This document shows, in pieces, positions 1 through 64,000 of a DNA stretch of 64,000 bases; position 1 is the first letter of the stretch; each line of letters begins with the position of its first letter. The stretch covers positions 12,338,001 to 12,402,000 of the forward strand of contig OZ004612.1 in assembly GCA_963924565.1 (NCBI GenBank). Direction: 5' to 3'. The stretch comes from Ascidiella aspersa. Lineage: Eukaryota. Under the pieces are notes generated by a model that did no database searches, was not told where the DNA came from, and worked only from the letters and a program-made list of their open reading frames with translations. A program made the position numbers and the translations under genes.

Positions 1-730
1 TACCAATATTATTAAGTTTGTTGATGCACTGAAGGCTTTCAAAGCTAAATTGACTAATTGGTAAAAAAAAAAAAACGTAATACAAAATTGTGCAATGTTT
101 GAAAAACTGGATATGCTTGTGGATAGCAGAGGGAATAAAATGCCAGAGCTAATTAAAAAAGGAATTTTAAAGCATTTGTCAACCCTTGAGAAGGAATTCG
201 AAAGATACTTTCCAGAGACATCTGGTGGAGACTTTGATTTTGTAAGAAATCCTTTTACATTTCCAGTCGAAAAGCTTTCAGATGAAAGTCAGGACGAATT
301 TTTAGAGCTAAAGAATGACTCTTCGGCAAGGCAAGTGTATCAAGAAAAACTACTTCAACAGTTCAGAATTGGAATGAAAGATTCTTACCCCAAAACAACA
401 GAAACAGCTTTTCGCATTCCTATTCCTTTTGTGTCGACTTACCTATGTGAGTCAGGATTTTCTGCTCTGTTGCAGATTAGGAGTAAACCAAGAAACAAAC
501 TTGATGTTGAGGATGACTTGCGTTGTGCACTGTCACAAACCGCGCCGCGTATACAATTCATTTAAAAGCGCAAACAAGAGCAAATTTCGCATTGAGTTGT
601 AGTGTGAAATAAATATAATTCAAAATGCTATATTTTTTACGTTATGTTTGTTTTTCGTTTTATAGGGAGGAATGAATAGTTCGAAAATGGGCAAAGGGAG
701 GAATGTAACAAAAAAGGTTGGGAACCACTG
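1..730 (+). mobile_element. 3' end of a defective Buster-type hAT DNA transposon (transposase C-terminus plus right TIR)
   Basis: ORF 95-565 contains PFVSTYLCESGFSALLQIRSKPRNKLDVEDDLRCALS, the hAT dimerisation-domain motif seen in ZBED8/SCAND3/FAM200-like transposases. The upstream frame is broken at the A-run near 61-75. The element ends in AAAAAGGTTGGGAACCACTG (711-730), followed by atcTAtag, an NNNTANNN Buster-type target. Confidence 0.88.
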
Positions 731-3700
731 ATCTATAGATACCAGACTGGATTTAGTTCTTTTCATTCATCCATTTTTTTTGTTATATTACCTTTTCGGT
801 CAGTAAAGCATTGCTAAACAATAGTTGTGTACACCTGTTATGCGGTAATTTAAATAATTACGCTAAATGATGTTTATAAACTATATTACGAGGTGAAACT
901 ACAGTATCCAAAAAAGAAACCTTTTTTGCAATACTTTGTCTCTATGGAATATAAACACTATTCATTCTTTACTGTGGCCACGAAGCCTTGAACCCAATCC
1001 ACACTTTGGGCGACTCTAATTAATCCCGGGTCAAGTCGGCGGCGTGACGCAGACGCGTAACTGCAGGGCGTTGACCCGAGCCACTCGAATGAGCGCGCCC
1101 AGACGAGTCAAGGTTCAACGTGAGATCTGCTGCCCGAGCTCAGAAAGCGGTCGGGCGAGGAATTTCAGATTTCGAGTGTCCTCACTTGACCAAACCGACC
1201 ATTACCGGTTTAAGGCGGTCGCTGGTATTTTCGTACATGTGTTGTGGATTTAACGCCGAGACGAAAACACTCCGATGGTAACAATGTTTCGCAGAAAAAT
1301 TTGGCCGAACTTGCGAGCAAACAACAACAGCAGACCAACATGGAAAAGCAACCAAAGCCGGTCCCGACATAAGAACAAGGCCCCCAGGTATATGCATCAG
1401 CACTCGTCCAATTTAATAGCAAATTAAATAGGCGTTTTATCCAAGATTTTTATCCAACTTAAGATTATACTAGATCATAAGTTAAGAGAACAAAACACAT
1501 TAACAACAATTAATGTTAACTCCGTTAGAAAGAGTATAGCCCTCTCATATAGTTCTCAAATTTTGTTTGACTTGACTGGACCAATGACGTCATTTGGCAA
1601 CGAATTGGGTGATCGTATATTTTGCCCAGCTGCCGGGAAGTATCAGGCAACTCTACATCTATAGGAAGGAAGAAAACGTTTAAACAAATTTAGAACAATT
1701 ACACGCATACTAAAAATACACGTGAGTTAAAAAAAATCATTTATCGGGGTGATGCCATTATACGTTAGCCATTGAAAAAGCTTAAAAATCATGAAGCGGT
1801 TGTAACTGGCATTTTATTAACCATGCTCCTGCAGCAGTTCAAGGAACAGGAACATTTGTTGTGGTGGACGCTCTAACAAACACTATAAGAAAATAATGAA
1901 ACGTAAATGGAAGCTCAGAGCTCTTGGGATGCCCTTTTTATGTTGTAACAGATATTTAAAAAAAGGGAATTTTTAACGCAGTAAACAACGGCGAGCCACT
2001 GTTAAAGTAAAAGAGAGAAACATTGTCATACTACTACGAGGAAGGATAATTGGGCTTGTACTCTGTTTAAATCAGCGGTTTGCCTATACGACTGGGCCAA
2101 AGAAGTCAATATATTTCGCGCCGGGCGCAAAACCGGGATTCGCGTTGCGGTTTCGAGCTGTCAAAAGCTCATCCGGGCTGATTGCATCGTTCGCGGGCGT
2201 TTGCGGGCACAATTATGCGCGTCTGAGAACAAAGCGATCATTTTGGGAGGCAATTATCGGCTGCGGTGCGGACTTGGACGGCAGAAGAAGCTTCGAAAGC
2301 TGAAAGGGCGTCGGTTCTTGTGGTGAACAGGAAAAATGCATGTCACGCTGTGTGAATGCCACAGTGACAATTGTACGTGGTTATCAATGAGGAAGGCTAA
2401 TCGGAGCTGATACCTAAGTCACGTGGCATAGTATTTGTAGTGGGCCAAACTTAAGGTTGTATTGGCTGTGATGCGATATTAAATTGGATTGTTTAATTCA
2501 TCCACAGGCTGCGATCTAACAGTTTTTTTAACATAAAAAGGCATTTTTTTCGAGAAAAAAAAATAGCCATCGATTTTAAGGCTTTCGAGGTTTAGATCTA
2601 ATTTAGGGTTAATGACCTGGAAACATTACGTTTAGACGTTTTAAATCTGTCACTATTGTCTATATTTGATCTTATTGATAGAGTAGTTCGGTATCGAAAG
2701 CCTAGTCGTTTGCCCAAAAGAACCCGAAGTTTTGGACATCGCTTGCTATCACGAGCGTCAGACTCAGTTTTAAAAAATATATACTGTTACGTTTCTCGTG
2801 ACATTATAGCAATTCGAGTTCACCTTTACAAAATAAAAGCATTGTTGTATTTATATCAAGGAGGCAATCCTGAAAGTGTTCTCGTACATTGTAACATTTG
2901 ATAACTGCCGTCACGACTGCGCACTTGCGTATCACCGTAAAGGCACCGAAATATTAATACACAGTCTTTGTTCTCGTCATATACACCCAACAATGCGATT
3001 TTCGAAAATAAACGATTGAGATGTTTATAGCTCAATAACATTATGTCAGGACGATGCTAAACTCTGTAATCCGGCATGTCTAAGTTCAACGCGTGGTTGT
3101 TTCGTTTGTTGAGCGTCTGAATATTCCGATGAAAACGCGTCACTTATTTTGGAATTAAGGTCGTAAATAACCTCAAAGGGCGAGGCGTTGACCGTTAGTA
3201 AACAAAAACATGGAGTTTAGCATCGATCAAAATTCAAAATGTGAGTTGTCCGTTTCAAACAGGGATTTAAAGCGCATTTTGCGCAGTGTACGCCGTAAAC
3301 AAACAGGAAGCGGATTAAAGAGTGTTATGCAAACTGGGAGATGCGCGCGGAATATGCACCCAGACAAATAAGGGAAAACATGCGAAAAAGAACCTCTCCC
3401 ATGCTGATACAACAAGCAAAACTCCCCCGGGTGTTGCAATACACGCACATACTACATTGCTACGTAATTACCTAAAAGTTTAACTTGCTAAACTTGCAGT
3501 TTTATCAAGAAATGTCATGTTTTTTCGCAGCAATGTTGTGGGACGATAACGATCGTACTTACCCAGCATACGGTATATGTACGCCATCTCCGTGTATTTT
3601 TATGTTTTCCTTCAACTTTTTATCTCAAACAAAGCAGACAAATCCCAGTATTGTTAAACCAGAGGTTGCGTATCAGATATCGTCAATGCTAAACAGAAAA

Positions 3701-6700
3701 CAACTTATTAATTATAGAAAGGGTGATAAGGCATAGGACTTTGTGTCAGGAAATTACCCGTGTATATTATTGTTTGCGTCAATCTGGCCGCAGAGTTTCT
3801 CCAAAATAAATCCCCACAGGTGCATGAACACCTTCGCGACGTGCCCTATTAACACGGGAATGCCGCAAATAAGGCAAACAGATCTGAACACGAATCAGGT
3901 GCCATCACCTTCTGGTAGCAAGGCAGGCTACAGTTTGATTGGCAGCTTTGAAAATTGGATAACTCAAGTTTCCAGCTTGATTTCGGGTCACATTTTGGCC
4001 TGGACACATGCTCACCTTTTGACAATCGAATCTATAAGGCAATAGTTTGCCAGACAAAATGTAATGTTTCTTTATCGCCAAATATGTGCCAAAGAGTCGC
4101 GGCAAAACAAACCACTCAAGGCTGCAAGCCGCACTTTTAATCGGCCAGGTTTGAATCGAATTTAATTGTTTTGAATTCTAGCGACGCATTTTGTCTGTCA
4201 TAAACAGAAGCAAAAAAAACAAATTAAAGGTTAAATGGATATACTATCTAGTTTTTGGCCTGTGTATCAACGATTTACGAAAAGAATTCACTTGTTCGTT
4301 CTCTCTAGATGCCATTTAGGGTTTATGTCCGGTTACCTTTTTTTTCATCCATGCAACGAAAAACTCAGCAGGCCTGGTCAATATACACTGGACAAGAATA
4401 ACGCCAATAACTTTATCGTTTGAAATTGTCACAAATCCCTCTATAGTTCATTTTGGCCCTTGAAAGCGACTCAGCTCACGAAAACCGCAAATTCGACCCG
4501 GTCAACTGGCGATTAGGTGACAGCGAAATAACGCCCGGTCAGCAAGAAGCATCGGATAATTGGGAAGAAAACCGCAAATCGTCGTCGGAGCGGAGGGTCA
4601 GGCTAAGTTCGCACGAGACCTCGTCGCTTTTTAAGTTGATTGGCCACTTGGGCGTTGGACAGCCGAAAGGCGGAGAAACGCCCGTGAGTCAGACAATGAG
4701 CTCAGGCGAGGTTTTCTCGCATTATTATTATTGTAAACGTATAGGGCAGGTGTGCTCGCCCTGTCAGCTTATCTGCTAATTTCAATGGGCGGACTCAACT
4801 CGGTCGAATTTCATTTGAATACAAGGCCTTCATCGACGGCCATTTAAATATTATCCGTGAATTATTTCGGTCGGTCCAACGAACGCCACTATTTCTGGCG
4901 TTGTGAAATATTTCGGAAATAATTTGAGAGATTAAAAGCATCGAATTGATGGACAGCTAATTAGCTATCAAACCCAGTGGTCAAGGGATTAAGCACAATG
5001 TGGTGTCCGACGCTTCGCTTGAAACTATAGGTCTTGCGCGATAAAAAAATGAAAACACCCGATTTATTTAGGATTTCACAGTCGTAATTCAAATGACGTA
5101 GATAGTAAGTGGATAAAAAAAGCAAAATTGTTTTTCATAGCAACGTTTTGTTGTTGTAACTTTTGTTTTTTCACTGAATAACACGGCCTAGTGGATTATA
5201 ACATTATTATCTGTGTTTGGGTACAATATGCACTGATCTGTAATGTAGCTTACGAACTTTTTTCATCTTCAGTTCATATGGCTGAGATAAATTGAAGATA
5301 GTACAAGTGTTAATCAAGATGATGTCGATCTACTCGACCTTTTTGTTTTGCAATTCACTGTGTTATTTAAGTAACAGATTCTCGTCAACCCTTTCTCAAG
5401 TTCAAAAAAGTAATTCACTCCAAAAGGCGGAAAATAAAATTAAACAAAATGTGTTTGGGTGAAGTGCATTCCCGAGGTCAATCTAAAGATATGTGTTTAC
5501 GGATCATTACAAGTCAATTCAAGTTCAGGCAAACTTCAATAGCCCATAATCCGCTTTAAAGACATACTTGACGTTAAATGGGGGGAAGAAACGCCTCGCT
5601 CGTGTTGTGGTGTTTTCTATCCTCCTCGACAACCTGTCTGGCGTTACATAAAGAGGGTAGAGAGAAGTGCTTGATTCGGCGAATTGCGAAACCTTCAGAT
5701 ATTAGATTTATCGTGACCGCTACACATGAAAATTCTTATATAGCTTAAGTGACTCATGGTTACTGACGACATATCATCCGGCAACCCTTTGGGTTACCAT
5801 TTGACCTTTTTTTAACTGCAATTATCATCTTACATGTCAGAAATTCTACAGTATGCGTTTACAAACCAAAAGCAGCTTCTGAAATACCTCTAAGGTACAT
5901 ACATAATATATGTTACACAATCAAATGTATTTATAAACTGTTGCTACCAGGCATAGTAATACAATTAAAAAAACAGCTCCTTTGGTCATTTCAATTCTTG
6001 ACCAACGTTTCGGCAACCTATGCAATCCGCTTTTGATTTGAATCTAATGTATTGTTGTGTAACTCAGCAATGATAGTTTATTGCGTTTCAAAAATTCCCG
6101 TATAATGCAAAAAACGGGAGTGCCTATCATTTTACTTTTCGTGTAAAAAAATCATGCAAATTATGGCTCAGATGTAAAATTGTAATATATTTTCATTACT
6201 GAACATTTATTGTTTTATTAAAGGCCAACCCGCTATACAATTCCAGTTTTAAACCGGTCCGCAGTGCAAAAATGTTGGCAACCCCTGCTTTAGATAACTT
6301 GAATTGTTTCAATGTTTACTTTACAGCATTTGCAATTAAAACTGTTCAAAAAGTTATGAATAATCTTTCGAATAATCGGTTTAAAAGTATTTGCAGGATT
6401 AAAGTGTAACCCGATTTTGCTCAACAATTCTCGTCTGCACGATAAACGTTTACAAGGCGATATTCAGCGATCATTTAATAGCTTATATACAGAACGCAAC
6501 GCCGCCGCCAAGTTGTACTTAGAACATTCACAATAAATGGGTTCCATTGTGAGGCGTGCAAAAGAGGGACAGTGCATTACAGGCTGCAAAAACGGTTGAA
6601 AATACCCAGGAATTGCCGTTTTTAATGCAAAATAGCCTTAAAGACGGAACCTATTCGTAAAATTCACCTGTAATGCACGTCAAAATAAAATTGGGGCGCA

Positions 6701-9700
6701 ATGTTGTTATATTTATAGTTATTTATTTTCTGTTAACGTTCGATATATATTGAATATGATTTTGTAGTGTGTTAGAATATTAACACATGCGTGTGAAGTT
6801 ACAAGGTTGTTACTAAAGTATATAATAAACACACTGCACCCACACGCTTGTTTAAACAAAAAAACAGCATACACCACTATGTGTTTATAATTACTCATGG
6901 ACAAGTAAAAACATGATCGGAAAGTTTCCAATCACACGCATGTGACGCCTTTCCAAAGACTCACACTCACAAGACGCGTGGGCCGTGAGTGTATATGCAA
7001 ATGTACCTAAAACCTCTATTTTCAAGGATGATTACAACACAATACAAAGCTTGTGGATTACGCCAACATCATTGTTAATGTTAAAAACGATTCTCAAAAC
7101 AATTTCCGGATACGTGGGCGGTATTTGATTACACGTGACTTCAACGGGACGATTTACGGTAAAAATAAGGTTAATTGGATACCGCCTCGCCCTACAAAGT
7201 ACGATATTTTAAAGGGGGTTCAATTTAAAAAAACTGTGGATCTTATATTTAAGCTATCCTTAACTTTATTACCTATAAAAAAATAAGAGACTAATCAAAC
7301 AAATTATACGCGTTTGCTTTAATAAGTATCTCTGATTTTTTGTTGATATAAGAAAACAGAATAAAAATGGATTATAGTTCCTCCTGAGAATGAAATACTG
7401 TTTCTAAACATAGCACAGAGTCGGTGTGGAATGTTTGTTTTAAAGCCACGCAACAGCTTTAAAATACGCAAGGCGCCCGGTGGTACAAAAAGCAGTCGTG
7501 CTGTGCACGCGCCGGATTTCGAGTCCGCAATGCTACATGCATTAGCTTGTGACGCAGACTAATCAGATTGCGGCGGTGCCTGTTTATTGTCCGACTGTCT
7601 TCTCGGAGACAATGAAGAACGCTAACACGTAAATAAGCAAGCCAAAAGTAGCGCGGCCTTAGCGATCGCATGCCGAAAACTTGCAGTCGTTCGAATCTAC
7701 TGCCGCAGCAATATTTTGAGTCGTGGAAAAATACGCCCAAGTCTTGATTGAAACATTGGGGTTTGACAGTTGAACACGGAAATTGATATTTTCGCGTTAA
7801 ATCCGCGAAGCGAGACATCGAATTTCGGGCGTGTATTTACAAGGATTTCCTTGCAAATCATCTTTGACATTTCGCATCTTTCCACTCCAAAGGTTAAACG
7901 TGGAAGCGATGGATCACTTTTCCAAGCGCAGAGGATTAAGTTTATTTAAACACATTACATTGGTAATGTACCACAAACCAAACATCTACGGTTCTACACG
8001 TATATGTTTACCTATACTATAAATACTAAAATATTACATTATGGATATTTTCCACAAACTCAAAATTACCTGAAACCCAATTCAAAAGATAAAAAATGCG
8101 GTAATACGTTTTAGTTGACCTAAAAGTGTTTTCATGAGCAGTGAGCTTAATTAAATTGAAATCAGTTTAACAGTCTGTTTATCTTGTCGTAATTCAAAAT
8201 AGTTTGCGCACTGCTGAGTTTGTTGGAGCTTATAAAACTTAGAAACTCATTTTGCGCAATTAGTATTTTACCTTTCTTTAGCATCGTACAGGACTACAAG
8301 AAAATACGAGTTCGGGCGGTAAATGTGACATATTAAGGTCATTATAAATTTTCAAACATATTGCTCACGTAGCACGACTTAGGAAATTAAGGTGGTGTAA
8401 AAACCCGTCCGATACCAAAACATATTTTCTGTATGCTATTCCATATGTATTACACACACAGATTTTTTTAGTAAAACATCACTTGTGCTGGTCCGCAAAA
8501 ACGGGTAATTCTCCCTTATCTAAGAAAATCTCCGGTCTTCACAAAAGCACTAACTGTCCAGCAAAATACACAGTTGGGCGGGGTCGACTGAAGGCGCCAA
8601 GCCACAAGAATTCGACGGGAATGTCCGAGGCCGCATACATCCTGTGTGGAGCGCCGACTTTACTCGTTCGATCGGAGTGCTGTTCCTCTCGCGCGTTCAA
8701 TATAACGTGGTCATCATTGCGGTGGCTATGGCGGCAGCGACATCGTGCAATCAGCAAAGCTTAATCTCCAAAGCCGCGTCCGTCGAACAGAACGACTAAA
8801 TCTACACGATGGTGTCGCGCACGCGACGAAATGCCTTTTTGAAGATTCCGTGTACCCTTCCAAGTTCTTAACCACATTGTTGTAGGGCGAAAAACGCGGC
8901 AATATACGATAAACTGATCGACAACGACACGCTGTAGTAGCTAGCATGGTCTGTGGTTTATAAGGTTGAGTTAAACAATAAAGATTTCGTCTAGTTGGTT
9001 CTTACCCCTATATGCCGTGGTTTCTATAGCTCGTAAATTTTACCCTCCATATACCCTGGATTCTTACCTTCTTAAATCTAGGGGTTGTCAACCTCAGTGG
9101 CAGGCAAGAAAATATGTTGGGTTCTCGGGTTTGCAGCGTAACTATTTTCGACAATCATTTTGTAAAGTAACTTTCGGACATTATAGCGATCTCGTTAAAC
9201 TTTTTTTCTTTTTGTTTTTGGTCGATGTTTCAAAATGTATAGAAAGTCGTTCTACCTATTGGGCAAGTTTTCTTAACTATTAGACTTTTATATTAACATT
9301 ACTCATTGCGTGTTTGTAAAACACTAATCAGAATTAATTTACTGCTGAAGTTAAACGCTAACTTATCCATCACCTTGTACGTATTAGAAAACAAATAAAA
9401 ACCTTGTGTTTATTAAATCGTGTGGCTGAAAGTTTTAAATCCAAAAAAGCGTTTAAAATCAGGCAGAGCCGAGGCAAAGAGTAAAATATGCCTTGTATAT
9501 ATTTTGTCGTTTCATTTCCAAAAATGCAATTAAAATTTATTTTGCCGACATTTAATAATATTTGCATTGAAGTCGCAAACGGAACAACTTTCACATTCGA
9601 TTCCTAATGTATTTTTAATTACCGGAAATCCCAACATTACCAAAAAACCCAAACGTTATTGAAAAAACGAAACAAAGTTCGCCATTATAACAACAACGCG

Positions 9701-12700
9701 TCCGCCTGTGAAGCTTCTCTGTGTAACACTTTCGCCATAGCATGTCGTAGAAGATTGGCGACAAAGTTTTTTTACGCCTTCTTTCTAGTACACGAGTTCA
9801 TACACTTCCTGGACACATTTAGAAACAAACCAGTGCACCTTGAAAATACAAGTTTAGTTGCCACATCACAGATTGCGAGGAAGGCGACTAGACCAACTTC
9901 TGGCCGCACAGGATTAAGGCAATACCAATTGACCTTGCGTAATTCCCAATTAACACCGTTCAATTAGTATGTGTACTGGCGACATTGACCAATGTCGTGC
10001 GAAGGATTTAACGGAATGATGATGCCAAAATAGTTCGGCCTGGGATAAAGTCAGCCAAAGTTCAACCAAGACTCGTGGCGCCTTCAAAATAGAGTCTGTT
10101 TGGGGCCGAGTTCATCATTAGTTTTGCAGAACACTAAAAAAGAGGCGTCGTCTTGTTTAGACATTCAACACAACTGCTTATATAAGTTGAGTTATATAAG
10201 CTATTTACAGGCAGTCAATGTAATGTAAAACATGCCATAAAACATCCTTTCAAAATAGGCAATTTTTTAGGATGAATGATATCACAAGTCGAAGTTTATT
10301 TGAAAAACATTTATAAGAAGGCAATGAAACATTTTCAAGTATAGGCGGAGAGTAACATGTTTCACATATTTGACTGTAAATCTACGTGCCCGCCGCACGT
10401 AGATACCCGAATATTTCAAACAATGTGTAGTACAGACAAATGACCGGGTAGAGGCTGTAGTATGTATAGTGTCTCTCAGCGTCCGAGCTGTCCGACTGGT
10501 ATTTTTCTCGAGTAGGATAGGGAAAACAAGCAATTTTCCACTCAGGAGCAAAGGATGAGGTGTTCTGATCTCTCAAGAAAGGGATCATATATGAGCTCCA
10601 ACTTCAAATGGCGTAATAATCCTCAGCAGGCAATATTTATCGAACCAAACGGCGTTGGCTGGCGGCATTTGACGGTCGTGCCGCGGGTTTTACGCTTTAT
10701 TTCGAGTATTTCTTCCGTTTACATTTTTTGAGTATTTCTTGCGACTTACGAACATGTTAAGCCGACTATACCCATAAGTCGTGGAATACGTTGTCGATTC
10801 GTCTGCAGAGCAACTTGATTTAAAATTGTTGGCCGACAGTAGATGTTAAAGACATTCTTTCATTTAGAAAAATAATATGCATTAAAAAATATATCAAACT
10901 TTTGTCCATAGTCAATATACAAACCTAAAGGTTAATTAAGTGAATATAGGTAATTATATAGTAAGAAACAACTCGAGAAATAATTAGTTTAACATACACA
11001 AGTCAAACGGAGGTCAGCCTAAAATATCAGTCATGCAGAAGAGATAATTATAACTAGTGGTACCCTGAAATGAGGCAAAATGCCAATTGACCCATTTTTG
11101 TCGGCTGGCTCACACAAAGCCGACTACTCTTGCGCAATTGCATGAAACAAGCATTTCCAGTAAACTATAGTTATAGGTACACAATTACGCACTCGACATA
11201 GACCGTGGGAAGTTTCTCATGCCATCTCGGACACGAAATAACAAGAGACGCGACTACATGGCAAATCCACGGTTGGAACCAAATAGTTAAAAATTACAAA
11301 AATCGTCGAAAACTATCGATAGATATTACTATTGCCAACAATAACGTTTTCACGAAAAATTGCTAGCCTAAATACTGCGTTCAAAAGTGTAATTGTAGGC
11401 AACAGACCTGAATGAAAACTTTTCTAAAAGCCCAATAGAAGAAAAAAACATAATACCAACGAGAAATATTCCGACTATAATAATTTTCGCGTCTTTAGCA
11501 TGAAATTTCTCGCCCGCGGTACACACCACGGCGGACAAAGGCAATGTCACAAAAAGCGAGGTTACACCGCGGCAGAAAAAAACACGCGACGAATATTCTT
11601 GTGCAGATTAGCACCAAACATTCACGCAAAAACAACCATCGTTTCTCGAAAAAGACAAGCTCAAGTAGGCCAGGTCATCTGATCCTTTAAAACGACCGAC
11701 CCAACTGTCGCCTATATATTGCGGCCATATTTTTACCAACGGCTCGGGCAAAGTATTGACATTTGAGCCGCATTTCATGCACGTGTTGCGTTTTTGTTCG
11801 ACATTTCAAACCCTATAGGACACCCTGTGCTTTTTTCGCGACATTTATTCAAAAGACCGGCTGCAGAAATGGATACGCGTCTGTTTTGACCCCCGTAAAC
11901 TCGCCTTTCGACTGAAGTCGGTCTATTTCGGTCATGCGACAAATGTAAACCGTCACATGCCGAGAGCTGCACGTGTTTACGGCGACAGGCGAGGTAATCA
12001 GCTTCAAGGCGATTAAAACTTCGGAGAAAAAAACAACTGGCCAGGTAAATGTTTCGACAAGGTTTAAGTAAAGCGGGAAAACTACTTTCTCGTGGCGTCA
12101 GATGGCGTGACCTTTTGTTTTCGATTTGAGGCGGACTTTTCGGTATTGTTTTTTGTTGGCGATTTGGAGAAAAAAGGAGAACAAAAATGTCTCTGAGCTG
12201 ATGTTTAACAGAGATTTTTAAAACTGGTTTTACAAACTAATTGTTATTGAAAAAAATGCCACCTCTGGTATTATTATTAATAAATGACGACAATTATACC
12301 GATTAAAAGTTAAACAAACTGAAATATAATTTAAGTCAGATATCTTCATGAAATATTTCTAGGACATTTTTCTAAGGCGCATCATTAGTTAGTTCAGTTG
12401 GTTTAGATCAGACTGAAGATTATTGGTTTACAAATTTTGTTTGGTATAGTTTGTATTATGTAACTGGATCATTTCACAATGTTTAGAAATTTGGTCAAGT
12501 ATAGTGGAAGTATAAAATTTTAGGTAAATTAAGAGCACGTGCTATTAAATTTAGGACGTTTTTATACGTTTTCCAAAAAGATGATACGTGCGCTTTCTAA
12601 TTACAAGGACCTTTGAACACTAATGGTTGCTATTCGACGTCGTACACTTTTAACAATTCTCACTGGAGCAACGCAAACACTTCCTGGGAGTATTTGATCG

Positions 12701-15659
12701 CCAGTATAAGTTTCAACTATCACGATTACCGGTTTCCTTCAAGCAATGCTGTTACCAGTTAGCGAAATGATTAAATAAATCAGTAAATAAATAGCGACAT
12801 AACCTTACGCAAGACGTAAGATGCTAAATCGTGCTACTATTTAAACTTATCCGCGCTGGTTTTAAAGTCGCATTGAATAAAAATAGTGCAACACGGAAAA
12901 AACGCTCTGAAAATAAAAGACGTTATTTCCTAAATTTCAAATAACAACCAAGATTAAACATGGTCAACAGACTTTTTAACAAGCCTTTTTTATTTTTTTT
13001 TGGAATTTTTTTTTCATGGTTAATAAGATTTTCATAGGATGAACTTAGGGACGTCTGTTGTGTATTTTTTTTAAACTGAAGCATGGTCAGTTTATTATCT
13101 TATTATAAAAAGAAAGGTCAGTTTCTATTTCCAGATCAGGAAATAAGATCTGGTTTCCGTTAACGTGTTTAAACAAACCGGTCTATTATGTTGCGGCAAA
13201 ACAGAGCCGGCATTATACGTGTACGAGGCGACGCCCTTCATACGCACCAGAACTGATGCAAAAACAAGCAAGAATGTAAAGCAACATGAAAAAACAACGC
13301 TCTACCAGGTGTGTCCGCGAAGGACGAGCCAGGAAAATCGCTCAAGCAAATAAACAAAGGCCGACCGCAGGGTCTATTGTGGCTATAGCCAGACGCAAGG
13401 CTGTTTTGGTTCTGCGTACAACGTATACTTACGCTTAACATTGGCGAGCTATTTACCACGAACGGGAATGTTCGGCGAGCAATAGTTTGACGCAGGCGAA
13501 AGGCAAATAACGTCTATAAGGAAGGTTTTGAAACGATAAACGGGGGAGTAGACGGGATCACTTTAGGGGTCCGTGAAACATTTGGAGGGGCACGAGTGCA
13601 ATAAAAATTAACACGTTTTTTTTATCCAGCAACAGTATACTTTACTTAAATCTTTATATACTTTAATGTAACTACAAAAAAAAACTTTTTAAGTTGGCTG
13701 CTATTTATTTATGAACGCTTATAGTTTTTCAAAACCATTGATAAGGGCAAGGTTTGTAAAATTAAAGGGTCCATACTCCGTAAGCTTGATAATATTTACA
13801 GGCGTCATCCCGTCACCAACAAAGTTTGGTCTAAAAGTTAACTCTGGCTTCAAAGGTCGAATGTAGCCGAGAGTTGAAAAAGAACAAATGTATATTTTAG
13901 AAAAAGCAAGCTTTTCGCGTTTCGCATTTGTGAATAACAAATTAAGATGTCGTGAATCACCCCGATCTATTTTGAAACCAAACGACTAAAATTAGAAAAA
14001 TGGCGTCATTGCAACCAAATTGCTTTCGTCTCAAATAAGCAAAGATGATATTTTATGGTGTTTTGCAGTGCAGTGCATAAATGACAAAGAAAAAACAAAT
14101 TGCCTCCATGATGAGTCTTACTTCTAAAAAAAATAAAAACTGTCAAAAACATTGGCAAACATATTGTTGGTTTTCAAATACGATAAAATATTTTTGGCGA
14201 AAAATACATATATCCAATGCTTATGTTCGCTTAAAATTTGTTTTTCTTGCCTGCAAATTGTGTGCGAACAACACCAATCTAAAAACGCAATCGACACCAA
14301 TCTAAAATACAGCGTTTTGAATTTTTTCGACAAAACACATGACAATTTAAACCACATATACGACAAACGTTAATTTTCCCAGCATCCTATCCGCCATCAA
14401 TTTTAACGATCCACGTTTTTTTGATCAATAAGGCGCGGTCGCAAATTGTTACATCATAAGCGATACACACGGGAGCCCAGCTAAAACCGGTAAACGGTCC
14501 AATTCCAATTCCCGGACCTAAATTTAGTCGAAATTTGTTTCGCATAGCAACAGAAAAAACATGCTCTCTCTGGAAACGTTCGCGGCCGGAGGGTTACTTC
14601 AAATAAGACAAGAACCAAAGAAAGGTGCGAAAAACCTGGCTGGTTTTCCGATGCTGTAAACACGTCGAAGGAAGGCAATAACGATGTAAGTTGGGAAAAA
14701 ATTAACTTTGATAAAGATAATTAAGCTGTTAAGGCTTTTCCACGAAAGCTCGGCCTTTCAAAGCATGTAGTTTTCGTGAATAATAATGAGCAGGTGTTAG
14801 TGTTTATCGCACGGAAAAAAACACGATTAACCTTATTTACAACATCGCAAAATATTTGAGCTAACTCACGTTAGAACACACAAAAGGAAAAAAAAATAGA
14901 ATTATCGTGAATCCTTTACCGAATCCTTACGCAGCAATTACGCAACTCCGACATTTCGAGCGTTTATTTTTAAACTTTGACGACAAACCAAGAAATGACC
15001 AACGTGCGTTGCTCGCGGAATATGCAAATGCAATTGCGTGATAGGTATGAAAAGATGTCAAAGAACAGCGGGTAAGTAGGGCTATACGTACTTATGGCAT
15101 TTAAGAAATGCAAAAGTTCTAAAACGGGATTCTGCGATACCATTCAATTGTTCGCCTGCCGAAATAAAGGCGTTTGTAGCAAGCGACAAACTTCTCCCTT
15201 AAAGTGGGGTTGGCAATTTTACGCCAATATAGGAGAAAAGTGTATAGGACGGGAGAAATTGTGCGATTTACCCTTTGCACGCAGATATATGTACAGTATA
15301 TATACATGTATTTATACTGAGCTGTAAAATTTTGCGAGGATTTCAGTTTATCGCTAGATCTCGCATATGTGACATGGGGCAGGAGAATTAACGCTTTCGG
15401 CTGAGTTTTTCGTAGGACAGCCAGTGGTCGATTGGGCGGCGCGCGCGCCTCGCTTTTTGAGTTTCCGGAGCGCACATCTGTATACAAGACATGCATTGCG
15501 CAGCTGTAACAACCGGACTCGCGAATCGAGTCCCGTGATGGTAAATAAACAGTTGGCGAGAAATTGTCAAGTTCGGAAAGCGATTAAGGCAGAAATTTGG
15601 CAATATTTTCGGAAGTTTAGCGAATCTGCTTAAAAGGTTATACATATGCTATATCGATG

Positions 15660-15850
15660 TGGCACTGAATATGTGATAATGGAAATCACCTTGATCCTTG
15701 CAAGATAAATGTAGATCTTAATTACTGATAAGTAACAGCAGAATACTCTAACAAAGCTAGCAATCCAGGTCAGACACTATTTAAAGATCTTAAAATATGT
15801 TCATTCTGTCTGATCTGAGTTGCTAGCTTTGTTAGAGTATTCTGCTGTTT
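15660..15850. repeat. Dispersed repeat copy with internal inverted repeat
   Basis: AACAGCAGAATACTCTAACAAAGCTAGCAA (~15734-15763) is the reverse complement of TTGCTAGCTTTGTTAGAGTATTCTGCTGTT (~15820-15849). The same family occurs in reverse orientation at ~18640-18760 and ~22425-22560 (shared TTGCAAGGGTCAAGGT...CATATTCAGTGC). Confidence 0.7.
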
Positions 15851-17184
15851 GCTATATTTCGGATTTTAGTAACATAAATATAGATCAAGGGCATATACTT
15901 GTTAATTTTAATTTCAGACAAAAAAGGTGACTATTAGAATATCAGCTAAAACAATTTTAGAGATTACCATTGTGAGTACGTAGCTGGCATTAACTATGCT
16001 GAAAATGCTCTTAAAAAACTCCAAAATAATGATCGAGGCCGTTAAAAGTATAACATTATATTTAACAGTTGGCGTAAAAATGTCCGTCGTAATATTTCAC
16101 TAAATCCTGATAATGGAAGCGGTGTATTTTCTTTCCACATGCATAAGGAAATAATTAGAATGTGAATTACATCGTAGAAGAAAAGATGTACCCTCATGAA
16201 ATAAACAACATTTCGTTCCTGAATATCGATTTATTATTACGGTTTACACAACCAAACTAATTGCGTGCAAGGAATTTATTGAAAATGTAAACCAGGGCAA
16301 GTAAGGTCACCTCGCGATATTCAGTCAACTTTCAGCAGCAAATTCGCTTTACTCTCATTTGGTCAGTTCCCGGAATACAGATTGGGTGGAGGCATTTTGC
16401 CAATTCCGCGAAAAAAAGAGCCTCAACACAATTACACGTGCGAGTTGGCACGTTAAAACAAGCTGTTTGCGAACATAAAATGCCAAGAATAACCACCGTG
16501 CTCAGGAAATGTCCATTCGCCGTAACGCGAGCTGCAAAATGTAATCTGGTAGTGCTTATTGGGCGTGCACAAATAGTCACCGCGATGTGATATAAAACAG
16601 CACGTATTCGCATAAGGGTTGGCTGCACAGCACTGCACATTTCTCAGGATGATTAGGCGAAATAACGGCAGCATTGCTGTGGGCAAGCGGTTGATATCGC
16701 AAACACGGAAATAAACAACAGCACGCCGCGCGTTTGGGCCAAGGAAACATTTTGCACGCAGAGGAAGGCAGGTAATAAAACGGGAGAAATGGTCGCCACT
16801 GTTCGTCACTTTATAAACGGCTTCCAGGAATCGTAGAGCGGCGAAGAGCTATTTCGTTCGCGATGATCGCTTCATCAATATCGCCTTGAAATCGACGTGT
16901 TTTCGCAGCGACGCCCTTGGAAGCGAGATAAAATACTTGACTGGCATCGCCCATAGGCCATCAGTTCAATTTCGTCCCGACGCTATTCGCAGCGATGTCA
17001 ATGCGCGACAGGGCAGTTTAGGGGACTCCACGCCAAGACAGAATAATGCCGCTCGTGATCGGACGGCTTTGGTTATGTAAAAAGCCCGGCGAGTTAGTTT
17101 TAATCAAGTGCTAATAGCCGTTTGAGTGAAGCGAAGAGACGGTCCTTGTCACGCTAACGACCGGCAAAGCACGCATGGGGCCGC

Positions 17185-17865
17185 AAAAGTGACGTCACAG
17201 TGGTCCGAGTTGTGACGTAGGAGCGCCTTCAGTCGTGAAAAGGGACTTGCACAGAGTCACCGTTTAGGCAAAAGTCGCCAACAATAATAATCTTTCTAGG
17301 GAGTATTTTTCTAATTCTATAAATAGATGAATCAGGTTGCACTATATAAAGACAAATTGTATGGAATTCTCGACAAGCTTTCGCACAACCGTGCTTCATC
17401 AGGTCAAAGTGTGACACAATAATAATGCATCCGTATAACGGCAAGGGATGCATGGAAAAGGCGTGGGCGTTTAGGGATCGGCCCGTTTAACGCGCTGGGC
17501 GGACGTGTTTGTAAATAAGCGTCGTAGTGCTATCGAGCCAGTCGCACCTCAAATGCGTTTCGCAAACGACGTCCGCCGACCACGGAAGAGACAGAAATAG
17601 CCGGCTCCGAAGATCGTGCTTGCTATTGTGACTTCGCGAATTTTGCGTCCAGTTCCGGGGTGACGTCAATTTCACGTGAACGTGGTCTCACGTCACGGCC
17701 CTGCCTACCTGGCGCTTTCTCGTTTTCTCTCTCTTTTATTAAGTTGTCGCGAAAAAATACATGGGAAATTCTTTAATTGGATTCCGACCTATTTTTTGCG
17801 ACCACCGTTGTGCGCGTGTTTATTAAACAACCTTTTTCCTCGACAGGTAGCCCGGCTATAAGTGT
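17185..17865 (+). promoter_or_regulatory. Probable promoter of the Spaetzle-like gene: CRE/E-box cluster
   Basis: CpG-rich patch with TGACGTCA at 17190-17197 and 17661-17668, TCACGTGA at 17672-17679 and further ACGTCA half-sites, about 0.5-1 kb upstream of the ATG at 18229. Confidence 0.4.
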
Positions 17866-18228
17866 GCGGAAGGTTAGCTGGAAATTCAGTAGTGACTTTA
17901 TTTGATATTTGGAACACGATTTGTCTTGAACTTGGGCAGAGAAGAATTATTTCGACGGACCACTTTCAAGTTGTTGGATCGGAGACTTTAGTCAACCTCA
18001 ACCAAGAAAAGACTTTCGACGACCTAATAGTCTTCGAATCTTGAAATTTGCAATTTCAATTTTCGCTGGCGATTAGAACAGTTAAAACAAGCAATTGTTT
18101 TGCCTGAAAACTGTTCGGCTTATATTTCAAGGCAAAACAAATCCGATTGGGAAAATTGACGTCGGTGACCTTTTTTTTGAAGACAAACGGAAAAGGATAT
18201 CGCAAAACGTCAAACCAAGATCGCAATC

Positions 18229-21200
18229 ATGTCAGTTGGTCACCTGATAACGTCACTGACTGTAGGCATCGTCATCAGCCTTGTTGCCACCGGCGAGGCA
18301 CTATCGCCTCTTGCAAGTAAGTGCCTCTTTCGTGCCCATATCTGGATTTATTGTAGGACGTTTTACTTTTCGTGATTTGTCAAAACAAACGGCCGGTTTT
18401 GAACCTTGAATGTTTTGTTTGTAACACTTGCGATTTAAGGGTAAATGTTTTGTTTTTTACACTTGCAATATATGTTGATCTATTGTAGTGTTTCTCAATT
18501 TTTTTCGTGGCGATTCAAATACTAAGCTTGAGTACAACAGTGAAACCTTGGCGACCCAAATCTTTTTGCTGAAATTGTTGTGAGTAAGCAAAACATAAAA
18601 CATTAGCACAAATAAAATCGAACTAGTATGATCCACGACAGCAGAATAGCGTTGAAAATCTAGCTTAACTTTCCTGCTGTTACTGGTCAGAAATTCGAAC
18701 AACATTTACGTTGCAAGGGTCAAGGTAATATTAATGTCACATATTCAGTGCAACATAGTATGAGCCATGTCCGTAGCTAAAAGCTAATGAATATTCATCA
18801 AACATTTTTACCATGTAAATTGCATGTAAATTGAGGACCACTGGTTTGAAATCTTAATAACGTAGGATCAATAAAATCTATTTATTGGGTGAAACACAGC
18901 CTTTCTTAGTATAATCATTTGTTTTAACCGGAACTGTATTTTTAAATTGTTTTTTACATCATTAATGCGGCCACATAGGTAGGGGTTTCAAAACATCATA
19001 GTTTATAACTTTTCATATAACGGTTGCATTGAGAGGTGGTGTTACACTTATCTGCAGTTACTAAAACATGCGGTAACGCTTATAATAAAGTCCGTCCCGC
19101 ATATACTGCCTTATGTTATTCAGCATTTTAGGCACATAAGTTCAAGGGTTGGTCAATTATACGTAATTTCTGTAGGGCAAAATCGCAACATTACGTCATC
19201 GATAACATGCTGGCTTGGCCTAGACAAACAATATGGTGGCAAACGTATACGTAGTAATCTTTCAAGATCATGTCAGAAAACCGTGTCTGGTTGGTAAGGG
19301 ATAAAAAGATAAAACGATTAATAAATGTCAATTTGATCAATTAACGCTGCGCTTATCGCTAGCAAAATGCCAGCGTCCGACAGCCCGCCTAAAAATGGCA
19401 AAAAAAGCGCGCGTCTTATGAGACAAAAAAATTCGTGCAGTAAATACAAAACTTGTCATCGAAAAAAGGGCCGGGTTTGAATATTTCCCAACGCGGGAAA
19501 AGGCTCAGTCCCTCATTAAAACGAGGCGGCTTCACGAAAATCGGTCGCATTTGGCCGAGCGGTTCGTCACGAAGCAGAAAAGTGAAATGCGCCGAAGATT
19601 CGTGCTAACGATTGAGGAAGACTGTCCAGGCTTGTTTCCCTTTACCCTGAATTTCGGCCGAAGTTTCAGATCTGTGTTTTTTTAGGTTTAGGGGATTTTT
19701 GTACACGACCTTTTAGGAAGGCAGATTTTGAAACACCTTAAAAATAGGAGAATTTCTCGCTGGCCTGATGTTGGTTATTTGGTTAAGGAGTGTTTTTTAG
19801 TGGTCATAAAAGTGTTTGGTTTTTAGTACAACGTAAAATTCAAATTACGTTTAAATACGCGGTACCTAACAATCTATAAGAACACTATTTTTAACCGTTG
19901 GCAATTTTAGCTTAATTCAATTTGAAAGAAAATCTATAAAAGACTAAATGTGTTTTAAAGTTTTTTTTCTACGCCCTTCTTTAAAAAGACAGTTGTAAGT
20001 GCTACATATTAAAACAAATCAACCATTATTATAAATTGTTTTTCGCACTAAAATAGAAATACACAAAAAAATATATTTTGTGATTTTACAGAGCAATTCA
20101 GTTTGCGCAGCGGGCCTATTGCATAACGGTCGCCAAAAGCCGCATAAATAACCCCTTTAAGCTGGTCGTGCAGCCCCCACCAGGAAGGTCTCGTCGTTTG
20201 TTGCAAAACAAACTGTGCGCCATATCGTTGTGCGACGTTTTCACTTTTCCGGGCGAAAAGCATAAAAAAGAAGAAGCGCGCGGATCACGATTCGACTCCC
20301 TCCGTTGGGGACAAGGGGCGTGGGTTTGCAAAACACGAACTCCGAACGCAATAAGACATCTTTGGCCTATGCGGCAAAGTAGCCGGAACATGGGCGCGTA
20401 TTTAGCACGGTTCGACTACTTCACAAACCGCGTTTTAATTGTTGTATCTAAATGCAAGCAGCACTGAAATTTGCTGCCGGAGTGGAAAGTTACGGGAGCT
20501 TCGGCGATTTTTTTCCGCGTTGCCTCTCTTGTCCTTGTTAACGGCAGCTGTGTTGAGGCTGGCGGCGGAAAAAAAGGGATTTGAAGAAAACCGATGTCGG
20601 GCGTTTGCCCAGCTCGCAAAGCCTTAATGAGCCGTTGCTCATTCAGTGAGATGAGCTTGCTCGCCGAAGGGCGATATTCGACAAAGGGTCAGGTCAAGTT
20701 AAGAGTAATTTTGTTTACTTTTCACTTAGGCGTGTACATCTGTACGTCGAAGGCAATTTAAAGCTTTGCTTTCGGAAAGATAAAATGATGAATCGCATGG
20801 GCTTAAAGACTTATATAGGCCGAGATAAACGCAATAAATGGGAGATCGCAGGCGAATTGCAAAGGCAACTCGAATCGGAAGTAAAGCACTAAGAAAATAT
20901 TTTATTGTCCAACGAGGAAGTTAAGTGCTTCAGCAAAGAACTGAAGGCTTGACTTTATATAATTCATCCAGGAAAAGTAACCAAGAGTACTTTAAAAAAA
21001 AAAATTAAATCGTTAAGAGTGTTGCGTTCAAAAACATGGACTGAACGTATTTTTGTTTTATTTTTAGTATTAATAAAAACAGAAAAACGAGAATCTTGTT
21101 TATTACAAAAAAAAAACTTGAAACCAAAGCTATTCCGCTGCTAGCTGCATAGAGTGAACTTGCACATAACCGGAAGTCAAAATTAAAAAAAAAACGCAAG

Positions 21201-24200
21201 AGCAAGAAACAAGAAGGCAACAACACGATGAAGGTCGCGACGGCGCAACTCGCAGTTTTCGGTGAGTTTTCGACGCCCAGGAGAAAATAAAAAAAAATTA
21301 CGCAACACAAGAACGAAAAGGCGTTAATCGCGCGGGGGCAATTATCGCGCAAACTTCTCCCACGAAAAACCGAAGTGGCGGCCGCAGACTGAAGGGCGCG
21401 GACTCCGCCTCTCTTTCGACTAGAATTTTGAGCACCGCGAGCATTGGGCGGAGTCTGCAGCCGGCGATTACCGCGGTTTACTGGTGCGCCAATTACGCCG
21501 CTAAAACGCCGGGTTCCTTACGAGCACTAGCCGACGACGACCCGACGGTGGCCAGTCACCTTTTGGCATAAACATTTTTTGGGCATAAAAGTGAATTAAA
21601 AACTTTTTTTTTGTTGGTATAGTTGTTAGTTTGGCAGATAATGGTTCCTTATTGAAGTCAATGTGACTCCGTTTTACCGTTACGCAGGTCACGGACGCGC
21701 GCGAGACAACAGAAATCCTTGTATATACATATAAATATATAAGACAACGGTTTAGGAAAGTAACACTCCTCATTGTAGGTTTGAGCTAAGAATATATGCA
21801 TATAAAGCAATGGCCATTTTGTCCAAGTTTATCCTACAAAATAACTGCAGTGGCACTTCCAATGTGAACAGTTTTAGCAAAATACTCGTTTAAGAAAACA
21901 TAAGAGTTTATTTTAGGCTTTTAGTTAGTCATCTATACCGGCATGAATTTCAACGCATTTTTATAAATAAAACCTCAAACGTTGTATTTTTTCGCAGCAT
22001 TGCTTCTCTTGTACCGCGGCTCGACTGGCAACCGCATGGTTCCGAGGCGTGTACTGCAGGGCCGAGCGGCGCCGGCGCCAAAGCCAAGGGGCTGGGCCGA
22101 CTGGGGCGCCTGGACGCCGTGCAGCACCGACAGCGTGGAGGGGGGCGTGCGCGCCAGAAGCCGCACTTGTCACGAGGAGCAGTGCGACAATTTGGCCGGC
22201 GACAATTACGAAGTGCAGACTTGCACGCACAAAGGTGAGACGTCTGGCCTGACAGCTTAGTTTTCAAATATACTAGATTTTTGTGCGATGTTGTGAAAAT
22301 GAGTGCGATGTTGTGAAAATGTCGAATGCGGTACAATAAAAAAATGAAAATAAGAAATTAATAAATTGTTCGAATTAAGATATACTGACGATGCCTTTGC
22401 TGGTAAAATATATACATATATATCTTTTAAGATCTTTTAATAGTTTCTGTCCTAAATTGCTAGCTTTGCTAGAGTTTTCTGCTGTTACTGATCAGGGATT
22501 AAGGTCGACATTTATCTTGCAAGGGTCAAGGTGATTTTTCATATAACATATTCAGTGCGATAAAACAAACGCAGATTTTTCTTACTCTATTGAATCGCGT
22601 TTCGTTAGTTGCGTCTTCAGACCGCACAATCGCAAAGCAATTCTGTAGTCATTTTTACTTTCGAAAAATGTCTTCTTCAATTCAGGTAAAAGTCTGCCGT
22701 ATAACTTGTGACCAAATTATTTCTTTGTATACAAGTCGAAACCTCGTCCAGTCTGAATGCGATTTTTAACCCTTGTTGCTTTTCAGCTCCCGAGGGACAA
22801 ACCCGTAACGACGCGATGAGCGACTTATGCATTAACGACCCAACAATGCGGGACTCCATGTCGTGCAAGCTATACATGGAGAACGCCACCATGGCTTACG
22901 ACATCTACTTCAGCACCGGGTACATGCTTGTTTTTAGTACATCGCCAAAATTAAAAACTGTCTAATTTGTGCAGTTTGAAAGGATACTTTGATAGCCGCC
23001 AAAAAACAACACGGGTTATATACTTATTTATAGGTGTTTTAAAAATGTCAAATTATACAACAAAATTATCAGCGGTGCTCATTCGGTCAATCAATGTAGC
23101 ACTTATTACTCACTGACTTATTTTTCAAATGAACTACAGCGGATATTGGTTCATAGAACTTCTCGGGTTTAGGCACAATTGCTTCCATTGTGTCTTGGCG
23201 AATGTAAATCGGGTTCTATATGTAAATAGGAACCAGACAGCGGCTTTAGGGCAAATTTATATGCAACCTAGAACATCGCACTTATTCAGGGGAAAAATCG
23301 AGAAGGCGTCGCCAACCGGATCAACTATTTTATTATATGGAAACGGCAATTTTAATTGAGTGCGACGAGACACAGAAAGAGCAGTCCAATTTGCATAGTT
23401 AGCAAACATAAAATTCCACTTGCGTTCGGAGCCCGTGTAACGCTGCTCAAGCGCGATTAACTGCAATATGTATGCAAAACCCTGCGCTGATCTCCCCGCC
23501 TGTCGAAGTCAAATTTGCGTTTATAAATCAAATTAAATGGCAACGCGAGTTCGAATTTCAAACAATAACAAGGAACGTTCAAACAATAACAACAAGTGAC
23601 CTTCGCAGATGCCTGCTGGCTATTTTGGACGACGTCAACTCGGAAAACGAGGCGGAATCCGACTTGGTTTTCGGGAGGGAACCGGACCCCGAACTGGGGG
23701 AGAGGGGCGCCTTGTTCCAAGGCGACCTTGTGACGTCAGACCTGAGCTCGGGAAAGTTTACGGGCGGCGCCGTCTCGCCCAATCCGGTGCCGCCGGGCCA
23801 GCGGGACCAGAACAACCGACAGGCCAACTCGGGCGTGAGCGGACTTTTCAACGTGTTAGCGACCAACAACGTGTGCACAGGTACTTTGAGATTTCTAAAA
23901 CTTGCCACGGCCGGTATAATAAACACAGAAACACAGCTAGACGAAGGTACAAAATAAATGGACTTAACCATTTTGATGCATCAATAAGGCTTGATATTTA
24001 ATTTAACATATTAAAATAAAAAGTGTCGCGTTATAGAGTAGGGTAGAACAATGGCATCAAGAAATTAAATGTCTAAAACTTAAAGTTGCCACAGCAAAAC
24101 AGCTAGGCGAACTTACAAATAAAATAGAGGTTTTTGATGGGTCAATAAGGCTTCGTGTTTGGGAGTAAAACATTAAAATGAAAAGTGTGGTGTTATAGAG

Positions 24201-26789
24201 TAGGTAGAACAACGGAATGAACAAATTAGAGTTTTTTTAACTTTTGCCATTTTTTGTCTCAGAAACGACACTATATATCAACAACAAAAATGTCAGACAA
24301 AATCTTTTTTTTTTTTAAGTGCGTTAAAACAGGTACACCTTGCATTGCATTATTAAAACATGGGCTTGCTACCATTTTCGGCCCCCGGGTATTTTTCTGA
24401 ACCTAACAGTAATTCGGGCAGAAATTACGGTAGCAACAAAGCGAGAACGAAAGCCTTAAAACGCCTCCTTTCGATTTACAGACGTTTGTCAGAGGATCAT
24501 TGTAAGCGCCACTGGTATTTCGTCATTCGGCAGTAACGCTCCTAACTCGGTCAACGGCATCGTGGCCCTACTCGCATCCAACTCTCTTTTCAGAGGAAAC
24601 ACGGCGGCCATTCAAAACGAGTACGCGAGCTGTACGCTCGAATGCAGGTGAGAACATCTCGGCAGAAGAAATAAACTTATGATTGTCACGCGAATGGAAA
24701 CGATTTTTTTCTGTTTTTTTTTAAGACTATTTTCGACAGTTGTTCGGCGCTTTTAAAATATGTTTATTTTGAATCAATTTGGATAAAGGTTTCGATTGTT
24801 TTTACTTTTAAAAATCCGTTTGCGATCTTACGGGTTATTTTAAACACAAAAAGCTGTGGTATTTTAAACATATTTCGACTGTGGGATTTTAAACAATCTT
24901 GACCAAGTTCCAACTGGTGAATTACCACAACCGTATAACAGACGATGACAATAACAAAGTACATTTTAAAATTAATCCTATAGTTCGCTTTCGAACATGA
25001 TTTCTAACTCACTTCGCGTTTTTTCCAGATTGTTCGGGCCGCAGTACGCCACCGCCCGTCTGGGTCTGGCCAGCCAGGGCCAGGACCGCGCTTTCAGCAA
25101 TGGCCTGCGTGTCACCCTTAACGTGGGGGAGGGCACCGGGTCTGGACGTCGTCGGCGCCGCCGCGCCCTGCCGCTCCTTGTTAACCGAATGCTGGAGCTG
25201 ACTCCGGAGCAATCCGAAGAGCTACAACATGCGCTTATGAACGCCGAAAATGACGACAGCGCGCCACCTAGCGTCAATGCGGGCTTAGAAGAAAAGCCGG
25301 TAGGTGGCGACGAGTTCGCTCCGGAGTCGCAAAGCGACAAAGAGGACGGTTTCCCGACTTTCAGGCGCCGCGTCAAAGCGCCGCAGCGTCTTATGGACCG
25401 AGTCGCCGCGGTCGGGAAGAAGAGAAAGCCGGTTGCTCCTCCACGTCCGGAGGAGAGGATCGTTGAAGAGCAGGAGAACGTTACCGCAGTCCTGGAGAGG
25501 GCCAAGAGGCAGGCGCCGCCAACTTCCGACCCGAGCAGCTACACGAACCCGTGCTTCGTACGCGAGGAGTTCTCCCGCAGTCCGCGGGTCACCAATGTGG
25601 ACGGAACACAGGGCGAGCTGTTCTTCTTCGAAACCAAGAGCCAGGTAATTTGACGCGCTTAAAGTGTTTGCTTATTCGTATTAAAACGTAAGGGTTTTGC
25701 GAAACAGGATTTGCAAGCTATGTGTTGTGGCAAGCCAAACGATTCTGTTGCTTGTTAGCTGAAAAGTGTCAATCAAAAGTTACACTAAGTACAAAAGCAA
25801 ATTGACAAAATTTACTAAGTTCTGTACTTTTTTACTAAGTTCTGTACCTTTTTACCAAGTTCTGTAGTTCTGTACCAGTTTAATCTTTATCATTGATGTG
25901 CAACCATAATCGTTTGTTTTCACCATTCGGATTCAGGCAAATTCTGTTAACCAAACAAAACTATGATTAAGTGTCAATCAATTGCGATAGTGTCCATCCA
26001 TTATAAATATGACTGATAAATAATCTTAGAGCGCTTGCACATAGTTCACGGTTCACAATTTGAAACAGTTCGCGCGGCGTCGAAAATATTCAAGAGAAAT
26101 AACAACGATTTCCCTTTTTCGCAGCGCTTTTTAAGGCGGCGTTGCCAGGGACCGGAAATCGTCCGCGGCTCCCTCTACCAGCCCAAGGAGACGCTGACGC
26201 AGGAGAGGACGAAGCAGCAGGCCGTTTGCAAGCAGGGATACCTAAAGCGATTCGGCCTCATGATATTCTACGACCCTGAGGTGAGCTCAATTGCCATGTA
26301 ATTAAACTAGTTTTTCAAAGTGATGTCAGTTTATTGTAGCCAATTTGGTAGCAGAAATCAATATACGATGTATTCAGTTGCGCTGTGCAGCCGTTATTGA
26401 AACATAATTACCATTCTTTTAGGATACTTAAGGGGTTATATTGCCACCTATAAATAGTACGCCACAAATATTTCTCTACACTGATACAGAAACCTATCGC
26501 GCTTTACATCTTTGAACAAACAAACCAATCGTAGATACCCATGTAGTTTTAACACGAAATCTACACAAAAATATTCAATTCGGGCTTTGCGAACTTATCT
26601 GGTTCGACATAAAATCCTTGTAAAATGGCGATAGGAACAAGTAAGGTGCTAATTTAAGCTTTTATCAAACCATAACTTTGTTGTTTGTTCCAGGGCGAGT
26701 ACGCATTCAGCGACGGATCGCGATTCTCGGTCAAACTGAGGCAGTTCAAGCTGGAATCGCACTGCGAGATCACGGTCGCGTCGCCGTAG
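18229..26789 (+). CDS. Secreted precursor, 587 aa: signal peptide, TSP1 domain, Cys-rich domain, furin sites, Spaetzle-like cystine-knot domain
   Basis: Eight GT-AG exons with consistent phase: 18229-18316, 21998-22234, 22787-22919, 23609-23880, 24482-24647, 25029-25644, 26125-26280, 26694-26789 (1764 nt, ends TAG). N-terminus MSVGHLITSLTVGIVISLVATGEA is signal-peptide-like. WADWGAWTPCS...RARSRTC...C...EVQTC is a TSP1 motif. RRRRRR and RAKR are convertase sites. The C-terminal PC...SQRFLRRRC...VCKQGY...QFKLESHC matches the Spaetzle pattern. AATAAA at ~27514. Confidence 0.85.
18640..18760. repeat. Degenerate copy of the dispersed repeat family (intron 1)
   Basis: CTGCTGTTACTGGTCAG...TTGCAAGGGTCAAGGT...CACATATTCAGTGC matches 22480-22558 and the reverse complement of 15660-15740. 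Confidence 0.6.
22425..22560. repeat. Copy of the dispersed repeat family (intron 2)
   Basis: TTGCTAGCTTTGCTAGAGTTTTCTGCTGTTACTGATCAG...CTTGCAAGGGTCAAGGTGATTT is the reverse complement of the element at 15660-15765. Confidence 0.7.
23893..24230. repeat. Degenerate two-copy tandem repeat (~165-175 bp unit) in an intron
   Basis: TCAATAAGGCTT...ATTAAAAT(A/G)AAAAGTGT..GTTATAGAGTAGG(G)TAGAACAA occurs at ~23981-24052 and again at ~24142-24212. Confidence 0.6.
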
Positions 26790-26989
26790 AACGCGCACGG
26801 CGACACACAGACAAACCTGGCGACAAACCACGCGATGGCGCAACTCGGCGCGGGCGCTGGCCAAAGAGCCGCGCCGCCGGGGAACTTTACTCGCTACATC
26901 GAATTGCACAGGCCGATTTTTGCGTACGCGCCACTTTTTGGCACACGCACAGTCGCACACGTCCCAAACGATGTCAACAATCGTGTCTT

Positions 26990-27008
26990 TCTCTCTCTCT
27001 CTCTCTCT
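26990..27008. repeat. (CT)n microsatellite in the 3' UTR
   Basis: TCTCTCTCTCTCTCTCTCT. Confidence 0.8.
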
Positions 27009-27870
27009 GTTACGTCATCACTTGCTACACGTCACTGAGGTCTTCATTCGCTTTTCTCTGATCGCGCGCGGGAGTTTCGGTAAAGGAGACGAAAATACAA
27101 TAACAGGAAAATCATTTTTACGTTGTGAACTTCGAAATGGCCATTTTTCTAAAAGTGCGATTTCTAATAGAGAAAACCACCGATTTTTTCACATATCTTG
27201 GTTATAGAAATCTCGTTCTGTTTTCGAAAATAGTTCACATGTCGTAAAATTACTGTTGATTAATATCGCATTGCACTACAATTTATACGATTGAAAACAA
27301 TTTTTTTTTCGTTTTTTTATTTAAAGGGACGTTTTTTATTGGCTATATATTTCATGAATGCTTGTAAACTTTCATCTCGCTTTTTGTGCGTTGTTATACT
27401 GCACTTTCTGCTTAACTTCTTGCCCGTATCGTTTTATGTAATTCGATTTTACTCTGTATAAAACTTCGCTTTTTCGTTGTCGTTTTTTTATGCACAGCTT
27501 TCACAACCGTTGCAATAAAACTGAAAATTGATATAAGAGAGAGTTATGATAAAAATAATTGTTCATAAAAAACATATATAGCCTATTATTTAGATTCTTC
27601 GAGTACTGTAAATTACAGCAAAACTGTCGAAAACACAGTTGTCACATTTAGGTGATTTAAATTTGAATTGTAAGTGTATAACTGTTTATACGCTGCTGTG
27701 TATGTCAAGTTAAAAATAGTACACGGATTCTACTACCAATTTTACAAAAGAACAGCGGTAACATTAACGAACGGTATTAGTTTGTACAAGCATAGGTTCT
27801 AGCGCAAACGACCCAATATGCCATGATGCTGTTGTCAAACACCGCTTGTATGTGAATTAAGGTTCTAAAC

Positions 27871-28591
27871 CAGTGGTTTTCAACCTGGGGGTCGCGACCC
27901 CCGGATGGGTCGTTTGCCTTTTCTCTGGGGGTCGCGAAGACGACGTTAAAAAATACAAATCACTATTGCTAGAATGCGAATTAATTAGCTTAAAAAATTA
28001 ACTTGTAATGATAGTGAATGTTTAAACAGTGAGCAGCCTGTGAGATAGAATATTATTTTAACAATCTAGGCTTTCTATTGAGATCCCGGTCTCAACCATA
28101 GGTAGCCTTCGGCAGTGCTTGTCAACCTTATTTGGAACAGTAAACACTTAAGTTTACTAAATAACTTTAAGCGAAAACCTAAACCTATAATTCAAGTTGC
28201 AATTGTTTATATTACACGATGTTTATTTTCAGACTCATTAAAGACAGAAATCACAAGCAAAAACTATTAACCGTTGTGACAAGAACTATATTTTTTACAT
28301 CACATTAACGATTAAACTAAAGTTTAGTCAAATAGTGATATCGAATGAAAATCGTAATGCGGCGATTAGGGGCTTAAACCGTAACTTTATAAGCTAGTAC
28401 ATATCCTTTTTTCGTTAATCCGTATAGTTTAACCAAATTTACAACAATCGGTCGAGAAATGTGATCGATTTACCAATTTAAATGTGACTCTAATAGTTCG
28501 GTCAATGTATCATTAATTCAAAATTGAGGGGTCGCGTAAGTTTTGAAAACTGGAAAAGGGGTCGCGACAACAAAAAGGTTGGGAACCACTG
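27871..28591. mobile_element. Non-autonomous hAT (Buster-type) element
   Basis: TIRs CAGTGGTTTTCAACCT / AGGTTGGGAACCACTG, subterminal GGGGTCGCG repeats, and a perfect 8-bp TSD TTCTAAAC (27863-27870 and 28592-28599). Confidence 0.92.
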
Positions 28592-31500
28592 TTCTAAACA
28601 CAAGCATATTTGTAGTATCTTTAAATCACAAACAAAACGAGCTAATACGCCGACGAAGAGAGTCTCCAGACAACGGGAGCTTTATTGTGGATTAGGTTTT
28701 GTCAGCAAAGCTGGTTTAAGAAGAATTTGCTACACAGCCACGATAGCAACAACACCGAAAGTCGATTTGTACTGCCTCTGCTTTGCTTTATCTCTCCGTC
28801 GGGGCGGCGCCTTCAATTAAAGACGCGGTCAAAGGCACAAGAAGGCGCCGAAATTCTGCTGAAACAGCGCGGAACCGTCATTATCCGATTCAAGATTAAA
28901 CCCTAAGAATGTATACAAAGGTGATAAAAGAAAATATGGTGTGCGTAGTTGTCCTGCTATCTTTTCAGAAATTTAAATTTGAACGGTACGTGGGTGGCTT
29001 CCGAGAAACTATCAGGGCAAAGTCCTGGCGACGAGAGCGACGGCGCCGACGAAAGCGTTTTAAGGACAAAAACAACTCCGTAACCTTTATTACGTGAAAT
29101 AGTGGCACACATTTAAAGCTTGGCTCATCCACATTACCAAGATTTTGCGAAACGGTGATAGGTCATTTTAACGGTGTTAAACGAAAAATGCAGAGTTCGA
29201 CAAAACTTCTAAGATTGAATTCGACAACATATAGTTAAACAACGAACCAAAGTTAAAGCCAGTGAAAATTAAGTAGCCTTGCACAAGGAACAAAATAATT
29301 GAGAATATTCCTGAAAAAGTCCAGAAAAATCGGTACACGTTTACAGAATACAATGTTCAGCGACAAATCAACGAACGAAAATACCTGTCTCCGATTAGGC
29401 TGGCAATTAAGCATGGAACCCATGGGCAGCTCGACGAAGGAAGGCTATCATTACCTGCCTTGCTTACAACTTAATCCGATTCGAATCTAACTAACATTTG
29501 TCGCGTCTTCGAAATAAAGAAGAAAAAGGCGACCTGCGTAGAACGTGATGGACTCCGGAATATCACAATCACAGCAGTGGTTTTACACCTGGCAAAACGC
29601 GCGGCGGGGCATGAGCCAATTGGCGGGTGTTGATAAAGTACCGTTGATTTTTTTCTCACGTACCTGCCTCTGTTAAACGTAAGGCAGCAACACGTGTACC
29701 AATGACGTCTAAATTTTTTTTTCTTGAAAAGTTTAAAATCTTTAAAGCTCCTATTTGTCCGGGTAAATTGTGAAATATATACTTAGAAGTCATTAGATGG
29801 CAAAAATTCAACTTGGATAACGTGAAAGCTGACGCAATGGGCAAAAGTTTCACTAAAGGTGACGTATGTGGCCACATCAAATTTTAAATTCGACCAAAAA
29901 AGAAAGAAGCAATGTTTATCCAAGCTTAAAGCGCAGATTCTATCTTGAAAGAAAGATGTTTTTTCAGGACTCAAAAAGTTAGTTTTAAAGTCTTTGCGAA
30001 GGGTTTTTAATATCGAGAAGATAGAAAAGGGCCCAAAAGCGTGACAGAAAAACGCAGCCTATGGCGCTTTTCGAAGCAGTCATGTAGCAGCAGCGCCCAT
30101 CCCACTGCTGCATTTACACCAGACTTTTCGGCGCTATCGTCAAGGCTTTTTTCTTGCTCACGGACTAAAACTCCACAACAAACACGCCACGTTGCATGCC
30201 CTTCCCGATTCCTGCAAATCCCGAAACGGGCTCGGCATCGCCAAGAACACGGCCTATGCACGGAACTGGCGTCATTTTAACCGTAACGGGGAAGCAATTT
30301 CAAGTCGATTGGCAGGAAACGTAATGTCTGTACGGTTCTTGTACCTCAGATTTCCGCTAAACGTCGTCGCCAACGTGTCAATTAACAAGTTCGAGTCGGC
30401 AGCAGTAGGCTTAAAGTCGGTACCCGTTTTCAAGTGGAAGTATTGGTGCTCGTCTGATATCAAGATGGTATCGGTGCCGATCAGATACCAAAAATATAAA
30501 GAAATTTCAGCGATGCTTTGCAATCTAACGCAGCGATTTTGCCTTGCAGGGTAAATTGATAAAAAAATATAGTATAGGTTAAAAACCGGAGGTAACTAAT
30601 CTTCTTAAATCCAAAGCATATTTTGACCTGAAAAAACAACTTTTGTTCGGCCATGTAGTGATGTCATTTGCTATCGGGCCGGATCGCGATACTTTTAGTT
30701 CAAAATATCGAATATCGATATCAAAATAAAATGTCAAGTATCGGACATCCCTTGCAAGAAGTAATAACAGTTTCGCACGAAATCACCTGATTACCCGTAT
30801 TACGTTGAAATTCTTTTTTTCCGATACGCGAAACACCAATTTCTCGTTAAAATCCAATTTCCAGCGACAGCCCTGTGATACGGTCACTTATCCGATTCCG
30901 CATTTTTATTTTACGTTTTATTCCAGTTCTTTTTTATCGTATTAAAGGAACGGCGAACGTTTTTCAAGTTTTTTCATAATGCTGCTAAATTTGAATGATA
31001 GTTTATTTACTTGTGTCCTACAGTGGAACAAATTCAATCCAATAGTTATTTAAAACCGGTACATCATTATGACTAAACATGACTTTTATATGAAACTAAT
31101 CGTGAAAGAACAAAACCTACCACATCACAATAAATAAATTTGCATGTTCGCACAGGTTATGGCTTGCACATGCCCTTATTAAACATCTCATTATAAAGAG
31201 CACGGCCCATCTAAAGGAGTGCGACCCAGCGACCGAGAAGCGCTGGTTTATGTAAAAGTCACAACAAACGCTCGACGATTGGCGCGGAAATCACCAGGTT
31301 GGTTTATAAGGGAACCAGCATGGGTATAGCACGCGACATCAGATCACATAGAGCGCTCAATCAGGTTCATTGTTCGCGAAAGGCTTAAGTCCCGTTTGTC
31401 TACCAAATGTAAAAAAGATAAACTAAATGTAAAACAACAAACGGTAGAAATCGCGCGCGGCGTAATTAGACCGAACGTATACGCACGTAAGAGCTTTGCG

Positions 31501-33787
31501 TTCCGCGTCAATCGCATGTCATGCCCCGAAAAATCATACACTGGCCGCAGTCAGCAAACACATGTCCAGACATAGGTTGAAAAAAGCTCGGATCAGTTGT
31601 GCGCAAGCAGTTTGCCTTGCAGACCACATTACAATACGGGGAATATGGACGCCATGACGGCTCAATAAAAAGACGAGGTCATAGACCTGGCCGTTTTAAG
31701 GTCGAAAATCGGCTCAGGCTTGTTTATCCGGCCGCAACACGATCTTTCGGCATTACGGCGAGCTCCGGCTCCGCAGTTTGGCAGTGACAAATGCTCGCGA
31801 AACGCTTGTAAGTGGATTATTATGAGTGCGTCGCATTTTGCAGGAGAGGTGTGCGTCGGAAACAGACTAGTTCTGCCGATCACTTGCGTTAACTTTCCTT
31901 ATTGGATCGCCAAAAGCGCCGTCCGACCTCATATAGGGCGGAGTACGCGGGTGCGGTGCCCTGTTGTGTCCACAATAATTGTTATGGGCACATTGCATAA
32001 CGCGTTGTGTTTGTTTCGTGCAGATTATCACGCCACTTCACTTTCGCGGCCAAATAATTGCGTCGTTCGTAAGACCTAACTTTGCTCGGGAAGTACTAGG
32101 TGTGGGATTGAGCGCCTGTTGCATAACGTAATTCGATTAGAACACTTATGACATGCACAGAACGTTTTATGTTCCGCGTTAAGTTTTGAGGTACACGTAC
32201 ACGTTTTTTACAATTGTTTGGACGTATAATCGTGCCGTGTTTCAATGCGAACCAATTTTCAAACTGTGGTTCACGGTCACGGAGATGCTACTCAAGCGGA
32301 TCAATATCACTCGATGTGCAATTTCGTATAATTGCAAAGCAAAAAATCGCTGAAGAATAAAATCTAGGTTCATCTGGGCAGAAAGTTGTAGCACAACGTT
32401 ATAATTTCCTTGGGTGAACCTACTAGCCACATTTTTTCAAATATTTGTTCTAAAAATGTCGTATCATTTGTGTTAAAATAATTATTTATTCCACTATGAC
32501 GACAAATTATAGCGCATAAGAAGAACAGCTCAAAAAATAAAACAAATTTCAAAATCCCGAAGGCGCATTTTTGAGGCACAAATCAAATTGATATTGGGTC
32601 AAAGCGGAACAAAATTGTCGCCAGGAAGAAAGGCATTTGCATGAACAGTCAATTAGGCCGCTGGCCAGAGTCTCCTGGACAGGATGCAGATAGAAGTGCG
32701 CATGGGGGGAATTTCCTAGGCAAACGTGATTACCAACAAAACGTCGTGTACATCAGGGGCACAACCTGTCTACTCGAGCCTTGCATAACCACGAACTGAT
32801 GGCCAACTGCGAACCCAGAATGCGAGGGTCAAAGTTCATCGCTTTCACGGAAACGAAGCAAAGTATCAGCGACAAACAAAACATGCAAAGGCGAGCGCGG
32901 TTAAAGCCCGAAAATCGGATCGTGACCCTTTTCATGGGACCCGCGTGCGGTCGACCCATTAGCGAGACGTATAGTATGGAACACTGCTCCAAAAAGTGCG
33001 AGTGTCCGCCAAATTGCGGCACGAATATACAGGCCACGTATCATTTATGAATAATAAATTAGCCTAAGGTCTGTTTTCCAAAGGACCTCGCCAACAAACC
33101 ACAGGGTTTTAAATAGATTGCAATTGTGGAACATTTAGTAGTCTAAGTTGCCATGTAAAATGACCTGGTACACTAGAAATGCAAAGCTCAATCCCTATTA
33201 ATTAGTGATTGTTTGTTTTAGTTGTTTTTTTATCGCTCAACTATCGTCGACAAACAACAAAACTTAAAATTCCTATAAAAGTCCAGTCCAAATACAAAAT
33301 TCACAAAATTGGCAAAAGTACACCGAAAGGCTTCGGAAGTCCAATATCACAGTGTTTATGCGCGTATGTGTATATGTATCTTAGAAAAAATATTTCTAAT
33401 TGAAAATAGGTTTTCCGCTATCACTTTTAACATTTATTTAATTTTTGTAAGAAAAGTTCCTACTAAACAACATTAATCTTTGCAATTCACTCCATTTTTC
33501 ACAGGAATTAGTTTTCTTCAGTTTTACTCTCACTTTAACCATGTAAGTTTTTTTATATTTTGATGCTGAACTATGAGACATCACATTCATTGTTAAATAA
33601 GACAGTTAAACTATGTAATTCCACGCATATTAAGCTAGATGACTATATCTTCTTTTAATGAATTAAAACTATATAGCACAAATCTGCATGCCTCCAACCT
33701 TCTTCAAACTATATGAAGATAATTTTGTTTGTTTCAAGGCGAACAAAATGTTACCTTCCCCTAACTCTCCCGATTTAAATCACTTAC

Positions 33788-36700
33788 CGGGCTGCCAGAT
33801 CTTAAGTTGCTGGGTAAGGTCGACCGGGTTCGTGGGTACATTGATGTCGCCAATCCCACTGATGACAGGCAGTCCCACGTCATAGCCGGGATTCCCGGAT
33901 CTCTTAACCCCTTGCTGGGTGAAGTACTGGGACTCCACCGCGAACGATTGGGTAAGTAAGTTGTTGGGTGGGATACCTATATGGCGAAAAGAAGGTATTC
34001 AAATGCATTTTCGTAGGTGTTTGGACATTTTTTTTTCTGGATCTAAAAATTTGACGCAAAAGTAATTGTTACGAATTCGCATATAACCTCTATACTCTAA
34101 AAATGTTCCGTTTTCACAACAAATTTAGTTGTCTATGTTGTTTATATTCGTTTTGAATTGTGGTAATCCAAATTTGGAAACATAAATATCAAATGCAAAC
34201 ATAATTGCTCTATTAGCAAGTCAAAGAGTAAATTACATGAATTGCAACAATACTCTGCCATTTATATATATATAATGTCCAGTGAATGTTATGCAATGAA
34301 CGAAAAACAAAGCGACAATTTGTACAATTTTAATATAAGTCGGTTATTCGTCCGCTAAATTAATATAAAAGTCGTGCTCTTCTAGTTGTTCTAGGCTTTA
34401 TAAATTTGTATGGAAATAATCGGGATTTTAATGTATTTTTTGGATCTCACCAGGCGTCTCAACAGCGCCCGTCAGCGGAACGTCGGCGACCACCACTCGC
34501 ACGTCCAGGTTGGTGACGAGGTTGCTTTCCCACGTCATCACGTACGTCACACTGGCGACAGCGTTGGAACAGTTGGAGCCGGAGATCGTCGGCGTGGGCG
34601 GTTTCGCTATAAGTTGGTCGATTGATGCTGCAAATAGAAGAAAGACAAATGTCAACATTTAAAACTAGATAGTAGTATAGGGCTAAAATCTATTATACCA
34701 TGACGTCACATTTTGTTTACATTTCCAGCTCTCAAGTAAATGTCCCGCTAAAACAGAATCTACATACCGACCCCCTTCATGTCTGAAAATTAAAAGCCTC
34801 TACGATTTATAGTTTTTCTGTAAACTCTCGACAAAAAAACGGACTGAAACAAACCAAAAAACAATCTATAACATAATTTAAAACCAAAAACAACTTTGTC
34901 TTAAAATCATCAGTACAATTCATAAAAATACGAGTACGGTCACGATTGCATCAGGCGTAATAGTTTAGAAAATAATGTTTAGTAAAATGTGAAATGCATT
35001 CGGTTCTGCTGCGAATTGCGCCAAAACGTGCAGTTTTCGTCAAAAATACAAGATTGTTTTAATTTTAATACTACCTAAGTCTGAAAACAATGTTGCAGTT
35101 TTGCACTGGGTAAATTGACACGTTCTCATTTCGTCTCGAATCGAAATTCGGATAAAATATTCACCACTCGAAACGCGAAACCGTAATTGCAAAATTAAAC
35201 CGCTCTTAAGCAGTGAAACACAAACGCGATTTCACATAAACAACGTAAACGGCCTAAATTGAGTTAAAAAGCGACACACGGGGAGCCAAGGCGAAAAACG
35301 GGAAAGCGCATTCCAGAAAAGCAATCAGAGCGCATACCACCTGTGTCACGTGATTTTACACGAGGATTTTTTTCTCCCGACGCCATCGCCGGGATTTTAC
35401 TTTTACTTGCCTGCACTGATCTGACACAGAGTCTCGCGTAGACTTGTCTTTTATTTTTGCATCGAATCGTTTTGCTGTGCGCCGAAAACGAGTTTTACTG
35501 CTCAAACCTGAAGTGGAAACGTTTTATTCCTGGTCCGTTGCTGATCTATAGTTTATTGTTGCTTTTTGCCAACCTGGAAGACCTTTTTGCTCGCTGACGA
35601 TTTTAAGGCAATTTTTTAAAAAAGTTTTATTCTTTACCGCACGCGTCTTAATTTCAAGGAAGAAAGGCTATCTGTGCTAAGGTAAGGCTGCTGAAGCAGT
35701 ATTTAACGGACCAAGGCTTTGTAAACAGTGGGTAGAATGTTTAATATATTTTTTTACGTTATAAATATTTTAATTCCGGCGTGTAAGCAAACTTTTAGGG
35801 CAGCTTTTTGAAAACAATTGCCGTGGTTAGATAAAAAACCTGTGCACATAACTCAAAAAAGCCTTTTTAATGATTTCGTTTGGGTTAGGCATAATTCCTA
35901 CATATACAAACTCTGTTTTTTTGCCAACTTTAACATTAAAACTGCAAAAATTTTCAGCGCGAATCTTCTAATTCCCTTTGAAAAAATACACGGTATCACC
36001 GCCCAATTAAATTAACTTGTAGATAAACGATAAAAGCTATCGCCCTTTCGCGGACTATTTTTCAACCATATTTTATATTTGATAACAGGCTATAGCAACA
36101 GGGGGAGTCGAACTTTTTTGCGCGAAACTATATTGTTTTTTGCAATATTGCCGTTGTATTGTGTGTCGTTACATCTTTTGAAACACGATAACGCAATGTT
36201 TAATATTTGCGCTTGACATTTTTTGCGCTCGACATCGTGACAACTCTTACAACTGCGGAATAAATGCCTTCGCAACACGTTTATCAAAATCAAACGCCTC
36301 TTCGGTTGCAGTTTAGCCAATTCGACCAAATAAAACTCAATTTTTGCGCGACCAACAACACCCTTCACTATATTCCTGTTTTCTCGGTGATATTTAATTG
36401 CAAAATGTCGAAATATTTTCATAGGGGGGGCGCAAGGCATGAGAAAATTAAGGGGGGGCGCGGCTGAAAAAAGGTTAAGAACCACTGGTTTAAACTAACA
36501 TGTTTTGTTAAATGCCCATATTTATAAAAACTTTACTAATTTATTACTATGATATTTTTAGGTGTCGACAGATGGCGATCGAAAGCCGTTTTCGGACTCG
36601 CGGCGGTTACAGTCACGTGACCCCGTACAGCCGGCAGCAGTCGAATAACGGCCGCGTGGTGTCGCACAAGCCACCGGCGCCAAGGGTCGGCGTCGGGCGC

Positions 36701-39700
36701 CAGGCACCCACTGTCTCGTACGCCTACGTGGCGGCGCAAAGGGGCCAGTCGCTAAAGGCGTCGGGAAACCACCCTTGCCCGCCCCAGACAAACTTGGGGG
36801 CGCCCCCGATGATGCCCCCGTGCTCACAGGTCCAGGGTATTCAGGTTCGTAGGCTTGGTGTTTGTTTAATGAGAGCAGAAACTCGTCCGATGAAAAGAGT
36901 CTCGTGCAAAACGAGTTCAATTAAATTAAGTACAGGGTTTGACACGGCTGCTTTCGCGATTTAAATAGACTATTTTTTACACAGCTGTTGCCAGTTTGAA
37001 TTTGCCAAATAATTCCTTTCATTGTTAAGTATAGTCACGGGATTACAAGGCCGACTGCAGAGTAAGTTGTTCGGTCGTAATGCATGCACTGTACAAGTAT
37101 ATTCGGAGTGCTTTCGAAATTAACTTTTTCAAAAACTAGCATTTTATCGTTATATTATGAATAAAGAACGTTTTTGAAAGTTATACCGTCGCGCTCATAA
37201 CCAAAAAGTCCTTTTTTACTGATTTTCAAAGTTTTTGCTTCAGTGCTCCTTGTTGCCATCTCCATGCATCAGTCATTTGTTTGCACAAGCTCATGAAAAA
37301 TGACCTAAAAATGATCCAAGTACTTTTTCTGTGGATGGTGATGGTAACAAGAAGTGACTGAATCAAAAACTTTGAAAATCATTAAAAAATGACTTAGGCA
37401 ATTTGGTTATGAGCGTGACGATACTTAACGTGCGCGAATTTTTTCTAATAATGGTTCCGGTCCAAAAACGGATAAGTACCCCGAATTTAGGTACCATAAA
37501 AATGCATGAAATAAGTGAGCGAGTGTATGATTTTGTATCCTGCATTTCGTACGTCGTTTATGTTGTTTTTGAGCTCGTGAAACTTAAAATCGAAACTGAC
37601 CAAACTTTGGTGCGCAGGCCGCTTGTGCGCCAATGACGCAGTTTAACGCCGGCGCCAACTTGACCTTCGTTGCCATGCCAATGACCCTGCCCCCTCCCAT
37701 CTGCAACCAGGCCGGGCTGCCACAGTTCGGACGGCTTTACGAGGAATTCGACAGGATGAAGGTGAGTAAAACCAGTTTGCATTAAGGCAGTGGCCGGAAA
37801 TTTTTATTTATCGCAGCTAAAAATGATCTTTCAAGATCTTTTGAAGGCCCTTACGTGAAACGAATGACGTAACAAAATTACGCCATAAAACCATTAAAAT
37901 TAAAAAAAATCTTGGGTGCAGTGCGAAAAGTTTAGTCTTGTTTAATTAAAATTTACCATTGTAGCGTTTAAATTTACATAACAAAACTCAAAATATTAAA
38001 AAAATCACCCGCGGCCCACTAAAATTGCCAAAGGCCCAGATTTGGGCCTCATCCCATTTTAATATTACTAAGGTAATACAGTTATATCCAAATTAGGCAC
38101 CTAACATGCCATACGTTTGTACTTGGTAATAGAACACGCATATTTTAAATAGTTTCTCAATCTTTCAAATAAGCTTTCACCACTTAACAGTTAAAGAGCA
38201 AGAAAGTTATGCATTTCGCCAAATAGACTAAGATTTATCAAAATGTGTCTTAAATGTTTTCCAGAACAGGGGTTGATTGTTTTTCTAGAACTATGCATTA
38301 CAACACCGCGTGCAAACAATTTGCAAACGATTTATTCTTAATCTTGTACACAGAGAAACGGCTTCGTGGTTCAACCGCGGCCACTCCAAACCCCGACACC
38401 TCCACTGCCCCCGCCCGCCACAACAATGGCCCCACCTGCACAATCAGCAGCACCAGTAGCGGGCGCAGAATTCGTAGCCCCAAGGCCGCTGTCTAGGGTC
38501 CCGAGCCCGGTTCCGCCCCCTATGGGGCAACCTCAACAACAGGGGCAGGGGCAGGGGGTTTTCCCGGCCGGCGAGGGTGTGTTCACGACGGCGATGAAGC
38601 TGTTTATGCATTCCTATATGCCAACCGCCTGTTTCGACTGCACGGTGCCGGTCGACGACTGGGGTAGAGAGGCGCAGGCCCTCATCGCCGAAGTCATGAC
38701 GGTCGGATGCGCGGGACGCGGTCAGCCTGCCAGGTTAGTTTTAAATCAGTGTTTGTCAACCTATATAGATTGCGATTGAAAAAATGATTTCTTTCCAATC
38801 CGTGCGGAGGAAAATTTTGCTTATATAAAAAATTCGACCTTATTTCTGCTAATGACAAACTGACTGTAAAATATCGAGATATCCTTACACGTAAATGACG
38901 ACGATGACTTCAAATGGAAGCAAATATTCTTTAGACTTTCCGGTCTTAGTCAAATTCGGTCATTAATAATTTATAGCTATTTAAAAAACAAGACAAAAAC
39001 GCTTTTGTGGCGAAATATTTATTTACGCTAATTTCTTCTGGTTTCGTTCGCTTACAAAAAGCTTCGGTTTAAACCTTAGTTTTTCAGTCGTGCCAAGGTG
39101 GAGAAAAACAATTAGGATTTTCAGGTCGGCTCTTCAAAAAGCGCCCGTTTTTTAACGCTGTTTTGGTCGGTCTGCTTTAGAACCAAGGCGGTGACTAGAT
39201 TTTGCTTTCGTCGAACTTTAGGCCAGTGTTTCTTAAACAGGTGAATGGTTCACCCCAGGGTGAATAAAATGTTGCAGGGGTGAATAAGGGTAAACCGTAA
39301 GAAATGGATCATAGCTTTTGCAGTAAATCGAAGTCATTTTATGCTGCTATATATATAGACGAGATAGTTTCATCACATCATGAGACAAGGGTGAATGAAA
39401 TCTGGAGATAGATGCTAGGGGTGAACAAAACTAAAAGTTTAAGAAGCATTACTTTAGGCGTTGAATAAAGTATTCAAGATCGGAAGGCCACGCGAGATAG
39501 AATACAGAGGTCCAGTGGTATATCCACCCTTTTTAACTTAACGACGCTCTATGGAAAAGTAAAAATTTATCGGCATACATGACCATAAGAAACCGCACCC
39601 CAGGAAACCACCGGCATAATACATGCCCAGGAAAAAAAACAACACATGGGACATGGGTGTAAGCAGTCCTAGCGGTCACTAAAGCTAGACCTCTAGAAAC

Positions 39701-42700
39701 AAAATGGGTGCGTGGATCTCCATATATTTTTGGCTTCTTGGAGTTTGACATTTAGGGCGCGATCACGACCGGCGGGACGAGTCCAAAATAGACCGTTTAC
39801 GACTGCGAGGACTTGTTTTTCACAATTACGCACATTCCGCCTGGAAATGTCACCACGTGTCCCAGTGGGAAGCCGGAACCACAAGCACGCCGTAAGCGAT
39901 TTGTGTCGTCGCTTCACGACGTTTGCAAAAAACGTAAATTTCAAAGAGAATTTTCCTCATGAAATGTCAGCGTAACAAAGGTTTTTTTCAAACTGATCTG
40001 ATTTGTATTGCTGTTTGTCTGGTTTCCCATTTTTTCCCTCTTGAACCGTTTCACTTCGGCTCGCACTTTATTAAATGGAATGGCAGGAAACTCGGTCAAA
40101 AAATAAGATAGTTAAGTCCGGAAAATCGGCAATGGTGTTAGATGCAGAAAATGATAAAATCATGTGTTTGGTAGTATGTTTAGTTCACATTGAACGATCG
40201 TTTATAACAAACGCGCCAATATAATACCCCTGGAAAAGTTGGAATAAGAGAACCGTACAAAATGCCTTTATTTCAACGAGCTTTTCAAAACCGTTACCGC
40301 AGGACGCACAAAAGCTCCTGGCCGGAATCTGGCAGCCGGAACGCGTCATCCGACTATGACGTCACAAACAGTAGCTCGTCGTCAGGGCCCAGCCCGGACA
40401 AGGGGGTGGCCCCTGGGTGGCTGGGGGACCCCCTGCAGAGGATGGACATCCACCGGCACATTCTGGAGATTAAGCCGTCGCCCTACCCCGGTGGAAGCCC
40501 CTTATCTGTTCCGTCGTTGGCGAGCGGCCATAGCAGCGACAATGACGCCGATGACGAATCCGCCGCGTCATGCAACAGGTGGGTGACGTCATTAGGTCGC
40601 ATTGTTTTGTAGCGAGAAATAGATCTACCAGTCAAGCATTAAGCTTTAGTGATTTTTTTGACGAAAAGCGGTATTAGCTGTAATAGTGTACGCCAGAATC
40701 ATTGCTTATTTTATTATATGGGCCGAAAATTAATATTCGAGACAACATGTTTTTCCCGTTATTCTTATTTGGTTTGCTATGCCAGAGAAGCGTTTAACTT
40801 TATTTTTTGTGGCAAAAAGCGGTATTAGCTGTACTAATTGTACGTCAAAATGGTTGTCCACAATTTTAACTCCCAAAAATATTTAAACGAGGTAACGTAA
40901 CTTATTTTTTAACCTTTGTCAATTTTTTAATTTTCTACATTATAAAAAACAATCCACATTTTAATTACACAATAAGTTTTTACAGCAACGGTGTGCAAAA
41001 CTTAGGACCAGCTTATATGGTTCATATACGACTCAAATGGTTTGTACAAACAATCTTTATCTATTCACAGCAGCCCCGCCTCTCTGGCGCCGCGCGTGTC
41101 CGGCAACAGCACGGTGCGACGACCCTCGTACAAGAAAAAGCACGACTCGGCACGCGTCCGCCTCTCAATGGACTCCGGCTACCAGTCGTCTTCCACCGAC
41201 GGGGGCAGCTCGTGCCACGGTGGGTGATCACGTTTTATTCAAAGAAAACTAAATGTTCGAACATTAGTAAACTGACACGTATCTGCTTAAAAGGGTGTAA
41301 CGCTCTTGCGAGGAATGTAATTAACAGCAAACTAGCAGTGCGAATGGTGGATTTTTTTCTGGTTAAGTAAAGAAAAGTAATGGGTATGCTTTAAATCGAT
41401 TTTGGTTGCTTAAATTGATTATATGGTCGTTTTTTTCGCGAAAGTACAGTGCTTGACAAGTTTCTGTTTGAAAAGGTGTAACTAACTAACAGTAGCAGCG
41501 CGATTAACGAATGTTTTTTGGTTTTAGGCCGAAGTTTTTTTTCCATTAAAAGCGATATGTTTTTATCGTTTTTGTTTATACAAATTAAAAAAACATTATT
41601 TGCCGCTTCTATTCCGAACTTATACACTTTTAGATGGTTCAACACATTTGTTAGGAGTGCGCCCTAGAACAATTTAAATTACTGGATACTTTTTATTCCA
41701 AAAAAAAACACCAACGCTTTTTCTTGCGAGGGATGTAATTAACATCAAACTATTGCAGCGAGATTATTAGTTTTGGTGTAAACTTCGTAAAGCATTAACC
41801 ACGATCAATAAAGGTAAAATGTTCGAAGCAAACTGAAACGCCGTTTCTGTTAAATGTGGAAGGCTTTTTATCGCATTTGTTCGCAAAAATTAAAAAGCCA
41901 ATAACATACTCTTTCTGCTCCAATTCCGAACTTTATATAAACTTTTATATGGTTCAATACATTTGATTGACTTACCGAATACTTTTTAACTCTAAAAAAT
42001 CTAGTTTTAAGGCGGAATAGATTAGATTTCTATTTTACGGCCCACAACGACATTCCACACTAAATATGCCGCTTTTAACTAAAACCACGCCGCTCAACCC
42101 TAGCTGCATGTTCGGGATGTTTTAAAGGCAGCCAGGCGTCAGCATGCTGCTTAGACTCGGATGGCTTCTCGTCCGATATCGGCTCCTCCTGCGGCTCTTA
42201 CTCCTCATCCTCCTCTTCCCGACCGTCTTCCCCCACCAGAGGGCGCGACGAGCCGCAGTTTTTATCGCCTACCGAAGTGCCGCCGTACCTCAACGCCCTA
42301 CTGGAAGCCCCCTGGATCGAGAAAAAGGCCCCACGGAAAACCCTCCCGACCCCTACCCCACAACTGAAGGTCTCACACCCCGTTTCTGGCTTCGAAAAGC
42401 CCCAGGGGCAGCCCACCGCCGTCCCCGAGGGGGCGTACACGTACCACAAGCACAAGGAGTGGATTACCGACGAGATCCTGGAGATGATCGTTGTACGCGA
42501 TCGGCTCTACAAGCGCATGAAGAAACACCCGGCGCCCGACATTGTGGACATGTACAAAAAGGTAAGGAACGCCCCTCGGCCGCTTTTTGAATGTTTTAGG
42601 AGTCTTTGTTTAAATCTCAGCCGAGATGGGTGTTGTGAAAATTGAAAAATTACTTTGATTATATTAGAAACTGGTTTGATATTAACAAGAACGTGAGACG

Positions 42701-45700
42701 CCCTGGTTTTGAAACTCAGCTGAGATGGGTGTGTGTGAAAATTAAGGTTTTAGGAAAAAAAAAATACGTTTTGATTATATCAGAATTCAGAAACTAGTTT
42801 GATGGAAACGAACTTGCACCGATTTTCTCAAGTGAAAATTGTCGAACCGTGGCCCTTGGAAAGTTTTATTGAAAACGAATAATTATTTAGTGCCTTAGAC
42901 CTCGCGTATTTAGTGCCTTAGACCTAAAATATTGATTGAATATGTTTTAAACAAGTGCCACAGATGTTTTCCTCATTTTAAAACCTGTTAATTTTTCAAA
43001 CGATTAAAAAACCAAACAAAATGTCGTCCTAGGTCCGCAACATGGTAGTTGGCATGACGCGCAACGCCAAAAGGGCGCACGAGAAAAGAATCGAGGATAT
43101 GCGCTCCGGGGCGCCGTCTGCCGGTGGCTACAATAACAACAACGTCTACCACTATGTGGCGCCCAAGTACAGGCGGCTTTCGTCAGGATCGAGGCGAACG
43201 AAGTAACTAAGGTCGACCCATTATTATTACAGTAGTTCTGGCTTTTATATGCGTGTTTCGAGCCGATTTAGAAGATATTATCTTTATCTATTCTTATTAT
43301 TCCCGTTGCGTGCTCGCTTTTTACATTTTGCGTTTTATCGTGACCCTTGCATGCTCCTGTCCGGATTACCTTTTTTGCGTTTTGTGTTATTTTTTGCCGC
43401 AGAGTTTTATTGTTTCTTTTGAAGCGCGAAGCATGAACATTATTATAAACGGTGCATGAAAAAAATGACTTTCAATGTAACAAACCTGCCAGTCAATAAC
43501 TTGTATATACAAAAGACAAACTTACTTAATACTCAATGTTTGGAAAATATCTCCGGAAGAGAAAAAAATTTCTAGTCTATAATTAATTTATATCTACATA
43601 AGACAAACCTGTAGTAGATGGGGTGAAAAGACTGTTTGCAGTGCTTGTCCCTTGACCGCTATTAGTCTTCACGTAGTCGGCGGCTTGTCCGCGAAAGTAG
43701 GAAACCTGGAAAAGTTAAAACCAAAAGTTTGAAGATCTAATCTACTGTAACTGGACGCACGAGTCCAAATCTACTTCAACATTAGCTCGTAGTTTAATTG
43801 GCTCCGGACTTGTCCCCTGCCTATTAACAAAACCTATATAGTTGGCACAATCTGTCATTTAAATCTCCATTTTGACAATAACAAAAAAAAAAACGATCGC
43901 AGTAAGTGAACCTAAAATAAACGTGACTAGGGTTCGGCTATGTCACCACATAATGAGTTACGGTAGTAAAGACCTTCCCTTTGGAAACAACAGATTGGAT
44001 TCAATTTAGGTGTGCTCTGTAACGAATGCTTTCAAACGCTTTGCATTTATTTAACAAAACAAGAAACATTACATTAACGGCGGCATTCCCGCCAGAGGGC
44101 GCCCGCAGCACCAGGGTCGTGTTGGTGACGTAATAGTTGACGTCAAGAAGAGAACCGGCCAAACAGTTTGTGGCAGCCGACACCGAAACCTCGCAAAACA
44201 ATGAAGAGCTATTCTGAAACGCCACCAGCGAACTGCGAAGGCATTGGCCGGTGAGGGAAGCCTGTAAATAAAGCAAAGCCGACTGAAATAAATTTACCTT
44301 CTATTTTATCAACTGCACAGCTATGTGGCCGCTCAAAACAGTCGGTTTCTTTTAGAGGCCGAGTTTTCCCTAATTTTAGCAAATAAAAGAGGATGATTTA
44401 ACACAGTAGTTAAGAAAAAGCGTTCTGGCTATCCATAAAATTAAGATGAGTTTACCCTTTTCTAATAAAACCATTCATTTTTGGGCTATGCCGAACATTT
44501 TCTTATTATCGTATTGCCCATAAGTTTAAAAAATACGTCCAAACCAGACCTGCGTAAACTACAACCCATTTTCAATAAAACTATTAGAGGAAAAAATAAG
44601 CCTTAACACCTTTTTTTTTATTTTAGAATATTATACATTACTCTTGTTAGGTATCCTCACCTATCCTATATACTCTTGCCAGCTTCTCAAAACAAGGCAG
44701 GGCGTAGCGTGGGGGGGTGTCTAGGAGTCTTGAACACAATTAAAATTAAAACACGTGACATTCGGAAGTGAATGAGTCAACGAGGTGTTGCGTTTTTCTA
44801 GCGAACAGGCAATTTTAAACAGCCGTATGCTACTAATAATCGCTGTTTTCAACGTCTAGAATACACGAAACGTAAAAATTTAATAAACTGTCCGAAGCGG
44901 CAATGTTTTTAATGTGATTAGGTCACGAGTCTTAAGCTAATTCGAAACCAAAATAAAACGCAAAATGCCGTTTTTCGTCTTTTGTTTGGTCGAACGTAAA
45001 CGCAGGATATTTTTTCTCTTTCGTTATTCGTTCAGGTTGGATATTAGCAAGTGCGTATTCGACAATTGACAACGCTAAGACAAACCTTCTTTCTTTTTTT
45101 CTTGCTAAAAACGTCGAGTTAGGCAGCTAATGGTCCTCGCTGTTCACTGTCTGCGCTAATATTCGATGTTGGTGTAACAACTGAAGTAGTTTCCTTAACG
45201 GTGAACTGTGACTGTCTTGCGCGTTTCAAACTCGCGATTTTTATGTTATGATAATTACCGCAAAATTTTTCTCTGTAGTATACTCTGAGACAGTGATTCC
45301 CAAACTGTGTGCCGCGGCACAACAGTGTGCCTCGAGAGATTGTCAAGTGTGCCATAATTTCGGAGAAGAGAGTATTTTTATCACCAATAGGCATACACAC
45401 CAGCATTTTAGACTTAAATACGCACTATTTATTGCAAATTAATAGTTTTGAGAGATTTACATATAGTTTGTCGTGTGTTAAGGGCAATTGTAAAATTACT
45501 GTATTGTTCTTCTGTTAAAAGTGTGCCGCGAAATAGTTAAGATTTTTTTAGTGTGCCGCGAGCCATAAAAGTTTGGAAAACACTGCTCTAAGACCACGTC
45601 TTTAGTGTACGATTGCACCTTATTTTCCATCAACAGCAGCTTGTTGTATTTTGCTGACTTGGCACACTGCTCAGCAGATGTTGCGATAATCGACACCCGG

Positions 45701-48700
45701 GAAAAACGATCTTCGTTTAGTTTTGCAGGTGGCGAAAGGCGTGCTTGTAATTTAGCGTACTCCCGTATATGAAACTTGGGACACTGCGCAGCTAATATTC
45801 CAATTATGATTCCACCAAAATCAATTACACACATTTCACGGTCTTTGTTTAGTTTTTCGCCTAAGGTTAACAATTGCACACCAAGGTTTCTTTTTATGAC
45901 GTCATTAAAATCACTAATTTATGACGTCATTATTCATTACCGACAGACGGAAAATAGGGGAATTCCCTAAGTTGAAATTTCGGGACACCCCCTTTTGAAA
46001 TGCGCTACGCGCCTGAAACAAGGCCATTATATAAAGATTCTTTTAAAATGAATCGCTAGTTGTATTATGTGTATTTAAGGTTCCGTTTTTGACCCAGTCC
46101 CGCCCAGATATTATCTGTTTCTCATGCGGCCCGCTGACAAAATATTTTCCATCCCTGGTCTAAACGCTACAAATGTTGGCTGACCTGTGGTAGCGTGAGG
46201 TAGCCGTTGGTAAGGGCGCCGTTAAGCATCAACTGGATCAAAACGGGGTCTCCGTTCCTGTAGCCAGTCACCTGGGTGGGCGGTTGCACAGACGAGACGC
46301 CAGGCGTGCCCGCGAACGAGAAAGTTGAAACGGTGGTCTGCGAAGCCACCGCGCTGAAAGTCGAAATGCTGGAAGGTTATGATTTTGTAACAGTAAAGGC
46401 CCGTTTACACTACAGCTGAGCTGGACGTCAAATTGCGTTAGTACTGTGCGGTAACAGACAAAGAAAAATCACTTTTACGCTTTGATGGTATGTCTAGCAA
46501 AGCGTGAAACGCTAGCCACAATAGAAATTAAATGTAAATTACGCTTTGATTAGCTTAGCGCAGCTGTAGTGTAAATGGCCCTAATTCCCGGTAAATTTCG
46601 ACCAATGCCAGGTCTTGACTGTCGGGTTACTTTTGTTCAGATGTCCTTAATTAAGAGGCGCAAAAAACTTCTTGTATAAAGAGCGATAATATTGGGTCTA
46701 TGCATCCCGCTTGCTAAGCCTGTTGTATGCTGTCTTATGCTTTATGTGCAGTTAGGTAGCTGAAAGAAGGTTTAGCATTATGTGATTTGTAAGGTTTTCG
46801 GCTGGCTAAAAAGCTAGGCAGTTTTTCTCTTTTATCTTTGTATTTGCTACTTTTGCGACAATGTTGGCTGTATTTAGTCAAAACAATTTGTTCACTTAAC
46901 GGAGACTTGTATGGCGGCAACCATGATACAGGTTCAGCATACAAAACAATCAGCTAACGAACACAGCTTCAAGTCTGTGTAACAAGACAGTCCCTACCTG
47001 AACTGGGTGTCGGAGACAGCGTACTGTCTCCCAGTCGTGTTGGCGTAAAACAGGCCGAGGTCGGGCGAGTTGAGTCGCTCTACGCATGTAAAGAGGTGCC
47101 AGTCTGGAACGTCGAAGCGCTGTGTTCCGCACAGGTTCGCGTCGTCCACCGTAAAGTTGCCGCCGAACGCGCCGCTCAGGCACTCGAACGTACTGAAGTC
47201 CTCGGGCGTGCAATCCTATGAAGTGTTTTATGCATTTATCGTTTACGGAGGGTACTTTTTACTCCAACAAATTCCGGGGTAGAGTGTCAAATGTTAAAAT
47301 ACTTAAAACAATTTTAAGTATTTGACGCTTTTACATGTATATTATATAATAGATATAACATAATCAGCAAATGCATTTTTCGTTTAAAAAATAAATTGGA
47401 TATTTGTTATAGTATGGTTTACTTGATGTCAAAAACTATCTACCCTGGAATTTAAACTATGGTCTAGTCTAGCATATTATGTGGTATCATTCTCTCGTGG
47501 ACCTTTATTAAATTGGCCGTTTTTAAGCACTTTATAAATTTGGAACATTTTTTTCCCGAGTTTTACCCCCAACTTTTGAGTACCTTTGTGAGTAATAAAC
47601 TAATTATTTTGAAAAAATAATAAAATCTTGGACAACATCAAGGTCATGGACAATAGTTTACAATGATCAACAAAATGCAAAAAACGATGACTGCTGAGTA
47701 AATCATTTTGGGAAGTTCAATATGTGATTGTTATGCATTTAAAATTACCAAAAAAAAAACTGTGTGAAAAACTGCTTGGAACATACTTTAAAACAAAGGG
47801 TCTACCATGACATAAATAAAATAAAGTTAAATGTTTTTATAAATACAACTCACAGAATCGCAACAGCAGTTGACATCGCAAGCTCCCTGAAGAAGGTCAC
47901 ATGAACATGGTGCAATATTTTGGTAGGCCGGATTGGGAAAAATGGTTGCTAAAGTTGTATGGGAGCAAAAGAAAAATAAATATAAAGCAGTAATATTTGA
48001 GTACTAAATTCAGGGCTTATAGAAGAAATAGGCAATTAGAAAATGGAGGAATATGTTTACAATAAACTGAAATTAGTACAAGCATTGAAGCAAAGCAAGG
48101 GTCCACTGTAATGCTATTTTAAAACATAAAAATTGTCATCTGGTAGCATTTGTAACAATTTTAACTAGCTCCAATACAAAATAATATTTATTAACCTTTT
48201 GCTGGAGCACTAAAATTTGCATTTACAACAATGTTGGGCTGCACATCCACGGTGATGATTGCAGCTGCATTAATATTAAGAGTGTTGCTACTGTCACAAC
48301 ACCAGACTACCAGGGTTTCTTGCAATCTTGTCAGTGGAAAAGTGCTCAACGTAACATCCATAGTGGAAAATGAAGATTCCTGACCAAAATATACAATTAA
48401 AATACCTAAACAGCACTACAAGTTTAAATACTATATTTAAATCTTGTAGTATTAATAATAATAATTTGTGAAAGCTTGTTTAAGTTAATAAGCCAATAAT
48501 GAACCCTTAGTAGTTTGTAAAACTGTGTTAGTTTGTTGACAAGTCAAACTGCTTTTGTATAAAAAAATAAAAAGTATTTTTTTTACCTTCTTTTAACTTT
48601 ACAAAATTAGACCATAAGAAGAAACAAAACACTTACAGGAACAGAAAATACCAAAGAAGGGAGCTGCCATCCACTTGTAGTATTTTGGTTTCCTAAAATA

Positions 48701-50550
48701 AGAAAAAATTACCAAACAAGTTTCATGTAGTTCGCCTTTAAATAGTAAATGTTAATTTTAAAGAATTAAACACCTTTTTAAACAAACATCCCACTAGAGC
48801 TAATTTAATTCACACAAAAGCTAATTTAATTTACGCAATTAGTATTCTACTTTAAACATGTAATAAATTTTAACTTACCACTGAAACAAAGATTTGAATT
48901 GGTGGTTTCAGCTGTAAAAAAATAACCCTGTTTACTAAACGCATATTTTAAAACTAGAAAATATCCTTTAAAAATAAATTTAAACTGCTAACTGCAAGTG
49001 TTAACATGAATTAAATTTGTTGCAATTAAAGTGTTAAGCTTTGTATGTGTATTCACAACAGAATCTGGCCCTCCAACAGAACACATAATGCCGACGATAA
49101 AAGTTCTAAAATTTATATATAAAAGCTTGAGAAGCGCACCGCTCCGAACAAAAATCAGTCAGCAAGGTCTAAAACTTTATTACAAATATGCATTTCGCCA
49201 TATAAATGGCATCATCAGTTTGTCTGTACAAATAAATAGTAAAAAATTAAAATGTAAATCTAAAATAAATTAATAAAATACATCCAAGATGAACAAAGAC
49301 AAAGACAGTCTGCGTATAAACCCCAACAACTACTATAAAAACAAAATTACAGTGTTATTAAGATATTTAATTTGTCAACCTTGTGTGACTACTTGTTGAA
49401 TAGAACAGTTGAATGATGCTGTTGTGTTTTGGTCCGGTATAAGCAGTAGTCGGAAAGTGTCTGTGTGCACCGACAGACTCGAAGGATATAGGGTGACACC
49501 TAAGAATAAAATAATTTTTTTTAAGACAAAGTGTGTCAGGATAAACGTTGTTCAAGGAATTTTTAAAGCAATAATTTTACTGTGACTAAATCCAACCTAA
49601 CCAGTAAATCAGTGTTATTTGTTTCACTCTAGAGCAGCGGTTCCAAACGGGGTCCGCAAAGAGGATTAGTCTTTAAGTTTTTCAACATTAGGCTTTAGCA
49701 AATGCTTCTAAATATTAGTCTATGTTTTAATCATTATCTGTCATCATTATTAGTCTTTATTTATGCTTTATTATTCGAAAATATAGCGTGTTTTATGTTG
49801 AACTACGTGCTATAGGCGAAAGTGTTTGCATTAGTTAAAAAGTTTTTACATGAGAAAGAATCGTGACTGGACTAGTGAACTACAAGAAACATGGGTCAAC
49901 TAACCCTTGAATTTTTATAGGGCCCAAAATATCAAAATAGTTGCAAAGGGCCCAATCGGTAAAATTTTTAGAAAAGTTTGGGAACCGCTGCTCTAGCATC
50001 CTGTTATATGTAAGGTACACAATGACTTTAAAATTGCTTAAGTGCACGTATAGATCTGCCCCAGTTTGAAAACGTTGTACTTTGCATGTGCTTTAAACAT
50101 GTACACTTGTAATAAATAACTGCTAAAATTTGCAAAGCTTCAATGTATTACTACCAACAACTCTACGCATTGCAGATATTTAACGCATAATTTGCTTTAC
50201 TTAAATATTATGGCTGACAAACATAACAGCAATTTCTACAATATGAATCCCATGCATGCAATTTTCATAAAATATACATTTCTATACATGAAATATATCA
50301 CAGAATTTGTACAATATCACGAATTGAAATATGGCTCACCTAATGGTTAGGTTAAACAGTTGAGATTAATGATAAAAAATATACTCTGTTTAAATCAACC
50401 AACCTTGTGCGCAGATCATATTCATTTGACAAGTAAACAAACTGCATAGCAGGAGCAATCCTGGAACACGTAGAGCTAATTCCATTTTTTTAGTCATTGA
50501 TATGCTTAAACTTTTGGATGGTTTGGCTAAAGCATTTGACCTGTGGACAT
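33788..50550 (-). CDS. TCTN2: Tectonic-2-like ciliary transition-zone protein (3'-partial)
   Basis: Thirteen phase-consistent exons on the minus strand: 50550-50541, 50460-50404, 49499-49380, 48911-48879, 48692-48637, 48379-48196, 47948-47854, 47215-46998, 46368-46185, 44261-44073, 43705-43609, 34627-34451, 33976-33788. Signal peptide [22 protein letters not shown]. Tectonic motifs [21 protein letters not shown] and [16 protein letters not shown]2-type segments [39 protein letters not shown] and LKIWQP. The last exon ends on a phase-1 GTAAGT donor. Confidence 0.9.
35340..35681 (+). promoter_or_regulatory. Putative promoter and non-coding first exon of the nested gene
   Basis: GTCACGTGA E-box at ~35345 and a strong donor AAG|GTAAGG at 35681/35682. 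The next acceptor, TTTTTAG|G at 36561/36562, is 10 nt before the ATG. Confidence 0.45.
36099..36487. mobile_element. Degenerate hAT MITE
   Basis: CAGGGGGAGTCGAACTTTT ... AAAAGGTTAAGAACCACTG termini. The TSD is not conserved. Confidence 0.55.
36572..43206 (+). CDS. Nested 609-aa Pro/Ser-rich protein with a C-terminal domain resembling the non-LTR retrotransposon ORF2 linker
   Basis: Seven phase-consistent coding exons: 36572-36844, 37618-37761, 38354-38733, 40303-40578, 41071-41219, 42128-42561, 43033-43206 (1830 nt, ends TAA), with GC-rich codons against AT-rich introns. Contains DSGYQS and [35 protein letters not shown]|[16 protein letters not shown]. Confidence 0.82.
39224..39451. mobile_element. 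hAT MITE
   Basis: CAGTGTTTCTTAAAC ... GTTTAAGAAGCATTA termini, internal GGGTGAA repeats, and a perfect 8-bp TSD CTTTAGGC (39216-39223 and 39452-39459). Confidence 0.85.
44698..46015. mobile_element. Non-autonomous hAT element (middle of the nest)
   Basis: TIRs CAGGGCGTAGCG / CGCTACGCGCCTG and a perfect 8-bp TSD AAACAAGG (44690-44697 and 46016-46023). Confidence 0.85.
45291..45585. mobile_element. hAT MITE (innermost of the nest)
   Basis: TIRs CAGTGATTCCCAAACT / AGTTTGGAAAACACTG, GTGTGCCGCG subterminal repeats, TSD CTCTGAGA / CTCTAAGA. Confidence 0.88.
46398..46581. mobile_element. PIF/Harbinger-like MITE
   Basis: ~25-bp TIRs GGCCCGTTTACACTACAGCTGAGCT / AGCGCAGCTGTAGTGTAAATGGCCC flanked by TAA-like trinucleotides. 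Confidence 0.7.
49635..49990. mobile_element. hAT MITE
   Basis: CAGCGGTTCCAAAC ... GTTTGGGAACCGCTG termini. Flanks CTCTAGAG and CTCTAGCA. Confidence 0.8.
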
Positions 50551-51509
50551 AGCTCAGTTAACACCCTTTTCACTTAAACCTAATATGTCGTTCGTCGAAC
50601 AAACATAGGGCAGTCTTCCGATTTTTAAATACTGCTGAACACCTGAAGCTTCTAATTTCTAACTTTGTGATGACTTTGTGTTGGCTAACTCCAGTTCTGC
50701 TGAACAAGCCAGTTTTCTGAAATGCTTAACTGAAATTGAATTCACATAGCTTGGGTTTGTTTCTACGCTACGGTTGAACTATTTACAAATCCCGCAGTTG
50801 AAACCGCCACTACCAGCCGTGACATCAAAACTAGTAAAAAAAATTGAAGGGGTTGTAATCGTATCTGAATTGAAAAACTGTAGGCAGATTTTAATATTGT
50901 ACTGTACCTATGTTAAATTTTGATGAATCGTATTAAAACATAACATAGGCCTGGTATTTTTATTTAGAACTTATTTAACCAATGATACAAAATGATAAAA
51001 CGGACATAAATCATTTAAAAAGAATCGTTATAAACATATTTTTGTAATTTCAGAGTTTACCAATTAATGAAAATTAATTTATTTGTTCTGTACTAATCGG
51101 TTTATAACTTTTTTAGCATTTCTGAAGATAGTTGGCATGCAACCGCGTTCCGTTCGTCGACCTTTGATTTTATTAAAGAGATGTGTTTAAACCTCTTTAT
51201 AATAACTAAGCCAATAAATAATTGAATATATAGCTAAACTAAAGATGTAAACCTAATGAGTATCATTTGTGAAACTTAGTCCATGTCAACTTGTAAAGTG
51301 ACGTCACAATATAGGCTGAACAATCAACCTTGATAAAGTAGGAACGTTTTTCAACATTTTCGTTTCTGAACTTACAGTTAGCATTGCGCCAGCCTGACAA
51401 ATAAAATGTATTTTTGCGTTCGAATGGGATCGAATTTCTTGATCTTGCTGTCAGCGGGAACTTTTGATTGGCAAAGAACTCTCGATATTGTAGCTGAGAA
51501 GCTTACAGA
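50551..51509. promoter_or_regulatory. Probable bidirectional promoter region between TCTN2 and the repeat-protein gene
   Basis: Divergent ATGs lie 960 bp apart. There is an X-box-like GTTGGCATGCAAC at 51131-51143 and a palindromic GTGACGTCAC at 51298-51307. Confidence 0.45.
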
Positions 51510-54297
51510 ATGGAGAAGGTCTCCGTTTGCGGCCCATGGTATTTTCAATATCATAATTATGATGTTAGTTTTGTTCGTGTTAACACAAGTGTGTGCAAAA
51601 CGTGGATTTACTTTCATAAAAAGGTAAAGTTTCAAAGTATATATAATAGTATAATTATATCAACTTAAACTAACTCATTTTTTTTCATTTTAATTAACGA
51701 CTTTAATTCGTGCGTTAAAATATGTAATAAATATACGTTGTAGGCCTAAAGTAAACGTTGTAGCGAGAAACAAAATATTATTTAGTTCTGCATATCGACT
51801 TAAATTGAAGCTGCGAAACACTCCAGCAGTTGCCGCGCAGTTTCACACAAGTTTGGAAGGACAACGCCGGGTTTGTTTTTTGCAAATATCGAATAAAAAA
51901 TGTACTGGCAGCAAACCTTACGATGTTTTTTTGTAGGCATCTACTAATTTGGATGATAAGGACACGGTTACATATCTTTCAAAATGTTTATACAATAAAA
52001 ATGCTTCTAAGGACGTGCAGTTTTTCAATGGTACAGGTAAATCATAAATTATAAATAGATAAGTAGCGAGGCTTGACGAAACCATGCGTTTGCTTTAAAA
52101 TTAAAGGACTTATAGAGCCATTTTAACGAATTCTAAAATACGTAACGAAATTAATATTTATTGTTCAATCCTTTAGCTTAATTAATAGTTTTGCTGTTGG
52201 TCTACTAATAGCCTAATACAGTAACTAATTTCGATTTAATAATATTGGGTAGCACTGCGATATGGAATCATTACTATTTTTCAGTCAATTTTCACTTTTA
52301 TTTTTTAAGAAATGCCGGAAGAATATAAACAGGAAAATCCAATTGACGAGCCACTTCCTTGCATGTTGTTTTCCTCATATTTAACGGCTGTTAAACCACA
52401 ACAATATAAGGAAACCACACGACATGTCTCTGTCCAACCCTCCCTTACTATGGTATGCCATGTGGAAACGACTCCTTCTAGAGTCCCAGTTAACGAGACT
52501 ATTCCCTTCAAGTTGCTGAAACCGATTCCTTCAAGAGTCCCAGTTATGGAAGCTACTCCTTCCAAGTTGCTCAAACCGACTCCTTCTAGAGTCCCAGTCA
52601 AGGAGGCTGCTCCCTCAAGGTTGCTAAAACCGACTCCTTCTAAAGTCCCAGTTATGGAAGCTACTCCTTCCAAGTTGCTCAAACCGACTCCTTCTAGAGT
52701 CCCAGTCAAGGATGCTGCTCCCTCAAAGTTGCTGAAACCGACTCCTTCTAGAGTCCCAGTTATGGAAGCTACTCCTTCCAAGTTGCTGAAACCGACTCCT
52801 TCTGGAGTCCCAGTTAAGGAGGCTACTCCTTCCAAGTTGCTGAAACCGACTCCTTCTAGAGTCCCAGTTAAGGAGGCTGCTCCCTCCAAGTTGCTGAAAC
52901 CGACTCCTTCAAGAGTCCCAGTTAAGGAACCTACTCCCTCCAAGTTTATGATGAAACCGACTCCTTCTAGAGTCCCAGTTAAGGAGGCTACTCCTTCCAA
53001 GTTGCTGAAACCGATTCCTTCAAGAGTCCCAGTTATGGAAGCTACTCCTTTCAAGTTGCTCAAACCGACTTCTTCTAGAATCCCAGTTAAGGAGGCTGCT
53101 CCTTCCAAGTTGCTGAAACCGACTCCTTCTAGAGTCCCAGTTATGGAAGCTACTCCTTCCAAGTTGCTGAAACCGACTCCTTCTGGAGTCCCAGTTAAGG
53201 AGGCTACTCCTTCCAAGTTGCTGAAACCGACTCCTTCTAGAGTCCCAGTTAAGGAGGCTGCTCCCTCCAAGTTGCTGAAACCGACTCCTTCAAGAGTCCC
53301 AGTTAAGGAACCTACTCCCTCCAAGTTTATGATGAAACCGACTCCTTCTAGAGTCCCAGTTAAGGAGGCTACTCCTTCCAAGTTGCTGAAACCGACTCCT
53401 TCTAGAGTCCCAGTCAAGGACGCTACTACTTCCAAGTTGCTGAAACCGATTCCTTCAAGAGTCCCAGTTATGGAAGCTACTCCTTTCAAGTTGCTCAAAC
53501 CGACTTCTTCTAGAATCCCAGTTAAGGAGGCTGCTCCTTCCAAGTTGCTGAAACCGACTCCTTCTAGAGTCCCAGGGAAGGACGCTACTCCTTCCAAGTT
53601 GCTGAAACCGATTCCTTCAAGAGTCCCAGTTATGGAAGCTACTCCTTTCAAGTTGCTCAAACCGACTTCTTCTAGAATCCCAGTTAAGGAGGCTACTCCT
53701 TCCAAGTTGCTGAAACCGACTCCTTCTAGAGTCCCAGTTATGGAAGCTACTCCCTCCAAGTTGATGATGAAACCGATTCCTTCTAGAGTCCCAGTTAAGA
53801 AGGCTGCTTCCTCCAAGTTGCTGAAACCGACTCCTTCTAGAGTCCCAGGAAAGGAAGCTACTCCTTTCAAGTTGCTCAAACCGACTTCTTCTAGAGTCCC
53901 AGTTATGGAAGCTACTCCTTCCGAGTTGCGAAAACCGACTCCTTCTAGAGTCCCAGTCAAGGATGCTGCCCCCTCAAAGTTGCTGAAACCGACTCCTTCT
54001 AGAGTCCCAGTTAAGAAAGCTACTCCCTCCAAGTTGATGATGAAACCGATTCCTTCTAGAGTCCCAGTCAAGGATGCTGCCCCCTCAAAGTTGCTGAAAC
54101 CGACTCCTTCTAGAGTCCCAGTCAAGGACGCTACTACTTCCAAGTTGCTGAAACCGATTCCTTCAAGAGTCCCAGTTATGGAAGCTACTCCTTCCAAGTT
54201 GTTGAAACCGACTGCTTTTGGAGTCCCAATCCCGGAGGCCTACTATTCCAAAACGGCAAATGTCTGCTTCCAAGTTGCTCAAGCTGACTATTGTTAG
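51510..54297 (+). CDS. Predicted 733-aa basic Lys/Pro/Ser/Thr-rich repeat protein (18-aa repeats, about 38 T-P-x-K/R motifs)
   Basis: Three-exon model 51510-51623 (AAG|GTAAAG), 51937-52036 (TTGTAG| ... CAG|GTAAAT), 52310-54297 (TTTTTTAAG|) joins in frame with ORF 52312-54297. An in-frame TGA lies just upstream of the ATG. No homology recognised. Confidence 0.6.
52468..54215 (+). repeat. 54-bp minisatellite array A (~32 units; 57-bp variants)
   Basis: Consensus AAGTTGCTGAAACCGACTCCTTCTAGAGTCCCAGTTAAGGAGGCTACTCCTTCC. All length variants seen are +3 nt. A 381-bp, 7-unit higher-order duplication is visible (52921 vs 53302). Confidence 0.97.
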
Positions 54298-55292
54298 CGT
54301 TTCAGCCCAAGATGGGCACTCCACGCAAAAACTGAAACAATTGCTTCCAGAGTCATAATTAAAATGTTTCCTGGTTTGAAATAGCGAGTCAAACCAGTGA
54401 CAATTGTGGCCTTTCGGGCTCTTGTTGATATTATTGATTGCTTTGTGTGTTTACCGTTTATTCGCAAATATATCGCTTGAATATTATATGTGGTTGTGTT
54501 TTTTTAACCTCATGGCTAGAAGTATTAGGCTGTTTATTTTTTTTATATATCCAAGTTTTAATTTATTTACTTCTCTTATGAAAACTGTTAAAATCAAAGA
54601 ATTTGTTTATTACTAGCTTGCCTTATAGCTAGCATAATACAATGTTCAAACGAGCACGATTTTTATTAGCAAAACTGTCAAACACCGCTAACTTGCAGTT
54701 TAAATTGAACCGCGATCAGAAAAAGGTTGCTGAAACCTGGCCTAGAATATTGAATTCATGTTATCCAGAAGTTACCACAAGACTTATATATTTTAGTAAC
54801 TTGCGAAATACCTAGCTAGTTGTTTGCAGGGTCATTCCTATATATTTCAATCCAATTCAATATATGTTCGACACATCAATATTTACCTCCAGCATCCGTT
54901 TTATCGGTCCACGACATTGTGTTATCTAACTGAGGAATCTTATTAGCATAGTGACTTGAATTCGTCAACTCAAGTTCGAATTAACTTCAATTATAGTTTT
55001 AAGAAGGCGTGCAAATTCTCGGGTAAAACTTAAAAGTGACATAAACGCAGATTATATATATATATATATATATATTAAATAGGCGTACAACACACGGCAT
55101 TTTATAATGCAAAACCAAACGCGTTGCTGTTTTTATCAAGTAACTAATTTTAACGGCGAAGTGCCAAATTTGGTTAAAATAACCTATTGTTAAAAATACA
55201 CCTAATGAGCAACACCAATTCAAATTTCACTGTAATCGCTAGTTAGCTTTTATTCGGCGACAAACTCCCGAAAAAGACTCAATTTCATTTCG

Positions 55293-56517
55293 CTAACACC
55301 GGATCATGACCTTTATCGCCCTCTGGTGTGGATCGGAAGCAGTTACGAAAGCGTCGTTTGCAGATTGCAAGTCAAACCGATGAGTGATGAGACGTTCCAC
55401 GTCGATGGCTCCCGAGGCGACCAACTCTATTGCTTCTGGATACCTTTACAACCATAGTTGGTTTGTTTGGTTATGGCAGCGATTGTAACTTTAGATGCGG
55501 TTAGGCAAATTGTTTTTTCGAATATTATACTTAAATTCACGATATTTTATGTGACGCCACATATTTTGAGCATAAACTGATTTTTCTAGGCAGTTTTGTT
55601 GAAAGACTTGCGTTTAAGGCAACGTTAACTTTTAAAAATCTTGCAAGCACTTTTAAAATGACAAACAAGTATTGATATCAATTGAAAACAAAGTCATATA
55701 TCATTTGCGGTTGAAAAAAGCAAAACTGCTTTTGGCGAGTCCGGTGTTGTTTTCCTGAACTAAACGTATAATAATATATTTAGTCTTCTGACAAAAGCGA
55801 TAAACAAATATATAAAATACGTCGTCTGGCAAAAGAGTGACGTACAAATATAAAATAGGAATTATATTACGTGTTGGCGTAACGAAATATCCCCTTGATG
55901 TCGATTTCAAAGGTTCCGGCCCGAACCATGGCGACAGGAACCTCGGCGGATCCTCTTCCGACCAGCAGAACGCAACCTCCAGGCCTACACACCTGTACAT
56001 TTGGAAAGTCAAGGGCTGTTTTACTAAGGAACGCTTAAGAGATATAAACCGCATTTGTGGCGAATTCATGTTTTGCGCACAGATTCTCCACTCTTTAGTT
56101 GAAAATTATTGTTACTAGATTACTGAATTAACAAAACCTCGTGAGAAGTTTGATCTTATAAACCTTTTTTTCTAAAAAGCAGGTTTGTAGAATGTTAGCC
56201 AATTGAGAATACACATTTTATCCGTTAACAAAGACAGCTTTTTTTTCGAAGATAAATTCCCTGAGAGACTCGTCTAAACAAATAACGTAGCTCATTTCCA
56301 ACCAAAATGGCACACTTTTATATTAACCGAATAAGAAATAAAGTAAATACCAAGAAATGCGTATAATCACTAGAAAAAATCTATTTGTGAGAAGCAAGTA
56401 AACAATATTTTTTTGCGTATATCATTCGCAATTTAAAACTGTACGTTGTACGTATCTATGACATTATGACATAGAAATCAGCATTTTCGCTTACATAAAC
56501 TCCAGTTTTTAAGCTCA
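55293..56517 (-). pseudogene. Duplicated orphan 3' end of the sorbitol dehydrogenase-like gene
   Basis: Copies of the last two exons (55992-55871, 55443-55293) plus only 23 nt (56517-56495) of the preceding exon, cut by minisatellite array B. The final acceptor is AAG here and CAG in the intact copy. Confidence 0.8.
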
Positions 56518-57560
56518 GATTCCTTCTAGAGTCCCAGTTAAGAAGGCTGCTTCCTCCAAGTTGCTGAAACCGACTCCTTCTAGAGTCCCAGGAAAGGAAG
56601 CTACTCCTTTCAAGTTGCTCAAACCGACTTCTTCTAGATTCCCAGTTAAGGACGCTACTCCTTCCAAGTTGCTGAAACCGATTCCTTCAAGAGTCCCAGT
56701 TATGGAAGCTACTCCTTTCAAGTTGCTCAAACCGACTTCTTCTAGAATCCCAGTTAAGGAGGCTACTCCTTCCAAGTTGCTGAAACCGACTCCTTCTAGA
56801 GTCCCAGTTAAGGAAGCTACTCCCTCCAAGTTGATGATGAAACCGATTCCTTCTAGAGTCCCAGTTAAGAAGGCTGCTTCCTCCAAGTTGCTGAAACCGA
56901 CTCCTTCTAGAGTCCCAGGAAAGGAAGCTACTCCTTTCAAGTTGCTCAAACCGACTTCTTCTAGAATCCCAGTTAAGGAGGCTACTCCTTCCAAGTTGCT
57001 GAAACCGACTCCTTCTAGAGTCCCAGTTAAGGAAGCTACTCCCTCCAAGTTGGTGATGAAACCGATTCCTTCAAGAGTCCCAGTTAAGAAGGCTGCTTCC
57101 TCCAAGTTGCTGAAACCGACTCCTTCTAGAGTCCCAGGAAAGGAAGCTACTCCTTTCAAGTTGCTCAAACCGACTTCTTCTAGAATCCCAGTTAAGAAGG
57201 CTGCTTCCTCCAAGTTGCTGAAACCGACTCCTTCTAGAGTCCCAGGAAAGGAAGCTACTCCTTTCAAGTTGCTCAAACCGACTTCTTCTAGAGTCCCAGT
57301 TATGGAAGCTACTCCTTCCGAGTTGCGAAAACCGACTCCTTCTAGAGTCCCAGTCAAGGATGCTGCCCCCTCAAAGTTGCTGAAACCGACTCCTTCTAGA
57401 GTCCCAGTTAAGAAAGCTACTCCCTCCAAGTTGATGATGAAACCGATTCCTTCTAGAGTCCCAGTCAAGGATGCTGCCCCCTCAAAGTTGCTGAAACCGA
57501 CTCCTTCTAGAGTCCCAGGAAAGGAAGCTACTCCTTCCAAGTTGTTGAAACCGACAGCTT
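56518..57560 (+). repeat. 54-bp minisatellite array B (~19 units), 5'-truncated copy of the repeat-protein last exon
   Basis: Same unit as array A with a different unit order and the same unique C-terminal tail (AFGVPIPEAYYSKTANVCFQVAQADYC*, stop at 57640). Confidence 0.95.
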
Positions 57561-58606
57561 TTGGAGTCCCAATCCCGGAGGCCTACTATTCCAAAACGGC
57601 AAATGTCTGCTTCCAAGTTGCTCAAGCTGACTATTGTTAGCGTTTCAGCCCAAGATGGGCACTCCACGCAAAAACTGAAACAATTGCTTCCAGAGTCATA
57701 ATTAAAATGTTTCCTGGTTTGAAATAGCGAGTCAAACCAGTGACAATTGTGGCCTTTCGGGCTCTTGTTAATATTATTGATTGCTTTGTGTGTTTACCGT
57801 TTATTCGCAAATATATCGCTTGAATATTATATGTGGTTGTGTTTTTTTAACCTCATGGCTAGAAGTATTAGGCTGTTTATTTTTTTTATATATCCAAGTT
57901 TTAATTTATTTACTTCTCTTATGAAAACTGTTAAAATCAAAGAATTTGTTTATTACTAGCTTGCCTTATAGCTAGCATAATACAATGTTCAAACGAGCAC
58001 GATTTTTATTAGCAAAACTGTCAAACACCGCTAACTTGCAGTTTAAATTGAACCGCGAACAGAAAAAGGTTGCTGAAACCTGGCCTAGAATATTGAATTC
58101 ATGTTATCCAGAAGTTACCACAAGACTTATGTATTTTAGTAACTTGCGAAATACCTAGCTAGTTGTTTGCAGGGTCATTCCTATATATTTCAATCCAATT
58201 CAATATATGTTCGACACTTCAATATTTACATCCAGCATCCGTTTTATCGGTCCACGACATTGTGTTATCTAACTGAGGAATCTTATTAGCAGTTCGAATT
58301 AACTTCAAATATATTTTTAAGAAGGCGTGCAAATTCTCGGGTAAAACTTAAAAGTGACATAAACGCAGATTATATATATATATATATATTAAATAGGCGT
58401 ACAACACACGGCATTTTATAATGCAAAACCAAACGCGTTGCTGTTTTTATCAAGTAACTAATTTTAACGGCAAAGTGCCAAATTTGGTTAAAATAACCTA
58501 TTGTTAAAAAGACACCTAATGAGCAACACCAATTCAAATTTCACTGTAATCGCTAGTTAGCTTTTATTCGGCGCCAAACTCCCGAAAAAGACTCAATTTC
58601 ATTTCG

Positions 58607-60014
58607 CTAACACCGGATCATGACCTTTATCGCCCTCTGGTGTGGATCGGAAGCAGTTACAAAAGCGTCGTTTGCAGATTGCAAGTCAAACCGATGAGTG
58701 ATGAGACGTTCCACGTCGATGGCTCCCGAGGCGACCAACTCTATTGCTTCTGGATACCTGTACAACCATAGTCGGTTTGTTTGGTTATGGCAGCGATTGT
58801 AACTTTAGATGCGGTTAGGCAAATTGTTTTTTCGAATATTATACTTAAATTCACGATATTTCATGTGACGCCACATATTTTGAGCATAAACTGATTTTTC
58901 TAGGCAGTTTTGTTGAAAGACTTGCGTTTAAGGCAACGTTAACTTTTAAAAATCTTGCAAGCACTTTTAAAATGACAAACAAGTATTGATATCAATTGAA
59001 AACAAAGTCATATATCATTTGCGGTTGAAAAAAGCAAAACTGCTTTTGGCGAGTCCGGTGTTGTTTTCCTGAACTAAACGTATAATAATATATTTAGTCT
59101 TCTGACAAAAGCGATAAACAAATATATAAAATACGTCGTCTGGCAAAAGAGTGACGTACAAATATAAAATAGGAATTATATTACGTGTTGGCGTAACGAA
59201 ATATCCCCTTGATGTCGATTTCAAAGGTTCCGGCCCGAACCATGGCGACAGGAACCTCGGCGGATCCTCTTCCGACCAGCAGAACGCAACCTCCAGGCCT
59301 ACACACCTGTACATATAGAAAGTGGAGGGCTGTTTTACTAAGGAATGCTTAAGAGATATAAACCGCATTTGTGGCGAATTCATGTTTTGCGCACAGATTC
59401 TCCACTCTTTAGTTTAAAATTATTGTTACTAGATTACCGAATTAACAAAACCTCGTGAGAAGTTTGATCTTATAAACCTTTTTGTCAAAAAAAAGCAGGT
59501 TTGTAGAATGTTAGCCAATTGTGAATACACATTTTATCCGTTAACAAAGACAGCTTTTTTTTTCGAAGATAAATTCCCTGAGAGACTCGACTAAACAAAA
59601 AACGTAGCTCATTTCCAACCAACATGGCACACTTTTATATTAACCGAATAAGAAATAAAGTAAATACCAAGATTAATGTGGGATGGTAATGCGTATAATC
59701 ACTAGAAAAAATCTATTTGTGAGAGGCAAGTAAACAATATTTTTTTGCGTATATCATTCGCAATTTAAAACTGTACGTTGTACGTATCTATGACATTATG
59801 ACATAAAAATCAGCATTTTCGCTTACATAAACTCCAGTTTTTAAGCTCATATCGGCTCCGCTGCACTCTAGCGCCGCATGGCAGCCGTCGTCACCGGCGA
59901 TTTGGCGCAGTTTCTCGGCCAGCTGTTCCGGGTCCTGGTCGGAACGTTCGGCCAGATGCGTGAGATCGGCGGCGCCGAATTCCCGCGCGATTTTCAACCG
60001 GTGTGGGTCGATGT
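58607..60014 (-). CDS. SORD: Sorbitol dehydrogenase-like (Zn-dependent MDR) gene, last three exons; 5' exons not found in the window
   Basis: Exons 60014-59827, 59306-59185 and 58757-58607 are in phase: [15 protein letters not shown]...[16 protein letters not shown]|[14 protein letters not shown]...[13 protein letters not shown]|[25 protein letters not shown]...AIKVMIRC*. This matches the SORD C-terminal motifs ECTGA, EVDIKGVFRY and LVTHRF. Confidence 0.88.
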
Positions 60015-62100
60015 CTGCAACGAATTGATAGGAAACTGTAAAACGCGATGGTTGCGAAAATTTGCTGAAATAGAAGGGCGTTTCTTTATGGAATCTAAAA
60101 CCATTGGCAGTAGGTTTTTGCTTGTCGATCACTGTTCCGAATCGATGCATTCATTCGAATTAAGGAACTGACGATGTCAGTATAGGCGAAATATATTCCT
60201 TTTAACAAATTGTCTGATCCTGGTTTTACTCAGATTTTTAAATTTTGAGCATTATTTGTTTGTTTTGTTGGAATAGGTTGTTGACCTAGAGCTAAATTTG
60301 TTGCGACATTTTTTTAATAAAGCTTATATACATGTGAACTCCATACTGTTATACACAGATGCTTTGTATATTTTTAACTAGAAGTGCAGATTTGAGCCAG
60401 AATTGCGCGACACTTGCTGGCATTCCAATTGGATAAGGCCCAACATGTCAACTTTAGAATCAGGACAGGGTAATTTTTTTATAAGAAAAGGTTTTTGTTT
60501 TCACTTTTTCGGCAAATTTCTACGTTAAGCAGCGGAAACAAATTTGCAATTTCTCTTTCACAAACAGGGTGGAACACCGATTATCAGGACCAAAGGAAAC
60601 AAAAAAAACTCGAAAGTTCACCGTACTGTCTTTCAAGGGACATGGAAACAGGCTGCTTTAGTCTTAAACAGCATAAACGTGTGCTTATGAAGCGGAGATA
60701 ACGCAACCATGGGATACTACTGAGTGTACGAAAAAAGGTCCATTGTTTTAAGTTGTGTTGACTTTTGCCAAGGTTGTTCGACAATACGTATAATGTTCTT
60801 CAGTAAAATGACGCTGAAATGCGACCCAGTTCTTTGTTCAATATTTTGACATAAATTGCGTCAAGAAATAAACAAAGCGTTTTGTCCGGCGCGCGTGCTT
60901 GCTGTCACTTATAACGTATTCGAACACAAATAGTACGTAATTATGTGTTCGTATTGCGTGTTCGACAACGCAGCGTCGTTCTTCATAGCAAGCAAACTAA
61001 GTCAAAACAATTGTTTCAATATGTGAAAGTTTTCTTGAGTTGTAATTGATATCGCAATATATTGTAAAGATTTAGGGATAAGCGAGTGACGCGAAGCTTT
61101 GTAGTCATGAAGTATAATTTAAAAAAAAAAGTTTATATTTAAACACTCAAAAACTCTTAAAGTTAGATGAAGTTGGATAGTGCAAGACATGAAGGTGCCC
61201 GACATTAAGAGTAATCTTCTATTGTTTAATACCTGTGTGTTCGCACTGTGTTAACCGTCAAAATCGCATGACATAAGAGAAATTAAAATAGGAAATATTT
61301 AAACATTCATACACACGTGTAAAAACCAGTTCAGAAATTAGTGGACACAGTCAATTGTTAAGGCAAAATGTTTTTCTTTATGTGGTGTGATCGCTTTGTA
61401 TTTGTTTTTCTCCTTGTGTTTGTAATGCATTGACCTGTGTACTGTGAAGGTCGTCAGAACGTTGGAGAACAAAAAAAATTACCAGCGATGATATGTTGTT
61501 TAACATTACTGTTATAATTGATGAAAAATGTAATTATTGATAAAAAAAAAGCAACTGTACCATGAACGGTCCTTGACTTGTGTAGCTATCTATTGCCTAG
61601 CTCATCCGTTAGAGTAAAATTCTGGTATGACTCAGGCAATAAGTTTAAGTTTCATTTATTTATTAATTTTTTCTTCCACCACAAGCTGTTATTTTAAGGT
61701 GGACTTACTAAAAAAAGTCCCGGGTTTTATGTTTTCCTACGAGTCGGGCGCAAAACTGCTACAGTACTTAAACTGCTTTTTATTGCTTTTTTATTTGCTA
61801 GCCGTGCATTACGACGTCACAATATTATTTTAAAACTTCCGGAAGTCACGAACACAACCATGTGCCCGCTATTTTGGTACTACTGGGACGCTTTTCATCC
61901 TATAACCAGAAGTGCTAACACTTAGCTTCGGTTTTAGCTTGATTTTTCAGTCGCACAAAACACACATACGTTTATACCTCGAAACGTTCGATGCCGAATA
62001 ACGTGCTGTAACGCAGTAAACATCACGCCAGTTTTGGGGCATTGTGACGTAATACGAAAGGCTATAGTCGTAAACAACAACAACGATTTAAAACGTATAG

Positions 62101-62453
62101 CAGGGGTAGGCAATTATTTTTAACCGCGGGCCACATGAGAAACTTGAAATGTTGTGGGGGGCCGGGTCAAAAACAATATCTCAAATACACACTATTTGTC
62201 TGTAAAGATGCCAAGAAATAGCGTGGAACATAAAAGGAAGACAGAAGAGAAACAATTTTCGTTTAACTGTTTAAAACAGGCTATAAATAGAATTTGGCGG
62301 GGTCATGACTAGATCCGTCCCTGAAAAGAGTGTTTGCGATACCACCAAAAATATATAAACTTTTCCTTGTTTTCTCTTAGCCCTTGCATTCCAAGGAAAA
62401 TAAGCCGCGGGCCGGATTAAATTGCTCGGTGGGACGTTTGTTGCCCAGGTCTG
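62101..62453. mobile_element. hAT MITE
   Basis: CAGGGGTAGGCAA ... TTGCCCAGGTCTG termini, CGCGGGCC subterminal motifs, TSD ACGTATAG / GCGTATAG. Confidence 0.8.
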
Positions 62454-64000
62454 GCGTATAGGAAAGAATGTTAAATACAACCGTTAGATACTAATATGTG
62501 ACAGCGTGCCTTCATTAGCCCTATTTGCGACGCTTAGTAATTGAGACAAAACGTGCCAATCTCTTATTCGCCGAAAGTGTAATGCAAAGGGGCGATCCTT
62601 CGCAGATCGTTCTATCAAAACTTCGATTGACAAAGAGACAAAAGTGTTTAAGATTTTAAAAATCAATTATTGCTCCATGATGTCGTTGCTTTTCATATCA
62701 ATAAGTTTTACTGGGGAGCCAGAAAATATGGAGTTAACAAGAAACACATCAAATTTGCAGGACCACCAACGTTATTATAGTAGGCCTAATATTGTTTGAA
62801 CTGTTGGACAAATCCTTCTATACTTCCAATTTTTAACTCTCTTAACACAAATCATTCGACAAAATGACTATTATTTACACCGCATATTATTTTTAACATC
62901 ACGAAGCAATCTTTATTTGTCAACTGTACAAAGTGTATATGCCTTAATATGTCGTAAAACACATCTGTAGGGGTGTAATCTTTCAATACTTCCAATTTTT
63001 ACCTCTTTTAAAATTAGCAAATAAAAACTAAAGGCGTATCTTTCGATCATTCGACAAAACAACATTTGTTTTAATTTCAACACCCAATTTTGTTTTTTTT
63101 AATTTCAATATCCAACCTTTATTTGTCCCATGTATATGCCTTAATATGTCATTAAAACGTCTGTAGGGGTCTTGCAGCCTATTGTTAGTTAAAGTTTCCT
63201 AAACACGACTATAGTTGTTTATCAATTGGCGACGAACATCTAACGTTACGACCATGAAATGGCATCTTCTTCCTCGAAATTGTGGACGACATCTTTCGCA
63301 CAAGCTACAGTTTCAGTCACAAAAAAGAACAATAGCGCACACATCAAAAGGCAGTTTGGTGACAAAACCAACAAAGGATCTCCTGTTTGCGGCAATGATC
63401 TTTAAGTTGTGCTCCTTTACTCCGCTGGTACAACACGGTGAAACGGTAAATCAAGTGTACCTATAGTTTTTACAACCATTTATTAGCAGTCATGTATTTT
63501 AAAAGAAAATAACGATGAACGTGTTAACTTCGCAGCTCTTGAGGACGAGTCGTAAAGTATTGGGAGAAAACTTTACAAATGCGTTGCTGAGAAGAACCTT
63601 TTACAAGCAGTTTTGCATTGGGGACAGCGAACGCGATCTCATGTCAAAATCAAGGGAAATGCGAAGGAACAACATACAACCGTTGTTAATAATTACCGCT
63701 GAAAAAACAAACCTGTCGGATTGGAGTTCCGGGTAAATTAGATTTATTATCCTATAAGTGGTAAAAGTATGCCGGATAAGCGGTAAAAGTAAGCCGGAAT
63801 GATCCGGAACGGCGTTTAAAAGAATTGCTGCCCTAACGTCGTTCCGGTAAAATGTTTTTTCAAGGTAGGCTAGTACACATCAGTAAAAAATGTTTTTTTA
63901 CCAGCCATATGCCTTTTACCAAGCTATTCCGCCATCTTCTTGAGTGTATTACTAAGATTTCAGTTGCATATCGGTGCACTATACATTGAACGACAACCTC

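Follow-up and report, generated by a model that had tools for sequence, protein, structure and literature searches.

A conserved ascidian precursor with a TSP1 repeat, two furin-type sites and a probable two-disulfide relative of the neurotrophin/Spaetzle superfamily

We analyzed a 64,000-nucleotide stretch of contig OZ004612.1 of Ascidiella aspersa (the window) and identified a gene of eight exons on its forward strand (Table 1). The joined exons form a single open frame of 587 aa, GT..AG ends were found in 7/7 introns, and the GC3 of the coding part was 0.74 as compared to a GC of 0.38 for the introns. One 2394-nt RNA contig of run X3 contained all seven exon joints, which places the TSP1 exon in the same 587-aa gene as the C-terminal exons and not in a separate transcript, a possibility that a first-pass annotation of the locus had raised against its own reading. 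Two raw RNA reads of run X4, from a separate study, contain the last joint as well. Five of the seven joints were checked in the deep contigs of runs X1 and X2 and had a depth of zero, which marks this as splicing and not a retrocopy. The gene is single-copy in the A. aspersa genome, and every feature that the annotation had listed was found on the forward strand. Orthologues, unnamed and described only as uncharacterized, were present in Ciona intestinalis (LOC100179307) and Clavelina lepadiformis (LOC143462054). They have the same order of parts, with 15/15 cysteines and both furin-type sites aligned, and differ in spacer length only. We conclude that this eight-exon sea-squirt gene is real and common to Ciona and Clavelina. 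For the possible alternative first exon we saw no RNA joint and no BLAST match; the Clavelina isoform X2 (P0007) has its N-terminus swapped at about the same point.

Table 1. Features of the eight-exon gene; nucleotide positions are those of the window.
Feature	Nucleotides	Residues	Strand	Remarks
Exon 1	18229-18316		+	Start codon, predicted signal peptide
Predicted signal peptide	18229..18316 (exon 1)	1-24	+	Putative cleavage after GEA at 18300
Possible alternative first exon	21228..21261		+	In frame with exon 2; shorter signal-like N-terminus
Exon 2	21998-22234		+	TSP1 repeat
TSP1 repeat, single	22090-22227	61-106	+	Exon 2; Pfam PF00090
Exon 3	22787-22919		+	First middle patch: Cys123, Cys135
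3-Cys patch		Cys123, Cys135, Cys154	+	Exons 3-4
Exon 4	23609-23880		+	Cys154 at start, 87-aa Cys-free linker, Cys242
Twin CxxxC module		242-298 (Cys242/246, Cys294/298)	+	Exons 4-5; predicted helical
Exon 5	24482-24647		+	Remainder of twin CxxxC module
Exon 6	25029-25644		+	Both furin-type sites, spacer, start of C-terminal domain
First furin-type site	25147-25164	339-344	+	Six arginines; within exon 6
Spacer	25165..25497	111 aa	+	Cys-free; further basic clusters at 25363, 25417
Second furin-type site, RAKR	25498-25509	456-459	+	Followed by Gln460 (to 25512)
C-terminal domain	25510..26786	128 aa, about 15 kDa; Cys474, 511, 539, 580	+	Exons 6-8
Introns within C-terminal domain	25645-26124, 26281-26693		+	
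Exon 7	26125-26280		+	C-terminal domain
Exon 8	26694-26789		+	C-terminal domain, last exon
3' UTR	26790..27519		+	AATAAA at 27514; contig reaches 27371; run X4 reads here

The signal peptide noted in the annotation is likely, since hydropathy windows above 1.2 began only at residues 1-17, and in the orthologues a comparable E-[AG] motif precedes a hydrophobic stretch. The TSP1 repeat was confirmed with a score of 28.1 bits against PF00090 (cut-off 21.6) and matched thrombospondin-1 in a PDB profile search (E 1.2e-5). The repeat keeps the WxxWxxW and RxRxR patterns and is 54% and 46% identical to its orthologues, which scored 10.1 and 14.9 bits, under the cut-off. A typical TSP1 repeat has six cysteines in three pairs; here four are left in all three species, and the second and sixth are missing relative to thrombospondin-1.

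The annotation had described the region after the TSP1 repeat as a single 7-Cys domain. All seven cysteines were present, but they lie in two clusters with 87 Cys-free residues in between, a 3-Cys patch and a twin CxxxC module, and were not found to make up one domain. Both patches are 30-36% identical to the orthologues, and the linker has two short conserved motifs. In the structural model of the Ciona protein, residues 231-290, the counterpart of the twin CxxxC module, were helical with a pLDDT of about 80, while the counterpart of the linker stayed below 50. The VIA-align matches of the middle module were all of a generic helical kind (best Z 5.4, rmsd 3.8, 77 aligned). The Pfam, PDB and feature look-alike searches linked the middle region to no known family, and single exons compared with Pfam and PDB matched nothing except TSP1.

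Both putative furin-type sites, of the form R-x-[KR]-R, align across the three proteins. The first, RRRRRR in the window, is RRRRR in Clavelina and RKKR in Ciona; the second, together with the glutamine behind it, is RHKR-Q in Clavelina and RVKR-Q in Ciona. The spacer in between is 111 aa in A. aspersa and Clavelina and only 20 aa in Ciona, with an identity of 21% to Clavelina and 5% to Ciona. It is acidic at first (15 D/E versus 3 K/R) and basic afterwards (7 versus 12). Both sites, the glutamine and the charge pattern agree with the first-pass description.

The C-terminal domain (460 to 587) falls past position 25500, the end of the span that the annotation gave, and its identity to the two orthologues is 53% and 44%. 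A phase-0 intron comes directly behind the conserved Gln504. It has four cysteines whose spacing of 36/27/40 is identical in all three species, with none between the second and the third and none two residues past the last. With the cysteines held fixed, 8/8 knot-family positions were satisfied in each of the three species. None of 200,000 shuffles per species attained 8 positions. This count overstates the case: the motif test was devised after the sequence had been seen, with offsets taken from general background on the family and a Pro window extended by one residue, and the three species are relatives of one another. The Spaetzle marks Pro13, Gln44, an aromatic residue at 133, a hydrophobic residue at 135 and the lack of Trp130 were found in all three species, the proline one residue later than the expected offset. 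A ninth feature, N/D-hydrophobic-x-G, occurred in one of the three, and Spaetzle Pro136 and the extra dimer cysteine by Cys V are replaced in all three by Glu and His. The neurotrophin Trp130 is absent. A basic cluster inside the domain, RRRC (aa 508-511), is not kept in Ciona. The eight positions include the Pro, Gln and aromatic/hydrophobic residues that are named as diagnostic in PMC2772990, which defines Spaetzle by six knot cysteines; Spz6 likewise is without two conserved cysteines (PMC2586362).

We infer that the four cysteines correspond to positions I, II, IV and V of the knot, paired I-IV and II-V, and that the III-VI pair was lost together. The annotation had called this domain a Spaetzle-like cytokine, which holds for the motif positions but not for the cysteine count or for Pfam. 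By definition it is not a Spaetzle-family member, and with four cysteines and no match to PF16077 it may be at most a degenerate relative. The domain is probably an overlooked, two-disulfide tunicate relative of the neurotrophin/Spaetzle superfamily, a kinship suggested by conserved motif positions that were chosen post hoc and in part taken from general background.

Profile searches did not pick up this kinship. The full orthologues had weak TSP1-type matches only in Pfam and none to Spaetzle or NGF. None of the five rows of the domain alignment matched any Pfam family at E up to 10, a search in which the HMMER filters drop weak matches, and neither Spaetzle nor NGF was one of the 6 PDB sequences with E up to 10. 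Scans of the genome for PF16077 and PF00243, which work exon by exon, did not select this locus. The best PF16077 match in the genome, below the cut-off like the others, was a stop-containing frame without knot features, and the PF00243 match was a long, unrelated frame. The fold typical of the superfamily is a cystine knot made of two twisted beta-hairpins. The fold predicted for the C-terminal domain had a pLDDT of 40 and a pTM of 0.27, with a helix where strand 3 was expected; at this pLDDT the fold searches (no knot family listed by Foldseek or by VIA-align, best VIA-align Z 3.2) are uninformative. The full Ciona model had a pLDDT of 46.5, and Foldseek gave nothing for it at E up to 0.001, the weak rows being headed by TSP1 entries.

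Relatives were found in ascidians and in one unnamed fragment only. A word-index search with exon 6 against longer proteins gave 0 of 2861 candidates, and searches with the alignment and with the Ciona C-terminal region recovered nothing but the Ciona protein (1 of 7995 scored; 1 of 133); these searches missed even Clavelina and therefore do not bound the family range. Two of the five protein matches, a sushi/ZP protein (P0004) and a repeat protein (P0005), were unrelated, as were the Atlas matches by features that scored 0.85 or less; all Atlas look-alikes stayed below 0.9. The sole metagenome locus, in 1 of 77 stretches, was a bacterial gene, and 0 of 10 viral contigs matched. Our literature searches gave no paper on the gene, none of the titles and abstracts listed dealt with a Spaetzle or neurotrophin of ascidians, and we found no description of the architecture, which the annotation had likewise not recognised and which is unnamed in the databases.

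Spaetzle proteins (PF16077), especially the furin-cleaved Spz2/DNT1 and Spz5/DNT2, appear to share with this precursor a signal peptide, a long pro-region, a basic site and a C-terminal cysteine domain, along with the Pro after Cys I, the Gln before Cys II and the aromatic/hydrophobic residues before Cys V (PMC2772990; offsets from general background). In contrast, the ascidian domain has four cysteines rather than six and no dimer cysteine or Pro136, and its pro-region carries TSP1 and cysteine modules. Spz genes had not been found in deuterostomes according to PMC2772990 and PMC2586362; the gene described here is a deuterostome gene. Neurotrophins share a C-terminal domain released by furin, a release that is predicted here, the conserved Gln before Cys II and a multi-exon gene, as in Sp-NT2 and the Daphnia NT (PMC2772990). 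They differ in Trp130, in Cys III and VI and in their Pfam model, which this domain does not match, and the Cys III-IV consensus given in PMC2772990 is not visible in our alignment. BMP2 and BMP4 with their two furin sites and BMP7 with its matrix-binding pro-domain (PMC11735993) offer an analogy for two conserved sites and a pro-region that may serve as chaperone or tether, although there is no TGF-beta Pfam match here, the cysteine pattern is different and the spacer is longer.

CCN proteins consist of IGFBP, vWC, TSP1 and C-terminal knot domains, with IGFBP and vWC before TSP1. They too are single secreted chains that carry TSP1 and end in a knot-type domain, but the ascidian orthologues had no IGFBP, vWC or Cys_knot match, and about 350 residues and two furin-type sites separate TSP1 from the last domain.

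Taken from sequence, the account that we favor is evenly poised between right and wrong in our estimate. Secretion of the 587-aa protein kept in three ascidians is likely, as is furin cleavage at both basic sites, which would drop the variable spacer and free the 15-kDa probable two-disulfide neurotrophin/Spaetzle relative. The 34-kDa N-terminal fragment with TSP1, the 3-Cys patch and the helical twin CxxxC module would be the pro-region, with the likely role of a chaperone and matrix tether and not of an independent signal. It may aid folding of the ligand and keep hold of it past the first cut. The fragment has 11 of the 15 cysteines, so one is unpaired, and this cysteine and TSP1 could anchor the complex on the matrix or on another copy. 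Time and place of ligand release would depend on the second cut, much as with the two sites of BMP2/BMP4, and the conserved Gln would probably form pyroglutamate by cyclisation.

The first-pass annotation had instead suggested two independent products, with furin freeing a matrix-binding protein of TSP1 and cysteine modules on the one hand and a cytokine on the other, each with a function of its own. We consider this unlikely, although both sites are kept in all three species and lie on either side of a dispensable spacer, the conservation of the N-terminal part is high for a pro-region, and the even number of C-terminal cysteines means that a tether is not required. The known knot precursors hold pro-region and ligand together after cutting: Spz2 and Spz5 are cleaved by furin and the Spz1 pro-domain remains bound (PMC9427763), and the cut pro-regions of BMP4 and BMP7 remain bound to the ligand, with two-site processing and a matrix-binding pro-domain (PMC11735993). 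Separate release is only one option; the N-terminal fragment has an odd cysteine count and its middle region no known family. A spacer without cysteine that varies from 20 to 111 aa would also suit excision in the manner of the C-peptide, leaving a two-chain structural or adhesive protein of matrix or tunic, for which insulin and complement C3 are the comparison. The one unpaired N-terminal cysteine would suit this as well, but two knot pairs within the C-terminal domain would take up all four of its cysteines and leave none for an inter-chain bond, and we regard it as quite improbable.

The likeness to Spaetzle could also be a motif coincidence in an ascidian-specific four-cysteine beta domain, as the lack of any profile link to a knot family, the unrelated Atlas matches and the narrow range of relatives would suggest. 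We find this doubtful, given 8/8 positions in all three species and a C-terminal place behind a conserved furin-type site, like that of knot ligands; profiles built from three species also make those searches weak. That the domain belongs instead to the IL-17/Trunk branch of knot ligands (type T1C) seems very unlikely. At 36, its Cys I-II spacing exceeds that of IL-17 and Trunk, there was no match to Pfam IL17 (PF06083) and no terminal CxC, and hhalign against the genome's own IL-17 exons, which are of T2 type and partial, gave a probability of 0.3%. T1C IL-17 knots have lost the same cysteine pair, 3/6, that we consider lost here, with four strands still linked, but the ascidian precursor is far longer and unlike the genome's IL-17s, T1 types are reported lost in tunicates, and the Ciona orthologue is absent from the 12 Ciona rows of the table (PMC11087794).

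Returning to the kinship with neurotrophins and Spaetzle, we find it neither probable nor improbable that ascidians kept this superfamily, with the single-copy gene as its overlooked member, the III-VI loss hiding it from profile searches, and TSP1 and the helical twin CxxxC module as a matrix-tethering pro-region. If true, this conserved precursor and its degenerate knot would close a gap in the sister group of vertebrates, and its pro-region architecture is one that our searches did not return elsewhere. PMC2772990 and PMC2586362 (2008-2009; later surveys may differ) describe Ciona as being without neurotrophin signalling. If the knot assignment is wrong, the gene still encodes a conserved precursor that is putatively secreted, has two sites and carries two cysteine modules of no known class, and it is present in Ciona, a tractable model. 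If it is right, Toll-like or other receptors of ascidians would gain a candidate ligand. Members of the superfamily bind Toll, Trk or p75 receptors as dimers. The p75 membrane model had no match above cut-off in the A. aspersa genome; the TIR search gave 7 matches, one of them a 1067-aa LRR+TIR frame.

The gene was found to comprise eight exons on the plus strand (18229 to 26789) encoding 587 amino acids, with GT..AG borders at all seven introns according to the sequence reading and the public runs. The first-pass annotation had named separate transcripts for the TSP1 exon and the knot exons as grounds against its reading. No such separation was observed: one 2394-nt contig of sequencing run X3 (18171 to 27371, depth 13), a single record assembled from overlapping words rather than read from one molecule, bore all seven exon-exon junctions. 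Since it carries junctions, we infer that X3 is RNA. The last junction was also present in two raw RNA reads from another study (run X4), and the deep contigs of runs X1 and X2 had zero depth at the five of the seven junctions compared. A possible alternative first exon was noted at 21228-21261 (+), and a Clavelina isoform with a different first exon joins at about the same point; no junction for it was seen in RNA of the runs compared. The few X4 RNA reads near exon 1 (17600-18950) had a mate orientation opposite to that of reads over the final exons; repeats, or else a transcript that is antisense or head-to-head, may account for this.

When exon 7 was searched against 1.84 billion representatives, three of the five matches were real: a 76-aa unnamed fragment, the 582-aa LOC143462054 of Clavelina lepadiformis and the 479-aa LOC100179307 of Ciona intestinalis, the latter two both labelled 'uncharacterized'. 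The other two were discarded as unrelated. The orthologues are in public databases without a name, and no paper was found by gene ids or by tunicate, spaetzle and thrombospondin together in literature mostly outside subscription journals. We searched this genome (308.6 Mb in 75 contigs) with the Ciona protein and obtained 69 matches, six at the locus itself; the remaining 63 centred on the TSP1 stretch and none extended past residue 149. The gene appears to be single copy. All 15 cysteines aligned across the three proteins. Identity to Clavelina and Ciona was 54 and 46% in the TSP1 repeat, 30-36% across the two middle cysteine patches and 53 and 44% in the C-terminal domain, but 21 and 5% in the spacer. 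The two R-x-[KR]-R sites occupied matching places in the three proteins, with Gln after the second in each; the cysteine-free spacer between them measured 111 aa in A. aspersa and Clavelina and 20 aa in Ciona. Such a pattern is as expected for an excised piece, the cleavage itself being predicted.

The sole hydrophobic stretch by hydropathy was the first 35 residues, which we read as a predicted signal peptide cut after residue 24 and, behind it, a short hydrophobic segment that is conserved. The TSP1 repeat scored above the Pfam cut-off and had four cysteines; relative to thrombospondin-1 it lacked the second and sixth, which we take to be one disulfide pair. The seven cysteines described earlier as one domain were confirmed in number, and are better described as two modules. 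Cys123, 135 and 154 were followed by 87 cysteine-free residues that were low-confidence in the Ciona model. The only confident stretch of that model (pLDDT about 80) was helical and corresponded to C242xxxC246...C294xxxC298, which would fit two disulfides clamping antiparallel helices. Pfam, structure and look-alike searches assigned neither module to a family.

The C-terminal domain measured 128 aa (14.8 kDa, pI 9.0), and its four cysteines kept a 36/27/40 spacing in each of the three species. No Pfam family matched it, no knot protein was among the PDB sequence matches, and the AlphaFold model, from an alignment of seven rows, was of low confidence (pLDDT 40); a domain of non-knot type is a rival reading. 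In a motif test using knot-family offsets from the cysteines, all eight core positions were present in 3/3 species. None of 200,000 shuffles per species reached eight, and 1, 1 and 3 reached seven; a ninth feature was present in one species of three. Kinship is thus argued from positions, and the test is suggestive only, having been designed after the sequence was known and applied to related species. On this reading the cysteines would be I, II, IV and V, with partners III and VI lost as a pair. Neither Pro136 nor the dimer cysteine nor Trp130 was present; Trp130 is the neurotrophin mark, and Pro13, Gln44, aromatic 133 and hydrophobic 135 are those of Spaetzle (PMC2772990). A knot of the IL-17/Trunk type was also considered. 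IL-17 knots without the same cysteine pair, lost in tunicates, have been described (PMC11087794), and the Ciona orthologue is not among the 12 Ciona rows there; the domain had no match to this genome's IL-17 exons. The protein did not pass the membership tests for Spaetzle or for neurotrophin, but probably works like them. We favour a knot relative of some branch for the last domain; the full reading, an overlooked tunicate relative of neurotrophin/Spaetzle, stands at about even odds.

Most likely, the precursor would be secreted and cut twice by furin, the enzyme that cuts Spz2/Spz5 (PMC9427763). The first-pass annotation had proposed two separate products, which we keep as a rival. By analogy with Spz1, whose pro-domain remains bound once cleaved (PMC9427763), and with BMP4 and BMP7, we prefer an N-terminal fragment that would fold and hold the ligand. 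BMP4 is released only after a second cut and the BMP7 pro-domain attaches to matrix (PMC11735993); spacer removal may likewise control release, and TSP1 with a spare cysteine may anchor the complex. The N-terminal fragment has 11 cysteines, and therefore one is probably used between chains, which would also suit another rival, a two-chain protein joined by a disulfide. Scans of this genome gave seven TIR matches, one in a Toll-like frame (see table), and seven IL-17 matches above cut-off; NGF, Spaetzle and the p75 membrane model gave nothing above cut-off in these exon-wise scans, which miss split domains. An uninterrupted 3380-aa frame with several TSP1-like matches was seen at locus L014 (G000:C3, about 33.86 Mb).

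Neighbouring features in the window and an LRR plus TIR gene elsewhere in the genome
Feature	Position	Strand	Basis
hAT transposase C-terminal fragment	65-565	+	PF05699, E 0.009, under cut-off
Exons of a neighbouring gene with an SGNPGY motif, which we take to be that of Tectonic proteins	30332-34640	-	sequence reading; three exons searched singly lacked Pfam support
Several proline-rich exon-like frames of another gene	36512-42645	+	no Pfam match for four frames
Two long Pro/Thr/Ser/Lys-rich tandem-repeat frames, common tail, open on both strands	52309-54297, 56513-57640	+	no Pfam match for 52309-54297
Zinc-binding dehydrogenase exon	59788-60150	-	PF00107, E 3.9e-6, under cut-off
LRR plus TIR gene, single frame, 1067 aa, Toll-like receptor type	L030:832-4035 (G000:C3)	-	own-genome scan

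High-copy short repeats with very high contig depth occurred in the introns and flanks of the gene, at about 17330-17410, 18737-18757, 22370-22537, 25877-25950 and 27865-27945.

What the first reader, a model, noticed from the sequence alone, without database searches (positions are those of the whole stretch)
25495..26789. Spaetzle-like ligand domain with an 'untied' cystine knot, released by a furin site
Seen: after ERAKR the spliced protein ends in a ~128-aa domain, Q...NPC-FVREEFSRSPRVTNVDGTQGELFFFETKSQRFLRRRC-QGPE...AVCKQGYLKRFGLM...RQFKLESHCEITV. Known: Drosophila Spaetzle C106 has the pattern LC...KQAIQIEEC...PC...ICKQHY...SFKIPSCCKC, with knot disulfides I-IV, II-V and III-VI. Inference: Cys I, II, IV and V are kept, while III and VI, which are partners, are both lost, and the inter-chain dimer Cys is His. 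Paired loss suggests a selected, folded variant rather than decay. Spaetzle-type Toll ligands are best known from protostomes, so a spliced, intact version here is a candidate new signalling ligand. The ORF track hides it because the domain spans three exons.
Basis: partly seen in the sequence, partly recalled or inferred. Interest (0 to 1): 0.85.

Follow-up and report, generated by a model that had tools for sequence, protein, structure and literature searches.

The report
Sea-squirt Spaetzle/NGF-like ligand, knot untied
The last three exons of a conserved, still unnamed sea-squirt gene encode a domain of about 128 residues, set free at a furin-type site, that most likely folds like the signalling proteins Spaetzle and nerve growth factor but keeps only four of their six knot cysteines; this matters because sea squirts are usually said to lack such ligands.

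Summary
Three GT-AG, phase-0 exons (25495-25644, 26125-26280, 26694-26789) encode ERAKR, then a 128-residue C-terminal domain with four cysteines. They are exons 6-8 of an 8-exon, 587-codon gene (18229-26789): signal peptide, one TSP1 repeat, a cysteine-bearing helical pro-region and two convertase sites.

All exons run colinear with two annotated "uncharacterized" tunicate proteins, Ciona intestinalis LOC100179307 and Clavelina lepadiformis LOC143462054. Both splice junctions fall between adjacent residues of these proteins. The R-x-K/R-R site and the spacing C-36-C-27-C-40-C are the same in all three species.

The Spaetzle reading is partly supported:
- **For:** the ESM Atlas places the Clavelina domain nearest Spaetzle and NGF clusters, by features (0.89) and by its own model (TM 0.68-0.58).
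- **Against:** Pfam Spaetzle, NGF and IL17 models, PDB sequence searches, my two low-confidence AlphaFold models and a dimer prediction gave nothing.

It is not an IL-17. I could not test RNA evidence or which receptor it binds. The scan earlier noted other "un-knotted" NGF-like genes elsewhere in this genome. Best reading, at about 0.65: a divergent, convertase-released member of the Spaetzle/neurotrophin superfamily that lacks the ring disulfide.

The parts
18229..18316 (+). Exon 1: ATG and signal peptide (MSVGHLITSLTVGIVISLVATGEA...). Ends in phase 1.
   Evidence: The hydrophobic N-terminus matches the N-termini of P0001 and P0002. Donor is GCAA|GTAAGT.
21998..22234 (+). Exon 2: one thrombospondin type 1 repeat (about 22099-22230).
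   Evidence: Pfam TSP_1 at E 2.1e-6, 28.3 bits, above the cut-off. Aligns to P0001 52-102. Splice sites read.
22787..22919 (+). Exon 3: a pro-region piece with 2 Cys.
   Evidence: Aligns to P0002 105-146. The phase fits (1 in, 2 out).
23609..23880 (+). Exon 4: an acidic, Gly/Pro-rich pro-region.
   Evidence: Aligns to P0001 150-242.
24482..24647 (+). Exon 5: with the end of exon 4, it forms a twin C-x3-C helical hairpin in the pro-region.
   Evidence: Aligns to P0002 236-289. The matching Ciona segment is helical at pLDDT about 80-86.
25029..25644 (+). Exon 6: the rest of the pro-region and the first 45 residues of the mature domain.
25147..25164 (+). First convertase-type site, RRRRRR.
   Evidence: Same place as RKKR in Ciona and RRRRR in Clavelina.
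25498..25509 (+). Second convertase site, R-A-K-R, with cleavage expected before Q at 25510.
   Evidence: R-x-[KR]-R is present at this column in all 10 aligned sequences (P0013, reads RRKRQ) and is invariant in the fragment alignment.
25510..25644 (+). Mature domain, part 1 (residues 1-45). Cys-1 is at 25552-25554; contains the motif GELFFFETKSQ.
26125..26280 (+). Exon 7: mature domain residues 46-97. Cys-2 is at 26143-26145 and Cys-3 at 26227-26229.
   Evidence: 27 of 52 residues are identical to Clavelina.
26694..26789 (+). Exon 8: mature domain residues 98-128 and the TAG stop. Cys-4 is at 26763-26765, preceded by His (26760-26762); Ile at 26769-26771 lies where a C-x-C motif would hold its second Cys.

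Best explanation
The finding is the 3' end of a single-copy tunicate gene of 8 exons and 587 codons, orthologous to Ciona intestinalis LOC100179307 and Clavelina lepadiformis LOC143462054. The product is a secreted pro-protein: signal peptide, one TSP1 repeat, a disulfide-stapled helical pro-region, then two proprotein-convertase sites. Cleavage at R-A-K-R|Q would release a C-terminal domain of about 14 kDa and 128 residues. This domain is most likely a very divergent member of the Spaetzle/neurotrophin branch of the cystine-knot cytokines. It would be built from long beta-hairpins and held by two disulfides (Cys15-Cys80 and Cys52-Cys121, that is I-IV and II-V). It lacks the III-VI bridge that closes the ring, so the knot is open. 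It has no spare Cys for a covalent dimer, so any dimer would be non-covalent. The inferred function is an extracellular ligand whose activity is gated by pro-domain removal. The receptor is unknown; a Toll-like receptor or a TNFR/p75-like receptor are the obvious candidates. Shown here: gene structure, orthology, and conservation of the site and the cysteines. Inferred: the fold (moderate support), disulfide pairing, cleavage, dimerisation and ligand function.
For: Exons and junctions. Orthologues. Colinear alignment. Selection: the mature domain is 56% identical to Clavelina and 48% to Ciona, against 23% for the exon-6 pro-region aligned to Clavelina. Cys spacing is identical in the three species. 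R-x-K/R-R is invariant, and the intron after '...GELFF[FY]E..Q' sits at the same place in all seven ORF fragments, which read on into GT as Val. The gene is single copy in its genome. Fold: for residues 455-582 of the Clavelina orthologue, the ESM Atlas gives named-cluster hits of Spaetzle 0.89 (188 of 256 shared features), Spaetzle 0.88 and NGF/Spaetzle 0.86, followed by IL17, Noggin and NGF. With the Atlas's own model the best rows are a Spz cluster at TM 0.68 (105 aligned), NGF-related 0.65, beta-NGF 0.62 and NT-4 0.58. My AlphaFold model of the Clavelina protein makes the domain all-beta with nine strands and no helix, at low confidence. Incomplete knots that lack Cys 3/6 are a known, working state in IL-17s (type T1C, PMC11087794).
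Against: No sequence-profile support: Pfam Spaetzle, NGF and IL17 miss the exons, the locus and both full-length orthologues at E<=10. PDB phmmer and profile searches find nothing for the domain. The Atlas feature search with the Ciona domain against all clusters gave only noise, 0.83 to bacterial proteins. The 0.89 score is below the tool's own 0.9 line. TM scores for a 128-residue stretch between two predicted models are weak evidence, and the Atlas model is poor overall (pLDDT 0.44 for the whole protein). Both AlphaFold models have pLDDT 25-70 in the domain, and Foldseek and VIA-align found no NGF or Spz match with them. There is no transcript evidence from this genome.
Confidence: 0.65

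Rival explanations
1. This is a tunicate-specific secreted pro-protein whose C-terminal two-disulfide, beta-rich domain has a fold of its own. The likeness to Spaetzle/NGF (Cys spacing, the FFET and FKLES-C motifs, the pro-protein layout) is convergent or chance. It may be a hormone, a matrix protein or a tunic protein.
For: No HMM or PDB sequence hit. Noise-level Atlas result for the Ciona domain. Low-confidence folds with no structural match. Very few homologues: 8 hits in 1.84 billion representatives and 5 in the profile search.
Against: The Atlas structure rows that carry a family name are all Spz or NGF, and the nine feature rows shown are Spaetzle, NGF, IL17 and Noggin (one cystine-knot clan) plus one unnamed cluster. 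A random beta-rich domain would be expected to draw mixed families. The layout of signal peptide, pro-region, R-x-K-R and a C-terminal domain of about 125 residues is the neurotrophin layout.
Confidence: 0.25
2. It belongs to another branch of the cystine-knot cytokines, such as IL-17, Trunk or PTTH, rather than the Spaetzle/NGF branch. One possibility is a surviving T1C-type (3/6-less) IL-17 relative acting on an IL-17 receptor.
For: IL-17s with exactly this kind of loss (Cys 3/6, type T1C) exist in invertebrates (PMC11087794). IL17-containing clusters appear lower in the Atlas list at 0.86 and 0.81.
Against: Pfam IL17 finds seven true IL-17 loci in this genome at 46-62 bits but not this locus. 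hhalign of the family against four of those IL-17 exons gives probability 0.14%. Spaetzle and NGF rank above IL17 both by features and by structure. The paper states that T1-type IL-17s are lost in tunicates.
Confidence: 0.07
3. It is not a working gene here: a pseudogene or a mis-joined set of ORFs.
For: No RNA evidence could be obtained. The gene's product was not among the database proteins (best hit 30% identical).
Against: Eight exons keep the frame with canonical sites and add up to 1764 nt. All are colinear with two RefSeq/GenBank models. There are no stops, and the site and cysteines are conserved.
Confidence: 0.03

Closest known systems
Drosophila Spaetzle C106 and the Spz family (Pfam PF16077)
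   Same: A C-terminal domain of about 106-130 residues released from a pro-protein. Nearest clusters in the ESM Atlas by features (0.89, 0.88) and by model (TM 0.68). From memory only: the same 37-residue distance between Cys I and II, and the motifs Q-x6-C, C-K-Q-x-Y and F-K-[IL]-x-S-x-C.
   Different: Four Cys instead of seven, with no III-VI ring bridge and no inter-chain Cys. A furin-type R-x-K-R site rather than cleavage by a clip-domain protease (Easter/SPE). A TSP1 repeat in the pro-part. The Pfam model does not score it. It is in a chordate.
Vertebrate and invertebrate neurotrophins (NGF family, Pfam PF00243)
   Same: Signal peptide, pro-region, R-x-K/R-R, then a mature domain of about 120 residues. 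The Atlas model matches NGF-related, beta-NGF and NT-4 clusters at TM 0.65-0.58. It has an 'FFETK' motif like the NGF 'FFETKC' (from memory). An N-x-T sequon lies shortly before the cleavage site in the window and in several fragments, as in neurotrophin pro-regions (from memory).
   Different: The Cys after ETK is Ser here, and Cys-2 lies seven residues further on. There is no III-VI bridge and no Pfam hit. No Trk-type LRRCT_2 match was found in the genome (not decisive). Ciona is reported to lack NT, Trk and p75 (PMC2772990).
IL-17 ligands with incomplete knots (types T1B, T1C, T2, T3; PMC11087794)
   Same: A precedent that a cystine-knot cytokine works with two disulfides. Type T1C lacks exactly Cys 3/6 and still ties four strands together.
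   Different: Not an IL-17 by Pfam or by hhalign against this genome's own IL-17s.
Other 'un-knotted' NGF-like genes noted by this scan elsewhere in the same genome (s1-788668, s1-788677)
   Same: The same genome and the same kind of claim: an NGF-like fold with the Cys III-VI pair lost.
   Different: They lie at other loci and are said to have gained a new Cys pair and to evolve fast. This gene is single copy, gained no Cys, carries a TSP1 pro-region and is conserved in three sea-squirt species. No sequence link was detectable, and I could not locate those genes.

Membership tests
Spaetzle (PF16077) | Match to the family HMM above its cut-off (27 bits) | tested here: not met
   No hit for the exons or for P0001, P0002, P0010 and P0012 at E<=10. 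The six-frame scan of the genome does not list this locus.
Spaetzle (PF16077) | Six knot cysteines (I-IV, II-V, III-VI), plus an inter-chain Cys in Spz itself | tested here: not met
   Exactly four Cys, at domain positions 15, 52, 80 and 121, with the same spacing in Ciona and Clavelina.
Spaetzle (PF16077) | NGF-like beta-hairpin cystine-knot fold | tested here: inconclusive
   Atlas model of P0001 455-582: TM 0.68 to a Spz cluster. My AlphaFold models are low-confidence and draw no PDB match.
Spaetzle (PF16077) | Pro-protein with a C-terminal active domain released by proteolysis | tested here: met
   By sequence only: signal peptide, pro-region and an invariant R-x-K/R-R before the domain. 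The cleavage itself was not tested.
Spaetzle (PF16077) | Binds and activates a Toll receptor | not testable with these tools
   TIR-domain loci exist in the genome. No pairing test was possible.
Neurotrophin (NGF, PF00243) | Match to the family HMM above its cut-off (27 bits) | tested here: not met
Neurotrophin (NGF, PF00243) | Furin-type site directly before a mature domain of about 120 residues | tested here: met
   R-A-K-R|Q followed by 128 residues. Conserved in all homologues.
Neurotrophin (NGF, PF00243) | Six conserved cysteines, including the C-x-C of the last strand | tested here: not met
   The last strand reads H-C-E-I, H-C-E-L and H-C-A-L in the three species.
Neurotrophin (NGF, PF00243) | Non-covalent homodimer | tested here: inconclusive
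   The complex-prediction run on two copies of P0002 352-479 gave no verdict (score 0.00, partner fold uncertain).
IL-17 (PF06083) | Match to the family HMM, or profile kinship with true IL-17s | tested here: not met
   Pfam IL17 hits seven other loci at 46-62 bits but not this one. hhalign against four of them gives probability 0.14%.

The most novel reading that the evidence does not exclude
This gene is the sea-squirt descendant of the ancestral chordate neurotrophin/Spaetzle ligand, so tunicates did not lose the ligand family. It signals without Trk, through a Toll-like or p75/TNFR-like receptor, as a non-covalent dimer with an open knot. Its TSP1-bearing pro-domain keeps it latent or matrix-bound until a convertase frees it.
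Probability: 0.25. Interest if true: 0.85.

Novelty: new variant of a known kind. Interest (0 to 1): 0.6.

Why it matters
Tunicates are the closest living relatives of vertebrates, and textbooks and papers (PMC2772990, PMC13663574) say they lack the neurotrophin/Trk/p75 system. I found no Spaetzle-type ligand reported for them in the paper library. This gene is conserved, single copy and released by a convertase. If it is a Spaetzle/NGF-fold protein, it offers three things:
- a concrete candidate endogenous ligand for orphan tunicate receptors such as the TLRs;
- a natural example outside the IL-17s of a working "open" cystine knot that lacks the ring-closing III-VI disulfide;
- an unusual pro-domain (TSP1 plus a twin C-x3-C helical hairpin) that may control latency.

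The Ciona orthologue makes all of this directly testable in a standard laboratory model.

Tried and rejected
**Sequence searches that found nothing for the domain**
- Exon-by-exon Pfam and PDB phmmer.
- Six-frame scans of the window's genome with Pfam Spaetzle, NGF and IL17 did not touch this locus. The best Spaetzle "hit" elsewhere (L001) is noise with stops.
- The search for homologous proteins with exon 6 found nothing, probably because of its length window. With the Ciona domain it found only itself. With the fragment profile it added only one more fragment.
- The PDB profile search gave only an insignificant HIN-domain row.

**Structure and complex predictions**
- Two AlphaFold runs on the full-length orthologues with shallow alignments gave pLDDT 25-70 in the domain.
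- Foldseek and VIA-align on those models gave nothing for the domain.
- The homodimer prediction for the Ciona domain gave no verdict and counts neither way.
- The ESM Atlas search with the Ciona domain against all clusters returned noise.

**Other attempts**
- The IL-17 reading is rejected.
- I tried to find the NGF-like genes that earlier notes place in an otoferlin intron. One ferlin locus (C9:7.26 Mb) and 120 kb around it showed no obvious candidate, and I dropped it.

- The joined (spliced) window protein was never sent to any search or folding tool. Exons were searched one by one by reference, and the database orthologues stood in for the whole domain.
Full report
**What is in the sequence.** The window is eukaryotic DNA, about 40% GC, with GC-richer exons.
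- 25495-25644 gives ERAKRQAPPTSDPSSYTNPCFVREEFSRSPRVTNVDGTQGELFFFETKSQ.
- 26125-26280 gives RFLRRRCQGPE...AVCKQGYLKRFGLMIFYDPE.
- 26694-26789 gives GEYAFSDGSRFSVKLRQFKLESHCEITVASP and a stop.

Both introns are phase 0, with good GT donors and pyrimidine-rich AG acceptors. From the Gln after RAKR the domain has 128 residues, with cysteines at 15, 52, 80 and 121.

**The whole gene.** I read upstream and checked reading phases. This gave an 8-exon model that keeps frame throughout and totals 1764 nt (587 codons plus a stop):
- E1 18229-18316: ATG and signal peptide.
- E2 21998-22234: a TSP1 repeat, Pfam E 2.1e-6.
- E3 22787-22919.
- E4 23609-23880.
- E5 24482-24647.
- E6 25029-25644.
- E7 26125-26280.
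- E8 26694-26789.

E6 carries an RRRRRR site (25147-25164) and the RAKR site (25498-25509). This agrees with a neighbouring first-reader note on the same gene (s1-802083).

**Relatives.** A HMMER search of 1.84 billion representative proteins with exon 6 gave only eight hits. Two are full-length: P0001 (582 aa, Clavelina lepadiformis LOC143462054) and P0002 (479 aa, Ciona intestinalis LOC100179307). Both are annotated as uncharacterized.
- The window therefore comes from a tunicate. Earlier notes of the scan also call this genome a sea squirt.
- Every window exon, aligned on its own, lands in order on these proteins. The E6|E7 and E7|E8 junctions fall between residues 499|500 and 551|552 of the Clavelina protein, with nothing missing or added.
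- Scores are 14-27 sd above shuffled exons.
- The other hits (P0003-P0008, and P0013) are single-ORF fragments from unannotated ENA/JGI contigs. Each stops a few residues after '...GELFF[FY]EG..Q-V', meaning they read into a GT intron at the same phase-0 position as the window's first intron.
- The gene is single copy in its genome.

**Signs of selection.**
- Mature-domain identity to the window is 66/118 (56%) for Clavelina and 56/116 (48%) for Ciona. The exon-6 pro-region aligns to Clavelina at 38/162 (23%).
- The convertase motif R-x-[KR]-R is invariant, and Gln follows it in nine of eleven sequences.
- The four cysteines have the same spacing (C-36-C-27-C-40-C) in all three full-length proteins, and no other Cys occurs in the domain.

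The four-cysteine state is therefore a conserved condition shared by three sea-squirt species, not decay.

- Pfam Spaetzle, NGF and IL17 do not score the exons, the locus or the orthologues.
- PDB sequence and profile searches find nothing for the domain.
- My two AlphaFold runs could only use the full-length orthologues with 11-14 sequences. They gave low confidence in the domain. The Clavelina model makes it all-beta (nine strands, no helix). The Ciona model has four short strands and one helix.
- Foldseek and VIA-align on those models returned nothing relevant.
- A homodimer prediction gave no verdict.

The positive evidence is one ESM Atlas look-up with residues 455-582 of the Clavelina protein:
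- Among named clusters, the nearest by language-model features are two arthropod Spaetzle clusters (0.89 with 188 of 256 shared features, and 0.88) and a chordate NGF/Spaetzle cluster (0.86).
- All named families further down the list (IL17, Noggin, NGF, BDNF) belong to the same cystine-knot group.
- With the Atlas's own model of this protein, the best structural rows are a Spz cluster (TM 0.68 over 105 residues), NGF-related (0.65), beta-NGF (0.62) and neurotrophin-4 (0.58).

The tool's own warnings apply: a score under 0.9 is a lead, both sides are predicted models, and the stretch is short. The same kind of look-up with the Ciona domain, unfiltered, gave noise. I therefore put the Spaetzle/NGF-superfamily fold at about 0.65-0.7, not higher.

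I did not test it with a tool, because no Spaetzle or NGF sequence could be obtained.
- If it is right, the lost pair is III-VI, one of the two bridges that form the ring, so the knot is open. I-IV and II-V would still tie the strands.
- This state has a published precedent in IL-17 ligands, type T1C (PMC11087794).
- This gene is not an IL-17. Pfam IL17 finds seven other loci in the genome but not this one, and hhalign against four of them gives probability 0.14%.

**Likely mechanism.**
- Shown: a secreted-type precursor with conserved convertase sites and a conserved C-terminal domain.
- Inferred: cleavage at RAKR|Q in the secretory pathway releases a two-disulfide, beta-hairpin ligand of about 14 kDa. 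With no free Cys, it would dimerise non-covalently, as neurotrophins do. The pro-part (TSP1 plus a helical hairpin with twin C-x3-C motifs) may chaperone, tether or mask the ligand.
- Unknown: the receptor. The genome has TIR-domain loci. No Trk-type LRRCT_2 match was found, which proves little.

**Novelty.** Both orthologues are unnamed. The paper library has no hit for the Ciona locus name and no Spaetzle-type ligand in tunicate immunity or neurobiology papers. Ciona is described as lacking the neurotrophin system (PMC2772990; PMC13663574).
- Within this scan the theme is not new. Notes s1-788668 and s1-788677 report other NGF-like genes without the III-VI pair elsewhere in this genome.
- I could not verify or locate those genes, and they show no detectable sequence link to this gene.

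**Limits.**
Exons were used one at a time by reference, and the database orthologues served for domain-level tests.
- The tools offered no way to fold the domain on its own. That is the most useful missing computation.

Noticed in passing
window 23870-23880 + 24482-24647 (exons 4/5); P0002 residues about 217-307: The pro-region holds a twin C-x3-C motif (C-T-D-V-C ... C-T-L-E-C) that is conserved in Ciona (CTDIC...CTQEC) and Clavelina (CESTC...CISQC). AlphaFold models this part of the Ciona protein as a long helical hairpin at pLDDT about 80-86, the only confident part of the model. A disulfide-stapled helical hairpin is unusual in a secreted pro-domain.
   Followed up: partly
window 25465-25509, and fragments P0004, P0005, P0013: An N-x-T sequon lies 8-11 residues before the R-x-K-R cleavage site in the window (ENVT) and in several homologues (ENLT, ENVT, NETL). 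From memory, neurotrophin pro-regions have a conserved glycosylation site at about -8.
   Followed up: no
G000:C3:22170745-22202946 and G000:C5:17721186-17728911 (L006, L007, L010-L012): The genome carries at least seven clear IL-17 domain loci. They include three copies with identical scores spaced about 16 kb apart on C3, and an inverted pair 7.5 kb apart on C5.
   Followed up: no
P0003-P0008, P0013 (ENA/JGI contigs, organism unknown): Seven single-ORF fragments share the motif NPD-x-[YF]-x-SPC[FY]E...NPRVLNLD...GELFF[FY]EG..Q, and some share a pro-region motif LYARRPGV. They may mark the same gene family in other animals. Their source and their downstream exons could not be fetched.
   Followed up: partly
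window 23412-23470, + strand: An open stretch with three Cys (TCVRSPCNAAQARLTAIC) lies between exons 3 and 4. The frame-consistent model does not need it, and it has no counterpart in the Ciona or Clavelina proteins. It is probably intronic.
   Followed up: partly
G000:C9:7257167-7257256: This is the only FerI (ferlin) domain match in the genome. An ORF scan of 120 kb around it showed no obvious NGF-like nested gene, so the otoferlin-intron genes of note s1-788677 were not located.
   Followed up: partly

What the first reader, a model, noticed from the sequence alone, without database searches (positions are those of the whole stretch)
42460..43105. Apparent domestication of a LINE ORF2 linker domain into an intron-containing host gene
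Seen: [22 protein letters not shown]...MYKK|[16 protein letters not shown], split by a phase-0 GT-AG intron (42562-43032), with no endonuclease or RT sequence nearby. Known: CR1/L2/RTE-type ORF2 proteins carry a basic helical hairpin, PWIT.EI...I..RD.LY...K.......YK..RN.V...IR.AK..Y, between the APE endonuclease and the RT. Inference: this segment was captured, later gained an intron, and now caps a long disordered protein. It may be a nucleic-acid-binding module or a dominant-negative or sensor for retrotransposons.
Basis: partly seen in the sequence, partly recalled or inferred. Interest (0 to 1): 0.8.

Follow-up and report, generated by a model that had tools for sequence, protein, structure and literature searches.

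The report
LINE-derived hairpin capping sea-squirt gene
The last two exons of a conserved but unnamed sea-squirt gene encode a 60-residue basic helical hairpin that is related to the spacer between the cutting and copying domains of LINE jumping-gene enzymes. Hosts rarely keep that non-enzymatic piece, and here it later acquired introns.

Summary

- **What is there:** Window 42448-42561 (ends ...DIVDMYKK) and 43033-43098 (starts [16 protein letters not shown]) on the + strand encode one module. A 471-nt GT..AG phase-0 intron splits it.
- **The gene:** It is single-copy, transcribed and spliced. It is the orthologue of Ciona LOC100183225 and of 'uncharacterized' proteins in Phallusia, Styela and Clavelina. 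Their proteins read MYKKVRNMVV without a break.
- **Conservation:** The module is 80-93% identical across ascidian orders, against 26-45% for the rest of the protein. pN/pS is about 0.09. It is the only confidently folded part (AlphaFold alpha-hairpin, pLDDT 90).
- **LINE homology:** It matches the endonuclease-to-RT linker of one LINE clade.
  - A search of 1.8 billion proteins found LINE fragments at E about 1e-4.
  - A LINE-linker HMM scores host proteins at 23-48 bits.
  - hhalign gives 95-97% probability, ungapped or with one gap, across both helices.
- **Context:** No endonuclease or RT lies nearby.
- **Introns:** A second lineage has its intron at a different place in the module, so the introns arose after capture.
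- **Limits:** Function is untested. The extreme conservation argues against a retrotransposon arms-race sensor. The 42561/43033 joint was not seen in three or more reads of this species.

The parts
36572..36844 (+). First coding exon, starting [16 protein letters not shown]. The 3' end is inferred from a GT that follows the open frame.
   Evidence: Phallusia orthologue P0008 residues 1-80 map to 36572-36835. Open frame shown. This region was not covered by the reads call.
37600..37761 (+). Coding exon with the conserved motif [15 protein letters not shown]. The 5' end is approximate.
   Evidence: RNA joint 37761/38354, GT..AG. P0008 maps to 37642-37761.
38354..38710 (+). Coding exon: a Pro-rich stretch followed by the conserved [29 protein letters not shown] motif. 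The 3' end is approximate.
   Evidence: RNA joint into 38354. P0008 maps to 38351-38707.
40290..40578 (+). Coding exon carrying [20 protein letters not shown] and [10 protein letters not shown]. The 5' end is approximate.
   Evidence: RNA joint 40578/41071. P0008 maps to 40301-40570.
41071..41219 (+). Coding exon with RRPSYKKK and the invariant DSGYQSSS motif, which fits the beta-TrCP degron consensus.
   Evidence: RNA joints 40578/41071 and 41219/42128. 88% identical to P0008. The motif is invariant in 9 orthologues.
42128..42561 (+). Penultimate coding exon. A Ser/Pro-rich disordered part is followed by the first part of the module.
   Evidence: RNA joint 41219/42128, phase 1. Translation. 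P0008 mapping.
42448..42561 (+). Module, first part: KHKEW lead-in, helix 1, PAP turn and the start of helix 2 (...DIVDMYKK). It is homologous to the LINE ORF2 linker.
   Evidence: LINE-linker HMM scores it 24.9 bits, E 1.3e-6, against 1258 targets; the best background ORF scores 10.8 bits. hhalign of the first half gives 94% probability, P 1.2e-7. Helices are taken from the AlphaFold model.
42562..43032 (+). Phase-0 GT..AG intron of 471 nt inside helix 2 of the module. It is unique in the genome and contains local duplications.
   Evidence: Sequence. A second species has an intron at the same position (L066, 337 nt). P0004 has a 20-codon interruption there that reads like an unspliced intron. 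Uniqueness. Repeats.
43033..43098 (+). Module, second part: the rest of helix 2 ([22 protein letters not shown]).
   Evidence: Placed in the fixed register directly after YKK, it scores +6.6 bits on the LINE-linker HMM. The null is -14.8 +/- 6.0, giving P about 6e-4. Taken alone in a free local alignment it is not significant.
43033..43206 (+). Last coding exon including the TAA stop at 43204-43206.
   Evidence: Translation. RNA depth is 16 over 43051-43250. P0008 residues 537-570 map to 43033-43134.
43207..43450 (+). 3' UTR. The end is approximate.
   Evidence: RNA depth is 18.6 over 43251-43450 and falls to about 1 over 43451-43650.

Best explanation
**What it is.** An ancestor of the ascidians, and possibly of a wider group, captured about 60 codons of a non-LTR (LINE) retrotransposon ORF2. 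The captured piece is the basic alpha-helical hairpin that lies between the APE endonuclease and the reverse transcriptase. It was fused to the 3' end of a host gene. The enzymatic parts were lost or never included.

**What happened next.** The hairpin came under very strong purifying selection. Introns were later inserted into it independently in different lineages. In ascidians the intron sits in phase 0 at an AAG|GT site after YKK. In another lineage it sits in phase 1 between IL and E of ILEMI.

**How it probably works today (inferred).** The module is the only stably folded element of a 490-590-residue, largely disordered Ser/Pro-rich protein. That protein carries short conserved motifs, including an invariant DSGYxS degron-like site, an acidic SDNDADDE run and a KKK patch. 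The basic hairpin (net charge about +6) most likely anchors this regulated scaffold to a conserved partner. My estimates are structured nucleic acid about 45%, a protein surface about 35%, and something else for the rest.

**Shown versus inferred.**
- Shown: homology to the LINE linker, host-gene status, conservation, expression, the intron positions and the predicted hairpin fold.
- Inferred: the direction of transfer, the timing and the biochemical role.
For: **Homology to the LINE linker**
- A profile of the module searched against 1.84 billion proteins returned, besides orthologues, LINE fragments at E 1.1e-4 to 6.8e-4 (P0036, P0037, P0038, P0040).
- P0037 aligns over 257 aa (endonuclease plus linker) with an intact ORF2 of this genome at E 4e-18.
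- The best non-self hit of the profile in the whole genome is a LINE linker (L035). It belongs to a family of at least 58 copies with roughly 1000-aa ORF2s.
- A LINE-linker HMM built from 10 ORF2s scores 15 host proteins at 23-48 bits (E 1e-13 to 4e-6) and the window's exon 6 at 24.9 bits. The best of 1243 background ORF pieces scores 10.8 bits.
- hhalign, host profile against LINE profiles:
  - Against this genome's copies: 94.6% probability, P 7e-8, columns 6-57 aligned to 6-57. The column-shuffle null had mean 9.6 and maximum 21.7, against an observed score of 40.4.
  - Against five database ORF2s: 97.1%, P 7.5e-11, 59 columns.
- Exon 7 placed in the fixed register gives P about 6e-4.

**LINE anatomy**
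- In ORF2 the hairpin lies between the endonuclease and RVT_1.

**Host-gene status**
- Single copy.
- Three RNA-confirmed splice joints and + strand transcription.
- Named orthologues in Phallusia, Ciona, Styela and Clavelina.
- Module identity 80-93% against 26-45% for the rest.
- pN/pS 0.09 between the window and L066, and 0.16 between L069 and L070.

**Introns**
- Same position in L066-L068.
- A different position in L069 and L070, with no intron at YKK|V.

**Fold**
- AlphaFold hairpin with pLDDT 89.9. It is the only confident region of the full-length orthologue.
Against: - The 42561/43033 joint was not listed among RNA joints for this species. Its support comes from orthologues.
- The second helix is not significantly LINE-like in a free local alignment taken alone.
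- Two other LINE families of this genome gave no convincing match. One showed only a weak in-register match to the second helix (P 0.014) and the other none, so the similarity is confined to one LINE clade.
- The direction of transfer is not demonstrated by a rooted tree.
- A Pfam accession newer than my library (PF28493) is on record for two orthologues and could not be looked up. It may name a family I cannot see.
- No experiment bears on the proposed function.
- The Foldseek search found only generic hairpins.
Confidence: 0.75

Rival explanations
1. The resemblance is convergence or chance. Short basic amphipathic helical hairpins have limited sequence space, and the module could be an unrelated cellular hairpin.
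For: - The structure search finds only generic hairpins, such as designed proteins and ribosomal proteins.
- Identity to any single LINE is only about 20-35%.
- The second helix alone is not significant.
- The genome-wide E-value of the first LINE hit was 2.
Against: - The alignment is in register over about 52-59 columns, ungapped or with a single gap, with invariant W and I and nearly invariant K, L, Y, K and N across host and LINE sequences.
- The hhalign score of 40-54 compares with a column-shuffle maximum of 21.7.
- Significant LINE hits were found in the search of 1.84 billion proteins.
- Exon 7 in the fixed register gives P about 6e-4.
Confidence: 0.07
2. The homology is real but the direction is reversed or shared. 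Either this LINE clade picked up the hairpin from a host gene, or both inherited it from an older domain.
For: - No rooted tree was made.
- Host-type modules occur in at least five sequence groups, some of unknown taxon, so the host family could be old.
Against: - The hairpin is an integral part of ORF2, between endonuclease and RT, in every member examined. These come from this genome and from unrelated database sources, including a moth.
- Human L1, a distant LINE, also has a helical hairpin 'tower' in that interval (PMC10830420).
- Host modules are about 60% identical to each other but only 20-35% identical to LINEs. That pattern fits one derived host clade.
- The named host orthologues are all ascidian.
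Confidence: 0.12
3. The captured hairpin works against retrotransposons. It would act as a dominant-negative or decoy that binds ORF2p, or the cofactor of its tower, in trans.
For: - In human L1 the tower region is needed for retrotransposition but not for RT activity, and fragments of its base may bind the rest of ORF2p in trans (PMC10830420).
- Related LINEs with intact ORF2 are present in this genome.
- Other LINE-derived host proteins have been proposed as suppressors (PMC12129022).
Against: - The module is 80-93% identical across ascidian orders and pN/pS is about 0.09. That is the opposite of the rapid change expected in an arms race.
- It is only 20-35% identical to the LINE hairpins now in the genome.
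- No germline expression data were obtained.
Confidence: 0.1
4. It is a decaying LINE fragment that annotation pipelines read through by accident, not a selected part of the gene.
For: The junction was not directly seen in three or more reads here.
Against: - It is single-copy.
- It is the best-conserved part of the protein in four named species and several unnamed ones.
- pN/pS is far below 1.
- RNA depth on the last exon is the highest in the gene.
Confidence: 0.02

Closest known systems
Tower region of human LINE-1 ORF2p, residues 239-440 (Baldwin et al. 2023, PMC10830420)
   Same: It lies between the APE endonuclease and the RT. It contains an elongated two-helix hairpin, is non-enzymatic, and is required for retrotransposition but not for RT activity. 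The hairpin of the LINE clade matched here sits in the same interval of ORF2.
   Different: No sequence or structural match between the module and L1 was obtained. The L1 tower helices are largely unresolved in the solved structures. The equivalence is positional only.
BCNTp97, the ruminant bucentaur paralogue that carries an RTE-1 ORF2-derived part (cited in PMC12129022)
   Same: A host protein that incorporated part of a LINE ORF2.
   Different: According to that paper it derives from the LINE enzymatic protein and is specific to ruminants. Here a roughly 60-residue non-enzymatic hairpin was kept, the event predates the ascidian radiation, and the piece later acquired introns.
L1TD1 and Lyosin (MYL4 fused to L1 ORF1), described in PMC12129022
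   Same: LINE-encoded protein sequence co-opted as host coding exons, kept under purifying selection and fused to host sequence.
   Different: Both derive from ORF1p, an RNA-binding chaperone, in vertebrates. This one derives from ORF2 in tunicates. That paper states that conserved fusions with ORF2 remain to be elucidated.
LINE family of this genome with the linker KPWITKGILKSIK...YK.YNNKLT.IK..AKQ.YY (loci L036-L065)
   Same: Homologous hairpin with the same length and register and the same W, IL, (L/F)(Y/F)K, YK, N and AK anchor residues.
   Different: The LINE copies are multi-copy, intron-less and flanked by endonuclease and RT in a single ORF of about 1000 aa. The window's module is single-copy, split by an intron and C-terminal in a disordered host protein. 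Identity is 17-20% in the alignment.

Membership tests
Non-LTR (LINE) retrotransposon ORF2, as an element copy | APE endonuclease and reverse transcriptase flank the linker in one ORF | tested here: not met
   No LINE ORF similarity was found in the window other than the module itself. No PF14529 hit of the genome list lies in the window.
Non-LTR (LINE) retrotransposon ORF2, as an element copy | Dispersed, multi-copy | tested here: not met
   Both exon pieces and the profile hit only this locus in the 308-Mb genome, plus LINE linkers at E of 2 or more.
LINE ORF2 endonuclease-RT linker hairpin, as a homologous domain | Significant sequence homology to the linker of bona fide ORF2 proteins | tested here: met
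   In summary: database-wide E about 1e-4, HMM scores of 23-48 bits, and hhalign probabilities of 95-97%.
LINE ORF2 endonuclease-RT linker hairpin, as a homologous domain | Two-helix hairpin fold | tested here: met
   The AlphaFold model of the host module has helix 15-33, a turn and helix 37-76, with pLDDT 89.9. The fold of the LINE segment itself was not predicted.
Domesticated transposon-derived host gene or domain | Single-copy orthologues in several species | tested here: met
   Orthologues are present in Phallusia, Ciona, Styela and Clavelina, plus unnamed contigs. Synteny was not tested.
Domesticated transposon-derived host gene or domain | Purifying selection on the transposon-derived part | tested here: met
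   Module identity is 80-93% against 26-45% for the rest. pN/pS is 0.09 with pS saturated, and 0.16 in a closer pair.
Domesticated transposon-derived host gene or domain | Expressed as part of a host mRNA | tested here: met
   Stranded RNA-seq covers the exons and three upstream joints. The last joint is supported only through orthologue proteins.
Domesticated transposon-derived host gene or domain | A demonstrated host function | not testable with these tools
   No paper mentions LOC100183225.
L1 ORF2p tower domain | Sequence or structural similarity to L1 residues 239-440 | tested here: inconclusive
   A PDB sequence search and a Foldseek search gave no L1 match. The tower helices are mostly unmodelled in the solved structures (PMC10830420).
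Known cellular domain (Pfam-A) | A match to a curated family | tested here: not met
   No Pfam hit was found for the exon pieces or the orthologues at E of 1-10 or better. PF28493 is on record for two orthologues but is absent from the local library, so it remains unresolved.
beta-TrCP phosphodegron (DSGxxS) in the same protein | The consensus motif is present and conserved | tested here: met
   D-S-G-Y are invariant, with a conserved Ser downstream, in 9 orthologues. In the window the motif is in exon 41071-41219. Whether it functions as a degron cannot be tested here. The consensus is taken from general knowledge.

The most novel reading that the evidence does not exclude
The module may be a domesticated equivalent of the ORF2 'tower' hairpin that still recognises what LINE towers recognise, namely a conserved host factor or a nucleic-acid structure at sites of target-primed reverse transcription. 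If so, a cellular protein with a strongly conserved copy of the hairpin would give a tractable handle on the unknown function of that region of LINE enzymes. It would also be a clean, datable case of independent intron gain inside retroelement-derived coding sequence.
Probability: 0.15. Interest if true: 0.8.

Novelty: new variant of a known kind. Interest (0 to 1): 0.6.

Why it matters
- **A rare kind of domestication.** Co-option of LINE-encoded protein sequence is rare. The documented cases involve ORF1 (L1TD1, Lyosin) or an enzymatic ORF2 part (BCNTp97). A recent paper states that conserved ORF2 fusions remain to be found (PMC12129022). This is an old, strongly conserved capture of the non-enzymatic hairpin between endonuclease and RT. 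In human L1 that region is essential for retrotransposition but has no known mechanism (PMC10830420).
- **A route to the hairpin's function.** A host protein that has preserved the hairpin through the ascidian radiation implies a conserved binding partner. That partner can be sought in Ciona, a tractable model organism.
- **Datable intron gain.** LINE ORFs lack introns, so the two different intron positions inside the module are unambiguous post-capture gains. One sits at an AAG|GT site that appears to serve as an alternative donor in a lineage lacking the intron.
- **An annotation gap.** The work defines an unannotated domain family and gives a first handle on an otherwise uncharacterised, mostly disordered tunicate protein.

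Tried and rejected
- **Pfam** on five exon pieces and on ten orthologue or LINE proteins found no family covering the module.
- **PDB sequence search** with P0004 gave only chance hits, partly on the intron read-through.
- **Foldseek against the PDB** gave only generic hairpins.
- **First LINE set (30 loci chosen by PF14529).** Neither exon piece nor exon HMM matched. Those loci belong to other LINE families. hhalign against them was weak (P 0.014, second helix only, in register) or null.
- **Exon 7 alone** against LINE profiles in a free local alignment was not significant. It was significant only in the fixed register.
- **A bZIP-like basic region** was considered and rejected. No leucine zipper follows and there is no Pfam hit.
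- **RNA depth dips as evidence for different exon ends** were rejected. The orthologue maps across the dips, and the RNA individual differs from the reference.
  - The protein Atlas could not read the sequence.
  - PF28493 is not in the local Pfam and appears in no paper.
- **Joined spliced model.** Contiguous comparisons used natural orthologue proteins from the databases (P0008 and others) or per-exon scores.
- **Not attempted:**
  - a rooted tree for the direction of transfer, because 60 columns are too few;
  - LINE clade assignment, because no Repbase or Dfam copy was available;
  - taxon assignment for the unnamed homologue groups.

Full report
**Setting.** The window is part of a 308-Mb sea-squirt genome (G000:C6).

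**1. The observation**

- Exon 6 ends ...AAA AAG at 42561. The intron starts with GT at 42562 and ends with AG at 43032, so it is 471 nt and phase 0. Exon 7 starts GTC CGC AAC at 43033 and stops at 43204-43206.
- Both pieces are single-copy in the genome.
- No endonuclease or RT similarity exists in the window. tblastn of all long LINE ORFs from this genome gave nothing better than E 0.06, and that best hit is the module itself.

**2. Is it a real, spliced gene?**

- Stranded RNA-seq from the same species label covers the exons on one strand. It confirms the GT..AG joints 37761/38354, 40578/41071 and 41219/42128. Depth is highest on the last exon and its 3' UTR.
- The 42561/43033 joint was not listed, because listing needs three or more reads. 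The exon 3/4 joint was not listed either.
- More than half of the laid reads were only 95-99% identical, and only about 6% of the run was read. I therefore treat the missing joint as a coverage and polymorphism problem, not as evidence against splicing.
- Independent support for the junction comes from three sources.
  - The Phallusia mammillata protein CAB3262780.1 (P0008, 587 aa) maps onto the window as seven exons and breaks exactly at 42561/43033.
  - The Ciona (LOC100183225), Styela and Clavelina proteins read ...MYKKVRNMVVG(M/L)TRNAKR... without interruption.
  - At least nine unspliced ORFs from other assemblies lose similarity right after YKK. One of them, P0004, resumes with [16 protein letters not shown] after a 20-codon in-frame stretch that reads like an unspliced intron.
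- At DNA level, contigs L066-L068 have ...AAG|GTAAGC...CAACAG|GTG CGC AAC, a 337-nt phase-0 intron at the same boundary.
Contiguous comparisons used natural database proteins.

**3. Conservation and fold**

- Among full-length orthologues from different ascidian orders, the 56-residue module is 80-93% identical. The rest of the protein is 26-45% identical.
- Codon comparison of the window with L066, done exon by exon, gives pS 0.74 (saturated) and pN 0.069. A closer pair (L069 and L070) gives pS 0.166 and pN 0.026.
- AlphaFold on an alignment of host and LINE segments predicts a confident alpha-hairpin: helix 15-33, a three-residue turn and helix 37-76, with mean pLDDT 89.9.
- In the full-length Phallusia protein the hairpin (pLDDT 89-97) is the only confident region. 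Everything else is below about 55, apart from short helices at the conserved motifs. That alignment is shallow.
- The protein also carries an invariant DSGY..S site, an SDNDADD(E/D) run, a KKK patch, PSPYP.GSP and LPxFD.LY..F..MK.

**4. Relation to LINE ORF2**

- Pfam has no model for this segment.
- A profile of the module searched in this genome gave, after itself, one hit at E 2: a decayed LINE fragment reading ...KPWITKGILKSIKVKNKMF..., just downstream of the SDH end of an endonuclease.
- That fragment belongs to a family of at least 58 copies with several ORF2s of about 1000 aa. In those ORF2s the segment lies between Exo_endo_phos and RVT_1. In the L057 ORF the endonuclease is at 61-207, the hairpin at about 353-415 and the RT at 564-808.
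- The full HMMER search of 1.84 billion representatives returned 36 hits at E of 1e-3 or better. Most are orthologues or host-type proteins. P0036, P0037, P0038 and P0040 (E 1.1e-4 to 6.8e-4) are LINE fragments.
  - P0037 aligns over endonuclease plus linker with a genomic ORF2 at E 4e-18.
  - The other three match LINE linkers at 1e-10 to 1e-14.
- To avoid circularity I collected ORF2 proteins using a LINE query rather than the module. These carry PF00078, PF14529 and PF03372. In P0056 the endonuclease is at 97-310, the hairpin Trp at 399 and RVT_1 at 607-853.
- An HMM of ten natural LINE linkers scores the host proteins at 23-48 bits and the window's exon-6 ORF at 24.9 bits (E 1.3e-6, Z = 1258). 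The best of 1243 other ORF pieces of the window reaches 10.8 bits.
- hhalign of ten host modules against LINE linkers gave two results.
  - Against this genome's copies: 94.6% probability, P 7e-8, score 40.4. 200 column shuffles gave 9.6 +/- 2.3 with a maximum of 21.7.
  - Against the five database ORF2s: 97.1%, P 7.5e-11, 59 columns.
- Both alignments are in register, ungapped or with a single gap, and span the exon junction.
- The exon-7 part alone is not significant in a free alignment. Placed in the register dictated by exon 6, it scores +6.6 bits against a null of -14.8 +/- 6.0, P about 6e-4 (an earlier version is).
- Two other LINE families of this genome show a weak match (P 0.014) or none. 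The source is therefore one particular clade. I did not determine its name. From memory, its RT box resembles CR1-type elements.

**5. Introns**

- LINE ORFs are intron-less, so any intron inside the module postdates the capture.
- Ascidian-type genes have the phase-0 intron after YKK. It is 471 nt in the window and 337 nt in L066, and appears to be about 60 nt in the P0004 species.
- In another lineage (L069 and L070, taxon unknown) the DNA reads ...TAC AAA AAG GTG CGT AAC... with no intron there. Instead it has a 44-46-nt GT..AG phase-1 intron between IL and E of ILEMI. Spliced relatives such as P0017 read straight through that position.
- Two ORFs of that lineage (P0021, P0022) diverge right after YKK. 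This suggests that AAG|GTGCGT can act as an alternative donor there. That is an inference.

**6. What it is and how it may work**

- The best-supported reading is an ancient exaptation of the ORF2 linker hairpin as the C-terminal, and only folded, domain of a disordered host protein rich in short conserved motifs.
- In human L1 the interval between endonuclease and RT is the 'tower'. Its two long helices form a flexible hairpin that is dispensable for RT activity but needed for retrotransposition (PMC10830420). The equivalence with the clade matched here is positional only.
- The module is basic (about 16 Lys/Arg against about 10 Asp/Glu), and nearly every residue is conserved. I therefore favour an anchoring role on a conserved macromolecule, with nucleic acid slightly ahead of protein.
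- The arms-race or decoy idea is disfavoured by the very slow evolution of the module.

**7. Comparison with known cases**

- Known LINE co-options are L1TD1 and Lyosin (both from ORF1) and BCNTp97 (from an RTE-1 ORF2 enzymatic part) (PMC12129022).
- I found no report of this gene and none of a domesticated ORF2 linker.
- Two cautions apply.

**Verdict.** It is a new variant of a known kind, and I score interest at 0.6.

Noticed in passing
L069:245-288 and L070:3959-4004 (JGI metagenome contigs): In a second, unnamed lineage the module carries a 44-46-nt phase-1 intron between IL and E of ILEMI, and none at the ascidian position. This points to independent intron gain inside the same retroelement-derived domain.
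   Followed up: partly
P0021 and P0022 (database proteins, same lineage as L070): These ORFs diverge right after YKK (to TLPNVSV and TLCCR). The genomic copy reads AAG|GTGCGT there. That site may be an alternative donor producing a form that lacks most of helix 2.
   Followed up: no
P0025, P0026, P0027, P0029, P0031, P0033 (database proteins, taxon unknown): These are Asn/Gln-rich proteins of 230-700 aa with a closely related module (KHKPWMNQDILEMIDIRDKLYRRMKK...YKKARNAVVSLTRAAKRNY). They share an N-terminal SYTDD..F..K...FWG motif, and some share a C-terminal NWPSLR / DWPALK ending. The module is about 60% identical to the ascidian one, so the host family may be wider than tunicates.
   Followed up: no
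P0032 (database protein, 175 aa): This protein carries two tandem copies of the LINE-like hairpin and no endonuclease or RT. It may be a separate capture.
   Followed up: no
window 39224-39448: A roughly 215-bp dispersed repeat lies in the intron between exons 3 and 4. Summed contig word-depth rises from about 50 to as much as 92,000 there. RNA reads lie on both strands, with loose ends at 39223/39224 and 39436/39448. It has no Rfam match.
   Followed up: partly
window 42201: Five of nine RNA reads lack three bases inside the serine run of exon 6. This is an in-frame length polymorphism in the disordered part. Synonymous or unclassified SNPs occur at 42231, 42340 and 43149; 43149 is TAC to TAT.
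   Followed up: no
window 42562-42570 versus 43033-43041: The intron starts GTAAGGAAC and the next exon starts GTCCGCAAC. Both translate as V-R-N, so a read-through of the donor mimics the true continuation for three residues. The likely cause is the donor consensus, but a duplication origin of the intron was not excluded.
   Followed up: no
window 42609-42785 and 42884-42929: The intron contains local direct duplications of about 100-116 nt spacing and a 23-nt tandem duplication. Its sequence is unique in the genome.
   Followed up: yes
window 41071-41219 and 42128-42200: An invariant DSGYQSSS motif and a nearby LDSDGFSSD motif fit the DSGxxS phosphodegron pattern. This suggests the protein is turned over in a phosphorylation-dependent way.
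   Followed up: no
P0009 and P0015: A precomputed Pfam accession, PF28493.1, is attached to two orthologues. It is absent from the local Pfam library and from the paper collection, so its identity is unknown.
   Followed up: partly
L004-L006 (G000:C5:15713638-15721355): Three tandemly arranged copies of a different LINE lie about 2 kb apart. Their RT box reads ITPIHKKGPKNLKENYRPISLTS, and their linker reads KPRWCNKQIERARNKKLRKW...YKRATNNLTNMIRKYK.
   Followed up: no

Follow-up and report, generated by a model that had tools for sequence, protein, structure and literature searches.

STIM1 is a single-pass ER membrane protein with Ca2+-sensing and coiled-coil domains, wherein an EF-SAM domain and coiled coils mark the family, and Climp63 carries a luminal coiled coil as its family domain. 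Ki-67, which is built from an FHA domain and Ki-67 repeats, and the S/T-P-x-K tails of histone H1, whose globular domain is a winged helix, are basic, repeat-built, and rich in S/T-P-x-K/R, the CDK consensus. In STIM1, a basic Ser/Pro-rich region is described as holding a T-R-I-P EB1 motif flanked by ERK/CDK1 sites, the phosphorylation of which releases EB1 (PMC3914909). Climp63/CKAP4 is presented as an ER-microtubule tether that binds through its N-terminal 28 residues and one key serine and is released by CDK1 in mitosis (10.1101/2025.09.01.673496). For p180/RRBP1, the source describes an N-terminal anchor, then 54 decapeptide repeats that form a ribosome-binding domain of pI 11, and lastly an acidic coiled coil at the C-terminus that holds the microtubule-binding site (PMC12491259).

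The gene described here lies in a 64,000-nucleotide stretch of Ascidiella aspersa DNA (the window) and encodes a protein that may work in the manner of STIM1, Climp63, or p180. As in STIM1, a predicted membrane protein with a basic tail carries an EB-type motif flanked by CDK-type sites. However, STIM1 has one canonical motif, whereas about 32 motifs, mostly S-R-V-P, are present here in a repeat protein that has neither a Pfam domain nor sequence similarity to STIM1. The likeness to p180 consists of a predicted N-terminal anchor and long basic tandem repeats, both of which are found here; the differences are an 18-aa Pro-rich unit, a short basic C-terminus lacking a coiled coil, and the absence of homology or a Pfam match. 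With Climp63 the protein would share the mode of action, a membrane-microtubule tether switched off by CDK1, but Climp63 has no tandem repeats and its layout is the opposite one. With Ki-67 and H1 it shares basic repeats and many CDK consensus sites, but it has a predicted anchor and its CDK sites are not kept in paralogs. A Pfam search of exon 1 and the last exon with E values up to 0.1 matched none of the STIM1 or Climp63 family domains and no FHA, Ki-67 repeat, or linker-histone domain. Judged by its sequence, the protein falls outside the STIM, Climp63, p180, Ki-67, and H1 families.

The gene is spliced from four exons, has a 796-residue product, and includes the following features.

51406..51623, plus strand: coding part of exon 1 in the corrected frame, from ATG 51406 (alternative ATG 51424).
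51538..51597, plus strand: predicted transmembrane helix, residues 45–64, from hydropathy and flanking charge.
51786..51870, plus strand: exon 2, 85 nt, with GT..AG joints of 3 and 3 reads and a homologous exon in a paralog.
51937..52036, plus strand: exon 3, with joints of 3 and 8 reads; exons 2 and 3 together encode 61 aa.
52310..54297, plus strand: coding part of the last exon, 662 codons, with reads at both exon ends.
52465..54228, plus strand: coding minisatellite, 54-nt unit, 32.5 copies, 86% matches, by Tandem Repeats Finder.
54263..54358, plus strand: leftover degenerate repeat units in a shifted frame, the off-frame reading of which forms the present C-terminal tail.
54358..54363, plus strand: ATTAAA poly(A)-type signal; plus-strand read depth stops at ~54375.

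RNA reads (46 on the 5′ region, from ~6% of one RNA run) establish plus as the transcribed strand by their strand and by GT..AG ends. A plus-strand spliced transcript, on whose existence the original prediction had staked its case, is thus seen. That prediction also held a three-exon model with junctions 51623/51937 and 52036/52310. The second is carried by 8 reads, but the first is absent among joints with at least 3 reads, and a minor 51623/51937 form may exist below this threshold. Instead, reads support the junctions 51623/51786 and 51870/51937, with 3 reads each, and the three-exon model was wrong in having missed the 85-nt exon between these joints. Because the reads use this exon, exon 1 is read in another frame. 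In the RNA-supported mRNA, ATG 51510 meets a stop after 43 codons, and therefore the ~120-aa N-terminus predicted earlier was an off-frame reading; ATG 51406 opens 796 codons. The spliced 5′ frame is open over 134 codons, an outcome with a frequency of 1e-4 in 20,000 base shuffles, and the corrected frame of exon 1 is 44% identical to exon 1 of a paralog (C2, below), with the first Met kept. We infer ATG 51406 as the start codon, since read depth begins only in bin 51366–51434. The RNA depth of the gene (6–12) is similar to that of its divergent neighbor (6–8). A 644-codon antisense frame over the array was rejected as a shadow of the sense repeat, because the unit is stop-free in that frame and C2, even where its antisense strand is most open, contains 18 stops; no antisense reads were seen at either array end in the same RNA run.

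The corrected frame brings in a predicted membrane anchor. The 19-residue hydropathy peak is 2.53 in the RNA-supported protein versus 0.54 in the earlier model, and the predicted helix is kept in C2 (2.53 and 2.67, respectively), both with a basic C-terminal flank. A structure model of exon 1 places a helix at residues 45–67 with low confidence (mean pLDDT 59). Basic and acidic residues number 7 and 0 in the 20 positions after the helix versus 3 and 2 in the 15 before it. Under the positive-inside rule, the basic flank of a membrane helix faces the cytosol, and the repeat tail is therefore predicted to be cytosolic. Three N-x-S/T sequons lie in the stalk after the helix. The protein had been viewed as an orphan, basic, and repeat-built, a description that holds (no outside homologs, no Pfam families, pI 11.2, a 54-nt array, and RNA reads). 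The idea that it is a soluble chromatin polymer of the SPKK type loses ground, because a transmembrane helix is predicted in the RNA-supported protein and the frame of this helix is kept in a paralog.

The array itself was correctly recognized as a coding minisatellite with an 18-aa unit. Its ~32 units of 54 or 57 nt (18 or 19 codons) are arranged in higher-order blocks, and the repeat region has a pI of 11.2 and a net charge of +85. Ser+Thr make up 19% of the last exon and Pro 20%, a composition from which the protein is predicted to be disordered. Length variants had been said to preserve the reading frame. This is the case for the internal 54/57-nt variants, but one length change at the 3′ end shifts the frame; this single frameshift cut off about two degenerate units, and the final ~14 residues of the protein are the off-frame reading of further degenerate units that reach position 54358.

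A search of the same genome (308.6 Mb in 75 contigs) identified two paralogs, a lower bound, and additional own-genome searches, which likewise give lower bounds, found none beyond these. C2 (L028 2863–6840) shares the four-exon structure and ends in an exon of 785 codons. Its 5′ exons (~390 nt) carry two lesions, an AT in place of GT as the exon-1 donor and an in-frame stop in exon 3, and the 2355-nt last exon carries none. This open tail behind damaged 5′ exons suggests that the tail can be useful without this anchor. Translation of C2 may begin at an internal ATG and yield a soluble product, or C2 may splice to an AG acceptor that the new stop codon created. C7 (L041 4653–2256, minus strand) has an open last exon of 523 codons; among its four 5′ parts, only exon 3 aligned above shuffles, and it is recognizable but contains stops. 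The membrane-helix coding of exon 1 is lost in C7. A first exon of three codons could be joined in frame with its last exon to give a 516-aa protein, which is predicted to begin with a Cys-flanked hydrophobic and basic stretch whose frame is shifted relative to the ancestral reading, possibly a re-invented membrane anchor.

Degenerate 18-aa units, 27 in C2 and 16 in C7, tile the two paralog tails. Their repeat frames hold no stops, versus 9.7 and 7.5 expected from neutral simulation (0 of 2000 runs each), which argues that both tails were under coding selection. All three copies are basic (K+R 16–20%), Ser/Thr-rich (19–23%), and carry repeated K/R-V/I-P. C2 and C7 share a unit consensus that differs from that of the studied gene, with T-S-P-K/R-V-P versus T-P-S-R-V-P and A-S-S-S versus A-T-P-S. 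LC8 is a cytosolic or nuclear protein. Its usual anchor, TQT (PMC12057147), occurs three times ahead of the repeats in each paralog (shuffle means 0.23 in C2 and 0.13 in C7, reached by 1 of 1000 shuffles each), and none is present in the studied gene. C2 also has 12 N-x-S/T sequons versus 5.2 in shuffles (reached by 1–2 of 1000). Constraint on exons 1–3 appears weak, with dN/dS versus C2 of 0.67. Of nine coding differences in other individuals, seven are non-synonymous and none breaks the frame.

The earlier 733-aa model translates with exactly the 38 T-P-x-K/R sites claimed for it, versus a shuffle mean of 4.6 (4.5 when compared alongside the paralogs), and 0 of 1000 shuffles reached this number, although the 38 sites are copies of one unit rather than independent events. 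Two sites per unit had been proposed. Indeed, both slots exist, but slot A is intact in only 18 and slot B in only 19 of 31 full units (37 of 62 slots in total), and units with broken slots were re-amplified within the array. C2 and C7 hold 4 and 1 full sites, which is chance level (shuffle means 2.6 and 2.2), and the sites are thus not conserved among homologs. Unit-to-unit pN/pS is 0.58 by pairwise comparison and 1.26 by distinct variants, values that give no clear sign of selection among array units. Given these same figures (4 and 1 sites in the paralogs, 25 of 62 slots broken, and the two pN/pS values), the proposal that site number is tuned by repeat expansion is not supported.

Because the paralogs are at chance level and the array lacks clear selection, the CDK sites and S-R-V/I-P most likely arose recently, in the one unit that was amplified. 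By parsimony, with two paralogs set against one copy and no outgroup, both motifs would be derived in the studied copy, and a swap of S-P to P-S would have made one CDK site and S-R-V-P simultaneously. A phospho-switch would be at most a recent putative property of this single copy.

Searches beyond this genome returned no relatives. Among proteins, none of the 7989 scored candidates for the last exon, none of the 43 longer proteins compared with exon 1, and none of the 7988 candidates for a three-paralog profile was real. The first 176 residues gave 20 matches among 1.84 billion representatives, and all 15 of those checked were unrelated low-complexity repeats. The queries were separate parts of the protein, with which a distant relative of the spliced full-length N-terminus could be missed. 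Atlas matches scored 0.76–0.77 and serve as leads only. A metagenome scan of 139 stretches gave one locus, which was rejected because the match spans 19 residues and lies within an ORF of bacterial type that is unrelated. No Pfam family was matched by exon 1 and the last exon at E values up to 0.1. Among open-access papers, none was found that combines ascidian, transmembrane, SxIP, and microtubule, and none relevant on tandem repeats with testis or with the motif string. By these comparisons, the locus is a real, lineage-restricted, and fast-evolving gene, wherein the CDK-site count is a recent amplification of putative function.

The surroundings of the gene include the following features.

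46170..50600, minus strand: divergent neighbor, a DUF1619_N gene, presumably Tectonic-like (PF25752, E 8e-10, exon 47830–48003; minus-strand reads; low boundary approximate).
51299..51306, plus strand: TGACGTCA element, which we take to be CRE-like, ~100 nt upstream of the ATG and at the same place in both paralogs, with one mismatch in C2.
55242..60015, minus strand: 3′ exons of a convergent zinc alcohol dehydrogenase-like neighbor, which we assume to be sorbitol dehydrogenase-like, duplicated with the flank (PF00107 below the curated cut-off; CT..AC joint, 6 reads).
56518..59849, plus strand: tandem duplicate of the array 3′ part and 2.3 kb of flank, 96.7% identical.

Within the duplicate, Tandem Repeats Finder locates a second array at 56521–57571. 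Twelve of its 18 full units are identical to units of the first array, in a different order, and all 18 are in frame. No 5′ exons were found for it, and it was rejected as an extra exon or a gene of its own; reads at its start are only array-type loose ends that are not assignable to it. In DNA run X1, which is near-identical to the window and is possibly its source, flank depth is 147–161 versus 93 for unique DNA, and a junction piece is present at depth 40, so the duplication looks heterozygous. This piece, at depth 40 versus 93, also makes a pure assembly artifact unlikely, although with 30 letters on each side it falls one below the bridging mark. In DNA run X2, one contig runs into post-duplication sequence at single-copy depth, and the duplication looks absent. 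These observations are indirect evidence that the array varies between haplotypes, and array alleles probably differ in length. Within 55242–59849, the polymorphic duplication has doubled the last exons of the convergent zinc-dehydrogenase gene as well. Three RNA alleles were checked in the flank: the one at 56474 agrees with the distal copy, and the other two agree with neither copy.

Joined to a membrane anchor, the long polycationic tail points to a tether whose partner is a polyanion, and microtubules are favored because S-R-V/I-P is present in every unit, C2 has four S-K/R-I-P motifs, and both paralogs have TQT motifs. We tentatively propose, as a possibility short of an expectation, that the basic tail ties an internal membrane such as the ER to microtubules and is released by mitotic phosphorylation. 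The predicted anchor would lie near the protein start, with the tail of ~32 repeats in the cytosol, and the basic K-P-T/S and K/R-V-P repeats of the family would bind the acidic microtubule surface electrostatically. The studied copy would then have amplified one mutant unit, wherein S-R-V/I-P is bracketed by two T-P-x-K/R sites. S-R-V/I-P would be an EB1-type docking motif, weak by itself but usable through avidity, and binding would be turned off as phosphorylation of as many as 38 sites offset most of the +85 charge. A stronger version, in which homogenization of one mutant minisatellite unit on a lineage-specific membrane protein recently produced ~32 CDK-bracketed EB1-docking motifs, a de novo, highly multivalent coupler of an organelle to plus ends, with an all-or-none mitotic off switch and a strength that depends on allele length, is highly doubtful.

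The EB-like motif bears on this proposal in both directions. S-x-V/I-P occurs in all 31 full units, wherein Ser8 and Pro11 are invariant and position 10 holds either Val or Ile, and its flanks are basic (pI 11.2, net +85), as is typical of SxIP motifs. SRVP was recovered among weak EB1 binders in an optimal context, with R/K at x and V at +1 preferred (PMC3967968), and phosphorylation beside an EB motif is described as a general means of releasing EB1 (PMC4365484). An EB1 gene is present in the same genome. C2 has four S-K/R-I-P motifs (shuffle mean 0.1) and no S-x-V-P. The counter-evidence is that the motif is mostly non-canonical, acidic at +3, and not family-wide. Of 32 EB-like motifs, 29 have Val rather than the defining Ile/Leu and only 3 are exact S-R-I-P; the generic S/T-x-I/L-P count is 3 versus 2.8 in shuffles. 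Glu or Asp occupies +3 in 29 of 31 units, a position where human EB1 aptamers prefer Lys (PMC3967968). L-x-x-P-T-P, which resembles the LxxPTPh motif that names a +TIP class (PMC10162426), occurs 18 times and in no case with a hydrophobic seventh residue. Complex prediction with two copies of the EB1 C-terminal exon and two S-R-V-P units scored 0.26, with the mark at 0.34, and weighs neither for nor against the proposal. Tandem SxIP constructs designed for avidity are reported to give intermediate comet numbers and poorer tracking than a dimeric construct (PMC5800807), and a preprint states in its title that ERK/CDK phosphorylation of STIM1 is dispensable for ER partitioning (10.1101/2021.07.06.451280).

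The polyanion could instead be nucleic acid, such that a membrane-anchored polycation either attaches to ribosomes or mRNA on the ER or binds chromatin on the inner nuclear membrane, and is released by mitotic phosphorylation. This reading, which retains most of the earlier chromatin idea and adds the anchor, draws on the p180-like layout with pI 11 repeats that are described as binding ribosomes (PMC12491259), matched here by a repeat pI of 11.2 and 38 T-P-x-K/R sites. However, neither sequence nor Pfam comparison connects the protein with p180, Ki-67, or histone H1, the acidic coiled-coil C-terminal domain is missing, and the TQT and S-K/R-I-P motifs of the paralogs point to the cytoskeleton, leaving it credible but unlikely.

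We consider it rather unlikely that the product is a structural protein of gametes, a sperm or ciliary spacer anchored in the plasma or mitochondrial membrane and reaching to the axoneme or accessory fibers, in which T-P-x-K/R sites are not cell-cycle CDK targets. Its orphan status and high non-synonymous variation would suit such a role, as would the head-to-head arrangement with the Tectonic-like gene, the 5′ ends being ~0.8 kb apart. The CRE-like element kept in all three paralogs is a weak pointer, because TGACGTCA occurs 11 times in the 64-kb window versus 0.8 expected from base composition and is probably a piece of a dispersed repeat or a genome-favored motif. The top Atlas match of the C2 tail, a fibrous-sheath CABYR-binding protein cluster, is a lead only, its score of 0.76 lying within the shuffled-protein range. 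Between the two genes, at 51131–51143, lies the palindrome GTTGGCATGCAAC, which we take to resemble the RFX X-box consensus, one base short.

A weakly constrained gene whose basic spacer was homogenized by unequal crossing-over, with 38 CDK sites and SRVP arising by chance and having no regulatory role, is quite unlikely. The unit pN/pS (0.58–1.26), the 40% of CDK slots that are broken, with broken units re-amplified, the lack of both motifs in the paralog consensus, the tolerated 3′-end frameshift, and the 5′ exons broken or rewired in both paralogs are all consistent with it. Yet Ser8 and Pro11 are invariant and position 10 is Val/Ile (p ~0.05, a post hoc hand estimate), the paralog tails were selected against stops, and the second array keeps the frame in each of its 18 full units.

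Coding VNTRs are typical of mucins. A type II membrane, mucin-like protein with a luminal or extracellular, O-glycosylated Pro/Ser/Thr-rich tail and irrelevant CDK/EB look-alikes would fit this trait, the last-exon composition (19% Ser+Thr, 20% Pro), the 3 stalk sequons, and the sequon excess in C2, but it is very unlikely given the basic residues after the helix in both the studied gene and C2, a net charge of +85, TQT motifs in both paralogs, stalk sequons that do not align between paralogs, and a C2 excess that may come from Lys/Thr-to-Asn changes where Ser/Thr already stood two places on.

If the membrane-microtubule tether is real, it would be a natural test of whether avidity rescues a weak, non-canonical EB motif and of whether multisite phosphorylation sets a threshold, with C2 and C7 as ancestral-type controls that lack the motifs, and a docking-plus-kinase module would have been born from few point changes and repeat expansion. 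If it is not, what stands is an orphan family that evolves fast and now has a correct annotation, along with a warning that the number of motifs in a coding minisatellite mirrors one amplified unit.

Two further candidates from the genome search were rejected as paralogs. One (C1, L029) is an unrelated acidic repeat, a coding minisatellite at 5114–6478 and 8805–9485 that is rich in Glu, Val, Ala, and Pro, has a 454-codon frame, and lies beside other Glu-rich exons. The other (C3, L042) is an unrelated 27-nt repeat, a satellite of several kb at 3541–8296, both strands of which contain long open frames. L031 342–2709, which lies ~3.4 kb downstream of C2, holds a frameshifted pol region, presumably Ty3/gypsy-like from its motifs, and positions 65–565 of the window hold a C-terminal fragment of a hAT transposase (PF05699, below cut-off).
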